NCBI GenBank assembly: GCA_028867435.1
Contig: JAGWGI010000005.1
Location: forward strand, 1 to 60,272
From: Candidatus Micrarchaeota archaeon
GTDB taxonomy: Archaea; Micrarchaeota; Micrarchaeia; Micrarchaeales; CABMGC01
DNA: 60,272 nucleotides
Direction of reading: 5' to 3'
Within the stretch, counting starts at the first letter, position 1; every line of letters starts with the position of its first letter. Under the pieces are notes generated by a model. That model was not told where the DNA came from and did no database searches. It saw nothing but the letters and a program-made list of their open reading frames with translations. The position numbers and the translations under genes are program-made. Shown here in pieces: positions 1 through 60,272 of this stretch.

Positions 1-1852
1 ACTAGCGGTGAGCAGGCGTCACCCGCTGTACTAAGCCTTACGGCTTTGCGGCGAGTTGTGTTTTTGATAAACAGTCGCTGTCCCCGAGTTAATGCTATCT
101 GCTCTTACTAAGTGCAGACATGGCTTATTGAAAACTTACGCCACTAACTTGCCGATTTCCCTAACCTTGGTTCTTCCCACACCCCTTGGCCTTTTCAGCC
201 AGCAGCACCTGTACTGGATCTAGGTACGGATTGACACGATCGTTGTTGATTCCCTTTTCACGGGCTCAGGAATTCAGGTATTTTAGTTCATTTAGCTGCT
301 TCTCCTCATAATGAGACTCCACAGCCATTTGCACTTCTTTTCAACCCTATCCCCAAGCGTCAGAAATCAACCTTGTGTTGCCACGCCTACGTGTCAAGCT
401 CCAGAATATTAACTGGATACCCTTTTGTACGCTAGTAATTAGCTGCGTACTTAGGACCGGCTAACTCCCCGCTGACAATCATTGCGAGGAAAACCTTGTG
501 CTTCCGGGGTAATTGATTCTCACAATTATATGCTATTACTAACACCAGGATTTTCTCAACTACACAGTCCATAGGATCGCAAGACCCTACTTCTAGCCGT
601 GTAGCACGCCCTCTTACCAGTACATTTAAACTCTAAGGTCTCGGTACATGATTTAGCCCCGTCCATTTTCGGAGAAGACACTCTCAATCGGTACGCTATT
701 ACGCGTTTTTTAAAGGGTGGCTGCTTCTGAGCCTACCTCCCGACTGTCTACGAGCATCTCCTCGTTTGATACACTTAATCACGATTTAGGGACCTTAACC
801 TTAGTCACCGACTTTACGGTCTCGTCGCACTAGCTTACCCAATGCGGCCGACTCCCGGAGTCTACGCAGCATATGCATTCGGAGTTTGACGGGAGGGAAG
901 AGCCTTTCGACTCCGCGCCCTCTAATCGGTCGCTCTACCGCATATGCAAGCTCGTCCGGAGCTATCCTAAAGATACTTCAGAGGGGACCCGCTATTGCCA
1001 TGTTCGAATGGTCTATCGCCCCTACCCGCAGCTCGCCCAACAGGACATGCCATGACAGGTTGCGGACCTCCAGCGAACATCAATTCGCCTTCGTCCTGGC
1101 CGCGCGTAGATCACAATGGCTTCGGGTCGTATAGTAGTGACTTAGGCACTTTCGTGCCCTGCGCCTCCTTGCGTGCGCGCACTCGCTTTCACTTCGCAGT
1201 AAAACTGCTTGCCACTCCAATACACTCCCTGGCTCTTGCTTCAAGAAGAAGGACAAAACACTGGTAGCACATGTCGCTTGTACCTTTCGATACTTCGCTT
1301 CCATATGCGTCAACCCTTCCATGCCTTGTCTTCTTGTAACCACCTAGTTTCAGATCTTTTCGCTCCCACGCGTGTGGGTGCTTTTCAGCTTTCGTTCGCA
1401 CTACTTGTTCACTATCGGTCTCTGGTCAATATTTAGGGTTGGGATTTAATGATCCCGTATTCGTTCGACGTATTAAGGCCGAACTACTCATACACGACAC
1501 AACTTGGCGCACTTATCCTACGAGGCTGTCACTCTCTATGGCGGTTCTTTCCAGAACCTTCGGATCATGCATCAAGCCTAAAAGTCGCACCACATCTCCG
1601 CACCAATTGCTTGGGGGATTCAGTTTGCCCTCTTCCGGTTTCACTCGCGTTACTTACGGAATCGATTTTCTTTCTTCTCCTGCGGGTACTAAGATATTTC
1701 AATTCCCCGCGTATGCGTGCGCCACTATTCATGGCGCATAATTCGGCAATCCCGGGTTCAAAGGTCGACATGCACCTACCCCGGGCTTTTCGCAGCTTGC
1801 CACGGCCTTCTTCGCTACCAGAGCCTAGCCATCCACTAGGTGGCTTATAATA
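1..1852 (-). rRNA. rrl: 23S rRNA, 5' portion (runs off the left edge of the window)
   Basis: Reverse complement carries conserved LSU motifs: AAGCCACCTAGTGGATGGCTAGGCTC near the 5' end, GAAATATCTTAGTACC, GACCGATAGTGAACAAGTA, GTTAATATTC, CCGTACC...CAGGTG, ACTGTTTATCAAAAACACA. The 5' end is approximate. Confidence 0.97.
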
Positions 1853-2022
1853 TGCAAGCTCACTTCTCCTCGAATCAATAGCCTATATGGCTATCTCACA
1901 AGTGCAAAACTGGTTGGCGTATTCTAAGATAGATACTTTTCACAAAGCGAAAGCTCTCGAGTATTACCCCTAGAAAGCTCAACCGGACATCAAAGCACTG
2001 ACAACTTATTAGGTAGGGAAGG

Positions 2023-2030
2023 TTTATATA
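2023..2030 (-). promoter_or_regulatory. TATA box of the stand-alone 23S transcription unit
   Basis: TATATAAA on the minus strand, preceded by an A-rich BRE-like run, ~170 nt upstream of the mature 23S 5' end; no 16S upstream. Confidence 0.6.
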
Positions 2031-2106
2031 CGTTTTATTTGAAGCGGGAATGCCATTATCCGCCCCTCTATCACTGCACTCTTCTCTCTCCCTAGCTTGT
2101 TGCGGA

Positions 2107-2567
2107 TCATTTCCTGTGGCTATCTGCAAGGAGCTTTGCCATCTCCCAAAACCTCTCCATTGTTTTGGCATCTCCAAGCTTCTTCTCTAGCCTATCACTG
2201 TGGACAATCTCGAACTCGTAGAGCTTGTAGACTGTATCATAATCAGTGATTATGTTCATGACTACCCTTTCCAGATCAGGCAATCTGTCGGGGTTGAGAT
2301 CTCCCTTGTAGTTTCTTTTCGTCTCCTCATGTGTGTATTTTGTGCTCACAGAAAATAGGACCTCGTTCCTGGAAAGGTTCTCGCCGTCCTCTACCTTGAT
2401 ATCTAAACTGTCGGCGTAGGGTCCCGTCAGCCTCCTTGCAATCCTCTCCCTCCAATTGGGTCCCTAAGCAGGAAGGCACCGTATTTGTCCTCGACCACCT
2501 TGAAGTGCAGGAAAACTATCTGCCCTGGTTTCTCTTCGACCACCTTAGCCTTCAGCGAGTTCCCCAT
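2107..2567 (-). pseudogene. hypothetical protein (~153 aa) split by a 1-nt frameshift near 2458-2464
   Basis: ATG at 2567 reads MGNSLKAKVVEEKPGQIVFLHFKVVEDKYGAFLLRD, then continues in another frame PNWRERIARRLTGPYADSLDIK...MAKLLADSHRK*; one extra C in GACCC restores a single ORF. Confidence 0.6.
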
Positions 2568-2612
2568 AATTAAATCCAAAATGTTACCACTAAATAGCTA
2601 ATCTCCAACTAG

Positions 2613-3260
2613 TCAAGGTCTACTCAAATCATGGAAGACAAAATCCCTGTCATATTCGTCGAATCCCAAGGGACACAGGCCGCTCTCATACATCCTTATC
2701 AGTGGCTCAAAAGGATTATCGACAGTCAGCCTGTCTCCGTAATACTTCTCGAACTGGTATCCGCTGCAATACTTGATATCCTGTAATTTTACGCGAATTT
2801 GCATCATCACATCAGGGCTCTCAATGACCCTCCTCACCGCCTCGAACTTAGCATAATCCATGAAATCAAGTGCGAATCGGCTTGCCGCACTCACTCCAAC
2901 GCCTGTTATCGGCGTTTTTGCAAACGCGCCAAGCGAACTAGCTTTTTCATATGCCTTGCTGCCCGCTTCCCCTGCCAATTCCTTGAACTGTTTGGCTATT
3001 CCGGAATGCAGCGCAACATCGGTTATCAGGCTCCTAAATGTTGCCCGAGCCTGCGAGAGGTTTTGGGTAAGCTCAGGGTACGAATAGCTTATATACCGGA
3101 ATTTATCTAGCCTGTAGCGATATGCCTCAACAAGCCTGTCCCTTTCTTTGACAAAGCCCTCCGCATGTCCGCAGTTCCCGAGCTGCGAAAACAGCTCTAT
3201 CCTCTCTATTCTGTCAAGTACCAATGCTTCGACTTCCCTTGATGCCCGCCTCTTTTCCAT
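2613..3260 (-). CDS. hypothetical protein, tandem paralogue of 3270-3992
   Basis: 215 aa ORF; shares RIERIELFSQ / KIGQIDFFSQ and NPFEPLIRMYESGLCPLGFD / NPYGNILGLYELGAAPAGFD with its neighbour. Confidence 0.75.
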   Translation of the reverse strand: MEKRRASREVEALVLDRIERIELFSQLGNCGHAEGFVKERDRLVEAYRYRLDKFRYISYSYPELTQNLSQARATFRSLITDVALHSGIAKQFKELAGEAGSKAYEKASSLGAFAKTPITGVGVSAASRFALDFMDYAKFEAVRRVIESPDVMMQIRVKLQDIKYCSGYQFEKYYGDRLTVDNPFEPLIRMYESGLCPLGFDEYDRDFVFHDLSRP

Positions 3261-3274
3261 TCCATGGCATCACG
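3253..3274. repeat. 22-bp exact direct repeat, copy 1 (TTTTCCATTCCATGGCATCACG)
   Basis: Identical to 3985-4006; spans the start codon region of each paralogue. Confidence 0.9.
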
Positions 3275-3992
3275 CTCTTACACTTATGGCGATCTCCTCG
3301 GGTAAGACCACTCCTTCAGCCGGGAATTCGGACGGCACGTACCGTCTCTTCTCCTTGGCTATCTGCGCCCTAGTGCGCCTCTCAGTCAGTATGTAGCCTG
3401 TTTCCTGGTGCATGTACACAAAGATACATTCCCTTCCGTTCTCGCTCACCCCAGGGAAATTCACCACATGCCTGCCCTTTACGTCAAAACCCGCAGGCGC
3501 AGCTCCAAGTTCGTAGAGCCCCAGTATGTTCCCGTACGGGTTTGCCGCCTGCAGCTCGCCATTCATGAATTCGAACGCAGCGAAGTGCTCTGCGTGGTAG
3601 GCTGCATCAGAGGCCGGCTCCCTTTCCTGGAATCCAACGGCGCCCTCAAGCCTCTTTCCAAAAGGTCTGCTCGAAGCCTTATCAAAGGTCTTCTTTCTCA
3701 CAAGCTCCTTTAGCCTGAGGAAGACCTCACTCTTACCTATCTTTGCGGCGGCCTCTGTCAGCTCTATTTGCAATGCAGTAGAGGCGAAGATGAAAGATAT
3801 CTTCTGGCCTGTATCCGGACTAGTAGGCCTGAAGGCATCAATCTCCCTTTGGTATCCACTAACGAGCCTGTTTATCTCGCCAGCTATGCCCTGCAATTCC
3901 CTATATGTTCTGCGCTGTGAAAAAAAGTCTATCTGCCCGATTTTCCCGAGCGTATCGACTCTAGTCTGTCGGTAGCCCTTCGCGTTTTCCAT
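3270..3992 (-). CDS. hypothetical protein, tandem paralogue of 2613-3260
   Basis: 240 aa ORF with the shared motifs above. Confidence 0.75.
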   Translation of the reverse strand: MENAKGYRQTRVDTLGKIGQIDFFSQRRTYRELQGIAGEINRLVSGYQREIDAFRPTSPDTGQKISFIFASTALQIELTEAAAKIGKSEVFLRLKELVRKKTFDKASSRPFGKRLEGAVGFQEREPASDAAYHAEHFAAFEFMNGELQAANPYGNILGLYELGAAPAGFDVKGRHVVNFPGVSENGRECIFVYMHQETGYILTERRTRAQIAKEKRRYVPSEFPAEGVVLPEEIAISVRA

Positions 3993-4006
3993 TCCATGGC
4001 ATCACG
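3985..4006. repeat. 22-bp exact direct repeat, copy 2
   Basis: Identical to 3253-3274. Confidence 0.9.
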
Positions 4007-4112
4007 TTACCATCTTTATGCAGCTAGGGGTATTTTAATCTATCCTACAGGTTTGTACTCTTAACGGCGTTAGTTCTTTATACCCCTAAAGACCATTCAT
4101 CTAGGTGCCCCA

Positions 4113-4622
4113 TTGGACGAGGAAAGGTACATCTCATACATAGAGAGTTTTTTGATACCAAAGGAGAAGGTGGAGCTGATAGTGAAGCAGACTAGGTGGT
4201 GGCCTGCCGTCCCGTTCAACTCAATCTTCAAGCCCATAATAACCTTCATAACCAATGAGCGCGTGCTGATACTGAGCAGGCATGATCTTGGTTTAAAGCG
4301 CAATGTCACTATAATACCCCTTGCCCACGTGCGGGCCATCAGGCTTCAGAAGGGGCTTATTCTCTGTTCTGTTGTCATAGGCTACATGGCTGAGATAATG
4401 GAGGAAAAGCCAGGCAGCCTCGACGGCCTTACGTACTCTAGCGCAAAGGCGTTCGTCGAGCACATGAGCATCAAGCTCTCTGAAGAGGCTGAATCTGTGA
4501 GATCCAGGAGAAAGCCGATCTTCAAGGAGGAGGAAGGGAAGAAGTGCGAGACCTGTGGTGAGATAAACGATCCGGCATACGATTATTGCTACCATTGCGG
4601 GGCTAGACTATATAGCCACTAG
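4113..4622 (+). CDS. bacterial-PH-like domain protein with C-terminal zinc ribbon
   Basis: ITNERVLI...IPLAHVRAIRLQKGL is bPH-like; CETCG...CYHCG ribbon; TTG start. Confidence 0.65.
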   Translation: MDEERYISYIESFLIPKEKVELIVKQTRWWPAVPFNSIFKPIITFITNERVLILSRHDLGLKRNVTIIPLAHVRAIRLQKGLILCSVVIGYMAEIMEEKPGSLDGLTYSSAKAFVEHMSIKLSEEAESVRSRRKPIFKEEEGKKCETCGEINDPAYDYCYHCGARLYSH

Positions 4623-4625
4623 CGC

Positions 4626-4919
4626 CTAGGCCGCCTCCCTTTCCATGTCCGCAAGCTGCTTTCGCAAATCCTCTAGATGGGTCTCGGCAAAGAGCATGCC
4701 AAGAAGCTCCTCCGCCTTGTCATCACTCTCAATGAAATCCTTGATTGCCTTTTTAGGCATCGCCCTGTTGCTGCCCTTGTCCTGGAAAACAAAGCCGTTG
4801 CGGAACCAGAACTCATCGATCTTCCCTAGCCCTAAATTCCTGATCCTGCCAATGAGCTCCGAAATCTCCCTCTTGGTGATACTGTCGTCAAACTCGTTTA
4901 CAATAGTTGGCTCTTCCAT
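4626..4919 (-). CDS. hypothetical protein
   Basis: 97 aa ORF; ATG ~25 nt downstream of a TTTAAA box near 4942. Confidence 0.55.
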   Translation of the reverse strand: MEEPTIVNEFDDSITKREISELIGRIRNLGLGKIDEFWFRNGFVFQDKGSNRAMPKKAIKDFIESDDKAEELLGMLFAETHLEDLRKQLADMEREAA

Positions 4920-4981
4920 CAGACTATTCTTGTAGATGGACTTTAAATAATCCTACAGTCAAAATTGGATTGGGAGTTAGC

Positions 4982-5182
4982 ATGCAGATCATACCAGACC
5001 ACACACCGACCAACGCAATGCAGTTATCAGATAACGTTGATTGGATGATAAAGAAGCTGCGCAGGAACAGGGACGAGCTAATCAGGTTCAAAGTGGCGGA
5101 GATGGCGGCAAAAATGCTTCCCCGGCGCATGAACCACTCGCAGAGGATAAGGTTGCGCAGCAGGAGCTTTGCTGCAAACTAG
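4982..5182 (+). CDS. small basic hypothetical protein
   Basis: ATG at 4982 preceded by GGGAG; 66 aa, Arg/Lys-rich. Confidence 0.45.
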   Translation: MQIIPDHTPTNAMQLSDNVDWMIKKLRRNRDELIRFKVAEMAAKMLPRRMNHSQRIRLRSRSFAAN

Positions 5183-5194
5183 CTTTGTTTGGAT

Positions 5195-5254
5195 AAAAAG
5201 AAGGGAAGTATGGCAGGGATTAGGTGGGGACCAAAAACGCGAGCCATACTTCTT
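5195..5254 (-). ncRNA. candidate hairpin small RNA
   Basis: TTTAAA at 5282-5277, TA initiator at 5255/5254, perfect 10-bp stem GAAGUAUGGC (5252-5243)/GCCAUACUUC (5214-5205), 28-nt loop containing UGGUCCCCACCU, then CCUUCUUUUU. Confidence 0.5.
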
Positions 5255-5297
5255 ATACTACTGTATGTTTTTGAGATTTAAATACCTGTTGCTTATA

Positions 5298-5328
5298 AAC
5301 AAAATTAGTAATGCTTTTTGTTATTTTG
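5298..5328 (-). promoter_or_regulatory. putative operator CAAAATAACA-N17-TGTT upstream of the candidate sRNA TATA box
   Basis: Same half-site and spacing as 6431-6461. Confidence 0.5.
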
Positions 5329-5360
5329 TAAGATTCTTTCGACTGCAAGAATGGTAAAAT

Positions 5361-6395
5361 TTACCTGGTCGGAGTCCACTTTATGGTGTTGTAGACCTTC
5401 CTTGTGTCAAGGCTCCTAATTGGCAAATTTCCAACCAGCACCTCCTCTATCGCTCCATATGTGACCTTGGGCTTTTCGTTCGCCATGCACTTCTTGTAAT
5501 ACCTCACCCCGTTTCTATACGCCTGGTCAAGGTTGTCGAAAGCACCTATCGAGAAGAAGTCGAAGCTCCCCACCAGCTGGGATACGAGTATGTACCTGCT
5601 GACCAGCGAGTTCTCGTCATCAGCCTGGAATGCCTTTCTGCTCATCGCCGCATCCTCCTCAAAGCTTCTGGATATCACGTACTTTCCGAAGGTTGACATG
5701 AACCAGACGTTCTCCGGGGGCTTCATGACGGTGGTGAAACGCCTTATGTAGTTCATGCCCTCGAGCTTCTTGAAGTTGTATGCCACGGTGTTGAAGTGCA
5801 TGCCTAGCTGCCTCGAGAGCTCCTGGAAAGAGGCCCTGGAGTTAGTGTTTAGGATCTTTATCATCTCCTTGTATTTTATGGGCAGATTCAGCCTTTCAAG
5901 CAGCTCGTTTCTTAGCGGGAAGAATCCGAGCTGCCTGTGTGCAACCTCCGAGGCCTGCCATGACACCCCGTAATCCGCAAGCAGTATCTGCATGCTCTTA
6001 TCCCAATGTACGTATTCCTGCCTTGAGACCGCATTGGCGTATATAATCATCTCCCGCCCTCCCCTTAGGGATGCGACAAGCTGCGGCACATAAGAGCCAG
6101 AAAAGATCTCCTTTATGTACTTGTAGTCAGGTCTAGAGCTAAACCTCACAAGTATCAGGTGCGGATCAAGGAATCCCAGAGCATCCTCGTTGAGCTCGAG
6201 TGTGTATCCTATTCCAAGCTCCTTCTCCATCTTCTGCACCCTTTCGACCACCGACTGCCTGGAGAGGCCAAGGCTGCGCGAGATGCCAGATATGGAGCTG
6301 CGCGAATCTTCGGAGAGCATGCGCAGTATCCTTCTTGAAACCAGGCTGTATCTTTCGTTGAAATCGCTCCTAAACTCGTAATCTATCTGCTTCAT
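5361..6395 (-). CDS. Lrp/AsnC-family regulator with two tandem wHTH + ligand-binding modules
   Basis: RILRMLSEDSRSSISGISRSLGLSRQSVVERVQKME and MIKILNTNSRASFQELSRQLGMHFNTVAYNFKKLE. Confidence 0.85.
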   Translation of the reverse strand: MKQIDYEFRSDFNERYSLVSRRILRMLSEDSRSSISGISRSLGLSRQSVVERVQKMEKELGIGYTLELNEDALGFLDPHLILVRFSSRPDYKYIKEIFSGSYVPQLVASLRGGREMIIYANAVSRQEYVHWDKSMQILLADYGVSWQASEVAHRQLGFFPLRNELLERLNLPIKYKEMIKILNTNSRASFQELSRQLGMHFNTVAYNFKKLEGMNYIRRFTTVMKPPENVWFMSTFGKYVISRSFEEDAAMSRKAFQADDENSLVSRYILVSQLVGSFDFFSIGAFDNLDQAYRNGVRYYKKCMANEKPKVTYGAIEEVLVGNLPIRSLDTRKVYNTIKWTPTR

Positions 6396-6430
6396 GATTT
6401 TACTGCTCGGCCATTATATTTAGCTCTTTG

Positions 6431-6466
6431 CAAAATAACAATCTTTTTAGTAAAAACTGTTATTTT
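6431..6466. promoter_or_regulatory. palindromic operator between the regulator and the DMT transporter
   Basis: AAAATAACA (6432-6440) ... TGTTATTTT (6458-6466) with inner TTTTTA-G-TAAAAA symmetry; TTTAAA at 6475-6480. Confidence 0.6.
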
Positions 6467-6510
6467 TCGAGCAGTTTAAAAGGATGCGCTGAGATGTCAG
6501 TTCGAGCAGC

Positions 6511-7755
6511 ATGAAGATAACCACCAGGGCATATTCTTACATCATAATCTCGCTTTTGACTGGCGCGATGATGCCTATAATGCTGGTCTTTGCAAGATCC
6601 ATGAACATATACGAGTTCTTCATGTTCACGTACCTGATGAGCATGCCTTTTGCTTTGCTTCTCCCTAGCCTGACTAGGCAGCCAAACGAGCTGCGCTCAT
6701 ATCTTGGCGACCCCAAGAAGCTGGGGATAGCAGTTGCAGTAGGCCTTCTCAACTACGTTCCTATAGGCTTTGTGATACTCTACGCAGAGCACTCCGTAAG
6801 CGCCTCGCTCTCTGCAGTGGTCTTTAGGACCTTCCCGTTGCTGATGTTAATCTTCCTTCCCGCATTTCTAAAGGAGAAGCTGAGTGCAAAGCAGATAATA
6901 GCCCTCCTGCTCGCCTTCGCCGGAGTCTATATCGCGCTGAGCGCAGGCAGCGCTGGAGGCATACTTGCAAACCCAAACATATACGTGATAGCGCTGCTCG
7001 TAGCCTCCGCCTTCGCGTATGGCTTCTCTAGCATACTGGCAAAGAAGTACGTTTTCAACATCGGGGGCGGGATCGCAATCTTCAATCTCGCCGCATTCCT
7101 GCTCTTCTCCTCACTCTTTGTTATCACCGGTGCACACTTCTCGCCGATAAGCCTTGGCGCGATAGTGGCGATGCTTTTCATCAGCACAGCAAACAACATA
7201 ATAGGCACATACATGTACTACTCCGCGCTCAGGGTGCTCAAGACGACGCTAGTGACCAACATCTACTTCCTCTCTCCGTTCCTCACATTTCTCTTCGCCT
7301 TCCTGATACTCGGCGAGCCGATACTGCCGTACTACTTGGCAATTGCCGGTCTTGTAGCTCTTGGCCTGCTGATACAGAGAACCGACAAGCTTGGCGGCAC
7401 GTACGCACAGGGCAAGCACGCTGAACGCATAACAATATTTGACATAACCGGAGCATTCATCAACAGCGAGGAGCGCAAAATACGCGACGCGATACTAAAG
7501 GGGGGCAAGGTGCTGGCTATAAGGCTTGAGCTGCGTCAAAAAGAATGGGTTGAGAAGGCGATAGGGATGCAGGCCCACAGGCACGTTCATCTCTACACCC
7601 ATCTCCATTCTGCGATAAGGAGCGACGAGCTAACTTTCATAAGGGAGATAATGGGGATCACCCCAAAAGAGCTGGTGCTCATGAGTGCAGGGGACTCGGT
7701 TGAGTGCGAATCCGCGCTAAATGAGATAGCGGCAAGCGTGGCCCAAGCGCAGTGA
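6511..7755 (+). CDS. DMT/EamA family transporter with an extra C-terminal soluble domain
   Basis: ~10 TM segments in two EamA repeats (FLKEKLS, LILGEPI), then ~120 aa soluble tail. Confidence 0.85.
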   Translation: MKITTRAYSYIIISLLTGAMMPIMLVFARSMNIYEFFMFTYLMSMPFALLLPSLTRQPNELRSYLGDPKKLGIAVAVGLLNYVPIGFVILYAEHSVSASLSAVVFRTFPLLMLIFLPAFLKEKLSAKQIIALLLAFAGVYIALSAGSAGGILANPNIYVIALLVASAFAYGFSSILAKKYVFNIGGGIAIFNLAAFLLFSSLFVITGAHFSPISLGAIVAMLFISTANNIIGTYMYYSALRVLKTTLVTNIYFLSPFLTFLFAFLILGEPILPYYLAIAGLVALGLLIQRTDKLGGTYAQGKHAERITIFDITGAFINSEERKIRDAILKGGKVLAIRLELRQKEWVEKAIGMQAHRHVHLYTHLHSAIRSDELTFIREIMGITPKELVLMSAGDSVECESALNEIAASVAQAQ

Positions 7756-7832
7756 GCCAAACAAAGTTTATATTCTTGTTGCTGAATAAACTACCAATCA
7801 GGTTTAAATACATGAAAACCAGAGATTTTAGT

Positions 7833-8540
7833 ATGGCAATAGAAAAGGTTCCAAAGGCCATAGCGCTGATTCCTGATGGGAACAGGCGATGGGCACTAGG
7901 CCACAAGCTCTCCATGCTAAATGGCTACAGCCTGGGTGTCAAGAAGTTCATAGACTTCAGCGAGTGGTGCAAGGACTACGGGGTCAAAAATATCACAGTG
8001 TGGGCATTTTCCACCGAGAACTTCAAGCGTCCAAAGCGCGAGATAGACGCGCTCTTCAATATATATGAGAGGGCTGCAAAGGATCCGGAAATGCTCCAGA
8101 GGCTGCAAAGGAACCAGACCAAATTCAACGTAATAGGGGACAGGAGCCAGCTGCCAAAAGGTCTGCGCTCAGCGCTCGAGAGACTTGAAAGGGAGACCCG
8201 CAACTGCACCGACAGGGTAATCAACATGCTCATAGGTTATGGCGGCAAGGAGGACATACTCCACGCAGCAAAGGAGTACGCAAGATCTGTCATTAAGATA
8301 GGCAAGGTTTTCACGCTCACAGATTCAAGCTTCAAGAAGTACTTGCGCTCATATGCGATACCTGAGATAGACTTTGTTATAAGGACATCTAGCGAGGAGA
8401 GAATATCGGGATTCCTTCCCTGGCAAATAAGCTACTCAGAGCTGTACTTTGCCGACAAGCTCTGGCCAGATTTCTCAAGGGAGGACCTGAAGAAGGCGCT
8501 AGCCGAGTATGGCAGGCGCTCAAGGAGATTCGGAACCTAA
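7833..8540 (+). CDS. uppS: cis-prenyltransferase (undecaprenyl diphosphate synthase family)
   Basis: IPDGNRRWA, WAFSTENFKRP, GYGG, IRTSSEERISGFLPWQISYSELYF, LWPDF, RRFG; start chosen from TATA spacing. Confidence 0.95.
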   Translation: MAIEKVPKAIALIPDGNRRWALGHKLSMLNGYSLGVKKFIDFSEWCKDYGVKNITVWAFSTENFKRPKREIDALFNIYERAAKDPEMLQRLQRNQTKFNVIGDRSQLPKGLRSALERLERETRNCTDRVINMLIGYGGKEDILHAAKEYARSVIKIGKVFTLTDSSFKKYLRSYAIPEIDFVIRTSSEERISGFLPWQISYSELYFADKLWPDFSREDLKKALAEYGRRSRRFGT

Positions 8541-8552
8541 TCCAGGGTTTTT

Positions 8553-10397
8553 ATGCCTGACGAAAAGCGGGATTTATTCCGCTATACTAATTACTTTACC
8601 AAGACCGCGCCACAACCAAACGTCCAGGTGTTAGCGTTGCTAGCCCTAGGCGCCATCACCGGCGCGCTATCTGCGATCATAATAAACCATGCAGATTTTC
8701 TCACCAACATCACCGCGCTGATCGTGTATGGAGCGAGCTCAGGCCTACTTGTGATCAGCCTTCCAGCCCTGCTCACCGCAGCCATGATAAAGGGGGCAAA
8801 AAGGCGCATTCAGCTCAAGCACCTGCTTTTCGCAACAATCTTCATCTCACTGTTCTACTCGCTCTTCATAATCATGGGTAGCGCGCTCTTTGCCATCTTC
8901 TCGAGCAACTCGATCGCCTACATAATAATCCTGCTAGGGAACGCCGGTATATACGGCTACTGGCTGGTGATCGGCAAGTTCCTCATACAGCAGCGAAGGG
9001 GAGGCAACATAATCGCCGCACTGCAGCCAACGCTCAATATACTCTTCTACATACCGCTGGGAAAGTACATACTGAACCTTGGACTCCCCATCTCTATCGC
9101 CCTAATAAAGCTTTATGCCGGCATGCTGATCTTTTTGGTCGTGGGATACATCTTTTTGTACATGGTCGACAAGCCGCTCAAGGAGGCGGCGAACGTGAGC
9201 GGGATAAGCGTCTTCACAATGATGGTCAACCAGTGGCTATATGACTTCGTGCCGGACGATGGGCAGAACCTTTCATTCGGGGTAAAGAGGGACATAACCA
9301 CAGACATGCTGCTCCTAAAGGATCGCAAGGGGAAGTACAAGGCGATTTTCGTCAAGCCTGACATCCACTACGGGCCTTTCGGAGGCGTCGGGGGCGGGAT
9401 AGCAACAGAATACCTTGGCGACTACCTTCACAATAAGTATGGGGCTACCGCTTTCGTGCTCCACGGCCCGGTGAACATAGCAAACAACCCTGTGAGCAGC
9501 TCCCAGATATACAAGCTCTCAAAGAGCGTAGCCTCTTATGTTGACTCACTTAAGCCATCGGACTTCAGCTCAGCCAGAGGCAGCCTGCACCTTGGCTCAA
9601 GCGGCCCGTGCAGGGCAATCAGCTTGATGGTGAATGATCTGAGGATGCTCATACTCTCAAAGGCCCCAATGGTGACCGAGGACATAGACTACGAGATAGG
9701 CCAGAGCTTCAAGCACCTTGCACTCAAGCACTCTAGGAACGCGATAGTCATAGATGCGCACAATTCAAGGAGCGAGAGCGCAAGCGAAGAGGAGCTGCGA
9801 GGAGTATACTACGGGAGCAAGTACGCGCAGATGTATGCAAGCGCGATAAAAGAGACGATGAAGGGTAACGGCGAGGGCAGGCTCAGGTTCGGATCAGCGC
9901 AGCAGAAGATCGGAGCGCTGCTAAACAACCCCAAGGACATAGGCAAGGGGTATTCGAGCTTCTGCATCTTCGTTGCCGGCAAAAAGAAGTTCGGCATCAT
10001 CTACTTCGATTCAAACAACATGCTGCCAAGGCTGCGGGAGGAAATAATCTCCCATGTGGCTAAAAAGTTCAGGATTCAGGTGGAAGTTTGCACAACAGAC
10101 ACCCATGGAGTCAACTCGCTTGCGCTTCCAAGCAGCAACGTGCTTGGCAGGGAAACCCAGATAGGCAAGCTCCTGCCAATCGTGGATGCGATGATAAGCG
10201 TCGCGCTAAACGGCATAGAGGATGTACAGGTGCACTCGGGCAACTTTGTCACCAAGGGATTTAGGGTCTGGGGCGAGAACGCGGAGAGGGACATAACAAT
10301 GGCGAGCAAGGAGGTCATCCGCACAGTCAAGCATGTTGCCCCATTTGTGATAGTGCTTGGCTTTATCATTGCCGCATGGATAATCTACGCAGCCTAA
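8553..10397 (+). CDS. DUF2070-family membrane protein
   Basis: N-terminal TMs, PDIHYGPFGGVGG, IDAHN, DSNNM, TTDTH motifs; follows uppS. Confidence 0.8.
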   Translation: MPDEKRDLFRYTNYFTKTAPQPNVQVLALLALGAITGALSAIIINHADFLTNITALIVYGASSGLLVISLPALLTAAMIKGAKRRIQLKHLLFATIFISLFYSLFIIMGSALFAIFSSNSIAYIIILLGNAGIYGYWLVIGKFLIQQRRGGNIIAALQPTLNILFYIPLGKYILNLGLPISIALIKLYAGMLIFLVVGYIFLYMVDKPLKEAANVSGISVFTMMVNQWLYDFVPDDGQNLSFGVKRDITTDMLLLKDRKGKYKAIFVKPDIHYGPFGGVGGGIATEYLGDYLHNKYGATAFVLHGPVNIANNPVSSSQIYKLSKSVASYVDSLKPSDFSSARGSLHLGSSGPCRAISLMVNDLRMLILSKAPMVTEDIDYEIGQSFKHLALKHSRNAIVIDAHNSRSESASEEELRGVYYGSKYAQMYASAIKETMKGNGEGRLRFGSAQQKIGALLNNPKDIGKGYSSFCIFVAGKKKFGIIYFDSNNMLPRLREEIISHVAKKFRIQVEVCTTDTHGVNSLALPSSNVLGRETQIGKLLPIVDAMISVALNGIEDVQVHSGNFVTKGFRVWGENAERDITMASKEVIRTVKHVAPFVIVLGFIIAAWIIYAA

Positions 10398-11948
10398 TCA
10401 GACATTCTGCCTTATGCTCTTTAGCTCCTTCTTTAGCATCGCCCTGTTGATTGCCTCGAGCATCGCCTGCACGCTTGTTATCACAATGTCATAGCCCTTG
10501 GACTTTGCAACAGCAGAGCTTCCGCCTCCGTCTTCCACTTCCACTGTGACCTCGCACATTGCCTCAGAGCCTCCGGAAACTGCCCCTATCCTGTAGTCCT
10601 TAATCTTAAAGGTGTTATCCCAGGCGCCAGTCACATTCTTTATCGCCTTGAGGGCTGCATCCACTGGCCCTACACCGTCAGAGGTTCCAACGTAATCCTT
10701 GCCCCCGATATTTAGCTTCACGAAAGCGTACGGATTGTTGCCTATACCTGTGGTGACAGAGAATCCGGTGAGGTGTACCATGCGCTCAAACTGCCTAAGC
10801 GACATAACCTTCCCTGCTATCTCAAGAAGCTCCACTTCTGTGACTCGGCCCCCGGCATCCCCTATCGTCTTCACCTGATCTAGTATTAGTTTGGCCTGTT
10901 CCCTGTCTGGGGCTATTCCGTATTCTCCGAGCATCGCACTTACCCCATGCGCGCCAGCATGCTTGCCTGCATAGTACGTCCTGCTCCTACCCACATCCTC
11001 AGGCTTTATCGGCTCGTATGTAAGCGGATTGCTCAGAACCCCGTGAGTGTGTATCCCAGACTCGTGGGCAAAGGCGTTGTCCCCAACTATCGCCTTGTTG
11101 GGCTGGGGCCGTATCCCCACAAGGTTCGATACAAAAATAGAGGTCTCATAAATGCGGTTTAGCGCTATGCTGGTCTCATACTTTTCATTGAAGTTGAGAT
11201 ACGCAAGCGAGGCCGCAAGTTCCTCGAGCGATGTGTTTCCCGCACGCTCGCCTATTCCATTGATTGTTACATGAACCGACTGTGCGCCGGCTTCAAGCGC
11301 AGCGACAGAGTTGGCAACAGCCCATCCGAAGTCGTTGTGGCAGTGTATGCTTACGGGAAGACTGGTAATCCCAACTACATCCTTTGTTATGCTACTTATC
11401 TCTTGCGGCGAGGCTGTGCCCACGGTGTCTGGTATGTTCACCCTATCTGCGCCCACCTCTGCCACAGCCTTGTAAACCTGCCTAAGGAACTCCCTGTCGC
11501 TTCTTGTTGCATCCTCTGCCGAGAACTCAACATCAAGTCCAAGCGATTTGGCATAGCTTACCGCCTCCACCGCCTTTTCCAGAACCTGTTCACGCGTCAT
11601 CTTAAGCTTGAACTTTAGGTGAAGGTCAGAAGTCGCAATGAAAGTGTGAACGCTTCCTACCCCGACCTTTACGCACGCGTCTATGTCAGATTTTTCCGCC
11701 CTTGCAAGGCCGTAGATTTGCGCTGCAAGCCCTGCCTTGGCAATTAGCCCTACACCCTTCTTTTCCCCCTCTGATATTGCGGGAAAGCCTGCCTCTATTG
11801 CATTGACCCCCAGCCTGTTTAGCATCTGCGCTATCTGCAGCTTCTGCTCTGGGCGAAGCGCCACTCCAGGCGTCTGCTCACCGTCTCGCAGTGTGGTGTC
11901 AAAGATCCTGATTTTTCTAGCTTTCACGCTAATCCCTCCAAAATTCAC
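10398..11948 (-). CDS. leuA: 2-isopropylmalate synthase / citramalate synthase family
   Basis: FDTTLRDGEQTPG, FSAEDATR, PDTVG, HCHNDFG, GIGERAGN, HESGIH, GVGPVDAA regulatory domain. Confidence 0.88.
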   Translation of the reverse strand: MNFGGISVKARKIRIFDTTLRDGEQTPGVALRPEQKLQIAQMLNRLGVNAIEAGFPAISEGEKKGVGLIAKAGLAAQIYGLARAEKSDIDACVKVGVGSVHTFIATSDLHLKFKLKMTREQVLEKAVEAVSYAKSLGLDVEFSAEDATRSDREFLRQVYKAVAEVGADRVNIPDTVGTASPQEISSITKDVVGITSLPVSIHCHNDFGWAVANSVAALEAGAQSVHVTINGIGERAGNTSLEELAASLAYLNFNEKYETSIALNRIYETSIFVSNLVGIRPQPNKAIVGDNAFAHESGIHTHGVLSNPLTYEPIKPEDVGRSRTYYAGKHAGAHGVSAMLGEYGIAPDREQAKLILDQVKTIGDAGGRVTEVELLEIAGKVMSLRQFERMVHLTGFSVTTGIGNNPYAFVKLNIGGKDYVGTSDGVGPVDAALKAIKNVTGAWDNTFKIKDYRIGAVSGGSEAMCEVTVEVEDGGGSSAVAKSKGYDIVITSVQAMLEAINRAMLKKELKSIRQNV

Positions 11949-12000
11949 TCCCGATTAAACTTCTTATAGCTTCTCTACCAATTCACAGCTGGGTTGCCTA

Positions 12001-12927
12001 ATGGTTCCACTAATCCCAATACTCTACCTTATCTCCTTTAGCCTTCTGGTTTACAGGATAGCCAATATAACCTCGAAGAAGGAGGCTGCGATCCTTGCCG
12101 CATTCATAGTATTCGGTGCAGCTCTCGCCCTCTACCAGAGCACAAACGCGCTGCTCTTTGTCTCTATAGTCATCCTTTTCGATCTGATAACCGCAAAATA
12201 CGGCTCAAGGGAGGGCCTGTTCTTTGTTGTGCTCGGCTTTGCCTACTTCATAGTTTCGCTCTATAGCGGCATTGCAGTCTACCTAATAGCACAGGCGATG
12301 CTCCTAGGTCTTGCGCCTGATGCGATACTAAAGGGGCTCAAGGCGCATAAGGTATCTAGCAAGAAGACCGAGACAAGCAGGGACATAGTGCAGATAGCGT
12401 TCGGCATCCTAGTAATTGCTATGTTCCATTTCCTGCGCCCTGAGCTCTCCGAGTCAGTAATGATAACCCTGATACTTCTGGGCTACCTTGCAGTTAACTA
12501 TGGGATAGTTAGAAAGGAGACGAATCTGGCCAAGAGGCTCTACGCCCTCGAGCGCGAATATACCAGCCTTGGGGAGGGCGCTACATGGCTTGCTCTTGGA
12601 AGCCTTGCGGCAATAGGGTTTGTCTTCCACGTAAAGTACATGATGATAATCTTCTCCGCGATCTTCATTGCTGATGCCCTCGCCACTATAATAGGAATAA
12701 GGGCGAAGGGGATGAAGCTACCCTACAACAAAAAGAAGAGCGCCGCAGGGACAATAGCCTACTTTGCGGTAGTAGCGATAATCCCATATCTCCTCTACGG
12801 GGTCATCGCCCTTCCTGTTGCGATAATAGCCGCCTTCGTTGAGAGTCTCCCCTTAAAGCTTGACGACAACCTGAGCGTGCCAGTGGTGCTCGTGGTGCTG
12901 CACTTCCTGCTCAGGTTCCTCCAATAG
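12001..12927 (+). CDS. dolichol/phytol kinase-like membrane protein
   Basis: RDIVQI, ADALATIIG, LPYNKKKSAAGT, ESLPLKLDDNLSVP. Confidence 0.8.
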   Translation: MVPLIPILYLISFSLLVYRIANITSKKEAAILAAFIVFGAALALYQSTNALLFVSIVILFDLITAKYGSREGLFFVVLGFAYFIVSLYSGIAVYLIAQAMLLGLAPDAILKGLKAHKVSSKKTETSRDIVQIAFGILVIAMFHFLRPELSESVMITLILLGYLAVNYGIVRKETNLAKRLYALEREYTSLGEGATWLALGSLAAIGFVFHVKYMMIIFSAIFIADALATIIGIRAKGMKLPYNKKKSAAGTIAYFAVVAIIPYLLYGVIALPVAIIAAFVESLPLKLDDNLSVPVVLVVLHFLLRFLQ

Positions 12928-12945
12928 CGCGCTGCTCCTAAAAAG

Positions 12946-14166
12946 TTAATTTGTGTACCTTGTTGGCTGCAACATTGACAGTACATACGAATCGTCTTCG
13001 TTGCTAGCGAACAACACCGTTCTAAAACCGGCCTTAGATAGCAACTTTGTGAATGCCCATTCCGTGAACTTCTTTGACCGCGCAAGCAGTATGCGCTCTC
13101 CTTTTTCAAGGGATACCCTTCCAGATCCTATTTTGATTTCCATGTTCTTTTTGAGAACCATGCACATCTCAACTTGATATAATCTTTCGTTCCAAGAAAC
13201 ATCATAAACCGTGTCTGCTCTCCCGATCCCTATCCTAGCGGCCGTTAGGTAAACCAAGTCTGAAACATCTTTATTATTGTAGTGTGCGACTATCCTGGCT
13301 GTTCTTGCGACATTGGTTAATTCATTCGCCACTATCAAAAAGTCTTTTGACGACATCGATTCTTTGAAGTTTGTAAGTACACGATTCCTATCCGACTGGT
13401 TTCCCAGAGTATTTCCGAGGAAAAGAAGCAAATTTATCTCCCCCTCACCAGTTAAATCGTAAATCCGATCAGAAAAGTTGCCGTGCTCAAAGTCAAATTC
13501 TATCTTGTTGACTTTCAATCCCCCAATTTTTGACCTAACCCTCTCCCCAGCCAAATCGAGCATCGCCCTACTAACGTCAAGGGGGACATAAGCAAAGCCG
13601 AATCCTTTTCGTTTCAGCTCCTCCATTATCATTATTGCCGGTGCACCATTTCCACAGCCTATATCAACCACATTTATCCTACTGTCCTTAGGGAGGACAT
13701 TTATGAATTGGGTTATCCTAGAAATTATGAGCTTACGTTGTATTATGCTTATGTCCCCTTTTGACCCCACTCTATCCCAATTTGTTGCTCCCTCGGCAAG
13801 GTAAGCAAATTTAAGTGGTATCTCCCCCATGGTCCCCAAGGAAGTAAGCAGTTCAGCCTCCTGCCTTCTATTCAAAAAGCCAGAAGCTACACTGTTGCCA
13901 GATATATAATGTAAAGGTTTTATCTCAGGCTGAGCAATTAGCGGTAAAGATTCAGATATGTCTGCAAGTGCGATGCGTTTCTGGCCAAATACGAGATACA
14001 TCTTGATGTATCCCCTCTTGAGTAGCCACTTAATATGCGGAGTAAGTAATTGTCGAGATACATTCAACTCTTTGGCTATCCTGCTCTGGTAGGCATCGGC
14101 GGCACCAAGTTTCTTTATCATCTCCAATATCCTGAGCTTTATGCCGTCCAGTTTTGCAACTCGCAT
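12946..14166 (-). CDS. wHTH fused to an EgtD-like (Methyltransf_33) SAM-binding domain
   Basis: YQSRIAKELNVSRQLLTPHIKWLLKRGYI HTH; IPLKFAY, VDIGCGNG, YVPLDVS, LFLGNTLGN, QVEM, GERILLARSKKF. Confidence 0.8.
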   Translation of the reverse strand: MRVAKLDGIKLRILEMIKKLGAADAYQSRIAKELNVSRQLLTPHIKWLLKRGYIKMYLVFGQKRIALADISESLPLIAQPEIKPLHYISGNSVASGFLNRRQEAELLTSLGTMGEIPLKFAYLAEGATNWDRVGSKGDISIIQRKLIISRITQFINVLPKDSRINVVDIGCGNGAPAIMIMEELKRKGFGFAYVPLDVSRAMLDLAGERVRSKIGGLKVNKIEFDFEHGNFSDRIYDLTGEGEINLLLFLGNTLGNQSDRNRVLTNFKESMSSKDFLIVANELTNVARTARIVAHYNNKDVSDLVYLTAARIGIGRADTVYDVSWNERLYQVEMCMVLKKNMEIKIGSGRVSLEKGERILLARSKKFTEWAFTKLLSKAGFRTVLFASNEDDSYVLSMLQPTRYTN

Positions 14167-14182
14167 ATGTAAATGATATAAT

Positions 14183-14208
14183 GTAAAGATTATAAGTTTA
14201 ACCTTTAC
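14183..14208. promoter_or_regulatory. inverted repeat GTAAAG-N14-CTTTAC bracketing the TATA box of the HTH-methyltransferase gene
   Basis: TTATAA inside the repeat, ~25 nt upstream of ATG 14166; candidate autoregulatory site. Confidence 0.4.
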
Positions 14209-14354
14209 GCCATTTAAATGAAAACCTAATACACAACATTGATTTATTTCTATAAAAAGAAGTATATTTAAGTCTTTTGCTCTAAAAATAGAAAAGCTTA
14301 AATATGATTAATTTCATACCTTATATCAAAGTAAAATTCTGATGTGGGCAAACG

Positions 14355-14957
14355 ATGGCCATACAAAATAATTCATTTAGGAAAAGGTTTCGTGAAACCC
14401 AACGCGAATTACTAGACGATAGGAAAATCGCACTATTTCACTTTGTGCGCACAAGCGGGCTTAGTGCAAGCGATTTGTACACTCTTGCTAACCAAGCACA
14501 CTGCGACTTAAAGCGTGGGGTGGAGGCCCTAATAGTGAGCCTAGCGGATACGACCAATTCCAAAAGCAAGAAAGACAAAATTTTCATAAAAGAAAGGATA
14601 TCCTTGCAGATGAAGGAATTTGCAGATCTGGTGCCGGGCAGCTACGACAAACAGAATAGTAATAAAGAGTTGCCTGATAGCTGGATGGGGCTTGGCTCTT
14701 CTAGCTGGAGCACTCCCAGTCAAGTTTTCCATTGGGGTTATGACGATTATGGTTACGTTACATGCGCTGGTATTTTGCTAAATCGCAACTACGAGCTTGC
14801 CCATTTTCTAGTAAAATCAGCATCTGCATGGATTGAGATTAAAAACAAGCCTTCAGAAGTCGAGGATTTCCTAAAAGAACAGGGGAAAGATTACACGAAG
14901 CTAAAGCAAAGGGTCTTGGCAGGCAAGGGATGGCTTAGCAAAAATTTGCGTGAATAA
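14355..14957 (+). CDS. hypothetical protein
   Basis: 200 aa ORF, first gene of the divergent plus-strand run; no recognised motif. Confidence 0.65.
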   Translation: MAIQNNSFRKRFRETQRELLDDRKIALFHFVRTSGLSASDLYTLANQAHCDLKRGVEALIVSLADTTNSKSKKDKIFIKERISLQMKEFADLVPGSYDKQNSNKELPDSWMGLGSSSWSTPSQVFHWGYDDYGYVTCAGILLNRNYELAHFLVKSASAWIEIKNKPSEVEDFLKEQGKDYTKLKQRVLAGKGWLSKNLRE

Positions 14958-14983
14958 TCCTGAATTATAGAATGGTGAACTAA

Positions 14984-15751
14984 ATGGGACAAAGAATAAA
15001 GAACTTTATCGAATGTATGAAGAAAACGCCATCCGAACAGCAAAAAAACGGAGGCCAGATTAAAGGGGTCATATTTGACGTTGGCAATACCCTACTCAAA
15101 GTATCAAACTACGATGTAGATAGCTGGATAATCGGGCTAGCGAAAAAAAGGCATGCTAGAATCTTGGGATCCCGCTACGCCGATGTTGGCTACACTGATG
15201 ATGGACTAAAAAACGATTTCGAGGTTGAGCTCAAAAGGATAAACAACTTAATGATCCCTTCTCTGGAGAGGGGTAAGCTGTCAGTGCCTCAATTCGAATT
15301 AGAAATCGCAAGAATTCTTTCTGGGGGTGCGGCCGATCAGAATGTGGACTGGGCTGCATTCTTTAGTGGCACTTTAGAAAGGAACGAAGAGGTTATCAAC
15401 ATTGCTGCAAACCTCCACAAAAAAGGAATAAAGACTGCATATCTATCTAATCTCGATGCTGTGCAAAATGAGATCGTCTATGAAATGGTAGGTGGTTCTG
15501 CCAACTTCAACTTCCAAATACCATCTTACAAGCTGGGCTTCAGAAAGCAAGAGCCAGAAGCATATATCGAGAGCGCAGATTTGATGGGTTTCGCAGCCTA
15601 CACTGAAGCCATAAAAGGAGTATTGTTAATAGACGATTCACCAAAATACATAGAACTAGCTAAGAGCGTAGGCATGCAGACAATCACCTTCAATGGCAAC
15701 GTCGAAGAACTTCGCAAAAACCTAGACCTCAAGCTTGCCGTGCACGTGTAA
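14984..15751 (+). CDS. HAD-superfamily phosphatase
   Basis: VIFDVGNTL, YLSN, GFRKQEPEAY, LIDDSPKYIELAKSVGM. Confidence 0.88.
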   Translation: MGQRIKNFIECMKKTPSEQQKNGGQIKGVIFDVGNTLLKVSNYDVDSWIIGLAKKRHARILGSRYADVGYTDDGLKNDFEVELKRINNLMIPSLERGKLSVPQFELEIARILSGGAADQNVDWAAFFSGTLERNEEVINIAANLHKKGIKTAYLSNLDAVQNEIVYEMVGGSANFNFQIPSYKLGFRKQEPEAYIESADLMGFAAYTEAIKGVLLIDDSPKYIELAKSVGMQTITFNGNVEELRKNLDLKLAVHV

Positions 15752-15770
15752 TATTGATGCGGGTTGTACC

Positions 15771-17156
15771 ATGGAATGGTATAGAATTGGGGCTAGGCAG
15801 TATGGCGTACAATTCAGCGAGCACTGTATCAGCTGCTGCACGCCAAAGTACAAATCAATCATTCTATCGCCTTTCTACAGGCAGATATTCCTGCCCTCTG
15901 ACAAGAACGAGGTATTATATATAGAGAAAAACGACTGGGATAGTTTTTCTAGCTCTCTAAAGCAAAAATATCTGGATAATCCCCAAAATTATCCCGACTT
16001 GGAAGGGCAGTTCATGGTGTACACCCGGGTGTATCTGGCAAGCGCAAAGAGAATACACGATACGGATTTGTCCGGTATAAACGGTACCGAGATCAAAAAA
16101 CTGTTCATGGAAAATTACGAGCACGAAACAAGATACATTGCTTTTGACTGGGTTTTCTGGGAGCTAAATAATATATTTGCAAACAACACAAAAGAGATAA
16201 TTCACAACAGGTTCGGAAGCGACTCACAAAAGTTATATGCCTTTTATGATGCACTGCTGAACCCCACAAACAAAACATCCATACACCAAATGAGAGAATT
16301 GGCGCCTAAATGGCATAAGTTTACCGAAGAAAAGAAACTAGCAGCCTATCATGATTTTCTATGGGTTCCCTGCATAGACATACACATGAAGGAATGGTCA
16401 AGGGAAGATTTTTCTAGGCATATATCGAACCTCAAAAACGAAGGGAAAATTAAGATGCCATATGAAGACGCAATTGAGGCGTTGAAGCTAAACGGCGAAG
16501 AAAGAATACTAGTAGACATAGCCAAGAAGCTCACGTATATCAAAGACTTCAAAGACGACTCCAAAAGGATGTGCATTTACCTAGAAAAAAACATATACCA
16601 CGAGATATCAAAGCGGATGGGAATAACTCTTGAGGAATCCTCCTACCTGAGACGGGCTGAGATAATAAAGTTCCTTGATACTGGTAAGAAAGTTCCTATG
16701 AAACTCATCAGGCAGAGAATGGAGGGCTTTGTCAGCTATTACAATGAAAAAAGGAAGTTGGTATGTGGTGTCGGAGATGAAATCAAGGATGTGACAAGAA
16801 AGTTCGGCATTCAACCCTATGAAAGGGCATCTGCCCGAATACGCGGCATAATTGCTTCGCAAGGCTTTGCAAAAGGTACCGCAGTAATAATCAAGACTAT
16901 CGATGATCTACAGAAGGTAAAAGAAGGAGATGTGCTCATAACCTTCATGACGCATCCTGACTACGTTCCTGCGATGCAAAAGGCTAGTGCAATCGTCACT
17001 GATGAGGGAGGCATAACCTGCCATGCGGCAATAGTCTCAAGGGAATTTGGCCTTCCCTGCATTGTAGGTGCGGAAAGCGCCACCCAAACCTTCAAGGATG
17101 GGGACGTTATTGAGGTGAACGCAAATGAGGGGTACGTCACGAAAATCGACAGTTAA
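15771..17156 (+). CDS. PEP-utilising enzyme mobile (phospho-His swivel) domain protein without ATP-grasp domain
   Basis: C-terminal GIIASQG...MTHPDYVPAMQKASAIVTDEGGITCHAAIVSREFGLPCIVG; ~350 aa largely helical N-terminus. Confidence 0.85.
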   Translation: MEWYRIGARQYGVQFSEHCISCCTPKYKSIILSPFYRQIFLPSDKNEVLYIEKNDWDSFSSSLKQKYLDNPQNYPDLEGQFMVYTRVYLASAKRIHDTDLSGINGTEIKKLFMENYEHETRYIAFDWVFWELNNIFANNTKEIIHNRFGSDSQKLYAFYDALLNPTNKTSIHQMRELAPKWHKFTEEKKLAAYHDFLWVPCIDIHMKEWSREDFSRHISNLKNEGKIKMPYEDAIEALKLNGEERILVDIAKKLTYIKDFKDDSKRMCIYLEKNIYHEISKRMGITLEESSYLRRAEIIKFLDTGKKVPMKLIRQRMEGFVSYYNEKRKLVCGVGDEIKDVTRKFGIQPYERASARIRGIIASQGFAKGTAVIIKTIDDLQKVKEGDVLITFMTHPDYVPAMQKASAIVTDEGGITCHAAIVSREFGLPCIVGAESATQTFKDGDVIEVNANEGYVTKIDS

Positions 17157-17164
17157 TAAATTTA

Positions 17165-18196
17165 GTGTTCCAATCTAATTGCAATCAAAAGAGGGAAAGC
17201 GTGGTCGCTAAGACAAGGGGGCAGAGGATCTATTCCCTAGAAGAGCAAAAGGACATGCTCTATAACCTGCAGAAATACAACTACATGCCCCTAAAATACA
17301 GCTATTTTGACTACGGGGCGCAGAGATGGATCAGATTCGCGCAGCGATGGCTCAGGATACTAAAGCAGGATCCCGGTGCGAGGGGCATACATGTGTTCGA
17401 GAGGGTCCTACTCACCGAGATGATTAAGAGCATCTTCAATTCACTGCCATCCCATCTATATAAGAATTTCAACCTGATTGACCTCGGTTGCGGTGACGGG
17501 TCGCCGATGTACCCGATACTTCGCTACCTACAATTGACCATGCCAAAGGCAAAAATCAGGTACAACCCCATTGACCTCAGCCCTGATTTGTTAAGCGCTG
17601 CGTCAAAAAACATCTCCAGGGACTTCAAGGTGTTCGGCAAGCCGAGCAGATGGGATCTTGAAAGCGGTTCCTTCTCCCACATAACAAAGGGACTCAACGC
17701 TCCCAATTTCGGTAACCTGTACCTGTTCCTCGGGGCCACCTTTGGCAACATGTACAACCAAATCCAGATGCTATCGGACGTCAAGAGATCAATGCTGCCT
17801 TGTGACTACCTCTTATTGGCTGTGGAGTTGGTAGTGGAAAAGGAGATAGGAACGATGGTCAGGGAATATTATGACATCAGGGAAATCTATGACCTGACCT
17901 TCAGCGCCCTTGAATCTTTCGGCCTCAAGCGCTCGGCAGGAGAGTTCAAGATAATCTTCAACAGGAAGGCGAGCCAGATTGAGTGCTACTATGTACCAGA
18001 CAAGGAAATGAATCTGGTCACGCTAGAAGGCAAAACCGTGCTGCCCAAACGAGAGCCTGTGCTGCTTGCAATCAGCACCAAATACACAGTTCCGATGATA
18101 ACTGAGATAATAGAGAAGGCAGGATTTCGAATCTGCCTGCTCACCACCTCTATTGGAAATAATTATGCGATGGCAATGCTACAGCCAATGAAATGA
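17165..18196 (+). CDS. EgtD-like SAM-dependent methyltransferase
   Basis: MPLKYSY, IDLGCGDG, YNPIDLS, LFLGATFGN, QIEC, EPVLLAISTKY; start may be GTG 17201. Confidence 0.8.
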   Translation: MFQSNCNQKRESVVAKTRGQRIYSLEEQKDMLYNLQKYNYMPLKYSYFDYGAQRWIRFAQRWLRILKQDPGARGIHVFERVLLTEMIKSIFNSLPSHLYKNFNLIDLGCGDGSPMYPILRYLQLTMPKAKIRYNPIDLSPDLLSAASKNISRDFKVFGKPSRWDLESGSFSHITKGLNAPNFGNLYLFLGATFGNMYNQIQMLSDVKRSMLPCDYLLLAVELVVEKEIGTMVREYYDIREIYDLTFSALESFGLKRSAGEFKIIFNRKASQIECYYVPDKEMNLVTLEGKTVLPKREPVLLAISTKYTVPMITEIIEKAGFRICLLTTSIGNNYAMAMLQPMK

Positions 18197-18203
18197 AAAA
18201 GGC

Positions 18204-18716
18204 TTAGACCCTTCTTCCTCTCCTTCCCCCTGGCCTCTTTGTCGTGTCCGTCGGAATCGGAGTGACATCCTCTATGCTACCTATCCTAAATCCGCTTCTT
18301 GCAAGGGCCCTGACCACTGCCTGCGCGCCAGATCCGGGCGTCTTGGTCCTGTGCCCGCCCGGGGCCCTGATCTTTATGTTAATGTGAGTCACTCCCTTCT
18401 CGATCGCCTTTGTGGCCACCTTGTATGAAGCCTGCATCGCCGCATAAGGCATTCCCTCCTCGTGATCGTTGTCAACGACCATCCCTCCGCTTCCTACTGC
18501 GATTGTCTCCGCTCCCGATAGGTCTGTTAGCGTAATTATAGTGTCGTTCTTGGATGCGTAGATGTGTGCAACTCCCCACCTTATACCCTTGGGCTTGAAC
18601 TTCTGCGCTGCAGCCTGAACCTCGCTCTCAAGGGAAAGCTCGCTCTTCTTTGTAGTCTTTGCCTTCTGCTGCTCGTTGCTCTTCTGCGGCGTCTTATCCG
18701 TTTTTCCCTTTGGCAT
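18204..18716 (-). CDS. rps11: 30S ribosomal protein S11 (N-terminally extended)
   Basis: [47 protein letters not shown]. Confidence 0.97.
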
Positions 18717-18720
18717 AATA

Positions 18721-19281
18721 TCACTTTTGTTCTGCTACCTGCTCCACTGGCTTTGCCTCAGATGTCTGAGGTGCTTGCTGGGCCGCTGTAGGAGGCGGAG
18801 CAGTGTCAAGTTTTATCGGCTTGTAATATCCTATTCCGTTCTCTTCGGTCTGCATAACCATGTATCCTGGCGATGTTATCCTCTTGCCCCCAACTGAGAT
18901 GAAGCCGTGGGTTATGAGTTGCCTGGCCTGCTTTATGCTCTTTGCCAGCCCCTTGTTGAAGACCATGGTCTGTAGTCTCCTGTTGAGCAGTGCGTCTATG
19001 TTAATTATCAGCAAATCGTCGAGCACAGCGCTCGGGCTCACCACATTGTACTTTGCAAGCCTTGCGACCATCTGCTTGCCGACTTCCTCTTCCGCCTTTC
19101 CGGAAAGCACCTCCCGAATATTCCTCCTTATCCTTCTCAGCTCGCTTGCCGCCATCCATACTTCCTTGAGATTTCTTAAGCCGAATCTTTCCTGTATCTT
19201 GTGCTCCTCGTCTATCCTCTGCTTCTCCCACATGAAGCCTGGCCGTTCATAGGTCTTTCTAAGTCTTTTCGGAGCTCCCAA
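18721..19281 (-). CDS. rps4: 30S ribosomal protein S4
   Basis: TTG start 19281 gives [14 protein letters not shown]; [28 protein letters not shown]. Confidence 0.96.
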
Positions 19282-19285
19282 TAAA

Positions 19286-19810
19286 TCACTTCTTCTTTTC
19301 CTCTGCCGGCTTTGCGCCCGCAGTTGCAGGTGCAACGCTCTTCTTCATGACTCCGATAGTCTCGCCGGTCCTGCCAGTCGACCTTGTGCGCTGACCTCTC
19401 ACCTTCTGCCTGTACTGGTGCCTAAAGCCCCTCCAGGACTGGGACCTTATCTCAGCTTCAATGTCCTGCCTTGTCCTGACTATCAAGTCACTCCCTACAA
19501 GGTGCATGCTCTGGTTAGTATCTGTGTCTCTTTGTCTGTTGAGCAGAAATGTCGGTATGCCAAACTTAGCAGGCTCCTTTATCACGGATTCGAGCTCCTC
19601 AACCTGCTTGTCGTCAAGCGAGCCTATTTGCGTGCTGGTCTTTATGTCGAACTTCCTCTCTGCAATCAGCGCGATTCCTCGCGCCATGTTAAGCCCTATT
19701 CCCTTTACCTGATTGAGCGCCTTTGCTATTGGAAAGCTGCCGTTGATGTCTCTCCCGGCTATTCTGACTATGCTCTCTTCCTTCTTGCTTGGACCTCTTT
19801 GCTCAGCCAT
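19286..19810 (-). CDS. rps13: 30S ribosomal protein S13
   Basis: IVRIAGRDI, KGIG, SWRGFRH...KVRGQRTRSTGR. Confidence 0.97.
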   Translation of the reverse strand: MAEQRGPSKKEESIVRIAGRDINGSFPIAKALNQVKGIGLNMARGIALIAERKFDIKTSTQIGSLDDKQVEELESVIKEPAKFGIPTFLLNRQRDTDTNQSMHLVGSDLIVRTRQDIEAEIRSQSWRGFRHQYRQKVRGQRTRSTGRTGETIGVMKKSVAPATAGAKPAEEKKK

Positions 19811-19834
19811 CTAAAACACTTTCAATACTTGGTA

Positions 19835-19950
19835 CGCCAGGGTTGGGATATTCAGCATAATGCATTTGAACCCAAAAGGCCTTGCGGCCATACGCTCACA
19901 GGAAAATAAATTTTCCAGGCGTACGCGATACCGGATTCCGCCACCCTGGC
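19835..19950 (-). tRNA. tRNA-Ser(GGA) with two 16-nt introns (37/38 at 19897-19912; 59/60 at 19849-19864)
   Basis: Acceptor GCCAGGG/CCCTGGC, anticodon arm TACGC-CTGGAAA-GCGTA after splicing, long variable arm GGCCGCAAGGCC; T-loop intron forms a textbook BHB (GGG/CCC, TTCA/TGAA, GCAT/ATGC). Confidence 0.92.
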
Positions 19951-20119
19951 ATGCTATACATATGATTAACTAATATTAAAAAGCTAACCGATTTAACAAC
20001 TATACATTGACACAATAGGTATTTAAACGTTAATTGTTCCAGTGCAGGATTTCTTTATAAACGAACATCCAATGAGGCTTATAAACCCCAAATCCAATTC
20101 GATTAGGACGGTGATCCGC

Positions 20120-21127
20120 TTGAAAATTGGAAACGATTTCTCAGAGCTTGAGCGACATGACAATCCAGTTTGTCCAGAGTGCAAGAAAGGCAGGCTCGTT
20201 GACGATCCTGACAGCGGCGAAATACACTGCAGGTCCTGTGGCTTTGTATCAAAGGAAAAGACTCAGGTTGTAGATGTCTCAATTTCTAAAGACCTTTTCA
20301 GAAGCACCCCCAAAACTGGCACATCAAAAGATAACCCGGTATTAATAGATCCGATAAATAAGGATTTCTATGGCCGAAGCATATCGCCAGCAATGGTCGA
20401 AAGTATGAACAGGCTCAGAACCTGGGACTTAAGAAGCCACGCAAAGCCGGGAAGGGATAGGAATCTCAGTAAGGCATTGCCCAAAATATTTACTTGGTCT
20501 AGAAGCCTGAGTATCGGTGATAACGCTGCCAATAACGCGGCTAGTATATATCAAAAAGCCATAGCCTTCAAGCTTACAAGAGGCAGGTCTATGGAGGAAA
20601 TGGCAGCCGGGGCGGTTCTCAGCTCATGCAAGATAAATGGAATACCGCGCAGCGATAAGCAAATCGCTCAGATTGCAGGGCTAAAACTTAAGGGCGTCAG
20701 GAGGGCGTACAGGCTGATATTTATGTCGCTTGGCCTTTCTGCAGATGTTGCAGACCCTAAAGTTTTCGTACCCCCAATTGCCAGTAAGATAAATCTTGAG
20801 CCACGGGTTATCAGGCTTGCCGGCAAAATACTTGACGAAGTATCCACAGCGGACATAAGGATTGGAAAGAACCCGATGGCCCAAGCCTCAGCCGCACTTT
20901 ATCTTTCATGCGTAAAATTCAAGGTCGATGTGACGCAGAACTCTATCTCCTCGGCTTCAGACATCTCAGGGGTTACGATTAGGAGAACATCACATCTAAT
21001 CAATGAAATCCTAAAGCAGCCCATACCAATTTCAGTTGGGCCGAAAAAGGCAAACTCTCTGCCAGGAAGCGGGGTTAAGGGTGCGATAAGAGACAGGCAA
21101 CATCCAAACGCCACAAAAATCCACTGA
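20120..21127 (+). CDS. tfb: divergent transcription initiation factor TFB paralogue
   Basis: CPEC...GEIHCRSCGFV zinc ribbon, RLRTWD, RNL, RGRS, GKNP, TQ..VTIR; TTG start after GGTGAT (GTG 20111 also possible). Confidence 0.88.
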   Translation: MKIGNDFSELERHDNPVCPECKKGRLVDDPDSGEIHCRSCGFVSKEKTQVVDVSISKDLFRSTPKTGTSKDNPVLIDPINKDFYGRSISPAMVESMNRLRTWDLRSHAKPGRDRNLSKALPKIFTWSRSLSIGDNAANNAASIYQKAIAFKLTRGRSMEEMAAGAVLSSCKINGIPRSDKQIAQIAGLKLKGVRRAYRLIFMSLGLSADVADPKVFVPPIASKINLEPRVIRLAGKILDEVSTADIRIGKNPMAQASAALYLSCVKFKVDVTQNSISSASDISGVTIRRTSHLINEILKQPIPISVGPKKANSLPGSGVKGAIRDRQHPNATKIH

Positions 21128-21215
21128 TCTCACACTTCCGTACACATTCATGAAGGTTTGAGTACAAAAACCAACTAAGGCTTATAAATAGCAAAACAGA
21201 TTGGTATCTAATTAC

Positions 21216-22085
21216 ATGCCTATGAATTGGGGGATACAAGATGCGCTCCCTGGCAGGAGGAAAGATGACGAATGCCCTGAGTGCAAAGGCACGCTCATAG
21301 AGGACAAGGATCACGGAGAGCGAGTGTGCGTAGGTTGCGGCTACGTTTCGAGCCAGCTAATTGCAGATCCGGATCTAAAAGAAAGAACCCTCCCGGTGTC
21401 CTACAGCAACGCATCAACCATAGGCCCATCCAATGCCGATTATTCCGGTAAGCGGATAAGCGGCGTAGTCAGAAACAGAATTGAGAACATGCGCCTTGAG
21501 GATTGGAGGAGCAAGAAATCAGGGACAGCAAGAAAACTCGATGAAGCACTTCCAAACCTTATAAAATGGACCGGGCTTCTTGGCATGCCAGATGTCGCAG
21601 TCACGCATACTTTTACAATATTGACCAAGGCCATTAGGAACGGAGTGACAAAATGGAAGAATGAGGATGCCATGATTGCGGCATGCATTTACAAAGCGTG
21701 CAAACACCACAATCTTCCCATCAACGTAAGGATGCTCTCGGTCACAACCGGCGTCACAAAAAAGAGCATAAACCGTGCGATTTCACAGCTCATGAGGGCA
21801 CTAGAGCTAAACTCCGTAATAATAGATCCCACCTCCATCCTTCCAAAATACGCAAACAATGTGGGTCTGTCAGAAAAGGCGAAACGGGAGGCCATGAGAA
21901 TGCTAAAGCACATAGAAGGCAAGATCGAGTCCATGGGCAAACCGCCCTCAACTCTGGCAGCCTGTGCAGTATACGCCTCGGCTCTCAGGAACAAGGAGAA
22001 CGTCTCTCAAGCGGCACTAGAAAAAATTTCGCACGTTACCAGCGTTACAATACGAAAAAACTACAGAACGTTCCTTAAAACCTAG
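21216..22085 (+). CDS. tfb: second divergent TFB paralogue
   Basis: CPEC...GERVCVGCGYV, AACIYKAC, GLSEKAKREA, GKPPSTLAACAVY, VTSVTIRKNY. Confidence 0.85.
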   Translation: MPMNWGIQDALPGRRKDDECPECKGTLIEDKDHGERVCVGCGYVSSQLIADPDLKERTLPVSYSNASTIGPSNADYSGKRISGVVRNRIENMRLEDWRSKKSGTARKLDEALPNLIKWTGLLGMPDVAVTHTFTILTKAIRNGVTKWKNEDAMIAACIYKACKHHNLPINVRMLSVTTGVTKKSINRAISQLMRALELNSVIIDPTSILPKYANNVGLSEKAKREAMRMLKHIEGKIESMGKPPSTLAACAVYASALRNKENVSQAALEKISHVTSVTIRKNYRTFLKT

Positions 22086-23549
22086 CTAGTCCTTTTTCTC
22101 GCTCCCCCCTGCCTTCTTATCAGACTTGACTGTAGGGAAAAGTATGACCTCCTTTATCGATGGTGCATCAGTTAGGATGTAGACCAGCCTGTCGATGCCA
22201 ATTCCGCATCCTGCGGTAGGCGGCATGCCGTATTCCATCGCCTCCAAGAAATCTTCGTCCCTGGGCGGAGCCTCATCATCCCCTCTCTTCCTCTCAGATT
22301 CCTGATCCCTGAACTTCCGGTTCTGCTCTACAGGATCCGTAAGCTCTGAATAGTTGTTAGAGAGCTCCTTCCCTGCTATGAACAGTTCGAATCTCTCACT
22401 CAGCTTGTCGTTTCCACGCTTGTCCTTGGTGAGCGGGCACATATACGAAGGATAGTCCAGCACAAAGGTGGGGTTCTCAAGTTCCCCCTGCACATACTTA
22501 TCGAAGAGCGCATCAGCCACATGCACGGCGTTCTTTGTCGGGATATCGAGCTTCTCCTTTGCCGCTACCCTTTCGGCCTCCTTATCATCCATCTTGGATA
22601 TGTCAATTCCAGATTTCTTCAATATCTCATCGACCAGATAAATGCGCCTGAAAGGCGGCTTGAAGCTGACCTTCTTTCCTTGATAATCAATTTCATGTGA
22701 GCCTTTTATTTCCTTCACCATTCCGCTCATCATCTCCTCAAGGAGATCCATGAAGGTGTTATAATCGCCGTACGCCTGGTAGAATTCCAGCATGGTGAAC
22801 TCAGGGTTGTGGCTTGCGTCGACAGCCTCGTTCCTGAAGTCTTTTGAAAGCTCGTACACCCTCTCCATCCCTCCTATTATCAGCCTCTTTAGGTACAGTT
22901 CGTCGGATATCCTAAGATACAGCTTGGTGTCCAAGTAGTTATGGTGGGTTGTGAATGGCTTTGCCGCTGCACCTCCGTACACCGGCTGGAGCACAGGGGT
23001 CTCAACTTCAAGGTATCCCCTGTTGTTGAGGAAGCTCCTGATGTAGTTTATCACTTTCGCGCGAGTGGTGAACGTATTCCTGCTCTCCGGATTCATGATG
23101 AGGTCAAGGTACCTCTTCCTGTACCTCAACTCTACATCTGTTAGCCCGTGGAACTTCTCTGGCAAGAACCTCAGAGACTTTGCAAGCATCTTTGCCTGAG
23201 ATATCTCAATGCTCACTGCACCTCTTTGGGTCTTGATGACCTTGCCTTCCACCCCCAAAATGTCTCCCACGTCCGTTAGCTTGATTATTTCTTGCGCCTC
23301 CTTTGCCATCACATCAGATTTGCCAAGAAGCTGTATCTTTCCAGAGCCGTCTAGAAGGTCAAGGAAATACAGCTTGCCCATCTCCCTCATCCCAACTATC
23401 CTGCCCGCAACGCTCACCGATTTGCCCTCCAGCTTTGAGAATGATTCTATTATCTGCTCAGAATGGTGCGTCTGGTCGTAAGAATAAGGGTAAGGGTTTA
23501 TCCCCATTTCTTTGAGCTTTCTCATCTTTTCGAGCTTTATTTGGTCCAT
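22086..23549 (-). CDS. lysS: lysine--tRNA ligase, class II
   Basis: RYRKRYLDL, YGGAAAKPFTTHHN, FRNE, HNPEFTMLEFY, YGMPPTAGCGIGIDRL. Confidence 0.98.
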   Translation of the reverse strand: MDQIKLEKMRKLKEMGINPYPYSYDQTHHSEQIIESFSKLEGKSVSVAGRIVGMREMGKLYFLDLLDGSGKIQLLGKSDVMAKEAQEIIKLTDVGDILGVEGKVIKTQRGAVSIEISQAKMLAKSLRFLPEKFHGLTDVELRYRKRYLDLIMNPESRNTFTTRAKVINYIRSFLNNRGYLEVETPVLQPVYGGAAAKPFTTHHNYLDTKLYLRISDELYLKRLIIGGMERVYELSKDFRNEAVDASHNPEFTMLEFYQAYGDYNTFMDLLEEMMSGMVKEIKGSHEIDYQGKKVSFKPPFRRIYLVDEILKKSGIDISKMDDKEAERVAAKEKLDIPTKNAVHVADALFDKYVQGELENPTFVLDYPSYMCPLTKDKRGNDKLSERFELFIAGKELSNNYSELTDPVEQNRKFRDQESERKRGDDEAPPRDEDFLEAMEYGMPPTAGCGIGIDRLVYILTDAPSIKEVILFPTVKSDKKAGGSEKKD

Positions 23550-23586
23550 CAGAACACTTATCGCAAAACTGTTATAAAAACCGATG

Positions 23587-24501
23587 CTAACCTCTCCTCA
23601 CCATATCAGTGATGTAAGCCGCAGCTCCGATGAGCACTACATCCTCGCCAAGAGGTGTGATGGCGATTTTTGGCATGGCATTTACCACATAGCTACCCAC
23701 ATACTTTTTGATCGGGCCCAATACCAACTCCCTGTTCTTTAGCGCTATAGAACCTCCTATGGTTATCAATTCAGGGTCGTAAGCGTTTATTATGGCTCCG
23801 ATTCCGCTCGCATTTATCCTGCCAATCTCATTTACTATCCGCTTTGCAAGAGGATCGCTCCCTGCATTCTCAAAAAGGTGCCGTGCGCCAATCTCCTCTA
23901 TCCTATCAAGCGACTCGCCGCTCTCTTTATACTCCTTGATTAGGCGCCTTGCGAATTTTGGGATATTTATTCCACCGCAATATGCCTCCCAGTGCCTGCC
24001 CATGCTGCCGCATCCGCACCTAAGCACCAGTTCCGTGTCTACAGAGCAATGCCCGATTTCATGCGCGTTACCGTCTTTCCCGAAAACCAGATTCCCGTCG
24101 GCAATTACTCCACATCCTATTCCTGTGCTCAGCGTGAGGTACACAAGGTTTCTCACTTTCTTTCCCGCACCAAATTTTTTCTCCCCGTAGACTCCAGCCA
24201 CGCAGTCATTAAGCAATTTACAGGGAACCCCGTATCTTTTTTCCAGGTGCCTGACAATTTCGAGCCTTCCTAAATCCAGGTTGATTGCAGTGGTTATTAC
24301 CCCGGCGTTGGAATCAAGAGGCCCTATCGACCCTATTCCTATCCCTCCCAGCCTACTGTATCCATCCACCATCTCAAATATCTGATCCAGCATCCTCTTG
24401 GCACTGCTTTTCTGATACTCCCCCTCACTCAGTCTGCCCCTCTGATCCACAACGGCAGTGCGCAGGTTTGTTGCACCGATATCAATACCTATAAATTTCA
24501 T
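23587..24501 (-). CDS. ROK-family sugar kinase (glucokinase-like)
   Basis: GIDIGATN, LLND, STGIGCG, GNAHEIGH, CGCG...HWEAYCGG. Confidence 0.92.
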   Translation of the reverse strand: MKFIGIDIGATNLRTAVVDQRGRLSEGEYQKSSAKRMLDQIFEMVDGYSRLGGIGIGSIGPLDSNAGVITTAINLDLGRLEIVRHLEKRYGVPCKLLNDCVAGVYGEKKFGAGKKVRNLVYLTLSTGIGCGVIADGNLVFGKDGNAHEIGHCSVDTELVLRCGCGSMGRHWEAYCGGINIPKFARRLIKEYKESGESLDRIEEIGARHLFENAGSDPLAKRIVNEIGRINASGIGAIINAYDPELITIGGSIALKNRELVLGPIKKYVGSYVVNAMPKIAITPLGEDVVLIGAAAYITDMVRRG

Positions 24502-24505
24502 GGAT

Positions 24506-24543
24506 GCATCTCACTTCTTGAAGAACGGGAAGGGCTCCGCAAG
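24506..24543. repeat. 38-bp direct repeat (32 bp exact, 1 mismatch), copy 1
   Basis: GCATCTCACTTCTTGAAGAACGGGAAGGGCTC(C/T)GCAAG, also at 37335-37372. Confidence 0.9.
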
Positions 24544-25185
24544 ATTGATCACGCTTATCGCCGCATGTTCCTCTGGCATGGTTGCACTCTCATTCACCTT
24601 GTCGTTGGCATAGTCGTAACTTACGAAACTTGCCCGTTTTCCGAAGCTAGTTTCCGCATAAACCATGGTGTTCTTTATGAAAGAGGGTATAGCTATCAGC
24701 CTTCTGCCATTGCTGTTAAATGCGTAGACACGGAGCAGGCCCTCCCCACCATGCAGGAATCCAAGTGCGCTAATTACCAAGGACTTGGCATCGCTTATCC
24801 TTACGCATTTCGCCTTGCCCGAATAACCCTTCTTCACCTCAAATGGCAGTCCAGAGAGCTCGAGTATCAGCATCTTCTGCAGCTTGAAATCGTGCCTCTC
24901 CTCCTCGCTCAGTTCGTCTTTAATCCCGCAACTTTCAGCCTCCTCCCCCTTTGGCAGGTAGACGCAGTATCTGCCCCTCTTCTCCACTTCCGCATAGTAG
25001 ACTATGCTCTCCTCTTCAAACCTCTCTCCGAAAGCAAAGAGCCTGTACCTTTTTCCCTCAGCAATTGCGAAGATCGGCTTAGGGGGCATGCCTTGGCTGA
25101 AGACGCATCTGGCCAAATCTAAAAGCGAGGCTAGCCTGACTATGTACACATTCAGTTCATTTTCTTTCTCCTTCTTTCCAGCCAC
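24511..25185 (-). CDS. hypothetical protein with internal two-fold repeat; paralogue of 37340-38029
   Basis: IVRLASLLDLAR / VRISDAKSLV repeat units; C-terminus NLAEPFPFFKK identical to the paralogue. Confidence 0.75.
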   Translation of the reverse strand: MAGKKEKENELNVYIVRLASLLDLARCVFSQGMPPKPIFAIAEGKRYRLFAFGERFEEESIVYYAEVEKRGRYCVYLPKGEEAESCGIKDELSEEERHDFKLQKMLILELSGLPFEVKKGYSGKAKCVRISDAKSLVISALGFLHGGEGLLRVYAFNSNGRRLIAIPSFIKNTMVYAETSFGKRASFVSYDYANDKVNESATMPEEHAAISVINLAEPFPFFKK

Positions 25186-25199
25186 AACATCACAAACAT

Positions 25200-25277
25200 T
25201 GGTGGGACTGAGGGGATTTGAACCCCTGACTTGCTGGTTAAAAGCCAGCCACTCTGGCCAAGCTGAGTTACAGTCCC
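25200..25277 (-). tRNA. tRNA-Lys(TTT), CCA encoded
   Basis: GGGACTG...GCTGG-CTTTTAA-CCAGC...GGTTCAAATCC...CAGTCCC-A-CCA. Confidence 0.97.
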
Positions 25278-25357
25278 TTTCAGGTTAACCAATGGAAGTT
25301 AGACTATTTAAATTTGATAGAAGATTTACTATCATGGGATCTTCGGCACGCGCAGGC

Positions 25358-26746
25358 ATGGCAAAGAATGGCGCAGATGCGGATCCAGAGAAAGACTTTG
25401 ACTGGGAGCTGCACCCCAATCTGGAGCGCTTCGTGCTCTCAGAGGTGAATCGCTTCCTGAATTCAAACAGCTTTGCCAAGGAACTCTCTGAGAAGATGCT
25501 TGTGCAGACTTCCACCAAATTTATTGACTGGATAGACCATATCTCTCTGCCAGAATCCGCAGTTGATTTGGACAAGCTTAGGGAACTAGGACTGCGTGAA
25601 TGGAAATGCGATGCAAAGCCTGACAACTCTCTGGTACTAAAGCATCCTAGATCCTACCTGTTCCCCATCCTTATAGCCGATTCAAAGTACATTGAAATTT
25701 CAATCAAGCCGGAGAGCATAGACGACTTCTCGCAAGCCCTTGGAAAAAATGCCAGAATACAAGGTGCACCTTTCTCGGAATTCAGGAAAGCAACGCTCAG
25801 CAGCCAGCACGGCACAGTATTTTCTGCCGTAGAGAGGAGGGGATATGACGGTTTCATTACAAGGGGTTTAGATGACGTGGGGGAGTATCTGGAGATACTG
25901 AGCCTCTTCTTCAACAGGCCCCGAAACTTTGTTGAGGATTCTGAAGGCTTGGGGGCTGTAGAAGAACTAATATCAGATTCAGTAAAACGCCTGGACAATG
26001 CAAGAGTTTCAGACGCGTTTTTCCGCGCCGAGCGGCCATATTGGCAGCGGCGCAACCGTGCAGGTCAGATTCAAAAGCTACGCCAAGATTCTCTGGGACT
26101 GGGATGGGGAAACCACGACCATCATACTTACCGCTCATCCAGGGAAAATTTTACTAGGATGATAAGCGTCTTTGAATCAATGGGTTACTCTTGCAGGGAA
26201 AAATACTATGCTGGGGAGAAAGCCGGTTGGGGGGCGCAGATACTCGAGCACAGTAAATGCAACATAGTTGTATTCACCGATGTCGACCTTGAAGCTAACG
26301 AGACCTCAATTGACTTTTCCCACAAGGGCCTCAAGGAAAAGGAAAAAAAGCTTGGAACAGTCGGGCTGTGGGTCGGGCTCCATGGAGAGAGCATATTGCA
26401 GGCAGGCATGCATCATCTTGAGGCAAGATTTGATTTCGAAAGGCTTAGTACCGACCTGCCGAAATTCGGAATAAACCTGATGCCACCCTTCTCCCACTTC
26501 GACTTCCTCAAGCAGGCCTTCACTGCAGGAGAAGTGTGGAAAGTCGATAAGAAGAGGCTTGGCAAACTTCTGCGAGGTCGGTACATAACCAAGGCGCAAT
26601 ACGACGTTTTTGCACAGGACGGAGCACTGGGGAGCCACATGGAGAACCTTGAAAGGGACCAAGGATTCAAGGGTTTTAACAGGAGCTCCGTCACCAAGAT
26701 CATCCTTGAAACGGATCCAAGAAAGCAGCACTTCACAGGGGTGTGA
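25358..26746 (+). CDS. VOC-fold metalloprotein resembling DUF1338/HglS (2-oxoacid dioxygenase-decarboxylase-like)
   Basis: NHDHHTYRS, GLWVGLHG...GMHHLE, LKQAFT, GSHMENLER...KGFNRSSVTKIILETD; start uncertain (25292/25334/25358). Confidence 0.55.
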   Translation: MAKNGADADPEKDFDWELHPNLERFVLSEVNRFLNSNSFAKELSEKMLVQTSTKFIDWIDHISLPESAVDLDKLRELGLREWKCDAKPDNSLVLKHPRSYLFPILIADSKYIEISIKPESIDDFSQALGKNARIQGAPFSEFRKATLSSQHGTVFSAVERRGYDGFITRGLDDVGEYLEILSLFFNRPRNFVEDSEGLGAVEELISDSVKRLDNARVSDAFFRAERPYWQRRNRAGQIQKLRQDSLGLGWGNHDHHTYRSSRENFTRMISVFESMGYSCREKYYAGEKAGWGAQILEHSKCNIVVFTDVDLEANETSIDFSHKGLKEKEKKLGTVGLWVGLHGESILQAGMHHLEARFDFERLSTDLPKFGINLMPPFSHFDFLKQAFTAGEVWKVDKKRLGKLLRGRYITKAQYDVFAQDGALGSHMENLERDQGFKGFNRSSVTKIILETDPRKQHFTGV

Positions 26747-26749
26747 GCA

Positions 26750-27694
26750 ATGACGAGAATATTAGTCACCGAACCGGAGTATTTCGATGAGGATGCAAGA
26801 AAGGAGCTGAGGAAGTCTGGCGAACTGGTCCTAAGGAGGCTTGGCAGGAAGCCGCTCGAGAAAATAATTCCTACAATTGATGTGCTTGTCGTAAGAATCG
26901 AGACCAAGGTCGACAGAAGACTGCTGGGCATGGCCAAACGGTTAAAGATAATCGGCTCAGCGACAACAGGCCTTGATCATATCGACCTGGAATTTGCAAA
27001 GGGCATGGGGATCAAGGTGATAAGCCTTCATGGGATTCACACTATCCCAACAGCAGAGCACACAATGGCGCTTATGATAAGCCTGTGCAGGAACATCCCG
27101 TGGGCACACATGAGCCTTAGCAAAGGCGCATGGCAGAGGCACAGGTTCATAGGCAGGGAACTTAACGGAAAAACGCTCGGAATAGTCGGACTAGGCAGAA
27201 TAGGAAAGCAGGTTGCAAAGTACGCGGTGCAACTGGGAATGAATGTCACGTACTATGACCCTAACGTTTTTCGGCAACCCCTAGCCAGGAAGATAACTTC
27301 GCTCCCAAAACTTCTAAGCGGCGCAGATATCCTAAGCATACATGCGAGCCTAACGAAAGAGACTAATGGGTTAATTGGCAGGAAAGAGATAAGCCAGATG
27401 AAGGAATCGTCACTGCTGATTAACACTGCGAGGGGCAAAATAGTAGATTACACTGCGTTGCTTGATGCCCTGGCCAAGCATGCAATAAGCGGTGCAGCTA
27501 TAGACGTATTCCCAAACGAGCCTCTTGAAAATCCGGCAGATCCAATAATCGCTTATGCCAGAAGACATCAAAACCTGCTTGTGACCCCGCATCTTGGGGG
27601 CTCAACAAGGGAAGCAATACACAGAGCAGGGCTTGAAGTCTCCACGAAAATAGGAATTGCACTGAAAGCAAACAGGCGCGAAGGAAAGCTCTAG
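26750..27694 (+). CDS. D-isomer-specific 2-hydroxyacid dehydrogenase (SerA-like, no ACT domain)
   Basis: GLDHID, TAEH, GIVGLGRIG, INTARG, DVFPNEP, TPHLGGST. Confidence 0.93.
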   Translation: MTRILVTEPEYFDEDARKELRKSGELVLRRLGRKPLEKIIPTIDVLVVRIETKVDRRLLGMAKRLKIIGSATTGLDHIDLEFAKGMGIKVISLHGIHTIPTAEHTMALMISLCRNIPWAHMSLSKGAWQRHRFIGRELNGKTLGIVGLGRIGKQVAKYAVQLGMNVTYYDPNVFRQPLARKITSLPKLLSGADILSIHASLTKETNGLIGRKEISQMKESSLLINTARGKIVDYTALLDALAKHAISGAAIDVFPNEPLENPADPIIAYARRHQNLLVTPHLGGSTREAIHRAGLEVSTKIGIALKANRREGKL

Positions 27695-27695
27695 T

Positions 27696-29138
27696 CTACT
27701 GTTCCGTATACTTCTCCTCAAGATACCTGAGGTACTTGTTTGGGTTGTATGTTTGCCTTATGGCATACTTTAGAAGATCCCGCGGAGCATATATGGCCCC
27801 GTACTTGTGTATTCTGTCCCTAAGCCACTGCTTAATCTCCCCGAATTCTCTTCCCTCTATGAGCTGGTCTACGTTTCCCATCTCTTCCCTGATAGCCGCC
27901 GAGATCATGTTCCCAAGCGTGTATGTCGGGAAATAGCCGAAAGATCCATCAGCCCAATGTATGTCCTGCAATACACCCACACTGTCGTTTTTCGGCTTGC
28001 TGCCAAAATACTCCACCGATAAATCGTCCCAAACCGAATGTAAATCCGAAACCGATATCTCGCCCGAAACGAGGTCCTTTTCTATATCGTAGCGCAGTTT
28101 TATGTGCTTGTCATATGCAAGCTCACCAGAGTCTATTCTAGCTGCGTTTTTGTCAGCCGCATTGAAATATCTATACAAGTCCTCTTCAGAACCGTTTATC
28201 TTTGCGTGTTTTTTGATTACCGGGTAAATCACCCTAGTAAAGCTCATGCTATGCCCAACCATCATCTCCCAGAACCTTGACTGCGATTCGTCTATAGAAA
28301 ATGAAGCCGCAGTGTAAACTGGCGTATCCCTGAGCTGCGGGTCGATGCCGAATGCATAAATTGCATGGCCAAGCTCGTGCATCTGGTCAAAAAATCTATC
28401 CCTGAACTTCTGCTTACCCCTGCCTGTAGTTATCCTGACATCGTTGGTGTCCAAAGACACCATGAAAGGATGTGCAGAAACACCCTTCACAAAGCTATCC
28501 TTTGGTATGTTCAGCATCCTCAGAAGCTCTTGCGAGATTTTGCGCATCGAAGTCTGGTTGCACTCCACAATCTCGACTGACGAATTCCAATGCATCTGGG
28601 TTTTTTCTGCTATCCTCTCGATCTTCGGAAGTATCTTGGCGAAGATAGCATCCATCTCCCTGACCGTCATATCCTCCTCGAACTGGTGCAGCAGGGCATT
28701 GTAAGGATGCGATTTGTAATCAAGCCTTTCAACAAGCTCTATTTGCAGTTCAACAGTCCTCTCTAGGTACGGCTTGAAGATGCCAAAATCCGATTTTTTC
28801 TTTGCCTCCTTCCATGCGACGTTTGCCTTCACCCTGCATACCTCTATCTCGCTGAGCAATTTCTCAGGTACTAGGCTGTAGTATCCCACTTCGTTCTTTA
28901 GCTCCGTGAGGATTCCCTCCTCCAAGGCATTTTTCCCCTTCAGATTTTTAAGATCACTTTGATAACCCAGCGCGATCCTCTTTTCAAGCACCGCAATGTC
29001 TCCGTATGCACGACCCCTTGCTTCAGCTCCCCCCGGCGGCATTTTCGACTCCTGGTCGCACATCATCACTCCAACTGCATGGTCTAGAGAATTTGAGATC
29101 TTCTGCCTGTCAAGAATTTTCTGGAGCCTCTTGTTCAT
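27696..29138 (-). CDS. M32 carboxypeptidase (Taq family)
   Basis: AHPF, DVRITT, HELGH, ESQSRFWE, GVLQDIHW, GYFPTYTLGN. Confidence 0.95.
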   Translation of the reverse strand: MNKRLQKILDRQKISNSLDHAVGVMMCDQESKMPPGGAEARGRAYGDIAVLEKRIALGYQSDLKNLKGKNALEEGILTELKNEVGYYSLVPEKLLSEIEVCRVKANVAWKEAKKKSDFGIFKPYLERTVELQIELVERLDYKSHPYNALLHQFEEDMTVREMDAIFAKILPKIERIAEKTQMHWNSSVEIVECNQTSMRKISQELLRMLNIPKDSFVKGVSAHPFMVSLDTNDVRITTGRGKQKFRDRFFDQMHELGHAIYAFGIDPQLRDTPVYTAASFSIDESQSRFWEMMVGHSMSFTRVIYPVIKKHAKINGSEEDLYRYFNAADKNAARIDSGELAYDKHIKLRYDIEKDLVSGEISVSDLHSVWDDLSVEYFGSKPKNDSVGVLQDIHWADGSFGYFPTYTLGNMISAAIREEMGNVDQLIEGREFGEIKQWLRDRIHKYGAIYAPRDLLKYAIRQTYNPNKYLRYLEEKYTEQ

Positions 29139-29236
29139 TTGACCAACTTAAACCAATTGACAAAGGGCAAAATTCCTCTAAGGTTTTATAAATGTGTCTG
29201 TATATTTGTTTAAAACCAGCTTGCCTGCGATAGTCC

Positions 29237-30595
29237 TCATGCGCCACCGATATACTTGAGCGTGTCAGTGCTTCCAGGTTTGTTAGGTGAGCCGGAAACT
29301 ATAATATACCTCTTCACTCCCAGTCCCAGAGCAACCTTTTTTACTATCCCGAACATCTCGTCTGTGCTGTTATACTTTCTTATACGCACCCCCCGTATTC
29401 CGTAGTACATGCTGAGCTCCTTTCTTACACGCTCATCCATCACCAGAGCTATCGCATCTGTGTTGGGCCTGAGCCTAGATATGATCTTCGCAGTGCTTCC
29501 GCTCTTGGTCGGTATGAATATGCAATCGGTCTTGTACGAATCCGCAAGCTCCGCAGCCGCGTAGGCAATCCCAAATTTAAGGGTAGTTACCATTGGTTTG
29601 ACTGTTACCTGCCTATTCAGCGAGGACTCTGCGGCTCTAGCTGCCCTTACAAGGAAATTGACTGCAGCCTCGGGATACCTGCCTACTATGGTCTCGTCGC
29701 TGAGCATTAGCCCGTCAGCACCCTCAATTATCGCACTTGCGATGTCGTTGGCCTCAGCCCTTGTCGGGGTTGGGTTGTTTATCATGCTAGTCAGAAGCTG
29801 CGTTGCCACTATTACGGGCTTGCCAGCTTCCCTAGCTGCATTTACTATTTTTCTTTGGACATCAGGTATATGCTCCAAGCTGACTTCTTCACCAAGATCC
29901 CCCCTTGCCACCATTACAACGTCCGCAGCCCTTGCTATTTCATCTATGTCGCGCACTGCATCACGCCTTTCGATTTTTGCTATTATCCCAACCTTGCAGG
30001 CCTTCTTTAGCCTCTCGATGTCCTTTGCAGACCTGACAAATGACTGGCCCACGAAATCAAAACCGTTTTTTACTGCAAACCTTGCAAGCTCCATGTCAGT
30101 TTTAGTCGGTGACTTGAGGTTCATGCTTATGCCGAGCAGGTTTACGCCCTTGCGGCTTGAAATTATCCCATCTTCCAGAGCCTTTGCGGTCACAATCCCT
30201 CCATGAATCTTCTTCACCTGTAGCCTTGCAGAGCCATCCCCAATCTCAATCACTGCTCCCCTTTTGGCATCGAGGTGAAAAGACTTGTAGGAGACCCTTA
30301 TGCTCTGTCCTGTGCCGCTGTAAGAAAACCTGACCAAATCTCCGCGTTTTAGTTGGATCGGCGCACTCATCTTCTCGACCCTGACTTTAGGCCCGGGGAG
30401 ATCTGCAAACAGCGCAATCTCTTTTTGCAACTCCCTAGAAGCCTTTCTTACCTTACGCACTGCCTCGAGCCAGCTACTCTTCTCTCCATGCGAGAAATTC
30501 ACCCTTATGACATCCGCATACTTGAGCACCCGCCTGAGAATCAAATCGCTGCTTATGCTAGGTCCATAAGTTACGATTATCTTGGTCTTTATCAT
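29237..30595 (-). CDS. pyk: pyruvate kinase
   Basis: KTKIIVTYGPS, RVNFSHG, DLPGPKVR, AKIE, MVARGDLG, PTRAE, MLSDET; true start ATG 30595. Confidence 0.95.
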   Translation of the reverse strand: MIKTKIIVTYGPSISSDLILRRVLKYADVIRVNFSHGEKSSWLEAVRKVRKASRELQKEIALFADLPGPKVRVEKMSAPIQLKRGDLVRFSYSGTGQSIRVSYKSFHLDAKRGAVIEIGDGSARLQVKKIHGGIVTAKALEDGIISSRKGVNLLGISMNLKSPTKTDMELARFAVKNGFDFVGQSFVRSAKDIERLKKACKVGIIAKIERRDAVRDIDEIARAADVVMVARGDLGEEVSLEHIPDVQRKIVNAAREAGKPVIVATQLLTSMINNPTPTRAEANDIASAIIEGADGLMLSDETIVGRYPEAAVNFLVRAARAAESSLNRQVTVKPMVTTLKFGIAYAAAELADSYKTDCIFIPTKSGSTAKIISRLRPNTDAIALVMDERVRKELSMYYGIRGVRIRKYNSTDEMFGIVKKVALGLGVKRYIIVSGSPNKPGSTDTLKYIGGA

Positions 30596-30665
30596 CTTTT
30601 CACCATTTATTACACGATAAGCGTTAAGAATATGAACACCTATTATAATAAGTGACGGTGCGTGC

Positions 30666-31631
30666 ATGGCTGTAATACAGGCAAGGAACCTCACCAAAAA
30701 ATTCGGCGAGCTTACCGCAGTAAGCAAGCTAAACCTTGATATCAACGAAGGGGAGGTATTTGGACTTCTAGGCCCAAATGGTGCAGGTAAAACTACTACA
30801 CTATCAATGCTCAGTACGTTGCTTCTCCCAACGGAGGGCTCAGCATCCGTTAACGGATTTGACATCTCAAAAGAAGCCTCAAAAGTCAGGCACAGCATAG
30901 GCTTTGTGTTTCAGGATCCGAGCTCTGACGATTTGCTCACGGGTAGGGAAAACCTCTACCTCCATGCGCTAATGTATGGAGTTAATATGCGCCAGGCAAA
31001 CAAAAAAATGGACGAAGTGCTAAGGCTCGTAAATCTCTCAGACAAGCAGCATCAGAGGATGCGAACGTACTCCGGAGGAATGAGAAGGAGGCTGGAGCTG
31101 GCAAGAGGCCTTCTCCACGAGCCAAAGGTGCTCTTCCTTGACGAGCCTACGCTTGGACTGGACCCGCAGACAAGGGAAAACCTTTGGGGGTACATAAAAA
31201 AACTCTCGCGCGAGAAGAAGGTTACGATAATAATAACCACCCACTACATGGAGGAGGCCGACATGCTCTGCGACAGACTCGCCATAATTGACCACGGCAA
31301 GATCGTCGCACTTGACACACCGGCAAACCTGAAGAAGCTGCTCGGAGGGGATGTAGTGAAGCTGAAGATTAAGAAGCCGAAGCTGGCTGCAGTAAGGAAA
31401 CTAAAGTTCGTTAAAAAAGTCAGGCAGGATGGCGAGATCGTCACTCTCACAGTCCAGGATGCGGGAAAGCATCTTCAGGAAATACTAAGGCATATCGGTA
31501 ATGTAGAGAGCGTGGAGTCCAGAGTGCCGACACTAAACGACGTGTTCATCTATTTCACAGGCAGCGAGATCCGCGAACAGGAGGGTGAGGGCGGATTCTT
31601 TGAAAGGATGATCCGCAGAGGAAATAAGTGA
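30666..31631 (+). CDS. ABC-2 exporter ATP-binding subunit (DrrA-like)
   Basis: GPNGAGKTT, YSGGMRRRLE, LFLDEPT, TTHYMEEA. Confidence 0.95.
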   Translation: MAVIQARNLTKKFGELTAVSKLNLDINEGEVFGLLGPNGAGKTTTLSMLSTLLLPTEGSASVNGFDISKEASKVRHSIGFVFQDPSSDDLLTGRENLYLHALMYGVNMRQANKKMDEVLRLVNLSDKQHQRMRTYSGGMRRRLELARGLLHEPKVLFLDEPTLGLDPQTRENLWGYIKKLSREKKVTIIITTHYMEEADMLCDRLAIIDHGKIVALDTPANLKKLLGGDVVKLKIKKPKLAAVRKLKFVKKVRQDGEIVTLTVQDAGKHLQEILRHIGNVESVESRVPTLNDVFIYFTGSEIREQEGEGGFFERMIRRGNK

Positions 31632-31635
31632 TAGG

Positions 31636-32400
31636 ATGGGAGAACTAAACGGATTGTACGCTTTATGGTACCGTGAATTCAAGGTATTCCAAAGAGAGAA
31701 ATCCCGCCTTCTATCTTCGCTGATACAGCCACTGATGTGGCTGGTAATATTCGGCACAGGGCTTGGATCAAGCATAGAGCTTGGGATATCAGGATCTGGA
31801 ATTAGTTATCAGCAGTTCATCTATCCTGGGATACTGTGCATGACTGTGCTGTTCGGTTCCCTCTTCTTTGGCCTGTATATAATCATGGACAAACGCGTAG
31901 ACTTCATGAAAGAAGTGCTGGTTGCCCCTCTGAGCCGGACAACGCTTTTCTTCGGCAAGGTACTGGGCGGCGCAACAGACGGCACTATAGAAATAATCAT
32001 ACTGATGATACTAGGGGCCCTCTTCTTTGGGATACCATTCACATTCTATTCTGCGATAATTACCTTGATAATCATTGCACTGCTGATGGTTTCCATAATA
32101 AGCGTTGGGCTGATACTCGGTTCCCTGATGAACAGTCTTGAGGGATTTGGCCTTGTAAGCAGTTTTGTAATTTTCCCGTTATTTTTCCTGAGCGGCGCGC
32201 TCTTCCCAGTGAAAAACCTACCAGCATGGCTCTATGCCTTCGTGGCGGCAAATCCTGTATCCTATGCGGTTGACGGTCTGAGAACTGTTATACTTGGCAC
32301 GGGGAGTTTCGGACTGCCAACCGATATTATCGTGGTTCTAGGGTTTGCGGTAGCTATGGTGCTGATCGGAACATATGCTTTTTCCAGAATGAAAATCTAA
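31636..32400 (+). CDS. ABC-2 exporter permease (DrrB-like)
   Basis: KEVLVAPLSR, FLSGALFP, NPVSYAVDGLR; 6 TMs. Confidence 0.93.
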   Translation: MGELNGLYALWYREFKVFQREKSRLLSSLIQPLMWLVIFGTGLGSSIELGISGSGISYQQFIYPGILCMTVLFGSLFFGLYIIMDKRVDFMKEVLVAPLSRTTLFFGKVLGGATDGTIEIIILMILGALFFGIPFTFYSAIITLIIIALLMVSIISVGLILGSLMNSLEGFGLVSSFVIFPLFFLSGALFPVKNLPAWLYAFVAANPVSYAVDGLRTVILGTGSFGLPTDIIVVLGFAVAMVLIGTYAFSRMKI

Positions 32401-32542
32401 AACCGTCTAAATAAAAGCATGCTTCAGCTCTAGCATAAACTGCAGGTGCATCTCCCCATGGCTTTTGGGATGGCCTCGTCATATAACGAAAAACAAAGTA
32501 AAAGACCCAACTTATATAAAGATAGATTTAAATGAATTATTT

Positions 32543-33058
32543 ATGGGTTCACGCGAAAGGTTAAACCTTGAAAAACGCAGGGCATCTAATCGCAGGCGCA
32601 ATAGAAATGTCCTGATACCTTTATTTCTTGCCACTGGTACCACATTGCTACTCGTGTTTATACTGAGCGTGGTGAACAGCAACCTCACGGCAAACGGAGA
32701 TTCTGCCATAATCTTCACGTCTTTTGCCGCAAGCTCCTTCATTATTTTTATGATGCCAAATTCTAGCTCCTCAAACACAGGAAAGTTCATTCTAAGCTAT
32801 TTGATAGGGGGAATCGTGGGGGAGCTTGGTTACTTGTCGTTGCCTTATATTGGCCTCTTCAGCGCCGTAGCCGCTGTCCTCTTCTTTACGTCTCTGCTTC
32901 TGTTCAAGACTAATAACATGCATCCTCCGGCAATGGGTGCAGCCCTTGCATTTGTGATCTTTCATGTAAGTTATGCGGGCTTGCTAGTGCTAGCCTCTGG
33001 AATAATTGTCCTTAGCGCTATCAAAATCTGTGCAGAAAAACTTGGGCTAGAGCCATAA
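32543..33058 (+). CDS. HPP-family membrane protein
   Basis: SFAASSFI, MHPPAMGAAL; ATG 32543 lies ~25 nt after TTATATAAA. Confidence 0.85.
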   Translation: MGSRERLNLEKRRASNRRRNRNVLIPLFLATGTTLLLVFILSVVNSNLTANGDSAIIFTSFAASSFIIFMMPNSSSSNTGKFILSYLIGGIVGELGYLSLPYIGLFSAVAAVLFFTSLLLFKTNNMHPPAMGAALAFVIFHVSYAGLLVLASGIIVLSAIKICAEKLGLEP

Positions 33059-33147
33059 TCTAATAGATATGTTCTGAATGCCATTGCCAGGATCAGCCGC
33101 CTGGATCAAAATCTATCAAACCTTTATGCCTTATTTATGTAAGTTGT

Positions 33148-34227
33148 ATGATGATCATGAAAGCAATAATAGTAACACCAGGGAAAGCTGGCGCCACGCT
33201 TGCAGATATACCGGATACTCCAGACACAGGGATCGTAAAAGTACGCACACTTCATACCGGTATTTGCGGTACAGACCGTGAAATTTATGCAGGAAAACTG
33301 GGTATAACAAGAGTTGAGAAAGGCCAGACACTAGTGCTGGGACACGAGGCTATAGGAGTTGTTGAGAGTGCACCATCAAAATCAGGGTTTGAATTAGGAC
33401 AGATTGTAGTACCGATGGTGCGAAGGCCCGGAGGGTGCGTAAACTGCCTAAAAGGCAGGCAAGATTACTGCACCGATGGTAATTTTACGGAGGCCGGAAT
33501 ACGGGGTAAAGACGGATTTATGCGCGAACATTTCTATGAACGTCCAGAATTCCTGATAAAAGTAGGAGATCCAAGCAACGCCTCCATATGCACGCTTACA
33601 GAACCGACCAAGAACATAATGAAAATACTAGAGGCCATAAATCTGGTAGCGAAGAGGTCGCTATCTGACCTATCTAATGGAATGGCAGGAAAAAACGTGT
33701 GGATATTTGGCACTGGTGCAGAAGGACTTCTTGCAGCAGCAGTGTTCAAGGACGCAGGAGCAAATATAATGATTGTCAACAGGCGGCCTGCCTCGAATGC
33801 GGAACGAACCATTATCAGCGGCATCGGTGCAGGCTTCTTCAATTCCTCTACAGACGATTGGACGGCAGCATTAAAATCTACGCCTATGGAAATAGCGTTG
33901 GATATGGTGGGAGTTCCTGAAATCTTTGAGGTAGCAATAAAGGAGTTGAGCAGAAACGGTATAATTGTGTTATTTGGCACAGGAGGACAGGGGAAATCCA
34001 TGCAACTTGACGGTTCGGCAATAATACACATGGTGGACAAGAACGCCACAGTTGTTGGGTGCGAGGACGGTGCACGCAAGCATTATGAAGAAGCAGTTGA
34101 ATTTCTGGAAAGGTGCAATGCTAAGTATGGACTCAGCAATATCATAACTGGCCACTATACAAGTTCTAATCTTTCAGTTTTGGAGAAAAAAGGCGGCGGG
34201 GAAATAAAGAGCGTCATTGACTGGTAA
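33148..34227 (+). CDS. gdh: Zn-dependent glucose 1-dehydrogenase (archaeal MDR type)
   Basis: GICGTDRE, LGHEAIG, VPMVRRPGGCVNC...DYC, EAGIRG.DGFMRE, EIKSVIDW. Confidence 0.88.
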   Translation: MMIMKAIIVTPGKAGATLADIPDTPDTGIVKVRTLHTGICGTDREIYAGKLGITRVEKGQTLVLGHEAIGVVESAPSKSGFELGQIVVPMVRRPGGCVNCLKGRQDYCTDGNFTEAGIRGKDGFMREHFYERPEFLIKVGDPSNASICTLTEPTKNIMKILEAINLVAKRSLSDLSNGMAGKNVWIFGTGAEGLLAAAVFKDAGANIMIVNRRPASNAERTIISGIGAGFFNSSTDDWTAALKSTPMEIALDMVGVPEIFEVAIKELSRNGIIVLFGTGGQGKSMQLDGSAIIHMVDKNATVVGCEDGARKHYEEAVEFLERCNAKYGLSNIITGHYTSSNLSVLEKKGGGEIKSVIDW

Positions 34228-34261
34228 GTTCTGAATTAATCTGGCACCCACCATGGATGTA

Positions 34262-35374
34262 TCAATAATGCCCCTTCGCCTTCCTTATCTGCCTAATATA
34301 CTCATTCCATGCAGGCTTTGCCCTTCCCTGCACATCTAGTAGCCCGAAATAATCCTCCTGTGGCGGGAACGATTTCCAATAGCTATCCGCTAACCTGTAT
34401 ATCCCCATCCCGCTTATACTATCGCAGGATGCCGCTCGTTTGCATGCGGACGCCACGTACTCTGCCTGCCTCGCTTCATTGAATCCGATGCACTTTGGGC
34501 CTGTCGGATACCCTGTCTCTATCATGTATACTGGAAAGCCTGTCTCCATCCCAGCCCGAGTAGCAATCTCCGCAATCTTTGGCATATCTGTGTTGCGCGG
34601 GTTCACATAGCTGGGATAGGAATCGACCCCGATTATGTCACAGTACTGGCTATACCATTTCCAGTCCACTTTCAGGCCTATGTAATCTATATTGATGACC
34701 AACTTTGCCCTTCGGTATTCTTCTCTCACCATATGTGAAAGTGCCCCCAGGATCACCTTTTGGTTATTTCTGTCCAACCATATCAGTCCAGTTCGCCAAT
34801 CAGCCAGCCCCTGGCCTATCCAGCCATTAGGTTCATTTTCTATCTGCCAGGCTCTGACCCTCCCCTTGTAATGCCTGACTATCTCCCTCGATGCCCTGAC
34901 CAGCCTTTTTGCATATGCCTCCACGTTAGACGTTTTAATATTTTCCGGGACGAAACGGTTATACCCGTCTCCTATTACTGCCATTATCCCTATCCCTGCC
35001 TCATCAAACTCCTTGACAAAGTCATCAAGTGGGAACTCGTATACTCCCTCTTCAGAGGTTTCAAAAAAGTTCCATGGAAACCAGCATCTTACATAGTCTA
35101 TGCCATTCTTTTTGAGAAACGATGCCACCGCTCTTGAAAGTCTCCGTGGTTCATGGCCGTTTTCCTCTTTTAGAAGGGAACCGACAAAATCTCCAACTTC
35201 ATATTTTCTTAACTTCGGGTCTGTCGCAGGAAGGCTGAACCTTCCGTTGTGCGTTTTCTTTCTTAGCAGAAATGGCACTATCACCGAAGGAGGGTCTGGG
35301 ATACCGGCATACCTCCACATATCGTCAATGTCGACCCCAAAATTGAACTTCCCTCCAACCACTTTAAAAGACAT
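34262..35374 (-). CDS. clan GH-A glycoside hydrolase
   Basis: YVRCWFPW, AWQIENEPN (acid/base), DIIGVDSYP, MIETGYP (nucleophile), YFGLL...KPAW. Confidence 0.8.
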   Translation of the reverse strand: MSFKVVGGKFNFGVDIDDMWRYAGIPDPPSVIVPFLLRKKTHNGRFSLPATDPKLRKYEVGDFVGSLLKEENGHEPRRLSRAVASFLKKNGIDYVRCWFPWNFFETSEEGVYEFPLDDFVKEFDEAGIGIMAVIGDGYNRFVPENIKTSNVEAYAKRLVRASREIVRHYKGRVRAWQIENEPNGWIGQGLADWRTGLIWLDRNNQKVILGALSHMVREEYRRAKLVINIDYIGLKVDWKWYSQYCDIIGVDSYPSYVNPRNTDMPKIAEIATRAGMETGFPVYMIETGYPTGPKCIGFNEARQAEYVASACKRAASCDSISGMGIYRLADSYWKSFPPQEDYFGLLDVQGRAKPAWNEYIRQIRKAKGHY

Positions 35375-35619
35375 AGTATTTATTAGACTAAGCGCAAGGC
35401 ATATATAAGTTCCTCGTGTTTGCTGCCCAGAAACTTGATATATGAGGAACTTAAATGCCGCACATTCCGCTTATTTGCTCCATACGTATACTAGTGGCAG
35501 GCTAGCGTAAAACGGCGTCTATTCCAAGTGCCATCTCCCGCAGCACAAGATGCGTGCCAGGAACATATCTCCGACAAGAGGAATTTAAATAATAGATTTT
35601 GGTTGATGGGTGCCAAGTT

Positions 35620-36144
35620 ATGGCTAAAAATAAGCAGATGGTTTTTACTATAGGCCACTCAACACGTAAGCTTAGAGAATTTGTGTGGCTGCTAGATACA
35701 TACAAGATAAAGGAATTGGTAGATATACGCACCATACCAAAGTCCAGGGCCAACCTGCAGTTCAACGAGAAAAGGCTCGTTGCTGGCCTGAAAAGGCATC
35801 ACATAAGCTACAGACATATGGAAGACCTGGGAGGCCTCAGACATCCGTTGAAGGATTCAGCCAATACATACTGGCATAATGCGTCATTCAGAGGCTTCGC
35901 AGATTATATGCAGACCAGCGAGTTTGGAAAGAGCCTCATCGAGCTTATGGGCCTAGCAAAGAAAAGGCAGACAGCCATAATGTGTGCAGAAGCAGTACCA
36001 TGGAGATGCCACAGATTGCTGATAGCGGATGCACTCCTAGCCAGAGGCATAGATGTCATACATATATTTAGTCCCACCAATTCAAAGCCTCATAAGCTAA
36101 CAAAAAGCGCAAGGGTGAACCGACTTAATATAGTGTATAAATAG
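35620..36144 (+). CDS. DUF488 family protein
   Basis: FTIGHSTR, LVDIRTIPKSR, LGGLR, WHNASFRGFADYM, MCAEAVPWRCHR. Confidence 0.92.
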   Translation: MAKNKQMVFTIGHSTRKLREFVWLLDTYKIKELVDIRTIPKSRANLQFNEKRLVAGLKRHHISYRHMEDLGGLRHPLKDSANTYWHNASFRGFADYMQTSEFGKSLIELMGLAKKRQTAIMCAEAVPWRCHRLLIADALLARGIDVIHIFSPTNSKPHKLTKSARVNRLNIVYK

Positions 36145-36173
36145 CTGGTCTGCAAGAGATATTTGGTGCGTTT

Positions 36174-36590
36174 ATGGATAATGTTGCTGCAACGAGCAGG
36201 ATGGTAAGGACTTACATAGCTACCGGGTTCTTGTATTTCGTAGTCGGCACAATACTTCTTGCTTTTAATCTGTCAGGCGCAGTTACTGTAAGTAGAGATC
36301 CGATATTCATACTGCTATTGTATGGTTTTGTCACGCAGCTGATTTTTGGCGTCTCATACATTTTTGTGCCTGGTGTCTCACGCCATAGCGGAGTAAACTA
36401 TAAGGTAATAATCATAGAATACGTCCTCCTAAATGCAGGGATAATTGCATTCGATGGCGTTGCACTCACAGGCCAGCAGGACGCTGCAGTGATCCTGGGA
36501 GGGCTGATAGTGATGATAGTGGCTGTTTTGTTGCATGCAGTTAACATATGGCACACTATAATCGATAGGAAAAGCAGGAATACGACATAG
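36174..36590 (+). CDS. small 4-TM membrane protein (heme-copper oxidase subunit I-like fragment family)
   Basis: LYGFVTQLIFGVSYIFVP signature-like segment; 4 hydrophobic helices. Confidence 0.55.
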   Translation: MDNVAATSRMVRTYIATGFLYFVVGTILLAFNLSGAVTVSRDPIFILLLYGFVTQLIFGVSYIFVPGVSRHSGVNYKVIIIEYVLLNAGIIAFDGVALTGQQDAAVILGGLIVMIVAVLLHAVNIWHTIIDRKSRNTT

Positions 36591-36598
36591 TGTGAGAA

Positions 36599-37162
36599 TT
36601 ACACCATCCTTGATAATGCCTTCTTCTTTGCCTTATCATCGATGTAATCATCTATCCATGGGTACATTTCTTCCTCCTCCATCTTATCGTGCGCCGCCAG
36701 CAACTGTTCCAAGGCATTTTCAAGGGTTGTATCTCTGGTTTTTAAGCCATCAGCCAATCCCTTTAGATCAGCTTTTATCCTATTATGCTGCACTATTAGT
36801 TCATCTATCATTGGTGAGTCGTCTCCCATTTTTTTCTTGGCAAGCGGGAATAAGATATTTTCCTCCCATTTTATATGACGCTCAATCCCCGCCCTAAATT
36901 CCAAAAAAAGTTGCTCTGCTTCTGCCGCCGTTTTCGATTTCCTGAACTCTTGGAAAATGTAGTCAAGCCTTGAATGGTCTCCGGACATCAATCCGTATAT
37001 GTCTTGCTCCCTCTTAGAGTAAGCGCCCTTTGCCTGCTTCCATACATCCCATGCGATGGCAAACTTTATTATCTGCGGTTCTGCGCCTTTTGTCGCTTCA
37101 TACAATGTAAGTTTGTACTTGGTTTTCATGTATTCCAAGAACTCTTTATCGTACTGTTCCAT
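36599..37162 (-). CDS. hemerythrin-like (HHE) domain protein
   Basis: DHSRLD, RHIKWEENILFP, QH, AHDKMEEEEMYP; start ATG 37162 (the longer ORF abuts the tRNA). Confidence 0.88.
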   Translation of the reverse strand: MEQYDKEFLEYMKTKYKLTLYEATKGAEPQIIKFAIAWDVWKQAKGAYSKREQDIYGLMSGDHSRLDYIFQEFRKSKTAAEAEQLFLEFRAGIERHIKWEENILFPLAKKKMGDDSPMIDELIVQHNRIKADLKGLADGLKTRDTTLENALEQLLAAHDKMEEEEMYPWIDDYIDDKAKKKALSRMV

Positions 37163-37264
37163 ACAGTATGAGTTGTTTTTTAAGCAATTTAAGCATTGCG
37201 GGATCAATGTATGCTGCAAATTCACATCGGACTGCCGAGTACTGTAATCGTACCCGAAGTACAT

Positions 37265-37336
37265 CGCCCGCAGCAGGGATCGAACCTGCGACCTACTGGT
37301 TAACAGCCAGTCGCTCTACCACTGAGCTATGCGGGC
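37265..37336 (-). tRNA. tRNA-Asn(GTT)
   Basis: GCCCGCA-TAGCTCAGTGGTAGAGC-G-ACTGG-CTGTTAA-CCAGT...GGTTCGATCCC...TGCGGGC-G. Confidence 0.97.
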
Positions 37337-37372
37337 ATCTCACTTCTTGAAGAACGGGAAGGGCTCTGCAAG
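37335..37372. repeat. 38-bp direct repeat, copy 2
   Basis: Matches 24506-24543; overlaps the first 2 nt of tRNA-Asn. Confidence 0.9.
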
Positions 37373-38029
37373 GTTAACTATCTTTGCATAAAGATATGAA
37401 TGTTCCCCGAAATCATCGGAGAAATCCACTACGTTAGAGGCAAACCTGTATCTTGCGAAGCTTGCCCCAGACTTCTTATTTAAAACAGAGTAATAAAAGG
37501 TTTTTCTATCGCCCTCGAAATCGTCAATCAGGTCGAAAGCCCCGAGGATCTGCTTCCCCCTCCACGTGAAAGCGTAGAGGCGTCCTATTGCATCGTGCAT
37601 GACCCCAAACTTTATGGACCCCTTGACCAGGTCCTCCACCCTATTGACTTTTATCACATCCACGTTCTTGATGCTGGAAGGTTTTGCTGGCCTCATCTTC
37701 GAGAAGTCTATGTCAACTATGTCTATGTAGCACACCCCTGACTGCCTCTGCTCGAAAGTGGTTACGAATTCCGTCTTCTCCCCCCTCTCCGGCCCGTAGG
37801 TGTAGCGCAGCGTGTTGGCGTCAGTACCCATCTCCTTGTATATGGCAATGATAGCCTCGTTTATGCCTTCAGCAAGCGCGACCAGCCTGTGCTTGCCGTT
37901 GCTGTTGTCGATCAGGAGCTCCTTTGCCGAAGAGTCGAATCTGCAGGAGAATCTTGCGATGTCCTCCACGTTCACCGCCTCGATGTAAATCAGCTCCTTT
38001 CCGCCCTTCTTGGCGCTTCCCTTCGGCAT
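37340..38029 (-). CDS. hypothetical protein with internal two-fold repeat; paralogue of 24511-25185
   Basis: IYIEAVNVEDIAR / VIKVNRVEDLVK repeats; EHSYLYAKIVNLAEPFPFFKK. Confidence 0.75.
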   Translation of the reverse strand: MPKGSAKKGGKELIYIEAVNVEDIARFSCRFDSSAKELLIDNSNGKHRLVALAEGINEAIIAIYKEMGTDANTLRYTYGPERGEKTEFVTTFEQRQSGVCYIDIVDIDFSKMRPAKPSSIKNVDVIKVNRVEDLVKGSIKFGVMHDAIGRLYAFTWRGKQILGAFDLIDDFEGDRKTFYYSVLNKKSGASFARYRFASNVVDFSDDFGEHSYLYAKIVNLAEPFPFFKK

Positions 38030-38042
38030 TCACTCAACTATC

Positions 38043-38873
38043 CTAAATTGCGCCTATCACGTACTTGACAAGTAGCATAACCGCGTAAGTGGGCTCGTAG
38101 ATTATCGGCGAAAGAGGCACTCCCTGCCCCACTGCGGCAAAGTCATTGAGAAGGCTTGCCTTAGCAACCATGTTTATCTTGTACGATTTTGATATCAGGC
38201 TGCTGCTGGCCGAGGCGACGGTTATGTTGAAAGAGTAAATCCCAGGCTCGTTTACATATACCGGGTATGTGAAAGTGCTGACCGTGGAATGCTGTGCAAT
38301 CACGTCATCAGAGACGTTCCATGCCGGGAGCCCCTGTGCGTTTATAACAAACGGGTCGTCAGAAGCGCCGGTGTTGTTTATCGTAACCTTTAGGCTGTAC
38401 GGTTGACCGACTCCAACACTTATACTCGTTGGGGCAACATTTAAGTTAAAAACATTAGGAGTGACATTTATGAAAGCTGTGAAGGTAAGGTTGCCAAGCC
38501 TGGAATAATTCTGTATGTTCACCGCCTTTACCACAAGCCTGTACGTTCCGTTCGCCGCATCAGAAGGAACCGTTACTTTGAGCTTCATCGGGTTCTCGTA
38601 TAGCGGCGAGCTCTGTGCAGACCAGCCGGAAGGAAGCTGCGTTGCATTTATCGTGTCCCATCCGATGTTGATCGGAACTCCGCTCGCATTTGCCGTAGAT
38701 GCGGAGGCTAGTATGTAGAAACTCTGCCCAGGTCCTACCTTTCCCAGATAAAGGCTGCCCTGCTGGTACAATGTGCCAGTTACCGGCCCTGTGACTTGCA
38801 GGTAAGGGGAAGCGCCTGCGCAGCCTACCAGAAGCAGTGTCGTGAGCGCAGCAAAAACTATTGCAGTCTTCAT
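38043..38873 (-). CDS. secreted or surface protein with Ig-like beta-sandwich domains
   Basis: Signal peptide with LLLVGC; LPSGWSA, VTVPSDAANGTY, VTINNTG; C-terminal hydrophobic tail. Confidence 0.7.
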   Translation of the reverse strand: MKTAIVFAALTTLLLVGCAGASPYLQVTGPVTGTLYQQGSLYLGKVGPGQSFYILASASTANASGVPINIGWDTINATQLPSGWSAQSSPLYENPMKLKVTVPSDAANGTYRLVVKAVNIQNYSRLGNLTFTAFINVTPNVFNLNVAPTSISVGVGQPYSLKVTINNTGASDDPFVINAQGLPAWNVSDDVIAQHSTVSTFTYPVYVNEPGIYSFNITVASASSSLISKSYKINMVAKASLLNDFAAVGQGVPLSPIIYEPTYAVMLLVKYVIGAI

Positions 38874-38928
38874 CGTATCCTTTAACTATATGTGTTCAAA
38901 CTTAAAAATCAGTAGGTTAACAAATTTC

Positions 38929-40120
38929 CTACCCGAGCCGTTTCAAACCCAGCTCCAGCTCGTGAATCACGTCTTCCGCAGATTCCAATCCTACCGAAAG
39001 CCGGAAGAATGTTGGGGAGACTCCAAGGTTCTCCCTCTCTTGCTCGGTGAGTGACCCATGGCTCATTGTAGCGGGGTATGCAAGCAGGGTTTCAGGGCTT
39101 GCAAGGCTCTCCCCGTATGCTATCACTTTGTTTCTTTGCGCTGCCTTTACAAAATCCCGCAGTGAGCTCCTATATTCTGGATTTATCTCGAAAGATACCA
39201 CAGCTCCAAACCCGTTCTTTAGCTGCCTTTTCGCAATCTTGTGGGTCGGGTGTGAATCAAGTCCTGGGTATAAGACTTTTTTTATTTTGCCATGGCTGGA
39301 AAGGTACCCGGCAACCTTTAGCGCGCTTCTGCTCATGGCCTCCCATCTTATTGCGAGTGTCTTAGACCCTTGAATCGCCCTATAGCACTCGTCAGGCGAG
39401 AGAATCGCCCCAACGGCGCGCTGCAGAAATTTAAGGTCATCATCAAGCTTCTTATTTTTTGTAGCGACGACCCCCCCCAATCACATCGTTATGCCCTGCT
39501 ACGTATTTGCTTATGCTGTGCACCACTGCCTCAGCGCCGTATTCATACGCCCTGATGGAGCACGGAGGAGTGAATGTCATGTCGGCCACATACGGCACCC
39601 CGGTCTTTTGCGATACCTCATTTACCAAGGAAAGGTCGATTGCATTTAGCGAGGGATTTGTCAGGCTTTCGATAAACAGATATCTAGTGCGCCTGTCAAT
39701 ACTTTTCATTATATCCCTCTCTGTTTTGTACTCCGAAGTTGAAAAACTAATTCCAAAATTGCCCATCACCTGCTTGAGCAGCCTGCTCGTGCCTCCGTAA
39801 ACCTCAGTAGGTATCACTACATTGTCCCCAGGCCTCAGTGTCATGAAAAGCATTGTTTCTGCAGCAAGGCCAGAGCTGTAAACAGTTGCCCAGCCTCCGC
39901 CCTCAAGTGCCGCAAGCTTCTCCTCCAATATTGACCTGGTCGGATTCTGTCCACGAGAGTACTGCCACTTTGACCTCTCCCCGAACTCTGGTTGCCTGTA
40001 AGTTTTTGTCCTAACCAAAGGTGGGGCTATGGCACCGGTAATCCTGTCCAGCGCTTCCCCCGCGTGTATCAGGGCAGTCTCTATACTCTTGTATGCTTTT
40101 CCCATGCCTACTGGTGGCAT
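38929..40120 (-). pseudogene. cystathionine gamma-synthase/lyase (Cys/Met PLP family), frameshifted in a G8 run
   Basis: YSRGQNPTR, SSGLAA, VYGGT, ESLTNP, HSISKYVAGHNDVIGG | GVVAT...YPGL, ESLA, TMSHG, RLSVGLE; C8 at 39471-39478 has one base too many. Confidence 0.85.
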
Positions 40121-40176
40121 GGCACTCTTTATAATAATTGCTGCTTAAAATATTCCTATAAGAATAGTTGAATCGG

Positions 40177-40695
40177 ATGTTCCCGGAACTCAATACAATA
40201 TCATTAAGGCGGAAAAAACTCGGCATAACCCAAAGTGCGCTTGCCAGGTCAATCAACATGAGCCAGTCCATGCTTACGAAAATAGAGCGGGAAAAAGCGA
40301 TGCCGAGCTACAAGGCGGCAGTCGAGATATTCGACAGGCTCGAAGAACTTGAGCACCAAGAGGAGAAGGCGGCGAAGGATGTGATGAGGCGAAAAGTGAT
40401 CGCCCTTAGCAGCAGCGACAGGGTCGAGAAGGTTGCGAAGATCGCAAAAGAAAACGGCGTGTCCCAATTTCCGGTGATGGATAAAAAAGGGATTGTCGGG
40501 GGCATCAGAACTTCCGCACTCATAGGGGCTCCCAAAAACCAGCCAATCGGCTCGAGCGTAGGCGCGCCATTCCCAACAGTGAATGAAACCGCTCCGCTCA
40601 GCGTAGTGAAGAACCTGTTGAAATACGATCAGGCCGTCATAGTGGTGGGCAGGGAGGGAATAGTGGGCATAATAACCGCAGAAGATCTGATATGA
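40177..40695 (+). CDS. XRE-HTH + CBS-pair transcriptional regulator
   Basis: RRKKLGITQSALARSINMSQSMLTKIE; SQFPVMD...VG; VGIITAEDLI. Confidence 0.9.
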   Translation: MFPELNTISLRRKKLGITQSALARSINMSQSMLTKIEREKAMPSYKAAVEIFDRLEELEHQEEKAAKDVMRRKVIALSSSDRVEKVAKIAKENGVSQFPVMDKKGIVGGIRTSALIGAPKNQPIGSSVGAPFPTVNETAPLSVVKNLLKYDQAVIVVGREGIVGIITAEDLI

Positions 40696-41277
40696 TTACT
40701 TTTTGATTGCCCGTATCTTCGCAAGCAGCCTATTCATGTCTTTTGAGAGCTTCATGAAAGTTTCGGTGTTGCAGACCAGGTAGTCTGCCGTGTCTATCAA
40801 GCCTATTACACCCTCAGACTTCTTGCCGTTTTTGGCGTACCCTATCATCTCCTGCTTCTCCCTCTCCTCGAACTTTGCGAATGAATGTGGGTCGTTGGGC
40901 CATCCTCTCTCAACAAGCCTCTCGTACCTAAGCTTAACTGGCGCAACAACTGCGACCATGTAGATACTTCCCTCAAAACGCTTCCTGAAAAACTCCATTT
41001 CCTGTATGCTCCTTATCCCTATTATCGCGATGCCCTTGCTCCTGTGCATCTTAACTATGTTCTGCATCGTGTACTTCGCTACGATGTTCTTTCCATACTT
41101 CTTCCTCACGGAGATGGCGTATTTCTTCACCGTGTCGGGCGTTATCTTCATGCCTTTCTGCTTCATCCTCCCTATGACCGCATCTCGCATCTCGACTTGC
41201 TGGAAGCCCCTTTTCCTGAGCAGCTTTGCCACCGTGCTCTTCCCAGATCCCGGCAACCCAGTAACGCATATTATCAT
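40696..41277 (-). CDS. P-loop kinase, dephospho-CoA kinase-like
   Basis: ICVTGLPGSGKSTVA, GIRS..E, RYERLVERG, ADYLVCN. Confidence 0.8.
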   Translation of the reverse strand: MIICVTGLPGSGKSTVAKLLRKRGFQQVEMRDAVIGRMKQKGMKITPDTVKKYAISVRKKYGKNIVAKYTMQNIVKMHRSKGIAIIGIRSIQEMEFFRKRFEGSIYMVAVVAPVKLRYERLVERGWPNDPHSFAKFEEREKQEMIGYAKNGKKSEGVIGLIDTADYLVCNTETFMKLSKDMNRLLAKIRAIKK

Positions 41278-41287
41278 ATTATCACAA

Positions 41288-41617
41288 TCATCTAACCAGG
41301 CTCCCTATTCTGATCTCTTTATCCACGGTGAGCAGGCAGACTGTGCTCTCGTCCTCCGCTGCAAGCATCATACCATGGGACTGCACCCCTGCAATCTCCT
41401 TGGGCTCAAGGTTTGCCACGCAGATAACTTTCTTTCCCAAGAGCTCCTCTCTTGAGTAATAGTTCTTTATCCCAGCCACCACAGTTCTCTGTCCTATTTC
41501 CCCAAGGTCAAGGGTCACCTTGTACATCGGCTTGCGGGCCATCTCGTGCTCCTCCACGCCAACTATCATTGCAACGCGAAGCTCAAGCTCCTTGAATGCA
41601 TCTATCCCAACCACCAA
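41288..41617 (-). CDS. stand-alone tRNA-binding OB protein (Trbp111/CsaA/MetRS C-terminal-like)
   Basis: LELRVA, DLGEIGQRTVVAGI, NLEPKEIAGVQSHGMMLAA. Confidence 0.92.
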   Translation of the reverse strand: MVVGIDAFKELELRVAMIVGVEEHEMARKPMYKVTLDLGEIGQRTVVAGIKNYYSREELLGKKVICVANLEPKEIAGVQSHGMMLAAEDESTVCLLTVDKEIRIGSLVR

Positions 41618-41659
41618 ATCACCTATTAAATATGATGCACTAATTTTTAATGGTATTCA

Positions 41660-42196
41660 ATGCGCACATTTATCGCCATAGACCTTCCAAGCCATCTCAG
41701 GCAGAGCATTGCCGAAGTATCGCAAGAGCTGGAGGGCAGGGGCGTAGCGCTGGTCGGCGAGGAGGTGATGCACCTATCTCTGCATTTTCTGGGAGATCTA
41801 AGCGAGAAGCAGATCGAAGAGGTCAGGGAGGCTCTCGGTCAGATCAAGCCGGCTAGTTTTGACGTTGAGGTTGCAGGGCTCTGGTTCTTTACCCCGACGT
41901 TTTTGAAGGTGGTTTATGCAAAGCTCTCAAAGGGCGAGGCACAGTGCACCGAGATCTACAACCAGCTTGGCAATTCACTGCTTGAGATCGGGGTCATAGA
42001 GGAAAAGGAATACAGGCCCCACATAACACTGGCCAGGGTAAACCGCGGCGCGGATAACAGGAAGATCCTGCAGGTCGTGGAAAAGTACCGCAGCCATTTT
42101 TTCGGGAGCTTCACTGTAAACTCGATAAAGCTCAAGGCTAGCGAGCTCACAGAAAAAGGGCCGATATACACCGACCTATACGAAGTTCAGTTTTGA
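41660..42196 (+). CDS. thpR: RNA 2',3'-cyclic phosphodiesterase / 2'-5' RNA ligase (2H family)
   Basis: MRTFIAIDL, HLSLHFLG, YRPHITLARV, SELTEKGPIY. Confidence 0.93.
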   Translation: MRTFIAIDLPSHLRQSIAEVSQELEGRGVALVGEEVMHLSLHFLGDLSEKQIEEVREALGQIKPASFDVEVAGLWFFTPTFLKVVYAKLSKGEAQCTEIYNQLGNSLLEIGVIEEKEYRPHITLARVNRGADNRKILQVVEKYRSHFFGSFTVNSIKLKASELTEKGPIYTDLYEVQF

Positions 42197-42784
42197 GATG
42201 GTGGCCTTGTACTCCTCCAGCTTGATGGCATTTACTAGTTCTCCTGCTTTGTACGCCCTGTCCAGCATCAATATGTCGTAGCAGGTGCCAGTTCTAAGAT
42301 CAAATGCGACGTTCCTTGAAAGGGCACCGAAGAAATCAACTTCAATGAGTTTTGCCTTGCAGAGCCTGCGCACCTGATCCACTGCCGCTACGAGCGAAGA
42401 ATCCCCACTTTGCATCCCTATTGCTCGCATCTCAAGGTTCGCTTTGCCAAAAGATGTAATCTTCTTACCCAGCAGTTCAAGCTCGCTTTTGTCTAACACC
42501 TTTCCTATCCTCATTGCAATACCGCTCATGGAGTTAACGTCAAATATTGTCAGCATAATCTCGTAGCTCAGTCCGATGGCAATTAGGTACCTGTTTTTAG
42601 CCTCTGCGAACTTTGCCATTGCAGCCTGGTTGATTTTGATCTCTGTTCCCTTGCCCTTCACCATTGAGAGCGACGTGTGCGGCCTGTTTAGGGCTATCAC
42701 CGAGCTCTTTGAGCTTAGCACTAACCGCTCGGAGCCGAACCCGCCTTTTGCCCTCTCAGTGCCAAGCACATCCCAAAAGTCCAT
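42176..42784 (-). CDS. hypothetical protein with a CheD-like pattern lacking the catalytic Cys/His
   Basis: IGLSYEIMLTIFD...GIAMRI, LEMRAIG, IEVDFFGALSRNVAFDLRTG. Confidence 0.55.
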   Translation of the reverse strand: MDFWDVLGTERAKGGFGSERLVLSSKSSVIALNRPHTSLSMVKGKGTEIKINQAAMAKFAEAKNRYLIAIGLSYEIMLTIFDVNSMSGIAMRIGKVLDKSELELLGKKITSFGKANLEMRAIGMQSGDSSLVAAVDQVRRLCKAKLIEVDFFGALSRNVAFDLRTGTCYDILMLDRAYKAGELVNAIKLEEYKATISKLNFV

Positions 42785-42858
42785 TCTAACTCATAAAACA
42801 CTCTCAGGCTATTTATTTATAGATTTGTAGGATAAATGATTGCTGTAAGGTGTTACGT

Positions 42859-42972
42859 TTGGGAAGTATTCCTAGGAAATGGAAGAAGAAAGGCAGGATG
42901 CGCTGGAAATGGGTAAAGAAAAGGAGGAAAAGGATCAAGAGGGCGCAGAAGAGAAGGGTAGGAGAACTCTGA
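42859..42972 (+). CDS. rpl41e: ribosomal protein eL41 (L41e), below the ORF-track cutoff
   Basis: TTG start after AAGGTG; [37 protein letters not shown]. Confidence 0.92.
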
Positions 42973-43572
42973 TTACGCAACAGAGCGTACCTTGTATCTG
43001 CCTCGCTCTTCTATACCGTCCAATTTTGCGAGTATCCCTCTCGCATTCTTTGAATGCCTAGCGTAGCTTCTAGCAAAGGCAGCATAGCATCTAGGGTCAA
43101 CTGAGCGTTTCATTAGCAGCAGGTCTATTGCCTTTTCCTCAACGCCTTTTGTGATCTCCGAGAGCCCGAAGTCTATTATGAAGAACCTTTTCCCAACCTT
43201 CATTATATTTGCAGGCGTGAAATCTCCGTGGGCTATCCCACTCTCGTGCAGTATTGCAAGCTCCCTTCCAACCTCCCCGAACTGGCCCGGCCTCTGATCA
43301 ATGTCGCGGAGCAGTTTTCCTTCAAGTCTCTCCATGTATACGCAAAATCTTCCAATCGCCAAAAGCCTGGGAACATTTAGTTCCAGCCTTCCAGCCTCGT
43401 AGAGCACGTGCGCCTCGTTTCTTGTCCTGCTCTCCCTTAGAGCAATGTCTATCGGCTCTATCCTGTAGCTCTTCTTCACCCTCTCCTTTATGATCGCATC
43501 AAAACCAAGGAGCCTTGCCGAATATACCTTGGCTTCAGCGCCCTCCCTAATAAACTTGTATCTTCCAGCTAT
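42973..43572 (-). CDS. bud32: KEOPS kinase Bud32, probable non-canonical ATA start
   Basis: Frame extends upstream of the listed ORF through KFIREGAEAKVY; RTRNEA, IAHGDFTPANIM, IDFGLS, IEERGRY. Confidence 0.92.
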   Translation of the reverse strand: MAGRYKFIREGAEAKVYSARLLGFDAIIKERVKKSYRIEPIDIALRESRTRNEAHVLYEAGRLELNVPRLLAIGRFCVYMERLEGKLLRDIDQRPGQFGEVGRELAILHESGIAHGDFTPANIMKVGKRFFIIDFGLSEITKGVEEKAIDLLLMKRSVDPRCYAAFARSYARHSKNARGILAKLDGIEERGRYKVRSVA

Positions 43573-44540
43573 GCAATCACCGCATCTTCTATCCTGTATC
43601 TTTGTTCAATCCCGCATTCACTAAGTTTGCTCTCCATTCCCCTCTTTAGCATCTTCTCGGCCACAAACGCGATCATCGCACCGTTGTCTGCGTTGAACTG
43701 GTCAGGCGCATAGCCGAACCTCACTTTGTGCTCCTTTGCGAGCAAGCCGAGCATCTGCCTTAGCCTATTGCTCTGCGCGACCCCGCCGCACACACACAGC
43801 TCTCTGCTTCTCGTTAGAAGCATGGCGCGCTCGGTTGCCTCACAGAGCATCGAAAACGCAGTTTCTTGAACAGAGAAACATAAATCCTCGACACTTTCTC
43901 TCTCCTTCATCTTGGCGGCGCTTGTGGCAATTCCAGTGAATGAGAAGTCCATTCCCTTCACCTTGTACGGCAGCTTCACGTACCTTCCACCCTCTGCAAG
44001 CCTGGCAACAGTCGAGCCCCAGGCAGGGTTGAGGCCAATCTCCCGGGCAAAGCTGTCTAGCATGTTCCCAACCCCGATGTCAAAAGTTTCGCCAAGTACC
44101 GAGTAATGCAGAAACTTTTCGTTCTTCTTGAGTATCTGCGAATTACCCCCGCTCACATAGAGCACCAGCGGGTCTTGCATCTTTGCGAACTTTTTTGTTA
44201 TCTCAACGTGCGCCATTGCATGGTTGACCTGAGCTATAGCGACCCCCAGCCTTTTTGCTATAGTCTTGGCCGTGAGTTCACCCACCTGCAGGCATGGCCC
44301 AAGTCCTGGGCCCCGGGTATATCCAACTCCCTGTATCTCGCGCATCTTAATTCCGGCGAGTTCTAGCGCGTCTGATACCACTCCAGCAGCGTTAACCGCA
44401 TGCGTCTCAGCCACTTCTGCGGGTATGAGCCCCTTGTTTTCTATCTTGAACATCGCCTTGGGATTGGCAAGAATCTTCCCATTCCTGACTATCCCTACCC
44501 CAAAAGTATGCGCGCTGCTCTCAATCCCAAGCACAAGCAT
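43569..44540 (-). CDS. kae1: KEOPS t6A synthase Kae1
   Basis: MLVLGIESSAHTFGVG, GPGLGPCL, VNHAMAHVE, LYVSGGNSQ, GETFDIGVGN, GGVA, DNGAMIA. Confidence 0.97.
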   Translation of the reverse strand: MLVLGIESSAHTFGVGIVRNGKILANPKAMFKIENKGLIPAEVAETHAVNAAGVVSDALELAGIKMREIQGVGYTRGPGLGPCLQVGELTAKTIAKRLGVAIAQVNHAMAHVEITKKFAKMQDPLVLYVSGGNSQILKKNEKFLHYSVLGETFDIGVGNMLDSFAREIGLNPAWGSTVARLAEGGRYVKLPYKVKGMDFSFTGIATSAAKMKERESVEDLCFSVQETAFSMLCEATERAMLLTRSRELCVCGGVAQSNRLRQMLGLLAKEHKVRFGYAPDQFNADNGAMIAFVAEKMLKRGMESKLSECGIEQRYRIEDAVIA

Positions 44541-44635
44541 CCAATCATATGCTATTCTCTGGGCAAACTTAAAAAGACAAAACCATGGCCAATGTTTATA
44601 AAACAGGCAAGAGCATCCCCCCTGATTGGGATTGT

Positions 44636-45370
44636 ATGAGGAACAAGAACTTTGCCAGAAATATGGTTGAATCCGCAAAGGAGAGCAAGTCAAGGCTTAT
44701 TTTTGCCGCAGACGTTGACAACGCAGCTGATGCGAAAGCAATACTAAAAAATCACGGCCCTAATTTGGCAGCAGTTAAACTGCACGATGCATACATAAGC
44801 GGATGGAACATGAGCCCATCAGAAGCCGTTTCCATGATCAAGGACACGAAAGATATTAACCCAAAGATTCAGGTAATAATAGATGCCAAGCTTGCCGACA
44901 TAGACAAATCAAATGCGAAGAAGGCCGAATACTACTTCAGCCAGGGCTTTGATGCAATAATCAGCCACGGATTCCAGGGCGCACCTGCGGTGAAAGCTGC
45001 GGTTGACGTGGCCGACAAGTCTGGCAAGGGCGTACTGTTGCTCATGTCAATGACCACGCCTGAAAATCTTTTCACGCTCGAGATAACTGCGGCCTTGTCA
45101 TACATGGCAAAGAGCCTTGATGTGGACGGCGTAGTCTCCCCAGGAAACAAGCCAGATATCACAAGCCTAGTGCGCGAAGATCTAGGCAAAAATACCCTCA
45201 TATTCTCTCCGGGAATAGGGGTTCAGGGCGGAGGGGTAGAATCAGCAGTCAAGGCTGGAACAGACTTTGCGATAATAGGCAGAAGCATCTTTGATAGCCA
45301 GTCTCCGTCGCAGGCGATAAGCGACTTCAACATGCGCCTCAACCAGGCGCTAAGAGACAGGGATTCATGA
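44636..45370 (+). CDS. pyrF: orotidine-5'-phosphate decarboxylase
   Basis: LIFAADV, IDAKLADI, SPGIGVQGG, IIGRSI; start uncertain. Confidence 0.92.
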   Translation: MRNKNFARNMVESAKESKSRLIFAADVDNAADAKAILKNHGPNLAAVKLHDAYISGWNMSPSEAVSMIKDTKDINPKIQVIIDAKLADIDKSNAKKAEYYFSQGFDAIISHGFQGAPAVKAAVDVADKSGKGVLLLMSMTTPENLFTLEITAALSYMAKSLDVDGVVSPGNKPDITSLVREDLGKNTLIFSPGIGVQGGGVESAVKAGTDFAIIGRSIFDSQSPSQAISDFNMRLNQALRDRDS

Positions 45371-46179
45371 GTGATCTGATGAGCAACACGCAGAAAAGCC
45401 TAGACAAACTCGGAAAGGAGATAGTCGAGATGCTCTACGAAAAGAAGATGATAATGACATGGTACAGGGACAAGCCTGAAGGGTGGAAACTTGCCAACGG
45501 AATGTACAGCCCATACTACATAAACATGAGGGTGGTTCCAAGCTTCCCAGAGCTATACTACAAGGTTCAGGATGCGATGTGCGAACTTGTCGTAAATGCA
45601 GGCTACAGGCCTAAAGAGAGATCTCCGCAAGACAAGCTTCTCGGTCTTGCCATGGCAGGGATCTCGCTCTCTAATGCAATAACACTGGGCACACGCATTC
45701 CATCATTATATACCAGAAAGCTTTCAGACGAGATAAAAACAAAGGAAGATCTAAACCGCCATCTCGAAGCCGTGTGGAGCGGCATAAGCTCTCACGGGCA
45801 GCACAAGCTTATCGAGGGCGAACTCACAGATGGCGACAGGATCGGTATAGTCGACGATCTGGTTACCAGCTTCACAAGTAAGGAACTTGGAATAAGGCAA
45901 CTGCAAATCGAGGCCCAGAACAGGAACGTCAAAGTGATTGTAGAAGACATCTTCGTTCTGCTCAACAGGGAGCAGGGTGCGGATGCGATTGCCGCAAAAC
46001 TGGGTTATACGATACACTCAGTGATCCCATTTATCTCAAAAGGGCTCGAGTGGCTCAAGGGCCCGCTGGAGCAGAACGAGTACAACACAATAATCGACTA
46101 CGTCAGGCATCCTGATTCATTCCAAAGCGAGCTAATGCAGCAGAGCCTCGTGGCAGTCGCAAAGAACAGAAGGCAGTGA
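45367..46179 (+). CDS. pyrE: orotate phosphoribosyltransferase (divergent)
   Basis: WKLANGMYSPYYINMR, YTRK, HGQHKLIEG, IVDDLVTS, NREQG; overlaps pyrF by ATGA. Confidence 0.82.
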   Translation: MSDLMSNTQKSLDKLGKEIVEMLYEKKMIMTWYRDKPEGWKLANGMYSPYYINMRVVPSFPELYYKVQDAMCELVVNAGYRPKERSPQDKLLGLAMAGISLSNAITLGTRIPSLYTRKLSDEIKTKEDLNRHLEAVWSGISSHGQHKLIEGELTDGDRIGIVDDLVTSFTSKELGIRQLQIEAQNRNVKVIVEDIFVLLNREQGADAIAAKLGYTIHSVIPFISKGLEWLKGPLEQNEYNTIIDYVRHPDSFQSELMQQSLVAVAKNRRQ

Positions 46180-46183
46180 GCAA

Positions 46184-46837
46184 ATGGTCAAAATAGGAGA
46201 AAAGGTTCCCGATCTGAAGGTCTCTGAATGGGTAGGCACTCCTACAAAAATCAGCGAGCAGAAAGGCAAGGCGGTGCTGGTTGCAGTCTTCCAGGTGAAC
46301 TGCCCTCTGGCTGTCGCGCACCTGATCCCAGGGGCAATAGTAGCTTACAACAAATTCTCAAGGAACAATCTTACAGTTCTCGGGCTAGCCACCTCATTTG
46401 AGGATTTCGACAAGAACACTCCCAAGAACCTAAGGCGCCTGATCGAAAAAGGGGAGACGATAGGGGACACGTATAGCTACATGTCCACACACGATATGCT
46501 ATCAAACGGTTTATTCAAGCAGAAGATAGAGTTTCCGGTCGCAATAGACAGCGTCATAAAACCAATAGAGCTTACCAACAAGATGATAATAGATGCAATC
46601 AACAGCTGCGGCCTGAGGGAAAACTATACCGAATCAGACATTGCTAACGATAAGCAGATATTTGATGCGGTGAAGAGTCTGCTTCAGGACAAGGGCTATC
46701 CAGAGTCGTTCTACGGGATTGGATTCCAGGGCACGCCCTCATACATGCTACTTGACAAGCAGGGCTTTTTGCGCTACAAAGAGTTCTCTTCGGGCGAGGA
46801 CATAGATGAAAAAATAAAGGAGCTGCTAAAAGAATAA
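46184..46837 (+). CDS. TlpA/peroxiredoxin-like thioredoxin-fold protein (CxxA)
   Basis: IGEKVPDL, FQVNCPLA, LATSFEDFDKNT, QGTPSYMLLDKQG. Confidence 0.8.
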   Translation: MVKIGEKVPDLKVSEWVGTPTKISEQKGKAVLVAVFQVNCPLAVAHLIPGAIVAYNKFSRNNLTVLGLATSFEDFDKNTPKNLRRLIEKGETIGDTYSYMSTHDMLSNGLFKQKIEFPVAIDSVIKPIELTNKMIIDAINSCGLRENYTESDIANDKQIFDAVKSLLQDKGYPESFYGIGFQGTPSYMLLDKQGFLRYKEFSSGEDIDEKIKELLKE

Positions 46838-46847
46838 AAGTGATACA

Positions 46848-47525
46848 ATGGCCATCAAAATGCAAAAACTCAAAATCGGGGACAAGGTTCCTGAACTAAC
46901 GCTGGAATGGGTCAAGGGAGGTCCAATCAAGCTGAGCGAGCAGATAGGAAAGGTAGTAGTAATCGAAGTTATCCAGGTCAACTGCGCCGGATGTTTCTCC
47001 CACGGGCTTCCAACTGCGATAGGACTTTCAAGAAAGTTCCCAAAAGATCAGGTGGTTGTATTCGGTGTAGGCACAGCATTTGAGGACTTCAGAGTTAATA
47101 CGCTTGAGAACCTCAAGCTGCTAATGTCACAGAACAAGGTCGTTGGAGCTCCAAAAGAGGCCCTTGGACAGCTTCTTCTTCCCGGAGACATGCTGCCATA
47201 TAAAATTGAAATCCCGATGGCAATGGATTACGTTGAGAAAAGGGAGATAACAGAGGCCCTTATAGAAAAGAACCTTAAAGCCAATGATCTCTATGAGATC
47301 TGCAGCCCTGCAGGGAAGATACTGATGAAAAGGCGCATCATAGAGGCGTTAGAAGAAAACCGCTATATCGCAAAACTCTTCACCGAGTTCCAGCTCGAGG
47401 GCACTCCTTCTACTATAGTGATAGATAAGAAGGGAATACTAAGAGATGTGCGCATACGGGACGAGGAGGAACTAGACGGGATCATAGCAAAGCTCCTAAA
47501 GGAGGATGTATCTAGCAGATATTGA
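46848..47525 (+). CDS. TlpA/peroxiredoxin-like thioredoxin-fold protein (CAGC)
   Basis: IGDKVPEL, IQVNCAGC, TAFEDFRVNTLENL, EGTPSTIVIDKKGILR. Confidence 0.85.
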   Translation: MAIKMQKLKIGDKVPELTLEWVKGGPIKLSEQIGKVVVIEVIQVNCAGCFSHGLPTAIGLSRKFPKDQVVVFGVGTAFEDFRVNTLENLKLLMSQNKVVGAPKEALGQLLLPGDMLPYKIEIPMAMDYVEKREITEALIEKNLKANDLYEICSPAGKILMKRRIIEALEENRYIAKLFTEFQLEGTPSTIVIDKKGILRDVRIRDEEELDGIIAKLLKEDVSSRY

Positions 47526-47663
47526 TATGGGGAATTCCCAGATCCTGGCAGGCTTGCAACAAAGCTCCAAAATAGGTATCACACGCGGCCAGCGTTAGCT
47601 TTAAATAAGTGTTATAACATACTTATTACAGGCTTTAAACAGCCTCTTCCTTGATTGATTTTC

Positions 47664-48233
47664 ATGAAGGTTAATTTTATTGAGAATACCCCATCTGCCG
47701 TGCGTTTTAGGATAAGCGGCGTAGGAAACACATTCGTCAACTCTCTGAGGAGAGTCATGACGAATAGCGTGCCCACGTTTGCGATAGACAGCATCACCTT
47801 CTACGAGAACACTTCCTCTATGTTCGATGAATACATAGCGCACAGGATTGGGCTGGTACCTATAGCGACTCCAGAGGGCTACGACGAGAAGGACGAGATA
47901 GTATTCCATCTCGACGCCGAGGGGCCAAAGACGGTCTACTCCAAGGAGCTTGAAGGCACTGACAAGAAGGTGAAAATAGCAAACGAGAACATACCGCTCA
48001 TTAAGCTCGCAGAGGGACAGCGGCTAAAGGTGGACGGAAAGGCGATACTTAGCACCGGAATGAAGAGCAGCAAGTTCCAGCCTGGGCTTATTTCATTCAC
48101 GGCAAATGATGACAACACTGAGTTTGAATTTTATATTGAGACCTTCGGGCAGATGACCGCAAAGGAAATCTTAAATAGGGCATTAGACATAATAGATAAG
48201 GGCCTAAAAGCCACGCACAAGGAGCTGAAGTGA
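47664..48233 (+). CDS. rpoD: RNA polymerase subunit D (Rpo3), short form lacking the Fe-S domain
   Basis: NSLRRVM..VPTFAID, ENTSSMFDEYIAHRIGLVP, IPLIKL..GQ, FYIETFGQM. Confidence 0.95.
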   Translation: MKVNFIENTPSAVRFRISGVGNTFVNSLRRVMTNSVPTFAIDSITFYENTSSMFDEYIAHRIGLVPIATPEGYDEKDEIVFHLDAEGPKTVYSKELEGTDKKVKIANENIPLIKLAEGQRLKVDGKAILSTGMKSSKFQPGLISFTANDDNTEFEFYIETFGQMTAKEILNRALDIIDKGLKATHKELK

Positions 48234-48239
48234 CTTGAT

Positions 48240-48326
48240 GCAGGGGTGGCAGAGCCTGGTCAAATGCGCTAGCTTGAGGGGTTAGTAGCTTTAGTGCTTG
48301 CTAGGGTTCAAATCCCTACCCCTGCA
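48240..48326 (+). tRNA. tRNA-Leu(GAG)
   Basis: GCAGGGG/CCCCTGC acceptor, CTAGC-TTGAGGG-GTTAG, long variable arm, GGTTCAAATCC. Confidence 0.95.
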
Positions 48327-48342
48327 TAATGGTGCAAACAAC

Positions 48343-48693
48343 ATGCAAAGAATAGTCGAAAAGGATGCGATAAACTCTTGGACCGAGACAATAGCCACTG
48401 TCAAGTTAGATTCCAAGCACGCGCGCCTGTGGAAGGAGGCTGGCAGGATGGCCACAAAGCCAAGGCGGGATAGGGTTGCGGTCAATCTCAACAAGCTCGA
48501 TAAGGCTGCCAAGGATGGCGAGTTTTTGGTGGTGCCGGGAAAGGTGCTCAGTTTTGGCAAGGTAAGCCACAAGTTCAAGATTGCAGCAGTCGAGTATTCG
48601 CAGAGCGCTGAGGAGAAGCTCAAAAAAGGTGGATGCGAGATCGTTGCTACAAATGAAATGCTAAAGAAGGAGAATCCGAGGCTCATAGTCTAG
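48343..48693 (+). CDS. rpl18e: 50S ribosomal protein eL18
   Basis: KPRRDRVAVNLNKL, VVPGKVLSFG, AEEKLKKGG. Confidence 0.93.
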   Translation: MQRIVEKDAINSWTETIATVKLDSKHARLWKEAGRMATKPRRDRVAVNLNKLDKAAKDGEFLVVPGKVLSFGKVSHKFKIAAVEYSQSAEEKLKKGGCEIVATNEMLKKENPRLIV

Positions 48694-48701
48694 GTGTTCA
48701 T

Positions 48702-49139
48702 ATGGTTGATGATTACAAAGTTGTAGACGGGAAGAACAAGGTCGTCGGCAGGCTTGCGAGCCAGGTGGCAAAGATGCTGCTTAGCGGTGACAAGGTCGCA
48801 GTTATCAACGCCGAATACCTGTTCATGTCAGGGCATCAGCGCAACATCATTGAGGACTACAAGGCGAAGCTTGATCTCCAGGACAAGGCCAACCCTGAAC
48901 ACTCCCCATATCACTCAAGAAGGGCGGATCTGTTCGTAAAGAGAATCATAAGGGGGATGCTTCCTTTCAAGAAGCCAAAGGGCAAAGCGGCATTCAAGAT
49001 GCTGCGCGTCTACCAGGGCGTTCCTGAGGAGCTAAAGTCCGCAAAGCCGATCGAGGTAAAGACAAAAAGCAAGAACCAAATATTCGAAAGCACGATATAT
49101 GTAAAGGACCTGGTGAAGAAGCTGGGATACAACAAGTGA
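48702..49139 (+). CDS. rpl13: 50S ribosomal protein uL13
   Basis: VGRLASQVAK, VINAE, KRIIRGMLP. Confidence 0.96.
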   Translation: MVDDYKVVDGKNKVVGRLASQVAKMLLSGDKVAVINAEYLFMSGHQRNIIEDYKAKLDLQDKANPEHSPYHSRRADLFVKRIIRGMLPFKKPKGKAAFKMLRVYQGVPEELKSAKPIEVKTKSKNQIFESTIYVKDLVKKLGYNK

Positions 49140-49144
49140 TATTT

Positions 49145-49663
49145 ATGGCAGACACAACTAGCGTGGAAAACCTCAACAAGGAGATAAGCGCGATAATACC
49201 TGTGAAGGAGGAGAAGAAGGCCCCTGCAAAGCCAAGGAAGAGGGTTGCTCCAAAGCAGAAGGTGTTCATGGTAAAATCAAGGAGGAAGATGGCGATTGCG
49301 CGCGCAAGGCTCACCAAGGGGAACGGAAGGATCACGATAAACAATGTAAACATAAACCTCTTCAAGCCAAAGGAGGTTCGCGAACTCATACTCGAGCCAG
49401 TCAATTTCTCCTCATCAACAAGGGACATAGCAAACAGCTCAGACATAAAGGTCAATGTATATGGTGGAGGGAGGAGCGGACAGGCGCAGGCGAGCAGGAC
49501 AGCAATAGCAAAGGCGATAGCAAGCGCATCAGGCTCTGACATCATAAAGAATGCTTATCTAAAATATGACAGGACTCTGGTGGTCGACGACGTAAGGCAG
49601 GTCGAGCCCAAGAAATTCCTTGGGACAAAGGCAAGGGCCAGGTTCCAGAAGTCGTATAGGTAG
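49145..49663 (+). CDS. rps9: 30S ribosomal protein uS9
   Basis: RRKMAIARA, GGGRSGQA, YDRTLVVDD.RQVEPKK...ARARFQKSYR. Confidence 0.96.
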   Translation: MADTTSVENLNKEISAIIPVKEEKKAPAKPRKRVAPKQKVFMVKSRRKMAIARARLTKGNGRITINNVNINLFKPKEVRELILEPVNFSSSTRDIANSSDIKVNVYGGGRSGQAQASRTAIAKAIASASGSDIIKNAYLKYDRTLVVDDVRQVEPKKFLGTKARARFQKSYR

Positions 49664-49675
49664 GGTGGTTTTGCT

Positions 49676-49876
49676 ATGATGATTCCAGTAAGATGTTTCT
49701 CCTGCGGGCAGGTAATTGCCGACAAGTGGGAGGAGTACGACAAGAGGGTCAACAAGGAACACGAGAATTCAGGAAAAGTTCTCGACGACCTTAAGATCAA
49801 GAGGTACTGCTGCAGAAGGATGCTGATCAGCAACATCGATTTGATAGACGATGTGATAAGCTACGGCAGGAAGTAA
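49676..49876 (+). CDS. rpoN: RNA polymerase subunit N (Rpo10)
   Basis: [18 protein letters not shown]. Confidence 0.97.
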
Positions 49877-49912
49877 GTATTAAATTTGTTCAATGATATG
49901 ATAGAATATTTT

Positions 49913-49999
49913 GGGGTCGTCTGCTAGCTTGGTTAGGCTCTGTGCTTAGGGAGCATAAGACCCGAGTTCAAAATTCAAATGAAAATCTCGGCGACCCCA
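49913..49999 (+). tRNA. tRNA-Pro with AGG anticodon and a 13-nt T-loop (59/60) intron at 49973-49985
   Basis: GGGGTCG/CGACCCC-A acceptor; TGTGC-TTAGGGA-GCATA anticodon arm; CCGAG-TTCAAA[ATTCAAATGAAAA]T-CTCGG with a TTCA/TGAA helix and 3-nt bulge. Confidence 0.88.
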
Positions 50000-50015
50000 A
50001 ATTTATGGTGCAAAC

Positions 50016-50636
50016 ATGGCAAACGAAAATGAACTGCTCGTTGACAACGCGGAGTACTTGGAGGTAGGCATACACATAGGGACAAAGACAAAATCCCCAG
50101 GGATGAAGCAGTTCATCTACAAGATAAGGGAGGACGGACTCTATCTGCTCAACCTCGAGACTGTCGATGAAAAGATAAAGACCGCTGCCGCAGTGCTTGC
50201 AAGGTACGAGCCCAAAGAGATAGTGGTCACCGCTTCAAGGATCTATGCAATCTCAGCAGCATCCAAGTTCGCGGAGATAGTGGGCGCAAAGTTCATGCCT
50301 GGCAGGGTGATGCCCGGAATATTCACAAACTCAAACCGTGCGGACTACATGGAGCCAGGGATAATACTCATGAGCGACACTAGGAACGAGCGCCAGGCGA
50401 TAAGGGAGGCGAGCAAGACTAGCATACCGGTAATCGCGCTATGCGACACGGACAACTGGATAAAGTTCGTGGACCTGATAATACCATGCAACAACAAGGG
50501 AAGGCGCTCCCTTGCGCTTGTCTACTTCTTGCTAGCAAGGGAGTTCCTCAAGGCAAAAGGCCAAATAAAGACCAATGAGGAGTTCAACTTCAAGATCTCT
50601 GATTTCGAGGCAAAGGTCGAGATAAAGGCAAAGTAA
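50016..50636 (+). CDS. rps2: 30S ribosomal protein uS2
   Basis: YLEVGIHIGTK, GRVMPGIFTN, IPVIALCDTDN, IPCNNKG. Confidence 0.97.
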   Translation: MANENELLVDNAEYLEVGIHIGTKTKSPGMKQFIYKIREDGLYLLNLETVDEKIKTAAAVLARYEPKEIVVTASRIYAISAASKFAEIVGAKFMPGRVMPGIFTNSNRADYMEPGIILMSDTRNERQAIREASKTSIPVIALCDTDNWIKFVDLIIPCNNKGRRSLALVYFLLAREFLKAKGQIKTNEEFNFKISDFEAKVEIKAK

Positions 50637-50688
50637 GCGGCGCTGCGCCAAGGCAAAGGCTTAATAAAATCTAGAGCCAAGCCTAAGT

Positions 50689-51237
50689 ATGCGCCGGGCC
50701 AAAAGACTGCAAGCAGCAGTGGACTTCATGCTCTCCTACGGGATAGCTTTCATAGTCATCTTCATAGCGATAAGCGTCATATACAAGACCGGCATACTCA
50801 GTTCAGCAATCCTTCCAGTAAGCTGCTCCACCTCCCCTGGATTCTCTTGCTCACAGTACGCAATTAATGCAAGCACCGGGGTACTGACCCTCTCCTTTGC
50901 CCAGGCAACAGGCGGCCCGATAACGCTCAATGGATACGCCTGCGCAAGCCAGGCAAATGCCCTTGGCGACAGGCCGCAGTATGGCAACATCTTCGTGGCA
51001 AACGGCCTGGCGTACTATCCTGGCAACTACGATCCATCTAATGCGCTAAACCAGATAAACCCGATGCAGACCACTTCGCAAGAGACGCTCAAGATGAACT
51101 GCTACAACGGCCCTGGCAGCATTGCACGAGGCCAGGTCGGAAATGCGTACTTTGGATACATCTGGCTCAATTACACCACTCCGGGGTACGGCAAGGTGGT
51201 GCAGCAAGTGGCAGCGATAACTGCAAAGTACACATAG
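50689..51237 (+). CDS. class III signal peptide (type IV pilin-like) protein
   Basis: MRRAKRLQAAVDFMLSYGIAFIVIFIAI N-terminus; Cys pair CSTSPGFSC. Confidence 0.75.
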   Translation: MRRAKRLQAAVDFMLSYGIAFIVIFIAISVIYKTGILSSAILPVSCSTSPGFSCSQYAINASTGVLTLSFAQATGGPITLNGYACASQANALGDRPQYGNIFVANGLAYYPGNYDPSNALNQINPMQTTSQETLKMNCYNGPGSIARGQVGNAYFGYIWLNYTTPGYGKVVQQVAAITAKYT

Positions 51238-51249
51238 AAATAAGGGAGG

Positions 51250-51678
51250 CTACAGTCCAAGGGACTGCCTTATCTTCGAGCTTTTGTACTTCTTTGGGTT
51301 CATCCTTGCGCCTATCCTTACAACCCTTGCGCTAATTCCCTTTCTTGCCATCCACTCCTCAAGTTCGCCGACATTTATTTTCTGGTCGTAGCCAAAAGCA
51401 ACTACGCCAGGTTTGTACCTGCCAATTATCCTATATCTGTCAGAGGGCTTGCCGAGCTTTTGGCCCAGCACCGCCTTGTCAACAACCCTAAGGGATGCAA
51501 CCATCCTAAGCCTGTCCTGCTCGCCAAACACTGGCTTTTTGCGCTTGAGCAGCTTCACGCTCTCATCCCTTGCGACAATCACCACAAGCCTCTCGCCAAG
51601 CCTTCTTGCGCGCTCAAGGTAGAGGAGATGGCCAGGATGGAGTATGTCAAAGGCCCCGAAGGCAAGGACAGTTTTCAT
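51250..51678 (-). CDS. ribL: archaeal FAD synthase (cytidylyltransferase family)
   Basis: FGAFDILHPGH, IVARD, FGYDQ, KSSKI. Confidence 0.88.
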   Translation of the reverse strand: MKTVLAFGAFDILHPGHLLYLERARRLGERLVVIVARDESVKLLKRKKPVFGEQDRLRMVASLRVVDKAVLGQKLGKPSDRYRIIGRYKPGVVAFGYDQKINVGELEEWMARKGISARVVRIGARMNPKKYKSSKIRQSLGL

Positions 51679-53207
51679 CTTGCCCCCTCCTCCCTTATCT
51701 TGTCGAATACGATTCTGGGTTTTTCGATCTTGAAGGACTTCTGTAGATTTTTCAGTTCATCGAAAGGAACCACCTTCGCTCCAACAAATCCCAAAAGCTC
51801 CATTGATGCCATCGGCAGGAACGGGTAGAGCATGTTGCTTATTATTCTGCAGATATTGCAGCACACAAACAGTATCTTCATTGTCGCCTCCCTGTCCTTC
51901 TTGACCAGCTCCCAAGGCGCGCTGTTCTGGAAATACTTGTTTGCCTCGTTGCCTATCTCAAGTATCTTCACTATCGCGTCCCTGATTCTTCCCTCCTCAA
52001 AAAGCAAGTCCGCCTGCCCAACCATCTTGTATATCCCATCCATCATCTCCTTCTCTTTTGGTTCAAGTTCTGCACCATCTACAGCCCCCTCGAAGTTGCC
52101 GTGAGCAAACGTGAGGGTTCTGTGTATGAAGTTCCCAAGATTGCTCACAAGCTCGTTGTTCACCACCCTAACCAGCCCCTCTTCCGAAAGGTCGCCATCC
52201 TCGAATGTGGGTATCTCCTTTAGCAGATAATATCTGAGTCTCTCCCTCCCGTATTTATTGATCAGCATCATTGGGTCAAGCACGTTGCCTGCGGTCTTGC
52301 TCATCTTCTGTCCCTCAACAGTAACGTATCCGTGCACGAAGAGCGTTTTCGGCAGCTTTAGCCCTGCTGACATGAGCATCGCAGGCCAGTATATCGCATG
52401 GAACCTGGTTATCCCCTTGCCTATCACGTGCATTTCAGCCGGCCACCACCTGTTGAATTTAGCCTCGTCGCCTCCGAATCCGACGCCAGTCAGATAGATG
52501 CAAAGCGCATCAAACCAGACGTACATCTTCTGTGAATCATCCCCAGGCACTGGCACACCCCACCCCTTTGCCCTATTGTTGGATCTGGAGATACTGAAGT
52601 CCTCAAGCCCCTCTTTTATGAAGCCGAGCATCTCGTTTTTCCTGCTCTGCGGTAATATTTGCAGCTCGCCGCTCTCAAGCAGCTGCTCAAGCCTTTTCTG
52701 GTACTTAGAGAGCCTGAAAAAGTAATTCTCCTCCTCTACGATTTCCGGCTTGATGCCGTGCTCAGGGCAGAGCCCGTTCACCAGCTCGTCCTCTGTGTAG
52801 AACAGCTCGCATGCCACGCAGTAAATCCCGCGATATTTCTTGGTGTATATATCCCCGTTCTCGTTACACAGCTCCCAGAGCATCATCGGACCCTGCCAGT
52901 GCTCCTGCTTTATCGAGGATCTGATGAATGCGTCAAACTTGAGGCCTATGCCCTCTGCCATCTCCCTGAAGGCAGCTGAGTTCCTTTTGCACAGCTCCTC
53001 CACCCCGATTCCCAGCTTCTCTGCAGCCCTGACGTTCTTGAGGCTGTTCTCGTCCGCGCCTGTGGTCAAAAACACCTCTTCCCCTCGCATCCTCCTGTAG
53101 TTTGCAAGCGCATCTGCCTGTGCAAACTCGAGTGCATGACCTATGTGCGGAGCAGCGTTGACATAGGGTATCGCGGTTGTTATGTAGTATTTCTTGGCCC
53201 CTTCCAT
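51675..53207 (-). CDS. metG: methionine--tRNA ligase (no C-terminal OB domain)
   Basis: TTAIPYVNAAPHIGH, YVWFDAL, GKGITRFHAIYWPAML, KMSKT. Confidence 0.97.
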   Translation of the reverse strand: MEGAKKYYITTAIPYVNAAPHIGHALEFAQADALANYRRMRGEEVFLTTGADENSLKNVRAAEKLGIGVEELCKRNSAAFREMAEGIGLKFDAFIRSSIKQEHWQGPMMLWELCNENGDIYTKKYRGIYCVACELFYTEDELVNGLCPEHGIKPEIVEEENYFFRLSKYQKRLEQLLESGELQILPQSRKNEMLGFIKEGLEDFSISRSNNRAKGWGVPVPGDDSQKMYVWFDALCIYLTGVGFGGDEAKFNRWWPAEMHVIGKGITRFHAIYWPAMLMSAGLKLPKTLFVHGYVTVEGQKMSKTAGNVLDPMMLINKYGRERLRYYLLKEIPTFEDGDLSEEGLVRVVNNELVSNLGNFIHRTLTFAHGNFEGAVDGAELEPKEKEMMDGIYKMVGQADLLFEEGRIRDAIVKILEIGNEANKYFQNSAPWELVKKDREATMKILFVCCNICRIISNMLYPFLPMASMELLGFVGAKVVPFDELKNLQKSFKIEKPRIVFDKIREEGAR

Positions 53208-53322
53208 CTATCCTCAACTTCCTACTGAAAATCAGTTTTATCGGCAGTTCCTATTTGCACGCCATTCTTTTTATTACTTATGAAGCTAATATATATCCAC
53301 AATTTCTGGGGGTATTAACGCA

Positions 53323-55383
53323 ATGGACGCGATAGCCAACGAGGAGCTTAAAAGCAAGTTTGTTGAATTTTTCAACGCCTACTACTTGCCCCAGATTAAC
53401 TCAATGTTCATAAGCTATCCAAAGAAGAGGAGCGTGACAGTTGACCTGAGGGATCTGGAGAAGTTTGATTCGGATCTGACTGCAGATTTGATAGGCAAGC
53501 CTGACGACTTTTTGCACGTAGCCAACGCGGCGCTTGCCTCAATGAACCCGAACACCGAAGCCAGGGAGCCTGTCTACTCCAGATTCATGGGCCTTGACAA
53601 CGAGGGGCTGCTCATACAGGACGTGGGCTCGCAGCAGATAGGCAAGCTGCTGGTCCTCGATTCGCTGGTTGTCAAGAGGGCCGAGATAACGCCAAAGGTT
53701 TACCTGGGCGTCTACAGGTGCTCTTTTTGCGGATCTGTGGTAAAGATAAGGATTGAGAGCGACAACGTTCCTGATATCTGCCCACAGTGCAAGCGAAGAT
53801 CGCTCAGGCAGTCCAACGAGGAATCAGAGTTCATAAACCTTCAGAGAATTGCGGTGCAGGACCCGCTTGAGAGGCTAAAGGGGAGCACGCCCACATGGCA
53901 GCTTGAGGTCTGGCTCGCAGACGACCTCGTGAACACCATAATCCCAGGGGACAGGGTGGAGATAACCGGAATACTTAGGATTAGGCCAAGGAAGACCTCA
54001 AGAGGCAAGGAGGACAAGACGCTCTTCACCATGTTCTTTGACAGCGTTTCGATAAAGCCCAAGCAGAAGGAGTTCGCAGAGATAGATATCACAAGGGAAG
54101 AGGAGGAGCAGATAAGGGAGATGGCAAGGGATCCAAAGATATTCGAGAAGGTGGCAATGTCTATTGCACCTTCGATATACGGCCACGAGGAGATAAAGCA
54201 ATCGCTCGCCATCCAGCTCTTCGGCGGCACACCGGAGAAGAAGCTGATCGACGGCTCGCCGATAAGGAGCGACATACACATGCTGCTAATAGGCGACCCG
54301 GGCTCGGCAAAGACCAGGCTGCTGCAGGCCGTCTCGTCTATAGTTCCAAAGGGAATCTACGTTAGCGGAAAATCGACCAGCTCTGCAGGGCTTACGGCGT
54401 CAGCAGAGAGGGACGAGTTTGCGGAAGGCGGCTGGACCCTAAAGGCGGGAGCTTTGGTTTTAGGGTCTGGCGGAACAGTTTGTATTGACGAATTTGATAA
54501 GATAGGGGACGAAGACAAGTCATCGCTTCTTGAAGCGCTTGAATCGCAGACAATCAGCGTCGCTAAGGCCGGCATAGTTGCACGATTCAACGCAAGAACC
54601 AGCGTGCTTGCAGCAGCAAACCCGAAGTTCGGCAGGTTCGATCCAAACACCTATCCTGCAGAGCAGTTCGACATACCGCCAGCGCTTCTCTCCAGATTCG
54701 ATCTCATCTTTCCGATAAAGGACGTGATAGACCTCGAGCAGGACAAGAAGATAGCAAAGCACATACTAATCCAGCACGAGGCCGCAGGCGCAAAGCTTGC
54801 CGACGTAAAAGAGTACGAGCAGGTCGAGGCGCCCCCTATAGCATCAGACATACTGCGCAAGTACATCGCCTATGCCAAGAAGAACGTGAGGCCAAGGCTC
54901 TCAAATGATGCCACAACAAGGATAGAGGCATACTACGTAGACCTGAGGACACTGGGCCTCAAGTCAGGTGCCACACCCATAACTCCAAGGCAGATCGAGG
55001 GGCTGATCAGGATAGCTGAGGGGAGCGCAAAGTCGAGGCTTTCCGCGATAATCGAGCTCAAGGACGCAGAGCTTGCGATAGGACTCTTCGAGTTCATGCT
55101 CAGGACCCTGGCTGTAGATAGGGGCGGAAGAAGGGATATAGATACTATAATAACCGGAATGCCCAGGGAGAAGGTCACCAAGATAAATTCGATAATCACC
55201 ATAATCAAGAAGCTTGAGCAGGAGGAAGGATACGCAAAGATGACCAGGGTACTTGACGATGCGGAGAAGGAGGGAATAGATAGAGGCACCACTACAAAGT
55301 ACATAAACGACCTTGAAAGGAGCGGGGACATCTACAGCCCCAAGCAAGGGATAATAAAGCTGGTCAAGCGCGACGAGGAGTAG
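53323..55383 (+). CDS. mcm: MCM replicative helicase (no intein)
   Basis: CSFC/CPQC zinc finger, GDPGSAKT, IDEFDK, AAANP, SRFD, PITPRQIE. Confidence 0.98.
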   Translation: MDAIANEELKSKFVEFFNAYYLPQINSMFISYPKKRSVTVDLRDLEKFDSDLTADLIGKPDDFLHVANAALASMNPNTEAREPVYSRFMGLDNEGLLIQDVGSQQIGKLLVLDSLVVKRAEITPKVYLGVYRCSFCGSVVKIRIESDNVPDICPQCKRRSLRQSNEESEFINLQRIAVQDPLERLKGSTPTWQLEVWLADDLVNTIIPGDRVEITGILRIRPRKTSRGKEDKTLFTMFFDSVSIKPKQKEFAEIDITREEEEQIREMARDPKIFEKVAMSIAPSIYGHEEIKQSLAIQLFGGTPEKKLIDGSPIRSDIHMLLIGDPGSAKTRLLQAVSSIVPKGIYVSGKSTSSAGLTASAERDEFAEGGWTLKAGALVLGSGGTVCIDEFDKIGDEDKSSLLEALESQTISVAKAGIVARFNARTSVLAAANPKFGRFDPNTYPAEQFDIPPALLSRFDLIFPIKDVIDLEQDKKIAKHILIQHEAAGAKLADVKEYEQVEAPPIASDILRKYIAYAKKNVRPRLSNDATTRIEAYYVDLRTLGLKSGATPITPRQIEGLIRIAEGSAKSRLSAIIELKDAELAIGLFEFMLRTLAVDRGGRRDIDTIITGMPREKVTKINSIITIIKKLEQEEGYAKMTRVLDDAEKEGIDRGTTTKYINDLERSGDIYSPKQGIIKLVKRDEE

Positions 55384-55391
55384 GTGCTAAA

Positions 55392-56462
55392 TTGCTAATA
55401 AGGATACAGACAAGGCAACTAGTCCAGATCCTTGCGCTCTTTTTGATAGTGCAGTTCGGAGGAATCCTTCTGGCCTCAACAGTCTTTTCCAGCATAACCC
55501 CCTCCCTTACAACTACTGCGCCGATAAGCACCGCGCCTGAGGCTCTATACCTCTTTGGCTTTTTGATATTTTTCGCCATAGTACTTTTGGTTGTAATAAG
55601 GTTCTATAAAGGAGAGCTGCTCTTCACACTCATTGAGGCGTATACCGTAATCGTGACCTCATTTTTCTTCTTTTCGATACTATTACAGGTTTTCTTCCCT
55701 GACCAAAGCGGCTACACGATCACAGCCGCAGCCTTGGCGCTTGGGGTGTTGCTGCTTGTGGCAAAATGGAAGAGGCCAAGGATCAGGAATGCTGTGGTTG
55801 TGATATCGAGCATTGGCTTCGGGATTGTCCTTGGGCTGTACTTCCGCTTTAATGTAGCCTTCGCCTTCTCCCTTATGGTCGCAGCCTACGACTACATCTC
55901 GGTCTTCATAACCAAGCACATGATCACTTTCGCAAAGGTGCTCTCAAGCAGGAACCTTGCCTTCCTGATAAGCGCCTCAGACATAGAGGTGGCCTCGCCG
56001 GACCAGGTGGATAAGTCTGAGAGAAAAGTGTACCAAAAGCACCTTCAGGAAGTAAAGAAGATAGACAACCCCGTAATACAGCAGATAATAAGAAGGGGCG
56101 ACATACCGCTCATAGCACAGATTCAGCTCGGGGCAGGAGATCTTGGACTTCCACTCATGCTCTCAATTAGCGCCTATTCCATCTCCTTCAGCTACTTTCT
56201 TAGCATAGCGATTACCACAGGTGCGGCCATAGGGCTGCTTGCCACAATGTTCTTTTTGATGAGATACAAAACTCCGCTGCCTGCAATACCCCCGATCTTT
56301 GCCTTCATATGCATAGCCCTGGGAATAGCCCTTGCACTGACCAAGACAGTTTCGCTCTACACCTCACTTCTGCTAGTCTCATTAGGAGTGTTTCTGATCT
56401 TCGTGGCCATGTACCTGACCCTGAGGTTCATGGAGAAAAAGGGCAAGGAGACAAAACGATGA
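55392..56462 (+). CDS. presenilin/SPP-family intramembrane aspartyl protease
   Basis: AAYDYISVF, LGAGDL, PLPAIPP. Confidence 0.88.
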   Translation: MLIRIQTRQLVQILALFLIVQFGGILLASTVFSSITPSLTTTAPISTAPEALYLFGFLIFFAIVLLVVIRFYKGELLFTLIEAYTVIVTSFFFFSILLQVFFPDQSGYTITAAALALGVLLLVAKWKRPRIRNAVVVISSIGFGIVLGLYFRFNVAFAFSLMVAAYDYISVFITKHMITFAKVLSSRNLAFLISASDIEVASPDQVDKSERKVYQKHLQEVKKIDNPVIQQIIRRGDIPLIAQIQLGAGDLGLPLMLSISAYSISFSYFLSIAITTGAAIGLLATMFFLMRYKTPLPAIPPIFAFICIALGIALALTKTVSLYTSLLLVSLGVFLIFVAMYLTLRFMEKKGKETKR

Positions 56463-56498
56463 ATTTACTATATAAAGGAAGAAAACCAAGTTTTGGCC

Positions 56499-57191
56499 AT
56501 GGAAGCAAAGCAATGGCTCAGGCATCTTGATCCTTGTTACAACGCAAGGCAGGTCATGGGTCAGCTATCTACGTACAAAAGTTCCAAGCGCCAGTACGAA
56601 GAGGCTCTGGCAAAGGTCAATGTGCAATCAGATCTCCTTAAGGTATACCGCACTGCAATAGCCCAGGGGAACAGGGCCGAGGCGCGGTATAATATCGAGT
56701 TGAAAAGAATCAGGCAGACTAGGCGCCAGGATTCAATGCGAGATGGTTTCGATATCCGCGATAAAGCGATTGAGGAGATAAAAACCGACAGGGATGATTT
56801 CAGGGCAGGTCTATACAACATAATAGCCGACGAATATACGAAAATAGACCCCGCATTCAATCGAAGCAGCCCAGCCAGCTCATCAAAGATATTAAAGACG
56901 CTCTATGAGCTCAAGGAGTTAGAAGACATGGCGCACTGGAAGAAGAAAGCCAAAAGCCAACTAAACTGGATGTCGATGTATTTTGGCGCCCAAATATGCG
57001 CTGCTGCATTGCTATGTTATGACCTGTCAATGTACGCCTACAATTCAATCCACCACATTCACAGCGGAGCCGGAGGCCTTAACTCAGTAGGCATATCAGG
57101 GTTATTTTACGTCGTTACTTCAGCTGCATTTGCGTTTGAGGCATGGCTCTCAAGAGACCACAAGAGCCGTACTCGTGCAGCTACTGGCTAG
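56499..57191 (+). CDS. hypothetical protein, helical N-terminus with two C-terminal TM segments
   Basis: ATG ~27 nt after TATATAAA; 230 aa. Confidence 0.6.
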
Positions 57192-57895
57192 AACATCCCG
57201 AATTTCTTCTTCTTAGCCTCGCTGTCCTCTTTGCCGGTTTTCTCCACTTTCACCCTGAACCTGTCAGTCACCACTACGCTGCCGCTTCCCCTGCAGCTCT
57301 TGCATACACTCTCAAATGTCTTCCCCCTTCCCTTGCACCTATCGCATGGCATAGCCATCTGAAACCTTCCGAACATCGAGCTCTGTTCGATAATCCTTCT
57401 TCCAGTCCCGTCGCATCTCTGGCATCTTATCTGCTTTGAACCGGGTTCTCCTCCGCTTCCTCTGCAGTTGCTGCACACCTTTGAGTGCTGTACTGCAAAC
57501 TCCTTGTCCATGCCGCGCTCTATATCATCAAAGGAGAGCGAAAGGTTCACTCCTGTCTGTTCTTGCGCCCCGCCTGAGAAGAAGTCCCCAAACTGTCCGA
57601 AGTTCTGCCCAAAGATATCCTTGAAGAGATCCTCTGTGTTAAAGTCCCTGAAGATGTCCTCGGTGTTGTATCTTTGCCCGAACTGCTGCGGTCCGAATGA
57701 GTCATACTGCTGCCTCTTTTGCGGATCTCCAAGGACAGCATACGCCTCATTTATCTCCTTAAAGGTCGCCTCTGCAGACTTCTCCTTGTTTCTGTCAGGG
57801 TGGAATTTTAGCGCAAGATCCCTATACGCCTTCTTTATCTCGTCCTGGCTGGCAGTTTTGGATACCCCCAGCACGTGATAGTAGTCTTTTGCCAT
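57188..57895 (-). CDS. dnaJ: DnaJ, short form (J domain, G/F region, zinc finger; C-terminal domains largely missing)
   Basis: [11 protein letters not shown], four CxxCxGxG motifs, 235 aa. Confidence 0.93.
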
Positions 57896-59745
57896 TATTT
57901 CTCTCCCTTCTCTTCAGGTGCGCCTGCATCAGCACTTGAATCTGCAGGACCCTGCCCATCTTGTCCATCCTGTCCTGTCTGCTGCCCTGAATTTCCAGAC
58001 TGTTTGTACATCTCTGCACCCATCGCCTGGAGGTTCTGGTTGAGCGAGTCGAACTTCTGCGCCATCAGCTCCTTGTCCTCCTTCTGTATCGCCTCCTTAA
58101 CCTCGCTTATGGCTTTCTCCACTCCTTCCTTTGCAGATGCCGAGACCTTGCTTCCGTTCTCCTTGAGCTGCTTTTCAGCAATGTACACAAGCGATTCGAT
58201 GTTGTTCTTGAGCTCTACGTACTCGCGTATCTTCTTGTCCTCCTCTGCGGCCTCTTCTGCTTCCTTTGTCTTTTTCTCTATCTCCTCCTTGCTCATCTTG
58301 TGGGGCGCAACAACCTGCATCCCCTGCTCCTTCCCTGTAGCCTTATCCTTGGCGGTAACATGCAGTATCCCGTTTGCGTCTATGTCAAATGAGACCTCTA
58401 TCTGTGGAACTCCTCTTGGCGCCGGAGGTATGCCTGTTAGCATGAACCTGCCGAGCTCTATGTTATCCTTGGACATCGCCCTCTCACCTTGCAGTATGTG
58501 TATGTCCACCGTAGTCTGGGAATCGTCCGCAGTGCTGAACACTTGGCCCTTCTTGATTGGTATTGTCGTGTTCTTTTCTATCAGCTTGGTCATCACTCCC
58601 CCGAGGGTCTCAATCCCAAGCGAGAGCGGCGTAACATCAAGCAGCACGATGTCCTTCACCTCTCCAGTCAGCACTCCGGCTTGTATCGCCGCGCCGAAAG
58701 CCACGGCCTCCATTGGGTCAACCCCTCTCTCTATCTTCTTCCCAAGAAGCTGTTCCACGTACCTCTGTACTATTGGCATCCTGGTAGGGCCACCCACGAG
58801 TATCACTTTCTCTATGTCCTTTGGCTCGAGCTTTGCGTCCTTTAGCGCGTTGACCACAGGCTTTGTCGTCTTTTCGACTATCGGCATAACTATCTCCTCA
58901 AGCTTTGCGCGCGTGAAGGAGTATGTGAAGTGCACCGGCGCATTTCCCGGCCCCATCCCAAGGAACGGCAGGTTTATGTCGCTATTTATGGTGGTGGAGA
59001 GCTCGATCTTCGCCCTCTCCCCTGCCTCTCTTATCCTCTGCATGGCCTGCTTGTCCTTAGATATATCTATTCCCTGGCTCTTCTTCACTTCAGATAGAAG
59101 GAAATCCGCTATCGCATTGTCCATGTCTGTGCCTCCCAGCTGCGTATCGCCGTTGGTTGACTTTACCTCGAAGACCCCGTTACCGAACTCCATCACGGTC
59201 ACGTCAAGCGTTCCGCCCCCGAAGTCGTACACCAGTATCTTCATGTCTTTTCCGTGCTTGTCGATTCCATATGCAAGGCTGGCAGCCGTAGGCTCATTGA
59301 CAAGCCTCACAACCTCAAGCCCTGCTATCTGGCCTGCGTCCTTTGTTGCCTGCCTTTGGTTGTCGTTGAAGTATGCCGGAACCGTTATCACAGCTTTGGT
59401 TATGCTCTCCCCAAGGAACGCCTCAGCGTCCTCCTTTATTTTCTGCAGCAGCATCGCGGAAAGCTCCTGAGGCGTGTACTCCTTGCCATATATATTGTAC
59501 TTGTAGTCTGTCCCCATCTTCCTCTTGAATGCGTTGACTGTCCCTTCCGCATTCGCAACAGCCTGCCTCTTTGCAGGTTCCCCCATGAGCCTCTGTCCGT
59601 CCTTTGTGAACGCCACATAGCTTGGGAACGACTTCCCATAAAGCGAAGTGCCCTCGCTGCTCGGTATCAAAACCGGCCTTCCCCCTTCAAGTACTGCCGC
59701 AGCAGAATTCGAGGTTCCTAAATCTATTCCAATTATTTTTGCCAT
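57895..59745 (-). CDS. dnaK: Hsp70 chaperone DnaK
   Basis: [40 protein letters not shown]. Confidence 0.99.
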
Positions 59746-59759
59746 CTAACTCACCTATC

Positions 59760-60272
59760 TCATTTGCCCACATCAGCATTGCCTTTTGAGACAATCACCG
59801 AAGCAGGGCGTATCAGCATGCCATTTAGCACGTATCCGCTCCTGACCACCTCTAGTATCGTGCCCTCAGCCCTATCGCTTTCCCTCGCGACAACAACCTC
59901 ATGCTTGTAGGGGTCCGAGATCCCATTCGCATCAAGCTTTTGCAGACCCTCGCTTTTAAGAGCGTCAAGCAGGTTCGTGTATACCATCTCAATTCCCTTT
60001 GCACTCTCCATTGCATTCCCATTAATCGCACTTATTGCCAGTTCAAATTCATCAAGCGTGGGCAGCATTTTTTTCATGACCTCTGCCTTGCCCAGGCTTT
60101 TTGCAGTATCGATTTCCCTTGCCGTGCGTTTCTTGTAATTATCGAATTCAGCGGCAAGCCTGAGCAATCTGTCCCTGAGTTCACCAGCCTCATCAGCCGC
60201 ACTCGGCTCCTGGCCTGCGTCCTCTAACTCATCATTTGCCGGGCTTTGTTCCTTTTCGTTCTTGTTTTCTTC
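59760..60272 (-). CDS. grpE: nucleotide exchange factor GrpE (5' end beyond the window)
   Basis: LRLAAEFDNYKKR, DPYKHE, GYVLNGMLIRPASVIV; frame open to the window edge. Confidence 0.96.
   Translation of the reverse strand, partial: EENKNEKEQSPANDELEDAGQEPSAADEAGELRDRLLRLAAEFDNYKKRTAREIDTAKSLGKAEVMKKMLPTLDEFELAISAINGNAMESAKGIEMVYTNLLDALKSEGLQKLDANGISDPYKHEVVVARESDRAEGTILEVVRSGYVLNGMLIRPASVIVSKGNADVGK

Follow-up and report, generated by a model that had tools for sequence, protein, structure and literature searches.

A candidate small RNA family and putative shared operator sites beside an Lrp-like regulator and an EamA transporter in Micrarchaeota

DPANN archaea have tiny genomes and few recognizable regulators. 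In a contig of a Candidatus Micrarchaeota archaeon, of which a 60,272-nucleotide stretch was analysed as a whole (the window), the gene for an Lrp-like regulator lies between a divergent transporter gene and a short hairpin, and the promoters on the two sides resemble one another. The initial annotation read this arrangement as a three-part module in which a ligand-responsive Lrp-type regulator co-activates an exporter and a trans-acting small RNA (sRNA). Two questions must be answered for such a model: (i) is the hairpin an RNA gene in its own right and (ii) is it controlled together with the transporter by the adjacent regulator. We give somewhat better than an even chance to the reading that best explains the locus as a whole, namely that a ~60-nt RNA is made here, that an operator is shared between the promoters and that the regulator sets their transcription jointly. 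If the link between RNA and regulator holds, 1-Mb symbiont-like archaea would layer RNA control over metabolite-sensing transcription factors; if it fails, the RNA family would still be new and useful for annotation and could be proposed to Rfam.

The genes at the locus

The two protein-coding genes and the predicted RNA gene are arranged as follows.

5361–6395, minus strand: regulator of 344 aa, two fused Lrp/AsnC modules, each with an HTH and an alpha-beta domain (Pfam, AF2, Foldseek)
6511–7755, plus strand: EamA/DMT transporter of 414 aa, of which ~120 form a soluble C-terminal extension (Pfam)
5195–5254, minus strand: candidate hairpin sRNA gene of ~60 nt, with a predicted start near 5254 and its end in a T5 run at 5199–5195
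5277–5282, minus strand: TATA box TTTAAA of the putative sRNA promoter, with 24 nt between it and the stem
5243–5252, minus strand: 5′ arm of the sRNA stem, GAAGUAUGGC (read from sequence and fold)
5215–5242, minus strand: apical loop of the sRNA, 28 nt, with a U-rich tract and then the invariant GGUCCCCACCUAAUCCCU
5205–5214, minus strand: 3′ arm of the sRNA stem, GCCAUACUUC (sequence, fold and covariation)
5204–5195, minus strand: 3′ tail of the sRNA after the stem, CCUUCUUUUU (read from the sequence)

Assignment of the transporter to the EamA/DMT family is borne out by a match to Pfam EamA (PF00892) with E 8e-21 over two stretches, in keeping with the two repeats that make up the ~10 transmembrane helices of EamA proteins; its role as an exporter is a prediction. 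The TIGR00950 and YddG models score far below their cut-offs. The transporter gene is divergent from the regulator gene in 13 of the 17 loci where the regulator is at least 45% identical.

The Lrp-type label given to the regulator is correct as far as its folds are concerned. The HTH_AsnC-type model (PF13404, cut-off 27 bits) gives a score of 59.9 bits and covers two stretches, 21–57 and ~178–220. In Foldseek searches with the AF2 model (pLDDT 93.3), each half retrieves Lrp/FFRP chains over ~140–150 residues with TMt of 0.65–0.80. A RAM-type alpha-beta sandwich is present by fold, and a sequence search for PF01037 (AsnC_trans_reg, the Pfam RAM model) gave nothing at E <= 0.01. Archaeal Lrp/FFRP proteins such as LrpA (1i1g), PH1519/FL11 (2e1c), ST1022 and the halophilic Lrp (8q90) have the same combination of HTH_AsnC and RAM-type domain, but here two modules lie in one 344-aa chain instead of the single ~150-aa module of a classical Lrp, which forms dimers or octamers. 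NCBIfam equivalogs reach 16–46 bits against cut-offs of 125–250. On account of the tandem modules and these sub-threshold scores, the protein is better described as a fused relative than as a classical Lrp/AsnC member. The 1-Mb genome G000 holds 12 matches to the regulator family.

At the hairpin, the perfect 10-bp stem and T-run described in the initial annotation are both present (5195–5252, minus strand). The minus-strand fold has an energy of −17.3 kcal/mol (z −4.33), which none of 200 shuffles equals; the plus-strand fold reaches −22.8 kcal/mol (z −2.73), with 3 of 200 shuffles as good. The locus is present in seven sequencing runs, all of DNA.

Conservation of the hairpin RNA

A covariance model built from two sequences (R1) matches the window at 5184–5255 on the minus strand with E 2.0e-18, and finds the RNA in five of the seven genomes of the genus at E <= 5e-7; one of these five copies comes from an unpublished genome (G003). 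With the R3 model, which matches the same window segment with E 8.4e-14, the RNA is detected in 27 of 118 genomes of the host's family and in none of 74 genomes of the sister family. By genus, the matches fall in 5/7 genomes of g1 (G000 counted), 13/13 of g4, 4/4 of g18, 2/2 of g12, 1/2 of g8, 1/1 of g43 and 1/12 of g39. So far as detected, the RNA family appears to be confined to one Candidatus Micrarchaeota family; the relatives carry that label, which denotes a DPANN lineage.

Pairing in the stem is maintained throughout. Among five species, 98.2% of the alignment cells are paired and compensatory changes are seen in 5 of 12 pairs; for nine copies the values are 97.9% and 7 of 11. In the 30 distinct copies, 99.1% of cells are paired, and the compensatory changes that the initial annotation had proposed looking for occur in 8 of 11 pairs. 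None of 500 shuffles pairs as well as this 30-copy stem, and controls slid along the alignment are 32–52% paired. Note that the G-U wobbles in these copies (six cells, plus one U-G) would be mismatches if the other strand were read.

The loop is conserved more strongly than the stem. Its core, UCCC(C)ACC, is near-invariant across the family copies, GGTCCCCACCT is identical in all five genus copies and TCCCCACC is invariant in nine copies from three genera. The family consensus can be summarized as a single hairpin of 10–12 bp with a loop of 24–30 nt, in which a U-rich tract is followed by the UCCC(C)ACC core and then by a second C-rich block. In 28 of the 30 copies, a TATA-like hexamer precedes the model start by 21–25 nt, and by eye the remaining two have TATTTAAG in the TATA position. 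For 17 of 30, the last 45 nt examined include a run of at least four T.

Genomic surroundings differ between copies. The gene that the RNA follows is the regulator in G000 and G006 and EamA in G003, G002 and G004; in three of these five genomes the gene on its downstream side is convergent to it, and the neighbours vary in other genera. The census, the stem covariation and the fixed TATA spacing support the earlier proposal of an independent structured RNA gene, and a real small RNA gene on the minus strand at 5195–5254 is our best reading of this element. A search of the whole window against Rfam (4227 models) at the gathering threshold matched rRNA and tRNAs alone, and the sRNA region (5100–5400) has no Rfam match at E <= 10. 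In our verdict, the RNA would constitute a new, previously undescribed sRNA family. With its covariation, its promoters and its presence in 27 of 118 related genomes, the family offers a concrete object for the study of post-transcriptional regulation in this lineage.

Several weaker hairpins were also encountered. R1 matches in G033, G034 and G056 (E 0.03–0.45) look like noise and were dropped. MAFFT alignments that included the L015, L028, C17 and G041 copies misplaced the stems and were kept out of the models, and one alignment with mixed strands and noise was discarded. Neither R1 nor R2 picked up the hairpins that follow the regulator genes in L015, L017, L028 and L029. A loose scan (stem of at least seven pairs, CCCACC in the loop) found hairpins in 7 of 29 regulator downstream regions in the sense orientation and in 0 of 29 antisense, against a G000 background of 0.042 per 300 nt and with a criterion that was set after the cases had been seen; their resemblance to the family is suggestive only.

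Operator sites and their distribution

The question of joint control turns on the promoter regions, where the following elements can be placed.

6431–6467, plus strand: candidate operator site A, the palindrome CAAAATAACA-N17-TGTTATTTTT, between two divergent TATA boxes
6475–6480, plus strand: exporter TATA box TTTAAA, 7 nt after site A
about 6413–6422, minus strand: putative TATA box of the regulator, TAAATATAAT (position only)
5292–5328, minus strand: candidate operator site B, CAAAATAACA-N17-TGTTTATAAG, ending 9 nt upstream of the sRNA TATA box

The shared promoter architecture claimed for the two flanks can be read directly from the sequence. On the plus strand, CAAAATAACA (6431–6440) is followed after 17 nt by TGTT (6458–6461) and after a further 13 nt by TTTAAA (6475–6480); on the minus strand, CAAAATAACA (5328–5319) is followed after 17 nt by TGTT (5301–5298) and after 15 nt by TTTAAA (5282–5277). 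To this description we add that site A is a near-perfect palindrome. In this genome the right half-site of site B, TGTTTATAAG, is degenerate: its fit to the consensus is poor, and it was missed by the degenerate pattern described below. The location of the putative regulator TATA box would imply a leaderless or near-leaderless mRNA.

Taken alone, the 10-mer with up to one mismatch is not remarkable: six matches occur in the window where 4.45 would be expected, and a count of six is attained in 32 of 100 shuffles. Two of the six are exact, and a third (6458–6467, minus strand, one mismatch) is the palindromic partner within site A. The combined motif is far rarer. AAAATAACA-N15–19-TGTT occurs four times in the whole 1,054,622-bp genome, with none for the reversed control, and this genome-wide scan upholds the earlier motif since three of the four matches are the two described sites (site A being counted once per strand); the fourth lies elsewhere with a spacing of N16. 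CAAAATRACA is found nine times in the genome, where ~4.8 are expected from base composition, and three of the nine are in AT-rich promoter contexts: sites A and B and one match in the promoter of a second, paralogous regulator/EamA pair (contig C11). Of 14 consensus positions, site A fits 13 and the best shuffle 11; homologous sites in the four other genus loci fit 12–13.

All five genus members that bear the RNA have CAAAANNNCA-N17-TGNNNTTT(T/A)G upstream of both the sRNA TATA box and the divergent regulator/EamA promoter. Each of the five sRNA copies shows the order CAAAANNNCA-N17-TG...TATA, and the layout of site B is thus repeated in G006, G003, G002 and G004. The genus operator can be described as a 37-bp palindrome that ends 7–9 bp upstream of a TATA box. 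A degenerate operator pattern, derived from sites that were later counted and applied to related, non-independent genomes, gives 13 matches against one for the control in the seven genus genomes; both promoters in G002, G003, G004 and G006 are among them.

Beyond the genus, the distribution is mixed. CAAAATRACA-N17-TG gives 10 matches against one control match in five genomes, and four of these precede sRNA copies that are unlinked to the regulator (G017 C30, G152 C2, G051 C14 and G068 C24); unlinked copies in g12 and g39 carry the operator site. In the genome G051 (g43), the site is found ahead of an unlinked sRNA copy and also, on another contig, at the regulator/EamA promoter, where the sequence is CAAAATAACA-N17-TGTTATTTTT and is likewise 7 nt from the TATA box. 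This arrangement favors a regulon over mere gene order. The operator is absent from g4 (13/13 genomes), g18 (4/4), the main g12 copy and g8, where the RNA lies far from any regulator or EamA gene. These make up most of the family, and in general the RNA therefore does not depend on this regulator. The proposal of a shared promoter site is supported in all five RNA-bearing genus members, in either gene order, and does not extend to g4 and g18. Co-regulation of the sRNA with the regulator and exporter is probable but unproven, and the common operator supplies a regulon hypothesis.

In the circuit that we envisage, the segment 5195–5254 would be transcribed from its own BRE/TATA promoter into a ~60-nt non-coding RNA ending at an oligo-T terminator. 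The regulator or a close paralogue would bind operators A and B, its RAM-type domains would sense a small-molecule ligand, and transcription of its own gene, of the transporter and of the sRNA would be set together, with a sign that may be positive or negative. That the regulator binds DNA specifically and under the influence of an amino-acid-like ligand, as expected of Lrp/AsnC proteins, is something we infer from the palindrome, which is conserved at the promoter of its gene.

It is also conceivable, if unlikely, that the sRNA is real and no module exists, the palindrome being bound by the C11 paralogue or an unrelated factor and the adjacency reflecting the gene order of one genus. The C11 pair, in the same genome, has CAAAATAACA-N16-TGTCACTTTT, and this common half-site makes the identity of the binding protein ambiguous between paralogues. 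The number of family matches in G000 (12), the restriction of sRNA–regulator adjacency to g1 and the lack of an operator at most sRNA copies point the same way. Against this, all five genus genomes and G051 have the palindrome within the divergent promoter of the regulator itself, a classic sign of autoregulation, and the sRNA keeps its site even in genomes with an inverted regulator/EamA pair. Moreover, half-sites partly track by genome, with TGCACTTT at both G003 sites, ACACA at both G002 sites and CAAAATAACA at both sites in G000 and in G006.

Mode of action, other identities and related systems

If the regulator does set sRNA levels, the RNA would act post-transcriptionally, with the exposed C-rich loop as its active part; base pairing of this loop to G-rich, Shine–Dalgarno-like sequences (GGUGGGGA) is the most plausible mode. 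The loop has CACCU in common with the 16S 3′ end GAUCACCUCA (the anti-SD); the genome itself has no assembled 16S, and GGTGGGG is found neither in the 16S of relatives nor in the 23S part in the window. Exact 9-mers complementary to the loop give 48 matches, and the frequency of the loop complement AGGTGGGGA is about that of chance; three of the loop-complement matches are in a three-copy repeat and one precedes a 127-aa ORF. In a crude ORF-based test, 6–14% of occurrences of SD-like and loop-complement motifs lie before starts, with no contrast between them. A genome-wide RNAduplex scan has no outlier except the antisense locus, and in five genomes neither the regulator nor the EamA 5′ region pairs significantly with the RNA (z −0.3 to +1.1). 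A G-rich partner downstream of the paralogous regulator (C11 15541–15571) was rejected because it is not conserved; the sole other match in the genus is inside a CDS. The claim that the RNA is trans-acting thus found no target in any of these searches.

These observations bear on two ways in which the RNA could work. The bolder one, possible but rather doubtful, is that, in this genome-reduced archaeon, a fused double-Lrp metabolite sensor uses one operator to control an efflux transporter and an anti-SD-mimicking sRNA that masks G-rich ribosome-binding sites. If true, metabolite export would be coupled to translational reprogramming, and DPANN archaea would have their first described transcription factor-to-sRNA circuit as well as their first functional sRNA family; in the literature, supplements aside, we found no small regulatory RNA for Micrarchaeota and no Lrp–sRNA–EamA module for archaea. 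In the other, which we hold to be distinctly unlikely, the RNA acts via a protein, for example by titrating a C-/U-rich RNA-binding protein of the KH-domain or Sm-like type. The target searches without a convincing mRNA would fit such a role, as would a loop that joins a U-rich tract to C-rich blocks and is conserved in sequence beyond its composition, but the CACCU common to the loop and the anti-SD fits pairing equally well.

Pairing of this kind has a bacterial parallel. RsaE/RoxS-type sRNAs of Firmicutes have C-rich loops whose UCCC motifs pair with SD regions. The RNA described here is likewise a short hairpin, with UCCCC and UCCCU in its loop as well as the CACCU of the anti-SD, but it belongs to a different domain of life and has no homology to them (no Rfam match at E <= 10).

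Other identities for the hairpin fit less well. It is not peptide-coding, as G003, G002 and G004 lack the ATG and the G006 copy has an interrupted reading frame. From sequence and fold, the 60-nt RNA has neither UGAUGA nor CUGA and so is no C/D-box guide, and for an H/ACA guide it has no ACA after the stem and a sole inner helix of 3 bp. That the hairpin is a mere terminator or 3′-UTR element of convergent genes, or the 5′ leader of the next gene, is very improbable. It does lie between convergent ORFs in the window, with a T-run on both strands and a plus strand that also folds. However, a scan of 4800–6700 for intrinsic terminators (a short GC-rich stem and a loop of 3–8 nt directly before a T-run) gave 0 sites, the 28-nt loop is invariant in sequence and 28 of 30 copies have a TATA box of their own at constant spacing. 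The upstream gene also differs among species, the downstream gene is convergent in three of five genus genomes and variable elsewhere, and for the ORF at 4982–5182 a search of related loci yielded no homologue.

Least credible is that the 344-aa protein is a siroheme decarboxylase of the NirDL/AhbAB type that does not bind DNA, with the palindrome unrelated to it: NirDL (4ch7) is its best full-length Foldseek match (TMq 0.56, E 2e-11) and the fused two-module, Lrp-like architecture over the full length is common to both (4ch7, 4czc), but identity is ~10–12%, the AhbB model reaches 15.6 bits against a cut-off of 125, HTH_AsnC occurs twice and well above cut-off, the divergent transporter pair across the palindrome is conserved, the family has 12 matches in a 1-Mb genome and the context is regulatory, not one of haem biosynthesis.

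Two further known systems invite comparison. In Methanosarcina mazei, sRNA154 and sRNA162 are reportedly under transcription factor (nitrogen) control, and are said to have been found by RNA-seq and tested genetically. The hairpin RNA resembles them as a small RNA with its own archaeal promoter and, if our model is right, as a regulon member; it is unrelated in sequence and lineage, and is predicted from comparative genomics.

The second is bacterial. The Lrp/AsnC protein PA2577 of Pseudomonas aeruginosa is reported to repress the divergent EamA gene PA2576 and to bind the intergenic region that it has in common with this EamA-like transporter gene (PMC8707732). The likeness lies in an Lrp/AsnC-type regulator divergent from an EamA-like transporter. 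PA2577 is a single-module repressor, and the abstract mentions no sRNA, whereas the regulator described here is a fused double module. The present locus further differs in its archaeal host, in its TATA/BRE promoters and in having a second promoter with the same site ahead of a predicted sRNA.

Conservation of the probable hairpin RNA gene

Direct reading of the sequence recovered every promoter and hairpin element reported in the initial annotation, at the coordinates given there, and added a TATA box for the regulator:

5277–5328, (−): sRNA promoter; CAAAATAACA (5328–5319), 17 nt, TGTT, 15 nt, TTTAAA (5282–5277)
5195–5254, (−): sRNA hairpin, 24 nt past the TATA box; stem GAAGUAUGGC (5252–5243), 28-nt loop, stem GCCAUACUUC (5214–5205), then CCUUCUUUUU (5204–5195)
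about 6413–6422, (−): putative regulator TATA box, divergent from the exporter TATA box
6431–6480, (+): exporter promoter; CAAAATAACA (6431–6440), 17 nt, TGTT, 13 nt, TTTAAA (6475–6480), with the ATG of the 414-aa ORF at 6511

The hairpin has a folding energy of −17.3 kcal/mol (z −4.3), a value equalled by 0 of 200 shuffles. The region downstream of the orthologue in a related genome, G006, repeats this promoter and hairpin; its loop is almost identical and its stem carries two compensatory changes. A two-sequence covariance model (R1) matches 5/7 genomes of the genus, the window's own included (E ≤ 5e-7), and gives only three noise-level matches in 54 other genomes. Across the five genus copies 98.2% of stem cells are paired, both sides have changed in 5 of 12 pairs and the loop GGTCCCCACCT is invariant. 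The successive models R2 and R3 extend the sRNA family to 27 of the 118 genomes of the taxonomic family; matches in the sister family number 0/74 genomes.

Genomes with an sRNA match, by genus
g1 (genus of the window): 4/6, plus the window's own genome
g4: 13/13
g18: 4/4
g12: 2/2, three copies apiece
g8: 1/2
g43: 1/1, two copies
g39: 1/12

The 31 matches (30 distinct) have 99.1% of cells paired and compensatory changes in 8 of 11 pairs, as high as in none of 500 shuffles, and slid controls are 32–52% paired; because this alignment was fitted to the model it is biased towards pairing, and hand-checked MAFFT alignments agree. Wobble pairs are tolerated on the modelled strand only. A TATA hexamer lies 21–25 nt ahead of the model start in 28/30 copies, the remaining two having TATTTAAG in its place (by eye), and a run of at least four T residues follows the hairpin in 17/30. 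A search of Rfam found no match. Judged by this comparison, the unannotated hairpin sRNA that had been proposed is best read as a conserved RNA gene with its own TATA box, and as a new RNA family.

A peptide-coding reading was rejected, there being no conserved ORF. The initial annotation had itself raised the possibility that the hairpin is only a 3′ UTR or terminator, and neither gene order nor the terminator scan bears this out. In genus g1 the sRNA is invariably flanked by the regulator/EamA pair on one side and the orf97/orf169 genes on the other. The pair is inverted between species: the sRNA comes after the regulator stop in two genomes (G000, the window's own, and G006) and after that of EamA in the other three (G003, G002 and G004). 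The gene downstream is convergent in 3/5 genus genomes, the neighbours differ elsewhere in the taxonomic family and the terminator scan of the locus returned 0 sites; these observations argue strongly against a mere UTR or terminator. We also note that, relative to window 5361–7755, the regulator and EamA genes are inverted as a unit in G003, G002 and G004 (loci L038, L039 and L040), between fixed flanks of sRNA and orf97/orf169 on one side and uppS and DUF2070 on the other. A 66-aa ORF convergent on the sRNA (4982–5182, +) gave no match in Pfam or NCBIfam, nor by tblastn in the related loci examined, and may not be a gene.

The regulator and its divergent transporter gene

The proposed Lrp-type regulator (ORF 5361–6395, −, 344 aa) contains two HTH_AsnC-type domains (59.9 bits against a cut-off of 27), and both halves match Lrp/AsnC proteins of archaea and bacteria by sequence in the PDB; scores for the NCBIfam Lrp-type equivalogs lie far under cut-off in every case. 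An AF2 model built from 20 orthologues (pLDDT 93.3) matches NirDL (4ch7), a fused two-module Lrp-like protein, over its full length (TMq 0.56), and each half matches Lrp/FFRP regulators (TMt 0.65–0.80). The domains, PDB matches and structural matches therefore uphold the Lrp/AsnC relationship, but as a fused double relative rather than a classical 150-aa Lrp.

The putative exporter (ORF 6511–7755, +) is an EamA/DMT transporter by family match, as first proposed. The divergent pair is conserved: of 17 loci with a regulator of at least 45% identity, 13 also have the EamA gene, and one of the remaining four abuts a contig end. The orthologues and a paralogue on contig C11 share with the window's EamA protein a soluble stretch of ~120 aa at the C terminus (residues about 295–414) that has no family match.

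The Lrp/AsnC–EamA pair is an arrangement already known: in PMC8707732, a bacterial Lrp/AsnC protein represses its divergent EamA gene. Here the regulator might act in either direction, as an activator or, like that protein, as a repressor.

Operator sharing and its limits

Site A (6431–6467) is a palindrome, CAAAATAACA-N17-TGTTATTTTT, between the divergent TATA boxes of regulator and exporter; site B (5292–5328, −) is its counterpart at the sRNA promoter. The putative operator adjoins BRE on both sides. The 10-mer at one mismatch or fewer is not statistically striking alone (6 observed in the window, 4.45 expected). The 1.05-Mb genome contains four occurrences of the composite AAAATAACA-N15–19-TGTT, three of which are sites A and B (A counting on both strands), and 0 of its reversed control.

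All five genus sRNA promoters carry CAAAANNNCA-N17-TGNNNTTTAG, 9 nt and TATA, the right half being degenerate in the window; without the unpublished genome G003 the operator is in 4/4 copies. The regulator/EamA intergenic regions of the same genomes carry CAAA(A/T)NNNCA-N17-TGNNNTTTTG, agreeing with the consensus at 12–13 of 14 positions, where shuffles reach at most 11–12. The architecture first noticed at the two window promoters recurs as one palindromic site at both promoters in these genus members. A degenerate pattern gives 13 matches in seven genus genomes against 1 in the control, a descriptive count since the pattern derives from the sites it counts; in G002, G003, G004 and G006 the matches include exactly these two promoters.

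Other genera provide the stronger test of operator sharing at the sequence level. The sRNA copies of G017 (C30), G152 (C2), G051 (C14) and G068 (C24) have CAAAATRACA-N17-TG upstream of TATA, with neither a regulator nor an EamA gene within 1.5 kb. This pattern gives 10 matches in five genomes against 1 in the control, among them the regulator/EamA divergent promoter of G051, which is on a different contig from the sRNA and whose site has the same 7-nt gap to TATA as the sRNA site of G051. Directly downstream of the g12 regulator (L017 in G017, L095 in G152), operator and TATA precede a longer hairpin with a C-rich loop, undetected by any of the sRNA models; this candidate RNA starts GGUAUGGCG, like the window's stem, and its loop holds CAUCCCUACCCRCCC. 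Operator and TATA also precede a gene for a 102-aa glycine-rich, membrane-like protein (L088 in G017 C8, L092 in G152 C10), and a third perfect site in G004 lies ahead of an unnamed ORF (L096, C3); these genes are possible extra regulon members. Putative sites distributed in this way would be expected of a small regulon with an operator in the regulator's own promoter.

The sRNA promoters of g4, g8 and g18, and that of the main copy in g12, have no such operator, those of g4 having a different conserved upstream element; the sRNA family therefore predates its link to the regulator and extends beyond it. A second regulator (52% identical) with a divergent 418-aa EamA gene lies at about 10950–13301 of C11 in the window's own genome, with the operator CAAAATAACA-N16-TGTCACTTTT and no sRNA downstream. 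Either this paralogue or the window regulator could bind the sRNA site.

Control of sRNAs by transcription factors has been described in bacteria and in some archaea. A search of openly accessible articles turned up neither an sRNA from Micrarchaeota or DPANN nor an Lrp–sRNA–EamA module from archaea; the initial annotation likewise named no such module in DPANN archaea. We rate the sRNA as a putative new family, and the regulator–sRNA–EamA arrangement as a predicted new instance of known regulatory logic.

Possible sRNA function and other loci

The invariant loop UCCCCACCU has CACCU in common with the genus 16S 3′ end, GAUCACCUCA(U), and would pair with AGGUGGGGA. (The window's own assembly is without 16S; the window begins inside a 23S rRNA gene, 1–1860, −.) Target searches found no convincing target. 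Our best guess, which we hold at about even odds, is that the sRNA pairs with G-rich, SD-like sites; the main alternative is a protein-binding role.

Further features were seen elsewhere in the window's genome. A third regulator paralogue (30% identical) is followed, at L099 (C11 15541–15571, −), by TATA and then a sequence containing AGGUGGGG and AGGGAUU; these two motifs are complementary to the C-rich blocks of the sRNA loop but stand in the opposite order, and G006 does not share the arrangement. A second sRNA-like unit (L062, C17 about 61622–61725, +), between a tRNA-synthetase-like and a Lon-like gene, has TATA GCTTTATAAAGG, and, ~22 nt on, a 14-bp stem; its loop is CAUAUUCUUUUACCUUCCCCACC and its tail is T-rich. 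R2 gives this unit only 10.1 bits, and R3 does not match it. A near-identical repeat occurs three times (C13 about 7231–7680 and about 27461–27910; C23 about 8068–8520), each copy adjoining a 450–480-aa HTH_AsnC-containing paralogue and comprising TATA, AGGUGGGGAG, a 32–33-aa ORF, a small Cys/His-rich ORF and a ribosome-binding-like site GGAGGUGGGGGC. The window also holds a tRNA-Lys gene with an encoded 3′ CCA (25200–25277, −).

What the first reader, a model, noticed from the sequence alone, without database searches (positions are those of the whole stretch)
12946..18196. Uncharacterised five-gene island: two EgtD-like methyltransferases bracketing a HAD phosphatase and an orphan phospho-His protein
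Seen: a visibly AT-richer block between housekeeping genes: wHTH-EgtD-like <- | hypothetical -> HAD -> PEP-utiliser swivel protein -> EgtD-like. The two methyltransferase domains are paralogous (PLK[FY]xY, DxGCGxG, YxPxDxS, LFLGxTxGN, SxK[FY]). Established: EgtD trimethylates histidine and uses a Glu in its TEISxKF motif; here that position reads LARSKKF and LAISTKY, and no egtB/C is present. Inference: a self-regulated small-molecule modification system (methylate, phosphorylate, dephosphorylate) for biosynthesis, detoxification or host interaction, on an unknown substrate.
Basis: partly seen in the sequence, partly recalled or inferred. Interest (0 to 1): 0.75.

Follow-up and report, generated by a model that had tools for sequence, protein, structure and literature searches.

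The report
Two methyltransferases flanking a kinase insert
In a tiny symbiotic archaeon, two old copies of an amino-acid-methylating enzyme are separated by a strain-specific insert carrying a phosphatase and half of a split kinase; the genes are real, but I did not find them together anywhere else.

Summary
The five ORFs exist as described, and identical contigs from two other studies bridge every junction. They are not a conserved five-gene system.

O1 and O5 are old paralogues (29% identity). They fall in two separate, well-supported clades of an EgtD-fold (Methyltransf_33) family that runs in this Micrarchaeota lineage. A congener has S13-S4-S11 | clade-A methyltransferase | membrane protein | LeuA, the same order as here but without the genes in between. 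The insert is the wHTH extension on O1, an ORFan (O2), a divergent HAD phosphatase (O3) and O4.

O4 is not an orphan phospho-His protein. It matches rifampin phosphotransferase residues 328-867 (Z 20.8), that is, the acceptor-binding and swivel domains. It therefore looks like HpeH, CreH or PpsA, the acceptor subunits of split small-molecule dikinases. The only ATP-grasp domain found in the genome sits in a 1339-aa two-module fusion on another contig.

None of 16 methyltransferase loci or 67 O4-family loci repeats the combination. The methyltransferases keep EgtD's alpha-amine ligand and two of its three carboxylate ligands. They have Ala at the Glu282 position. The genome has no EgtB-type or rhodanese domain, so ergothioneine synthesis is excluded.

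A locally coupled pathway remains possible because the genes are tightly spaced, but it is unsupported elsewhere. Interest is low to moderate.

The parts
12946..13881 (-). O1, catalytic part: clade-A Micrarchaeal EgtD-fold (Methyltransf_33) SAM-dependent N-methyltransferase domain, residues about 96-406
   Evidence: PF10017 E 8.4e-30. It is 50% identical to the 318-aa orthologue that sits directly downstream of S11 in congener G006, and 45% identical to the G005 orthologue. Clade A has support 100/99. SAM motif DIGCGNG. The equivalents of EgtD Asn166, Gly161, Thr163, Ser284 and Tyr39 are kept, and Glu282 is Ala.
13882..14166 (-). O1, N-terminal winged-helix DNA-binding extension (residues 1-95), fused in frame to the methyltransferase
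   Evidence: HTH_24 E 2.9e-5, 24.0 bits against a cut-off of 21.9. MarR scores 22.3 bits, below its 24.6 cut-off. The orthologues in G006 and G005 (318 and 322 aa) lack this extension. No clear homologue in 60 relatives, only one marginal hit at E 0.0078. pI 10.1.
14167..14354 (.). 188-bp divergent intergenic region between O1 and O2, probably holding both promoters
   Evidence: GC 0.234. Sequence read. It contains an imperfect 27-nt inverted repeat at 14251-14277 / 14292-14318, 74% complementary. I did not test whether this repeat is above chance.
14355..14957 (+). O2: 200-aa ORFan, basic (pI 9.2), function unknown
   Evidence: No Pfam, NCBIfam or meaningful PADLOC match. It found only itself in the 5.8-billion-protein search, and there as a 115-aa gene call. 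The ESM Atlas model has pLDDT 0.39 and no look-alike scores 0.9 or more. No profile similarity to the ATP-grasp or acceptor-domain alignments.
14984..15751 (+). O3: divergent HAD-superfamily phosphatase (family IA-like)
   Evidence: PF00702 28.5 bits against a cut-off of 26.4. Weak NCBIfam hits: TIGR02247 at 7e-6 and the glucose-1-phosphatase model NF006991 at 1.3e-4. The best solved relative is the N-terminal phosphatase domain of soluble epoxide hydrolase, E 0.013. The motifs can be read in the sequence: I FDVGNT (nucleophile Asp present, Gly at the +2 position), II LSN, III RKQEPE, IV IDDS. No orthologue in 400 genomes of the phylum; the best hit is 34% identical over residues 83-238.
15771..17156 (+). 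O4: acceptor-binding (rifampin-binding-like) domain plus phosphohistidine swivel domain of a split RPH-type small-molecule dikinase (HpeH/CreH/PpsA-like). It has no ATP-grasp domain. An alternative TTG start lies at 15735.
   Evidence: Swivel domain, PF00391 E 2.4e-25. AlphaFold2 model pLDDT 93.9. Foldseek top hits are RPH-Lm 5fbu, 5hv1 and 5fbt at E 4e-14 to 1e-13. VIA-align gives Z 20.8, rmsd 4.4 A and 400 aligned residues, with model 1-460 on 5hv1 residues 328-867. 193 representative relatives at E<=1e-3; 7 of the 15 scanned are PPDK_N + this domain + swivel. Start inferred from the 82%-identical P0001.
17022..17024 (+). Codon of the predicted phospho-carrier histidine of O4 (His418 of the 461-aa form) in GGITCHAAIVSRE
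   Evidence: Invariant in all 42 sequences of alignment A1. The motif matches the consensus GGXT[S/C]HAA[I/V][I/V][A/S]R quoted for PEP synthase, RPH and HpeH (PMC12167813, Discussion).
17165..18196 (+). O5: clade-B Micrarchaeal EgtD-fold (Methyltransf_33) N-methyltransferase with native base composition
   Evidence: PF10017 E 3.5e-21. Orthologues at 41-57% identity in 9 genomes of the order and at 67% in the protein database. It nests inside clade B (100/100), next to relatives of its own genus and family. GC 0.480, GC3 0.641.
18204..18716 (-). Synteny anchor: ribosomal protein S11, last gene of the S13-S4-S11 cluster. In relatives a Methyltransf_33 gene follows it directly.
   Evidence: PF00411 E 9.7e-39. 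91% identical to S11 of G006, where the clade-A methyltransferase starts 3 nt after it. In G311 a clade-B gene follows S11. In G001 a 403+-aa ORF ending in Methyltransf_33 follows it.
10398..12927 (.). Synteny anchors on the other side: LeuA-type 2-isopropylmalate/homocitrate synthase (10398-11948, -) and a polytopic membrane protein (12001-12927, +)
   Evidence: Pfam HMGL-like, HCS_D2 and LeuA_dimer. 63% (LeuA) and 54% (membrane protein) identical to the genes in the same order and orientation next to the methyltransferase in G006.

Best explanation
The stretch is a mosaic, not a dedicated five-gene system.

**The two methyltransferases.** O1 and O5 are anciently diverged, vertically inherited paralogues (clades A and B) of an EgtD-fold amino-acid N-methyltransferase family typical of this Micrarchaeota lineage. 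Relatives keep one to three such genes at housekeeping loci, often directly after the S13-S4-S11 ribosomal genes, which is exactly this position.

**The insert.** Between them lies strain-specific DNA: a winged-helix extension fused onto O1, a 23%-GC divergent spacer, an ORFan (O2), a divergent HAD phosphatase (O3) and O4.

**O4.** It is the acceptor-binding plus phosphohistidine-swivel subunit of a split rifampin-phosphotransferase-type dikinase.

**Inferred mechanism.**
- An ATP-grasp domain charges His418 of O4 from ATP. The only one found in the genome is the C-terminal domain of a 1339-aa protein on contig C19 that already carries two such modules.
- The swivel domain then delivers the phosphate to a hydroxyl of an unknown small molecule held in the helical rifampin-binding-like domain.
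- O3 hydrolyses a phosphomonoester.
- O1 and O5 methylate the alpha-amino group of an amino acid, or a similar amine, that is not histidine.
- O1 may also bind DNA at the spacer.

**Shown:** gene content, folds, conserved residues, phylogeny, synteny and the lack of co-occurrence.

**Inferred:** charging of O4 in trans, all substrates, any coupling between the genes, and any regulation.
For: **Vertical inheritance of the methyltransferases**
- G006 (same genus) has S13, S4, S11, a clade-A methyltransferase, the membrane protein and LeuA in the same order and orientations. Identities to the window are 73, 75, 91, 50, 54 and 63%.
- The tree of 28 sequences gives clades A (100/99), B (100/100) and C (100/100). 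O5 sits among B-type genes of its own genus and family.
- Clade-A genes are 7-10 GC points below their flanks in 3 of 4 relatives. The low GC of O1 is therefore a property of the gene family, not a sign of import.
- O5 has native GC.

**Strain-specific insert**
- The O4 acceptor domain matches 1 of 117 other genomes of the family, at 25% identity. No relative among 60 has a full-length match.
- O3 has no orthologue in 400 genomes of the phylum.
- O2 finds only itself.
- The wHTH extension has no clear homologue in 60 relatives.

**No co-occurrence**
- 0 of 11 methyltransferase loci have O2, O3 or O4 homologues, and 0 of 4 congener methyltransferase loci.
- None of the 40 neighbours scanned in those 11 loci is a HAD, swivel or ATP-grasp protein.
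- 0 of 67 O4-family loci have O1/O5, O2 or O3 hits.

**Identity of O4**
- Two-component homologues HpeHI, CreHI and PpsAB, with the same domain split, have been characterised (PMC12167813, abstract and Discussion).

**ATP-grasp partner**
- There is one PPDK_N match in the genome, on C19.
- O4 residues 219-473 are 33-36% identical to both C19 modules.
- The genome has no PEP-utilizers_C domain, so none of its swivel domains belongs to a PEP synthase, PPDK or enzyme I.

**Assembly** is verified by independent contigs.
Against: - O2-O5 are co-oriented, with gaps of only 26, 19 and 8 nt (with the 15771 start). This arrangement usually means co-transcription, so a local functional link among O3, O4 and O5 cannot be dismissed.
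- The HpeHI paper states that the phosphorylated compounds are later dephosphorylated.
- Phosphatase-type genes lie near O4-family arrays in 5 of the 14 loci scanned. HAD genes are in L076, L077 and L080, and His_Phos_1 or HD genes in L080 and L122. The O3-O4 pair may therefore be a real unit.
- An HTH_17-methyltransferase fusion in G394 lies next to a gene whose product begins with a DxDGT-type HAD motif. I read the motif in the sequence and did not scan it.
- Trans-charging by the C19 ATP-grasp is untested.
- The genome is 93.7% complete, so another ATP-grasp gene could be missing.
- The only close O4 relative (82% identity) lies on a 3,688-nt contig whose neighbours I could not read.
Confidence: 0.65

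Rival explanations
1. First reader's model. O2-O5, together with O1, form one self-regulated pathway that phosphorylates, N-methylates and dephosphorylates a single small molecule. Phosphorylation would be transient, serving as activation or protection. The wHTH-methyltransferase O1 would sense the product and control the divergent promoter.
For: - Tight co-oriented spacing, and a divergent arrangement around a 23%-GC spacer.
- All catalytic motifs are intact in O1, O3, O4 and O5.
- The Hpe pathway gives a precedent for phosphorylate, modify, dephosphorylate.
- Phosphatase genes lie near O4-family arrays in 5 of 14 loci.
- DNA-binding domains are fused to Methyltransf_33 independently in this phylum: HTH_24 here and HTH_17 in G394.
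Against: - The combination occurs in none of the 16 methyltransferase loci or 67 O4-family loci examined.
- O5 and the O1 catalytic domain are older residents of the locus than O2-O4. O5 also differs in composition from O2-O4.
- The block holds no ATP-binding subunit.
- No O5 homologue of 188 aa or more was recorded on the contig of the only close O4 relative.
Confidence: 0.2
2. The methyltransferases make hercynine (histidine betaine) for ergothioneine, as the public annotation 'L-histidine N(alpha)-methyltransferase' on a relative implies.
For: - Pfam Methyltransf_33 and weak TIGR03438 hits.
- A 46%-identical relative carries that name in NCBI.
- The residues for the alpha-amine, and two of the three carboxylate ligands, are kept.
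Against: - Scores of 79.4 and 55.9 bits against the 290.9-bit equivalog cut-off.
- Ala replaces Glu282, and this position varies across the family (A, L, D, G, F, M, V, Y).
- The Tyr56 region is not conserved, and the Phe47 position is an invariant Trp.
- The genome has no FGE-sulfatase (EgtB) domain and no rhodanese (EanB-type) domain.
Confidence: 0.03
3. The Micrarchaeal Methyltransf_33 proteins are N-terminal methyltransferases of proteins, for example ribosomal proteins. This would explain their recurrent position right after the S13-S4-S11 genes. On this reading the insert is unrelated cargo.
For: - A Methyltransf_33 gene directly follows S11 in G000, G001, G006 and G311.
- Other copies sit near fibrillarin, AlaRS, or the cytidylate-kinase and L34e genes.
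- Side-chain pocket residues are poorly conserved.
Against: - Ser284 is invariant, and a Tyr at or next to the Tyr206 position is nearly invariant. In EgtD these residues bind the free alpha-carboxylate (PMC8593015 passages). That fits a free amino acid better than a peptide.
- In genomes of 0.6-1.1 Mb almost every gene has housekeeping neighbours.
- No member of this family is known to me to act on proteins (recalled, not searched).
Confidence: 0.07
4. O2-O4 are non-functional leftovers of a decayed insertion. O4 would be stranded without its ATP-grasp partner.
For: - No ATP-grasp gene in the block.
- O2 is an ORFan with a low-confidence fold.
- The genome also holds a stand-alone swivel fragment beside a transposase-like ORF on C18.
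Against: - O4 keeps every invariant residue of its family, including His418, and its model has pLDDT 93.9.
- O3 keeps HAD motifs I-IV.
- There are no frameshifts or internal stops.
- The block is identical in samples from two studies.
- HpeH alone can transfer phosphate between substrates without its ATP-grasp partner (PMC12167813 abstract).
Confidence: 0.05

Closest known systems
HpeH / CreH / PpsA: acceptor subunits of two-component RPH-like small-molecule dikinases (HpeHI of Rhodococcus, CreHI of Corynebacterium, phenylphosphate synthase PpsAB of Thauera), and single-chain rifampin phosphotransferase RPH-Lm (PDB 5hv1, 5fbt, 5fbu)
   Same: O4 has the same two domains in the same order, a rifampin-binding-like helical domain followed by a His swivel domain with GGxTCHAAIVSRE near the C terminus. 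As in HpeH, it lacks the ATP-grasp domain. The model aligns to RPH-Lm residues 328-867 at Z 20.8. Fused relatives have PPDK_N in front, which gives the RPH order.
   Different: Sequence identity to RPH is only 16-19%. No ATP-grasp gene is adjacent. The only candidate partner is the C-terminal domain of a protein that already carries two acceptor modules, on another contig. The host is a 1-Mb symbiotic archaeon, not an aromatic-degrading bacterium. The substrate is unknown. The family forms long tandem arrays in DPANN archaea and CPR bacteria.
EgtD, L-histidine N-alpha-trimethyltransferase (Mycolicibacterium smegmatis 4pim, M. tuberculosis 7scf; Pfam PF10017, NCBIfam TIGR03438)
   Same: Same family. 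The profile of 28 Micrarchaeal sequences hits EgtD at E 8.6e-27 over nearly the full length. The SAM motif is kept, as are the equivalents of Tyr39, Gly161, Thr163, Asn166 and Ser284, and a Tyr at or next to the Tyr206 position.
   Different: Glu282 is Ala here and variable across the family. Phe47 is an invariant Trp. The Tyr56 segment is not conserved. Scores fall far below the equivalog cut-off. The genome has no EgtB- or EanB-type partner. There are three paralogous clades per lineage. O1 carries an N-terminal wHTH.
HAD-IA phosphatases such as the N-terminal phosphatase domain of soluble epoxide hydrolase (5mwa, 1cqz) and the TIGR02247 and glucose-1-phosphatase (NF006991) models
   Same: O3 matches the core Rossmannoid region and motifs II-IV. 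The nucleophile Asp of motif I is present.
   Different: All matches are weak (E 0.013 in the PDB search; NCBIfam scores far below cut-offs). Position +2 of motif I is Gly instead of the usual Asp. From memory, not checked here, E. coli YihX has a similar motif. O3 has about 25 extra N-terminal residues and no orthologue in 400 genomes of the phylum.
DNA-binding domain fused to an EgtD-like methyltransferase, noted earlier in this scan for CPR bacteria and other lineages (e1-3043353, e1-5109273)
   Same: O1 joins a small N-terminal helix-turn-helix domain to a complete Methyltransf_33 domain and faces a small gene across an AT-rich spacer. G394 of the same class has an HTH_17-Methyltransf_33 fusion.
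   Different: The HTH types differ (HTH_24/MarR-like here). The O1 extension has no clear homologue in 60 relatives. O2 is basic, not acidic. The earlier notes are unchecked AI reports, and I did not compare their sequences.

Membership tests
EgtD (L-histidine N-alpha-methyltransferase, TIGR03438 equivalog) | Methyltransf_33 fold and sequence family | tested here: met
   PF10017 at E 8.4e-30 (O1) and 3.5e-21 (O5), both above the 23-bit cut-off. Family profile against solved EgtD, E 8.6e-27.
EgtD (L-histidine N-alpha-methyltransferase, TIGR03438 equivalog) | Score above the curated equivalog cut-off (290.9 bits) | tested here: not met
   79.4 bits (O1) and 55.9 bits (O5).
EgtD (L-histidine N-alpha-methyltransferase, TIGR03438 equivalog) | Alpha-amine site (Asn166, Gly161, Thr163) and carboxylate ligands Ser284 and Tyr206 | tested here: met
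   FLGNTLGN / FLGATFGN align to FLGSTIGN, and S of SKKF / STKY aligns to Ser284. The Asn and Ser are invariant in 28 sequences. The Tyr206 equivalent is ambiguous by one residue. Residue roles are taken from PMC8593015 passages.
EgtD (L-histidine N-alpha-methyltransferase, TIGR03438 equivalog) | Imidazole-pocket residue Glu282 and third carboxylate ligand Tyr56 | tested here: not met
   The Glu282 position is Ala in O1 and O5 and variable in the family. The Tyr56 segment is not conserved.
EgtD (L-histidine N-alpha-methyltransferase, TIGR03438 equivalog) | A sulfur-inserting partner in the genome (EgtB with an FGE-sulfatase domain, or the rhodanese-type EanB) | tested here: not met
   No PF03781 and no PF00581 match in the 93.7%-complete genome. 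Absence from an incomplete genome is not proof.
Two-component RPH-like small-molecule dikinase, acceptor subunit (HpeH/CreH/PpsA type) | C-terminal His swivel domain with the GGxT[S/C]HAA[I/V][I/V][A/S]R motif | tested here: met
   PF00391 E 2.4e-25. GGITCHAAIVSRE is present and the His is invariant in 42 sequences. The consensus is quoted in PMC12167813.
Two-component RPH-like small-molecule dikinase, acceptor subunit (HpeH/CreH/PpsA type) | Rifampin-binding-like acceptor domain in front of the swivel domain, with no ATP-grasp in the same chain | tested here: met
   Model 1-460 aligns to 5hv1 residues 328-867 at Z 20.8 with 400 residues. The acceptor domain alone (model 1-321) aligns to 5hv3 residues 328-733 at Z 12.2. 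No PPDK_N hit in O4.
Two-component RPH-like small-molecule dikinase, acceptor subunit (HpeH/CreH/PpsA type) | A separate ATP-grasp subunit encoded beside it | tested here: not met
   The window block has no PPDK_N. The single PPDK_N of the genome is fused to two other modules on contig C19.
Two-component RPH-like small-molecule dikinase, acceptor subunit (HpeH/CreH/PpsA type) | ATP-dependent, His-dependent phosphorylation of a small-molecule hydroxyl | not testable with these tools
   Needs enzyme assays.
PEP synthase / pyruvate phosphate dikinase / PTS enzyme I | PEP/pyruvate-binding TIM-barrel domain (PEP-utilizers_C) | tested here: not met
   No PF02896 match in O4 or anywhere in the genome.
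HAD-superfamily phosphatase | Family HMM above cut-off and the four HAD motifs | tested here: met
   PF00702 28.5 bits against 26.4. Motifs I FDVGNT, II LSN, III RKQEPE and IV IDDS were read in the translation. Motifs II-IV align to the phosphatase domain of soluble epoxide hydrolase.
HAD-superfamily phosphatase | General acid/base Asp two residues after the nucleophile (DxD) | tested here: not met
   The motif reads D-V-G. Some active HAD phosphatases lack this Asp (recalled), so activity is not excluded.
MarR/wHTH transcription regulators | Winged helix-turn-helix domain | tested here: met
   HTH_24 at 24.0 bits against 21.9. The MarR model is below its cut-off at 22.3 against 24.6. DNA binding and an operator were not tested.
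Horizontally acquired genomic island / mobile element | Integrase or transposase, a tRNA target, flanking direct repeats, and cargo that moves as a unit | tested here: not met
   No tRNA in 8000-24000. No repeat pair marks the block ends. All five ORFs are otherwise assigned. Two of the five genes are vertically inherited. O2-O4 and the wHTH extension do look like an insertion, on distribution and, for O2-O4, on GC; how the insertion happened is unknown.

The most novel reading that the evidence does not exclude
O2-O5 encode a phosphorylation-dependent route to a non-histidine amino-acid betaine, plausibly one bearing a phenol or another hydroxyl.
- O4, charged in trans by the single ATP-grasp domain of the C19 multi-module protein, phosphorylates the side-chain hydroxyl.
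- An EgtD-fold enzyme trimethylates the alpha-amine of the phospho-intermediate.
- The HAD enzyme removes the phosphate.
- The wHTH-methyltransferase O1 doubles as a ligand-sensing repressor of the divergent promoter.

This would be the first assigned acceptor for the many-module split dikinases of DPANN archaea and CPR bacteria, and a prokaryotic counterpart of phospho-dependent N-methylation. Phosphoethanolamine methyltransferase and the psilocybin pathway are analogies I recall; I did not test them.
Probability: 0.08. Interest if true: 0.7.

Novelty: new member of a known kind. Interest (0 to 1): 0.3.

Why it matters
**For annotation**
- The 'L-histidine N(alpha)-methyltransferase' label that a Micrarchaeal relative of these proteins carries in NCBI is very likely wrong.
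- O4-type proteins should be called acceptor subunits of split RPH-like dikinases, not PEP synthases.

**For biology**
- The locus shows how a 1-Mb symbiont genome builds accessory loci by dropping new genes between old paralogues.
- It adds a Micrarchaeota case to the many-module dikinases of ultra-small archaea and bacteria. Here one acceptor module lies far from the only ATP-grasp domain found.
- It adds another independent fusion of a DNA-binding domain to an EgtD-fold enzyme.

**If the local operon is a real pathway,** it would offer the first handle on a substrate for that dikinase family. Nothing found here supports that beyond gene spacing.

Tried and rejected
- **PADLOC.** Only weak hits, to the HTH of O1 (CasR models, E 4e-5) and one marginal Cmr5 hit to O2 (E 0.009). 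I found no defence system.
- **O2.** No relatives in the 5.8-billion-protein search. No ESM Atlas look-alike scores 0.9 or more. No profile similarity to the ATP-grasp or acceptor-domain alignments. It is not a degraded ATP-grasp.
- **Close relatives of O4 and O3 in JGI metagenome contigs.** None found.
- **Complex prediction of O4 with the C19 ATP-grasp domain.** No verdict: median 0.32, and a control also scored 0.32. This is not evidence either way.
- **RNA evidence.** No RNA holder is listed among the 7 runs, so expression is untested.
- **Variants lacking the block.** No contig in the four runs laid joins across it.
- **Island signatures.** No tRNA, no Rfam family and no repeat pair at the block ends.
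- **Inverted repeat in the spacer.** It contains a 9-bp perfect core. By my own rough estimate about 0.6 such pairs are expected by chance in a 188-nt spacer of 77% AT, so I do not call it an operator.
- **19-nt direct repeat (13904-13922 and 14176-14194, 89% identical).** It lies just upstream of the O1 start and again at the wHTH/methyltransferase junction. It is suggestive of how the fusion arose, but a two-copy repeat of this length may be chance.
- **Low GC as proof of import of O1.** Rejected, because clade-A genes are AT-rich in relatives too.
- **Literature on multi-module dikinase arrays in DPANN/CPR.** One full-text search listed nothing relevant among the 12 papers shown of 31. One search does not show that the arrays are undescribed.

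Full report

Yes. The five ORFs lie at the stated coordinates.

Pfam gives:
- O1 (12946-14166, -): HTH_24 at residues 6-55 plus Methyltransf_33 at 115-400 (E 8.4e-30).
- O2: nothing.
- O3: HAD.
- O4: a PEP-utilizers swivel domain at residues 396-466 (E 2.4e-25).
- O5: Methyltransf_33 (E 3.5e-21).

O1 and O5 are 29% identical over 321 residues (E 8e-43), and all five quoted motifs are present.

The 1-kb GC profile dips to 0.39-0.43 between 13 and 17 kb, against about 0.45-0.53 elsewhere. Per gene, O1-O4 have GC 0.429-0.435. That is z -2.4 to -2.6 against 57 other ORFs of the window. O5 is ordinary (0.480; GC3 0.641).

The assembly is sound. In four runs from two studies, labelled mine drainage and soil metagenomes, contigs with no differences bridge O1/O2, O3-O4-O5 and O5/S11. 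No contig skips the block.

O4 most likely starts at the ATG at 15771. Its 82%-identical, 461-aa homologue P0001 begins there.

**2. The organism**

The window is contig C28 of a 1.05-Mb, 93.7%-complete archaeal genome. A 46%-identical O5 relative is named in NCBI as coming from a 'Candidatus Micrarchaeales archaeon'. Earlier notes of this scan on the same genome also say Micrarchaeota (these are unchecked AI notes).

**3. The two methyltransferases are resident lineage genes**

*Distribution.*
- PF10017 occurs only twice in the genome, both times in this block.
- It occurs in 4 of 60 relatives: G001, G005 (three copies), G006 and G024.
- With O5 as query, 29 of 401 genomes of the phylum sample match, counting the window's own genome.

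*Synteny.* In congener G006 the order is S13, S4, S11, a 318-aa methyltransferase starting 3 nt after S11, a membrane protein on the opposite strand, then LeuA. This is the same order and the same orientations as in the window. Identities are 73, 75, 91, 50, 54 and 63%. G006 has nothing between S11 and the methyltransferase, and its methyltransferase has no wHTH.

*Phylogeny.* A maximum-likelihood tree of 28 sequences resolves three clades:
- Clade A: O1, G006, G005 and G222 (support 100/99).
- Clade B: 17 sequences including O5 (100/100). O5 is nearest to P0154, P0155, P0156, G005 of the same genus and G330 of the same family.
- Clade C: four divergent copies (100/100).

*Neighbours.*
- Several genomes carry two or three of these genes close together. 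G136 has A and B in tandem. G005, G113, G265 and G359 have B plus C.
- The neighbours are housekeeping genes: S11/S4/S13 in G311, and elsewhere fibrillarin, AlaRS with Exo5, and VTT-family membrane proteins.

*Composition.* Clade-A genes are 7-10 GC points below their flanks in 3 of 4 relatives. O1's low GC is therefore a trait of the gene family.

**4. What the methyltransferases probably do**

A profile of the 28 sequences matches solved EgtD over nearly its full length (E 8.6e-27). Residue roles come from passages of PMC8593015:
- Tyr206, Ser284 and Tyr56 bind the carboxylate.
- Asn166 binds the alpha-amine.
- The imidazole contacts a water held by Thr213.
- Glu282 is named among the important residues.

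Against that map:
- The family keeps the SAM motif, Tyr39, Gly161, Thr163, Asn166 (invariant) and Ser284 (invariant), and a nearly invariant Tyr at or next to position 206.
- The Glu282 position is Ala in O1 and O5 and varies across the family (A, L, D, G, F, M, V, Y).
- Phe47 is an invariant Trp.
- The Tyr56 segment is not conserved.

NCBIfam scores of 79 and 56 bits are far below the 290.9-bit EgtD cut-off. The genome has no FGE-sulfatase (EgtB) domain and no rhodanese (EanB-type) domain.

I conclude that these are alpha-N-methyltransferases for an amino acid or a similar amine other than histidine. The substrate cannot be named from sequence. From memory only, changes at Glu282 shift EgtD toward other aromatic amino acids (Vit et al. 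2015, of which I saw only the reference entry).

**5. O4 is the acceptor half of a split RPH-type dikinase**

*Relatives.*
- Word-based searches found only P0001 and O4's own gene call.
- The exhaustive HMMER search with residues 1-365 found 193 representative clusters at E<=1e-3, of which 88 were at 1e-10 or better.
- Most are 450-480 aa, with the same two domains as O4.
- Of the 15 I scanned, 7 are proteins of 746-804 aa with PPDK_N (ATP-grasp) + this domain + swivel. One has a NUDIX tail, and one has two swivel domains.

*Structure.*
- An AlphaFold2 model built from 42 sequences has pLDDT 93.9.
- Foldseek's six best hits are all rifampin phosphotransferase RPH-Lm entries (E 4e-14 to 3e-11).
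- VIA-align places model residues 1-460 on 5hv1 residues 328-867 (Z 20.8, rmsd 4.4 A, 400 aligned residues). The acceptor domain alone (model 1-321) aligns to 5hv3 residues 328-733 at Z 12.2.

*Precedent.* This is the domain split described for HpeH in the two-component dikinase HpeHI. In that enzyme, HpeI is the ATP-grasp subunit, and HpeH carries the swivel and rifampin-binding-like domains. The catalytic His is required, and HpeH alone can pass phosphate between substrates. CreHI and PpsAB are homologues (PMC12167813, abstract and Discussion). O4 carries the consensus GGITCHAAIVSRE, and its His418 is invariant.

*The rest of the genome.*
- There is no PEP-utilizers_C domain at all, so no swivel domain here belongs to a PEP synthase, PPDK or enzyme I.
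- There are four swivel domains: O4, a stand-alone fragment on C18, and two in one protein on C19.
- There is a single ATP-grasp domain. It is the C-terminal part of that 1339-aa C19 protein, whose layout is [acceptor + swivel] x 2 + ATP-grasp.
- O4 residues 219-473 are 33-36% identical to both C19 modules.

Trans-charging of O4 by that domain is my inference. The complex prediction returned no verdict and is set aside.

**6. The middle of the block is strain-specific**

- The O4 acceptor domain matches 1 of 117 other genomes of the family (G005, 25% identity). No relative among 60 has a full-length match.
- In G005 the related genes form a separate three-gene set elsewhere in the genome: a 385-aa acceptor domain, a 116-aa swivel and a 313-aa ATP-grasp.
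- O3 finds only generic HAD hits in 90 of 401 genomes (89 of 400 other than the window's own). The best is 34% identical over residues 83-238.
- O2 finds only itself.
- The wHTH extension has one marginal hit in 60 relatives (E 0.0078).

These genome counts include two genomes flagged as unpublished, G003 and G050. No claim depends on them.

**7. The co-occurrence test**

- None of 11 methyltransferase loci from the order and class has a BLAST hit to O2, O3 or O4. None of the 40 neighbouring proteins I scanned in those loci is a HAD, swivel or ATP-grasp protein.
- The four methyltransferase loci of congeners G005, G006 and G001 also have no hit.
- Of 67 loci of O4 relatives in public genomes, none has a tblastn hit to O1/O5, O2 or O3 at E<=1e-4.
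- No O5 homologue of 188 aa or more is recorded on the contig of P0001.

**8. What still argues for a local link**

- O2-O5 are co-oriented, with gaps of 26, 19 and 8 nt.
- The HpeHI paper states that the phosphorylated intermediates are later dephosphorylated.
- Among 14 O4-family loci whose accessory genes I scanned, HAD genes occur in 3 (L076, L077, L080). Other phosphatase folds occur in L080 and L122 (His_Phos_1) and in L122 (HD). Earlier notes of this scan also report phosphatase partners (not independent evidence).
- DNA-binding fusions to this methyltransferase fold recur. G394 has HTH_17-Methyltransf_33. G001 has a 403+-aa ORF directly after S11 with an unassigned extension of about 290 aa. 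Three other genomes have radical-SAM fusions.

O1 may therefore really be both an enzyme and a regulator, and O3-O4 may be a working pair. I put the fully coupled pathway at about 0.2.

**9. Verdict**

The enzyme classes are correct, the methyltransferases do not serve ergothioneine synthesis, and a DNA-binding fusion exists.

The parts are new members of known kinds:
- a Micrarchaeal branch of the EgtD family;
- an HpeH-like acceptor subunit of the many-module split dikinases already seen repeatedly in ultra-small archaea and bacteria;
- a divergent HAD phosphatase.

Interest is low to moderate. The most useful products are the corrected annotations and a testable trans-charging hypothesis.

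Noticed in passing
L008:260-4279 (G000 contig C19, 4.9 kb): A 1339-aa protein laid out as [rifampin-binding-like acceptor domain + His swivel] x 2 followed by a C-terminal ATP-grasp (PPDK_N). Relative to RPH this is a permuted, two-module order. It holds the only ATP-grasp domain found in the genome. A 148-aa HTH-like gene follows it.
   Followed up: partly
L009 about 4090-4420 (G000 contig C18): A stand-alone swivel-domain ORF with an intact GGITCHAAI motif and no acceptor domain. It lies next to a 111-aa transposase-like ORF.
   Followed up: no
L074, L075, L076 and other loci: O4-family genes form long tandem arrays in DPANN archaea and CPR bacteria. A Woesearchaeota contig (L074) has about ten consecutive ORFs of roughly 480 aa, L075 has eight, and L076:1668-12953 is a single 3761-aa ORF. 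Recurrent partners are a Hexapep protein of about 364 aa (4 loci), PTA_PTB (2), HAD (3), His_Phos_1 (2) and Pol-beta nucleotidyltransferases. PPDK_N is present in only 7 of the 32 loci that hold the acceptor domain. Earlier notes of this scan describe the same arrays.
   Followed up: partly
L032:5901-8343 (G005): A congener encodes the dikinase as three overlapping genes: a 385-aa acceptor domain, a 116-aa swivel and a 313-aa ATP-grasp. This is a further degree of splitting.
   Followed up: no
L031:9045-10253 (G001); L050:1495-2637 (G394); L054, L055, L059: Other fusions of the EgtD fold occur in this phylum. G001 has an ORF directly after S11 with an unassigned N-terminal region of about 290 aa before Methyltransf_33; the ORF is cut by the contig end. 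G394 has an HTH_17-Methyltransf_33 protein lying tail to tail with a gene whose product begins with a DxDGT HAD-type motif. Three genomes have radical-SAM-Methyltransf_33 fusions of 621-641 aa.
   Followed up: partly
window 13904-13922 and 14176-14194: A 19-nt direct repeat (17 of 19 identical). One copy lies just upstream of the O1 start codon. The other lies inside O1, at the junction between the wHTH extension and the methyltransferase domain. It may be a trace of how the fusion arose, or chance.
   Followed up: no
whole genome G000: No PEP-utilizers_C, no rhodanese and no FGE-sulfatase domain was found in the 93.7%-complete genome. It therefore appears to lack a canonical PEP synthase or PPDK.
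   Followed up: partly
L030, L064, L071 (clade-A methyltransferase genes of G006, G136, G222): Clade-A methyltransferase genes are 7-10 GC points below the rest of their loci in three of four relatives. The reason for this persistent compositional oddity is unknown.
   Followed up: no
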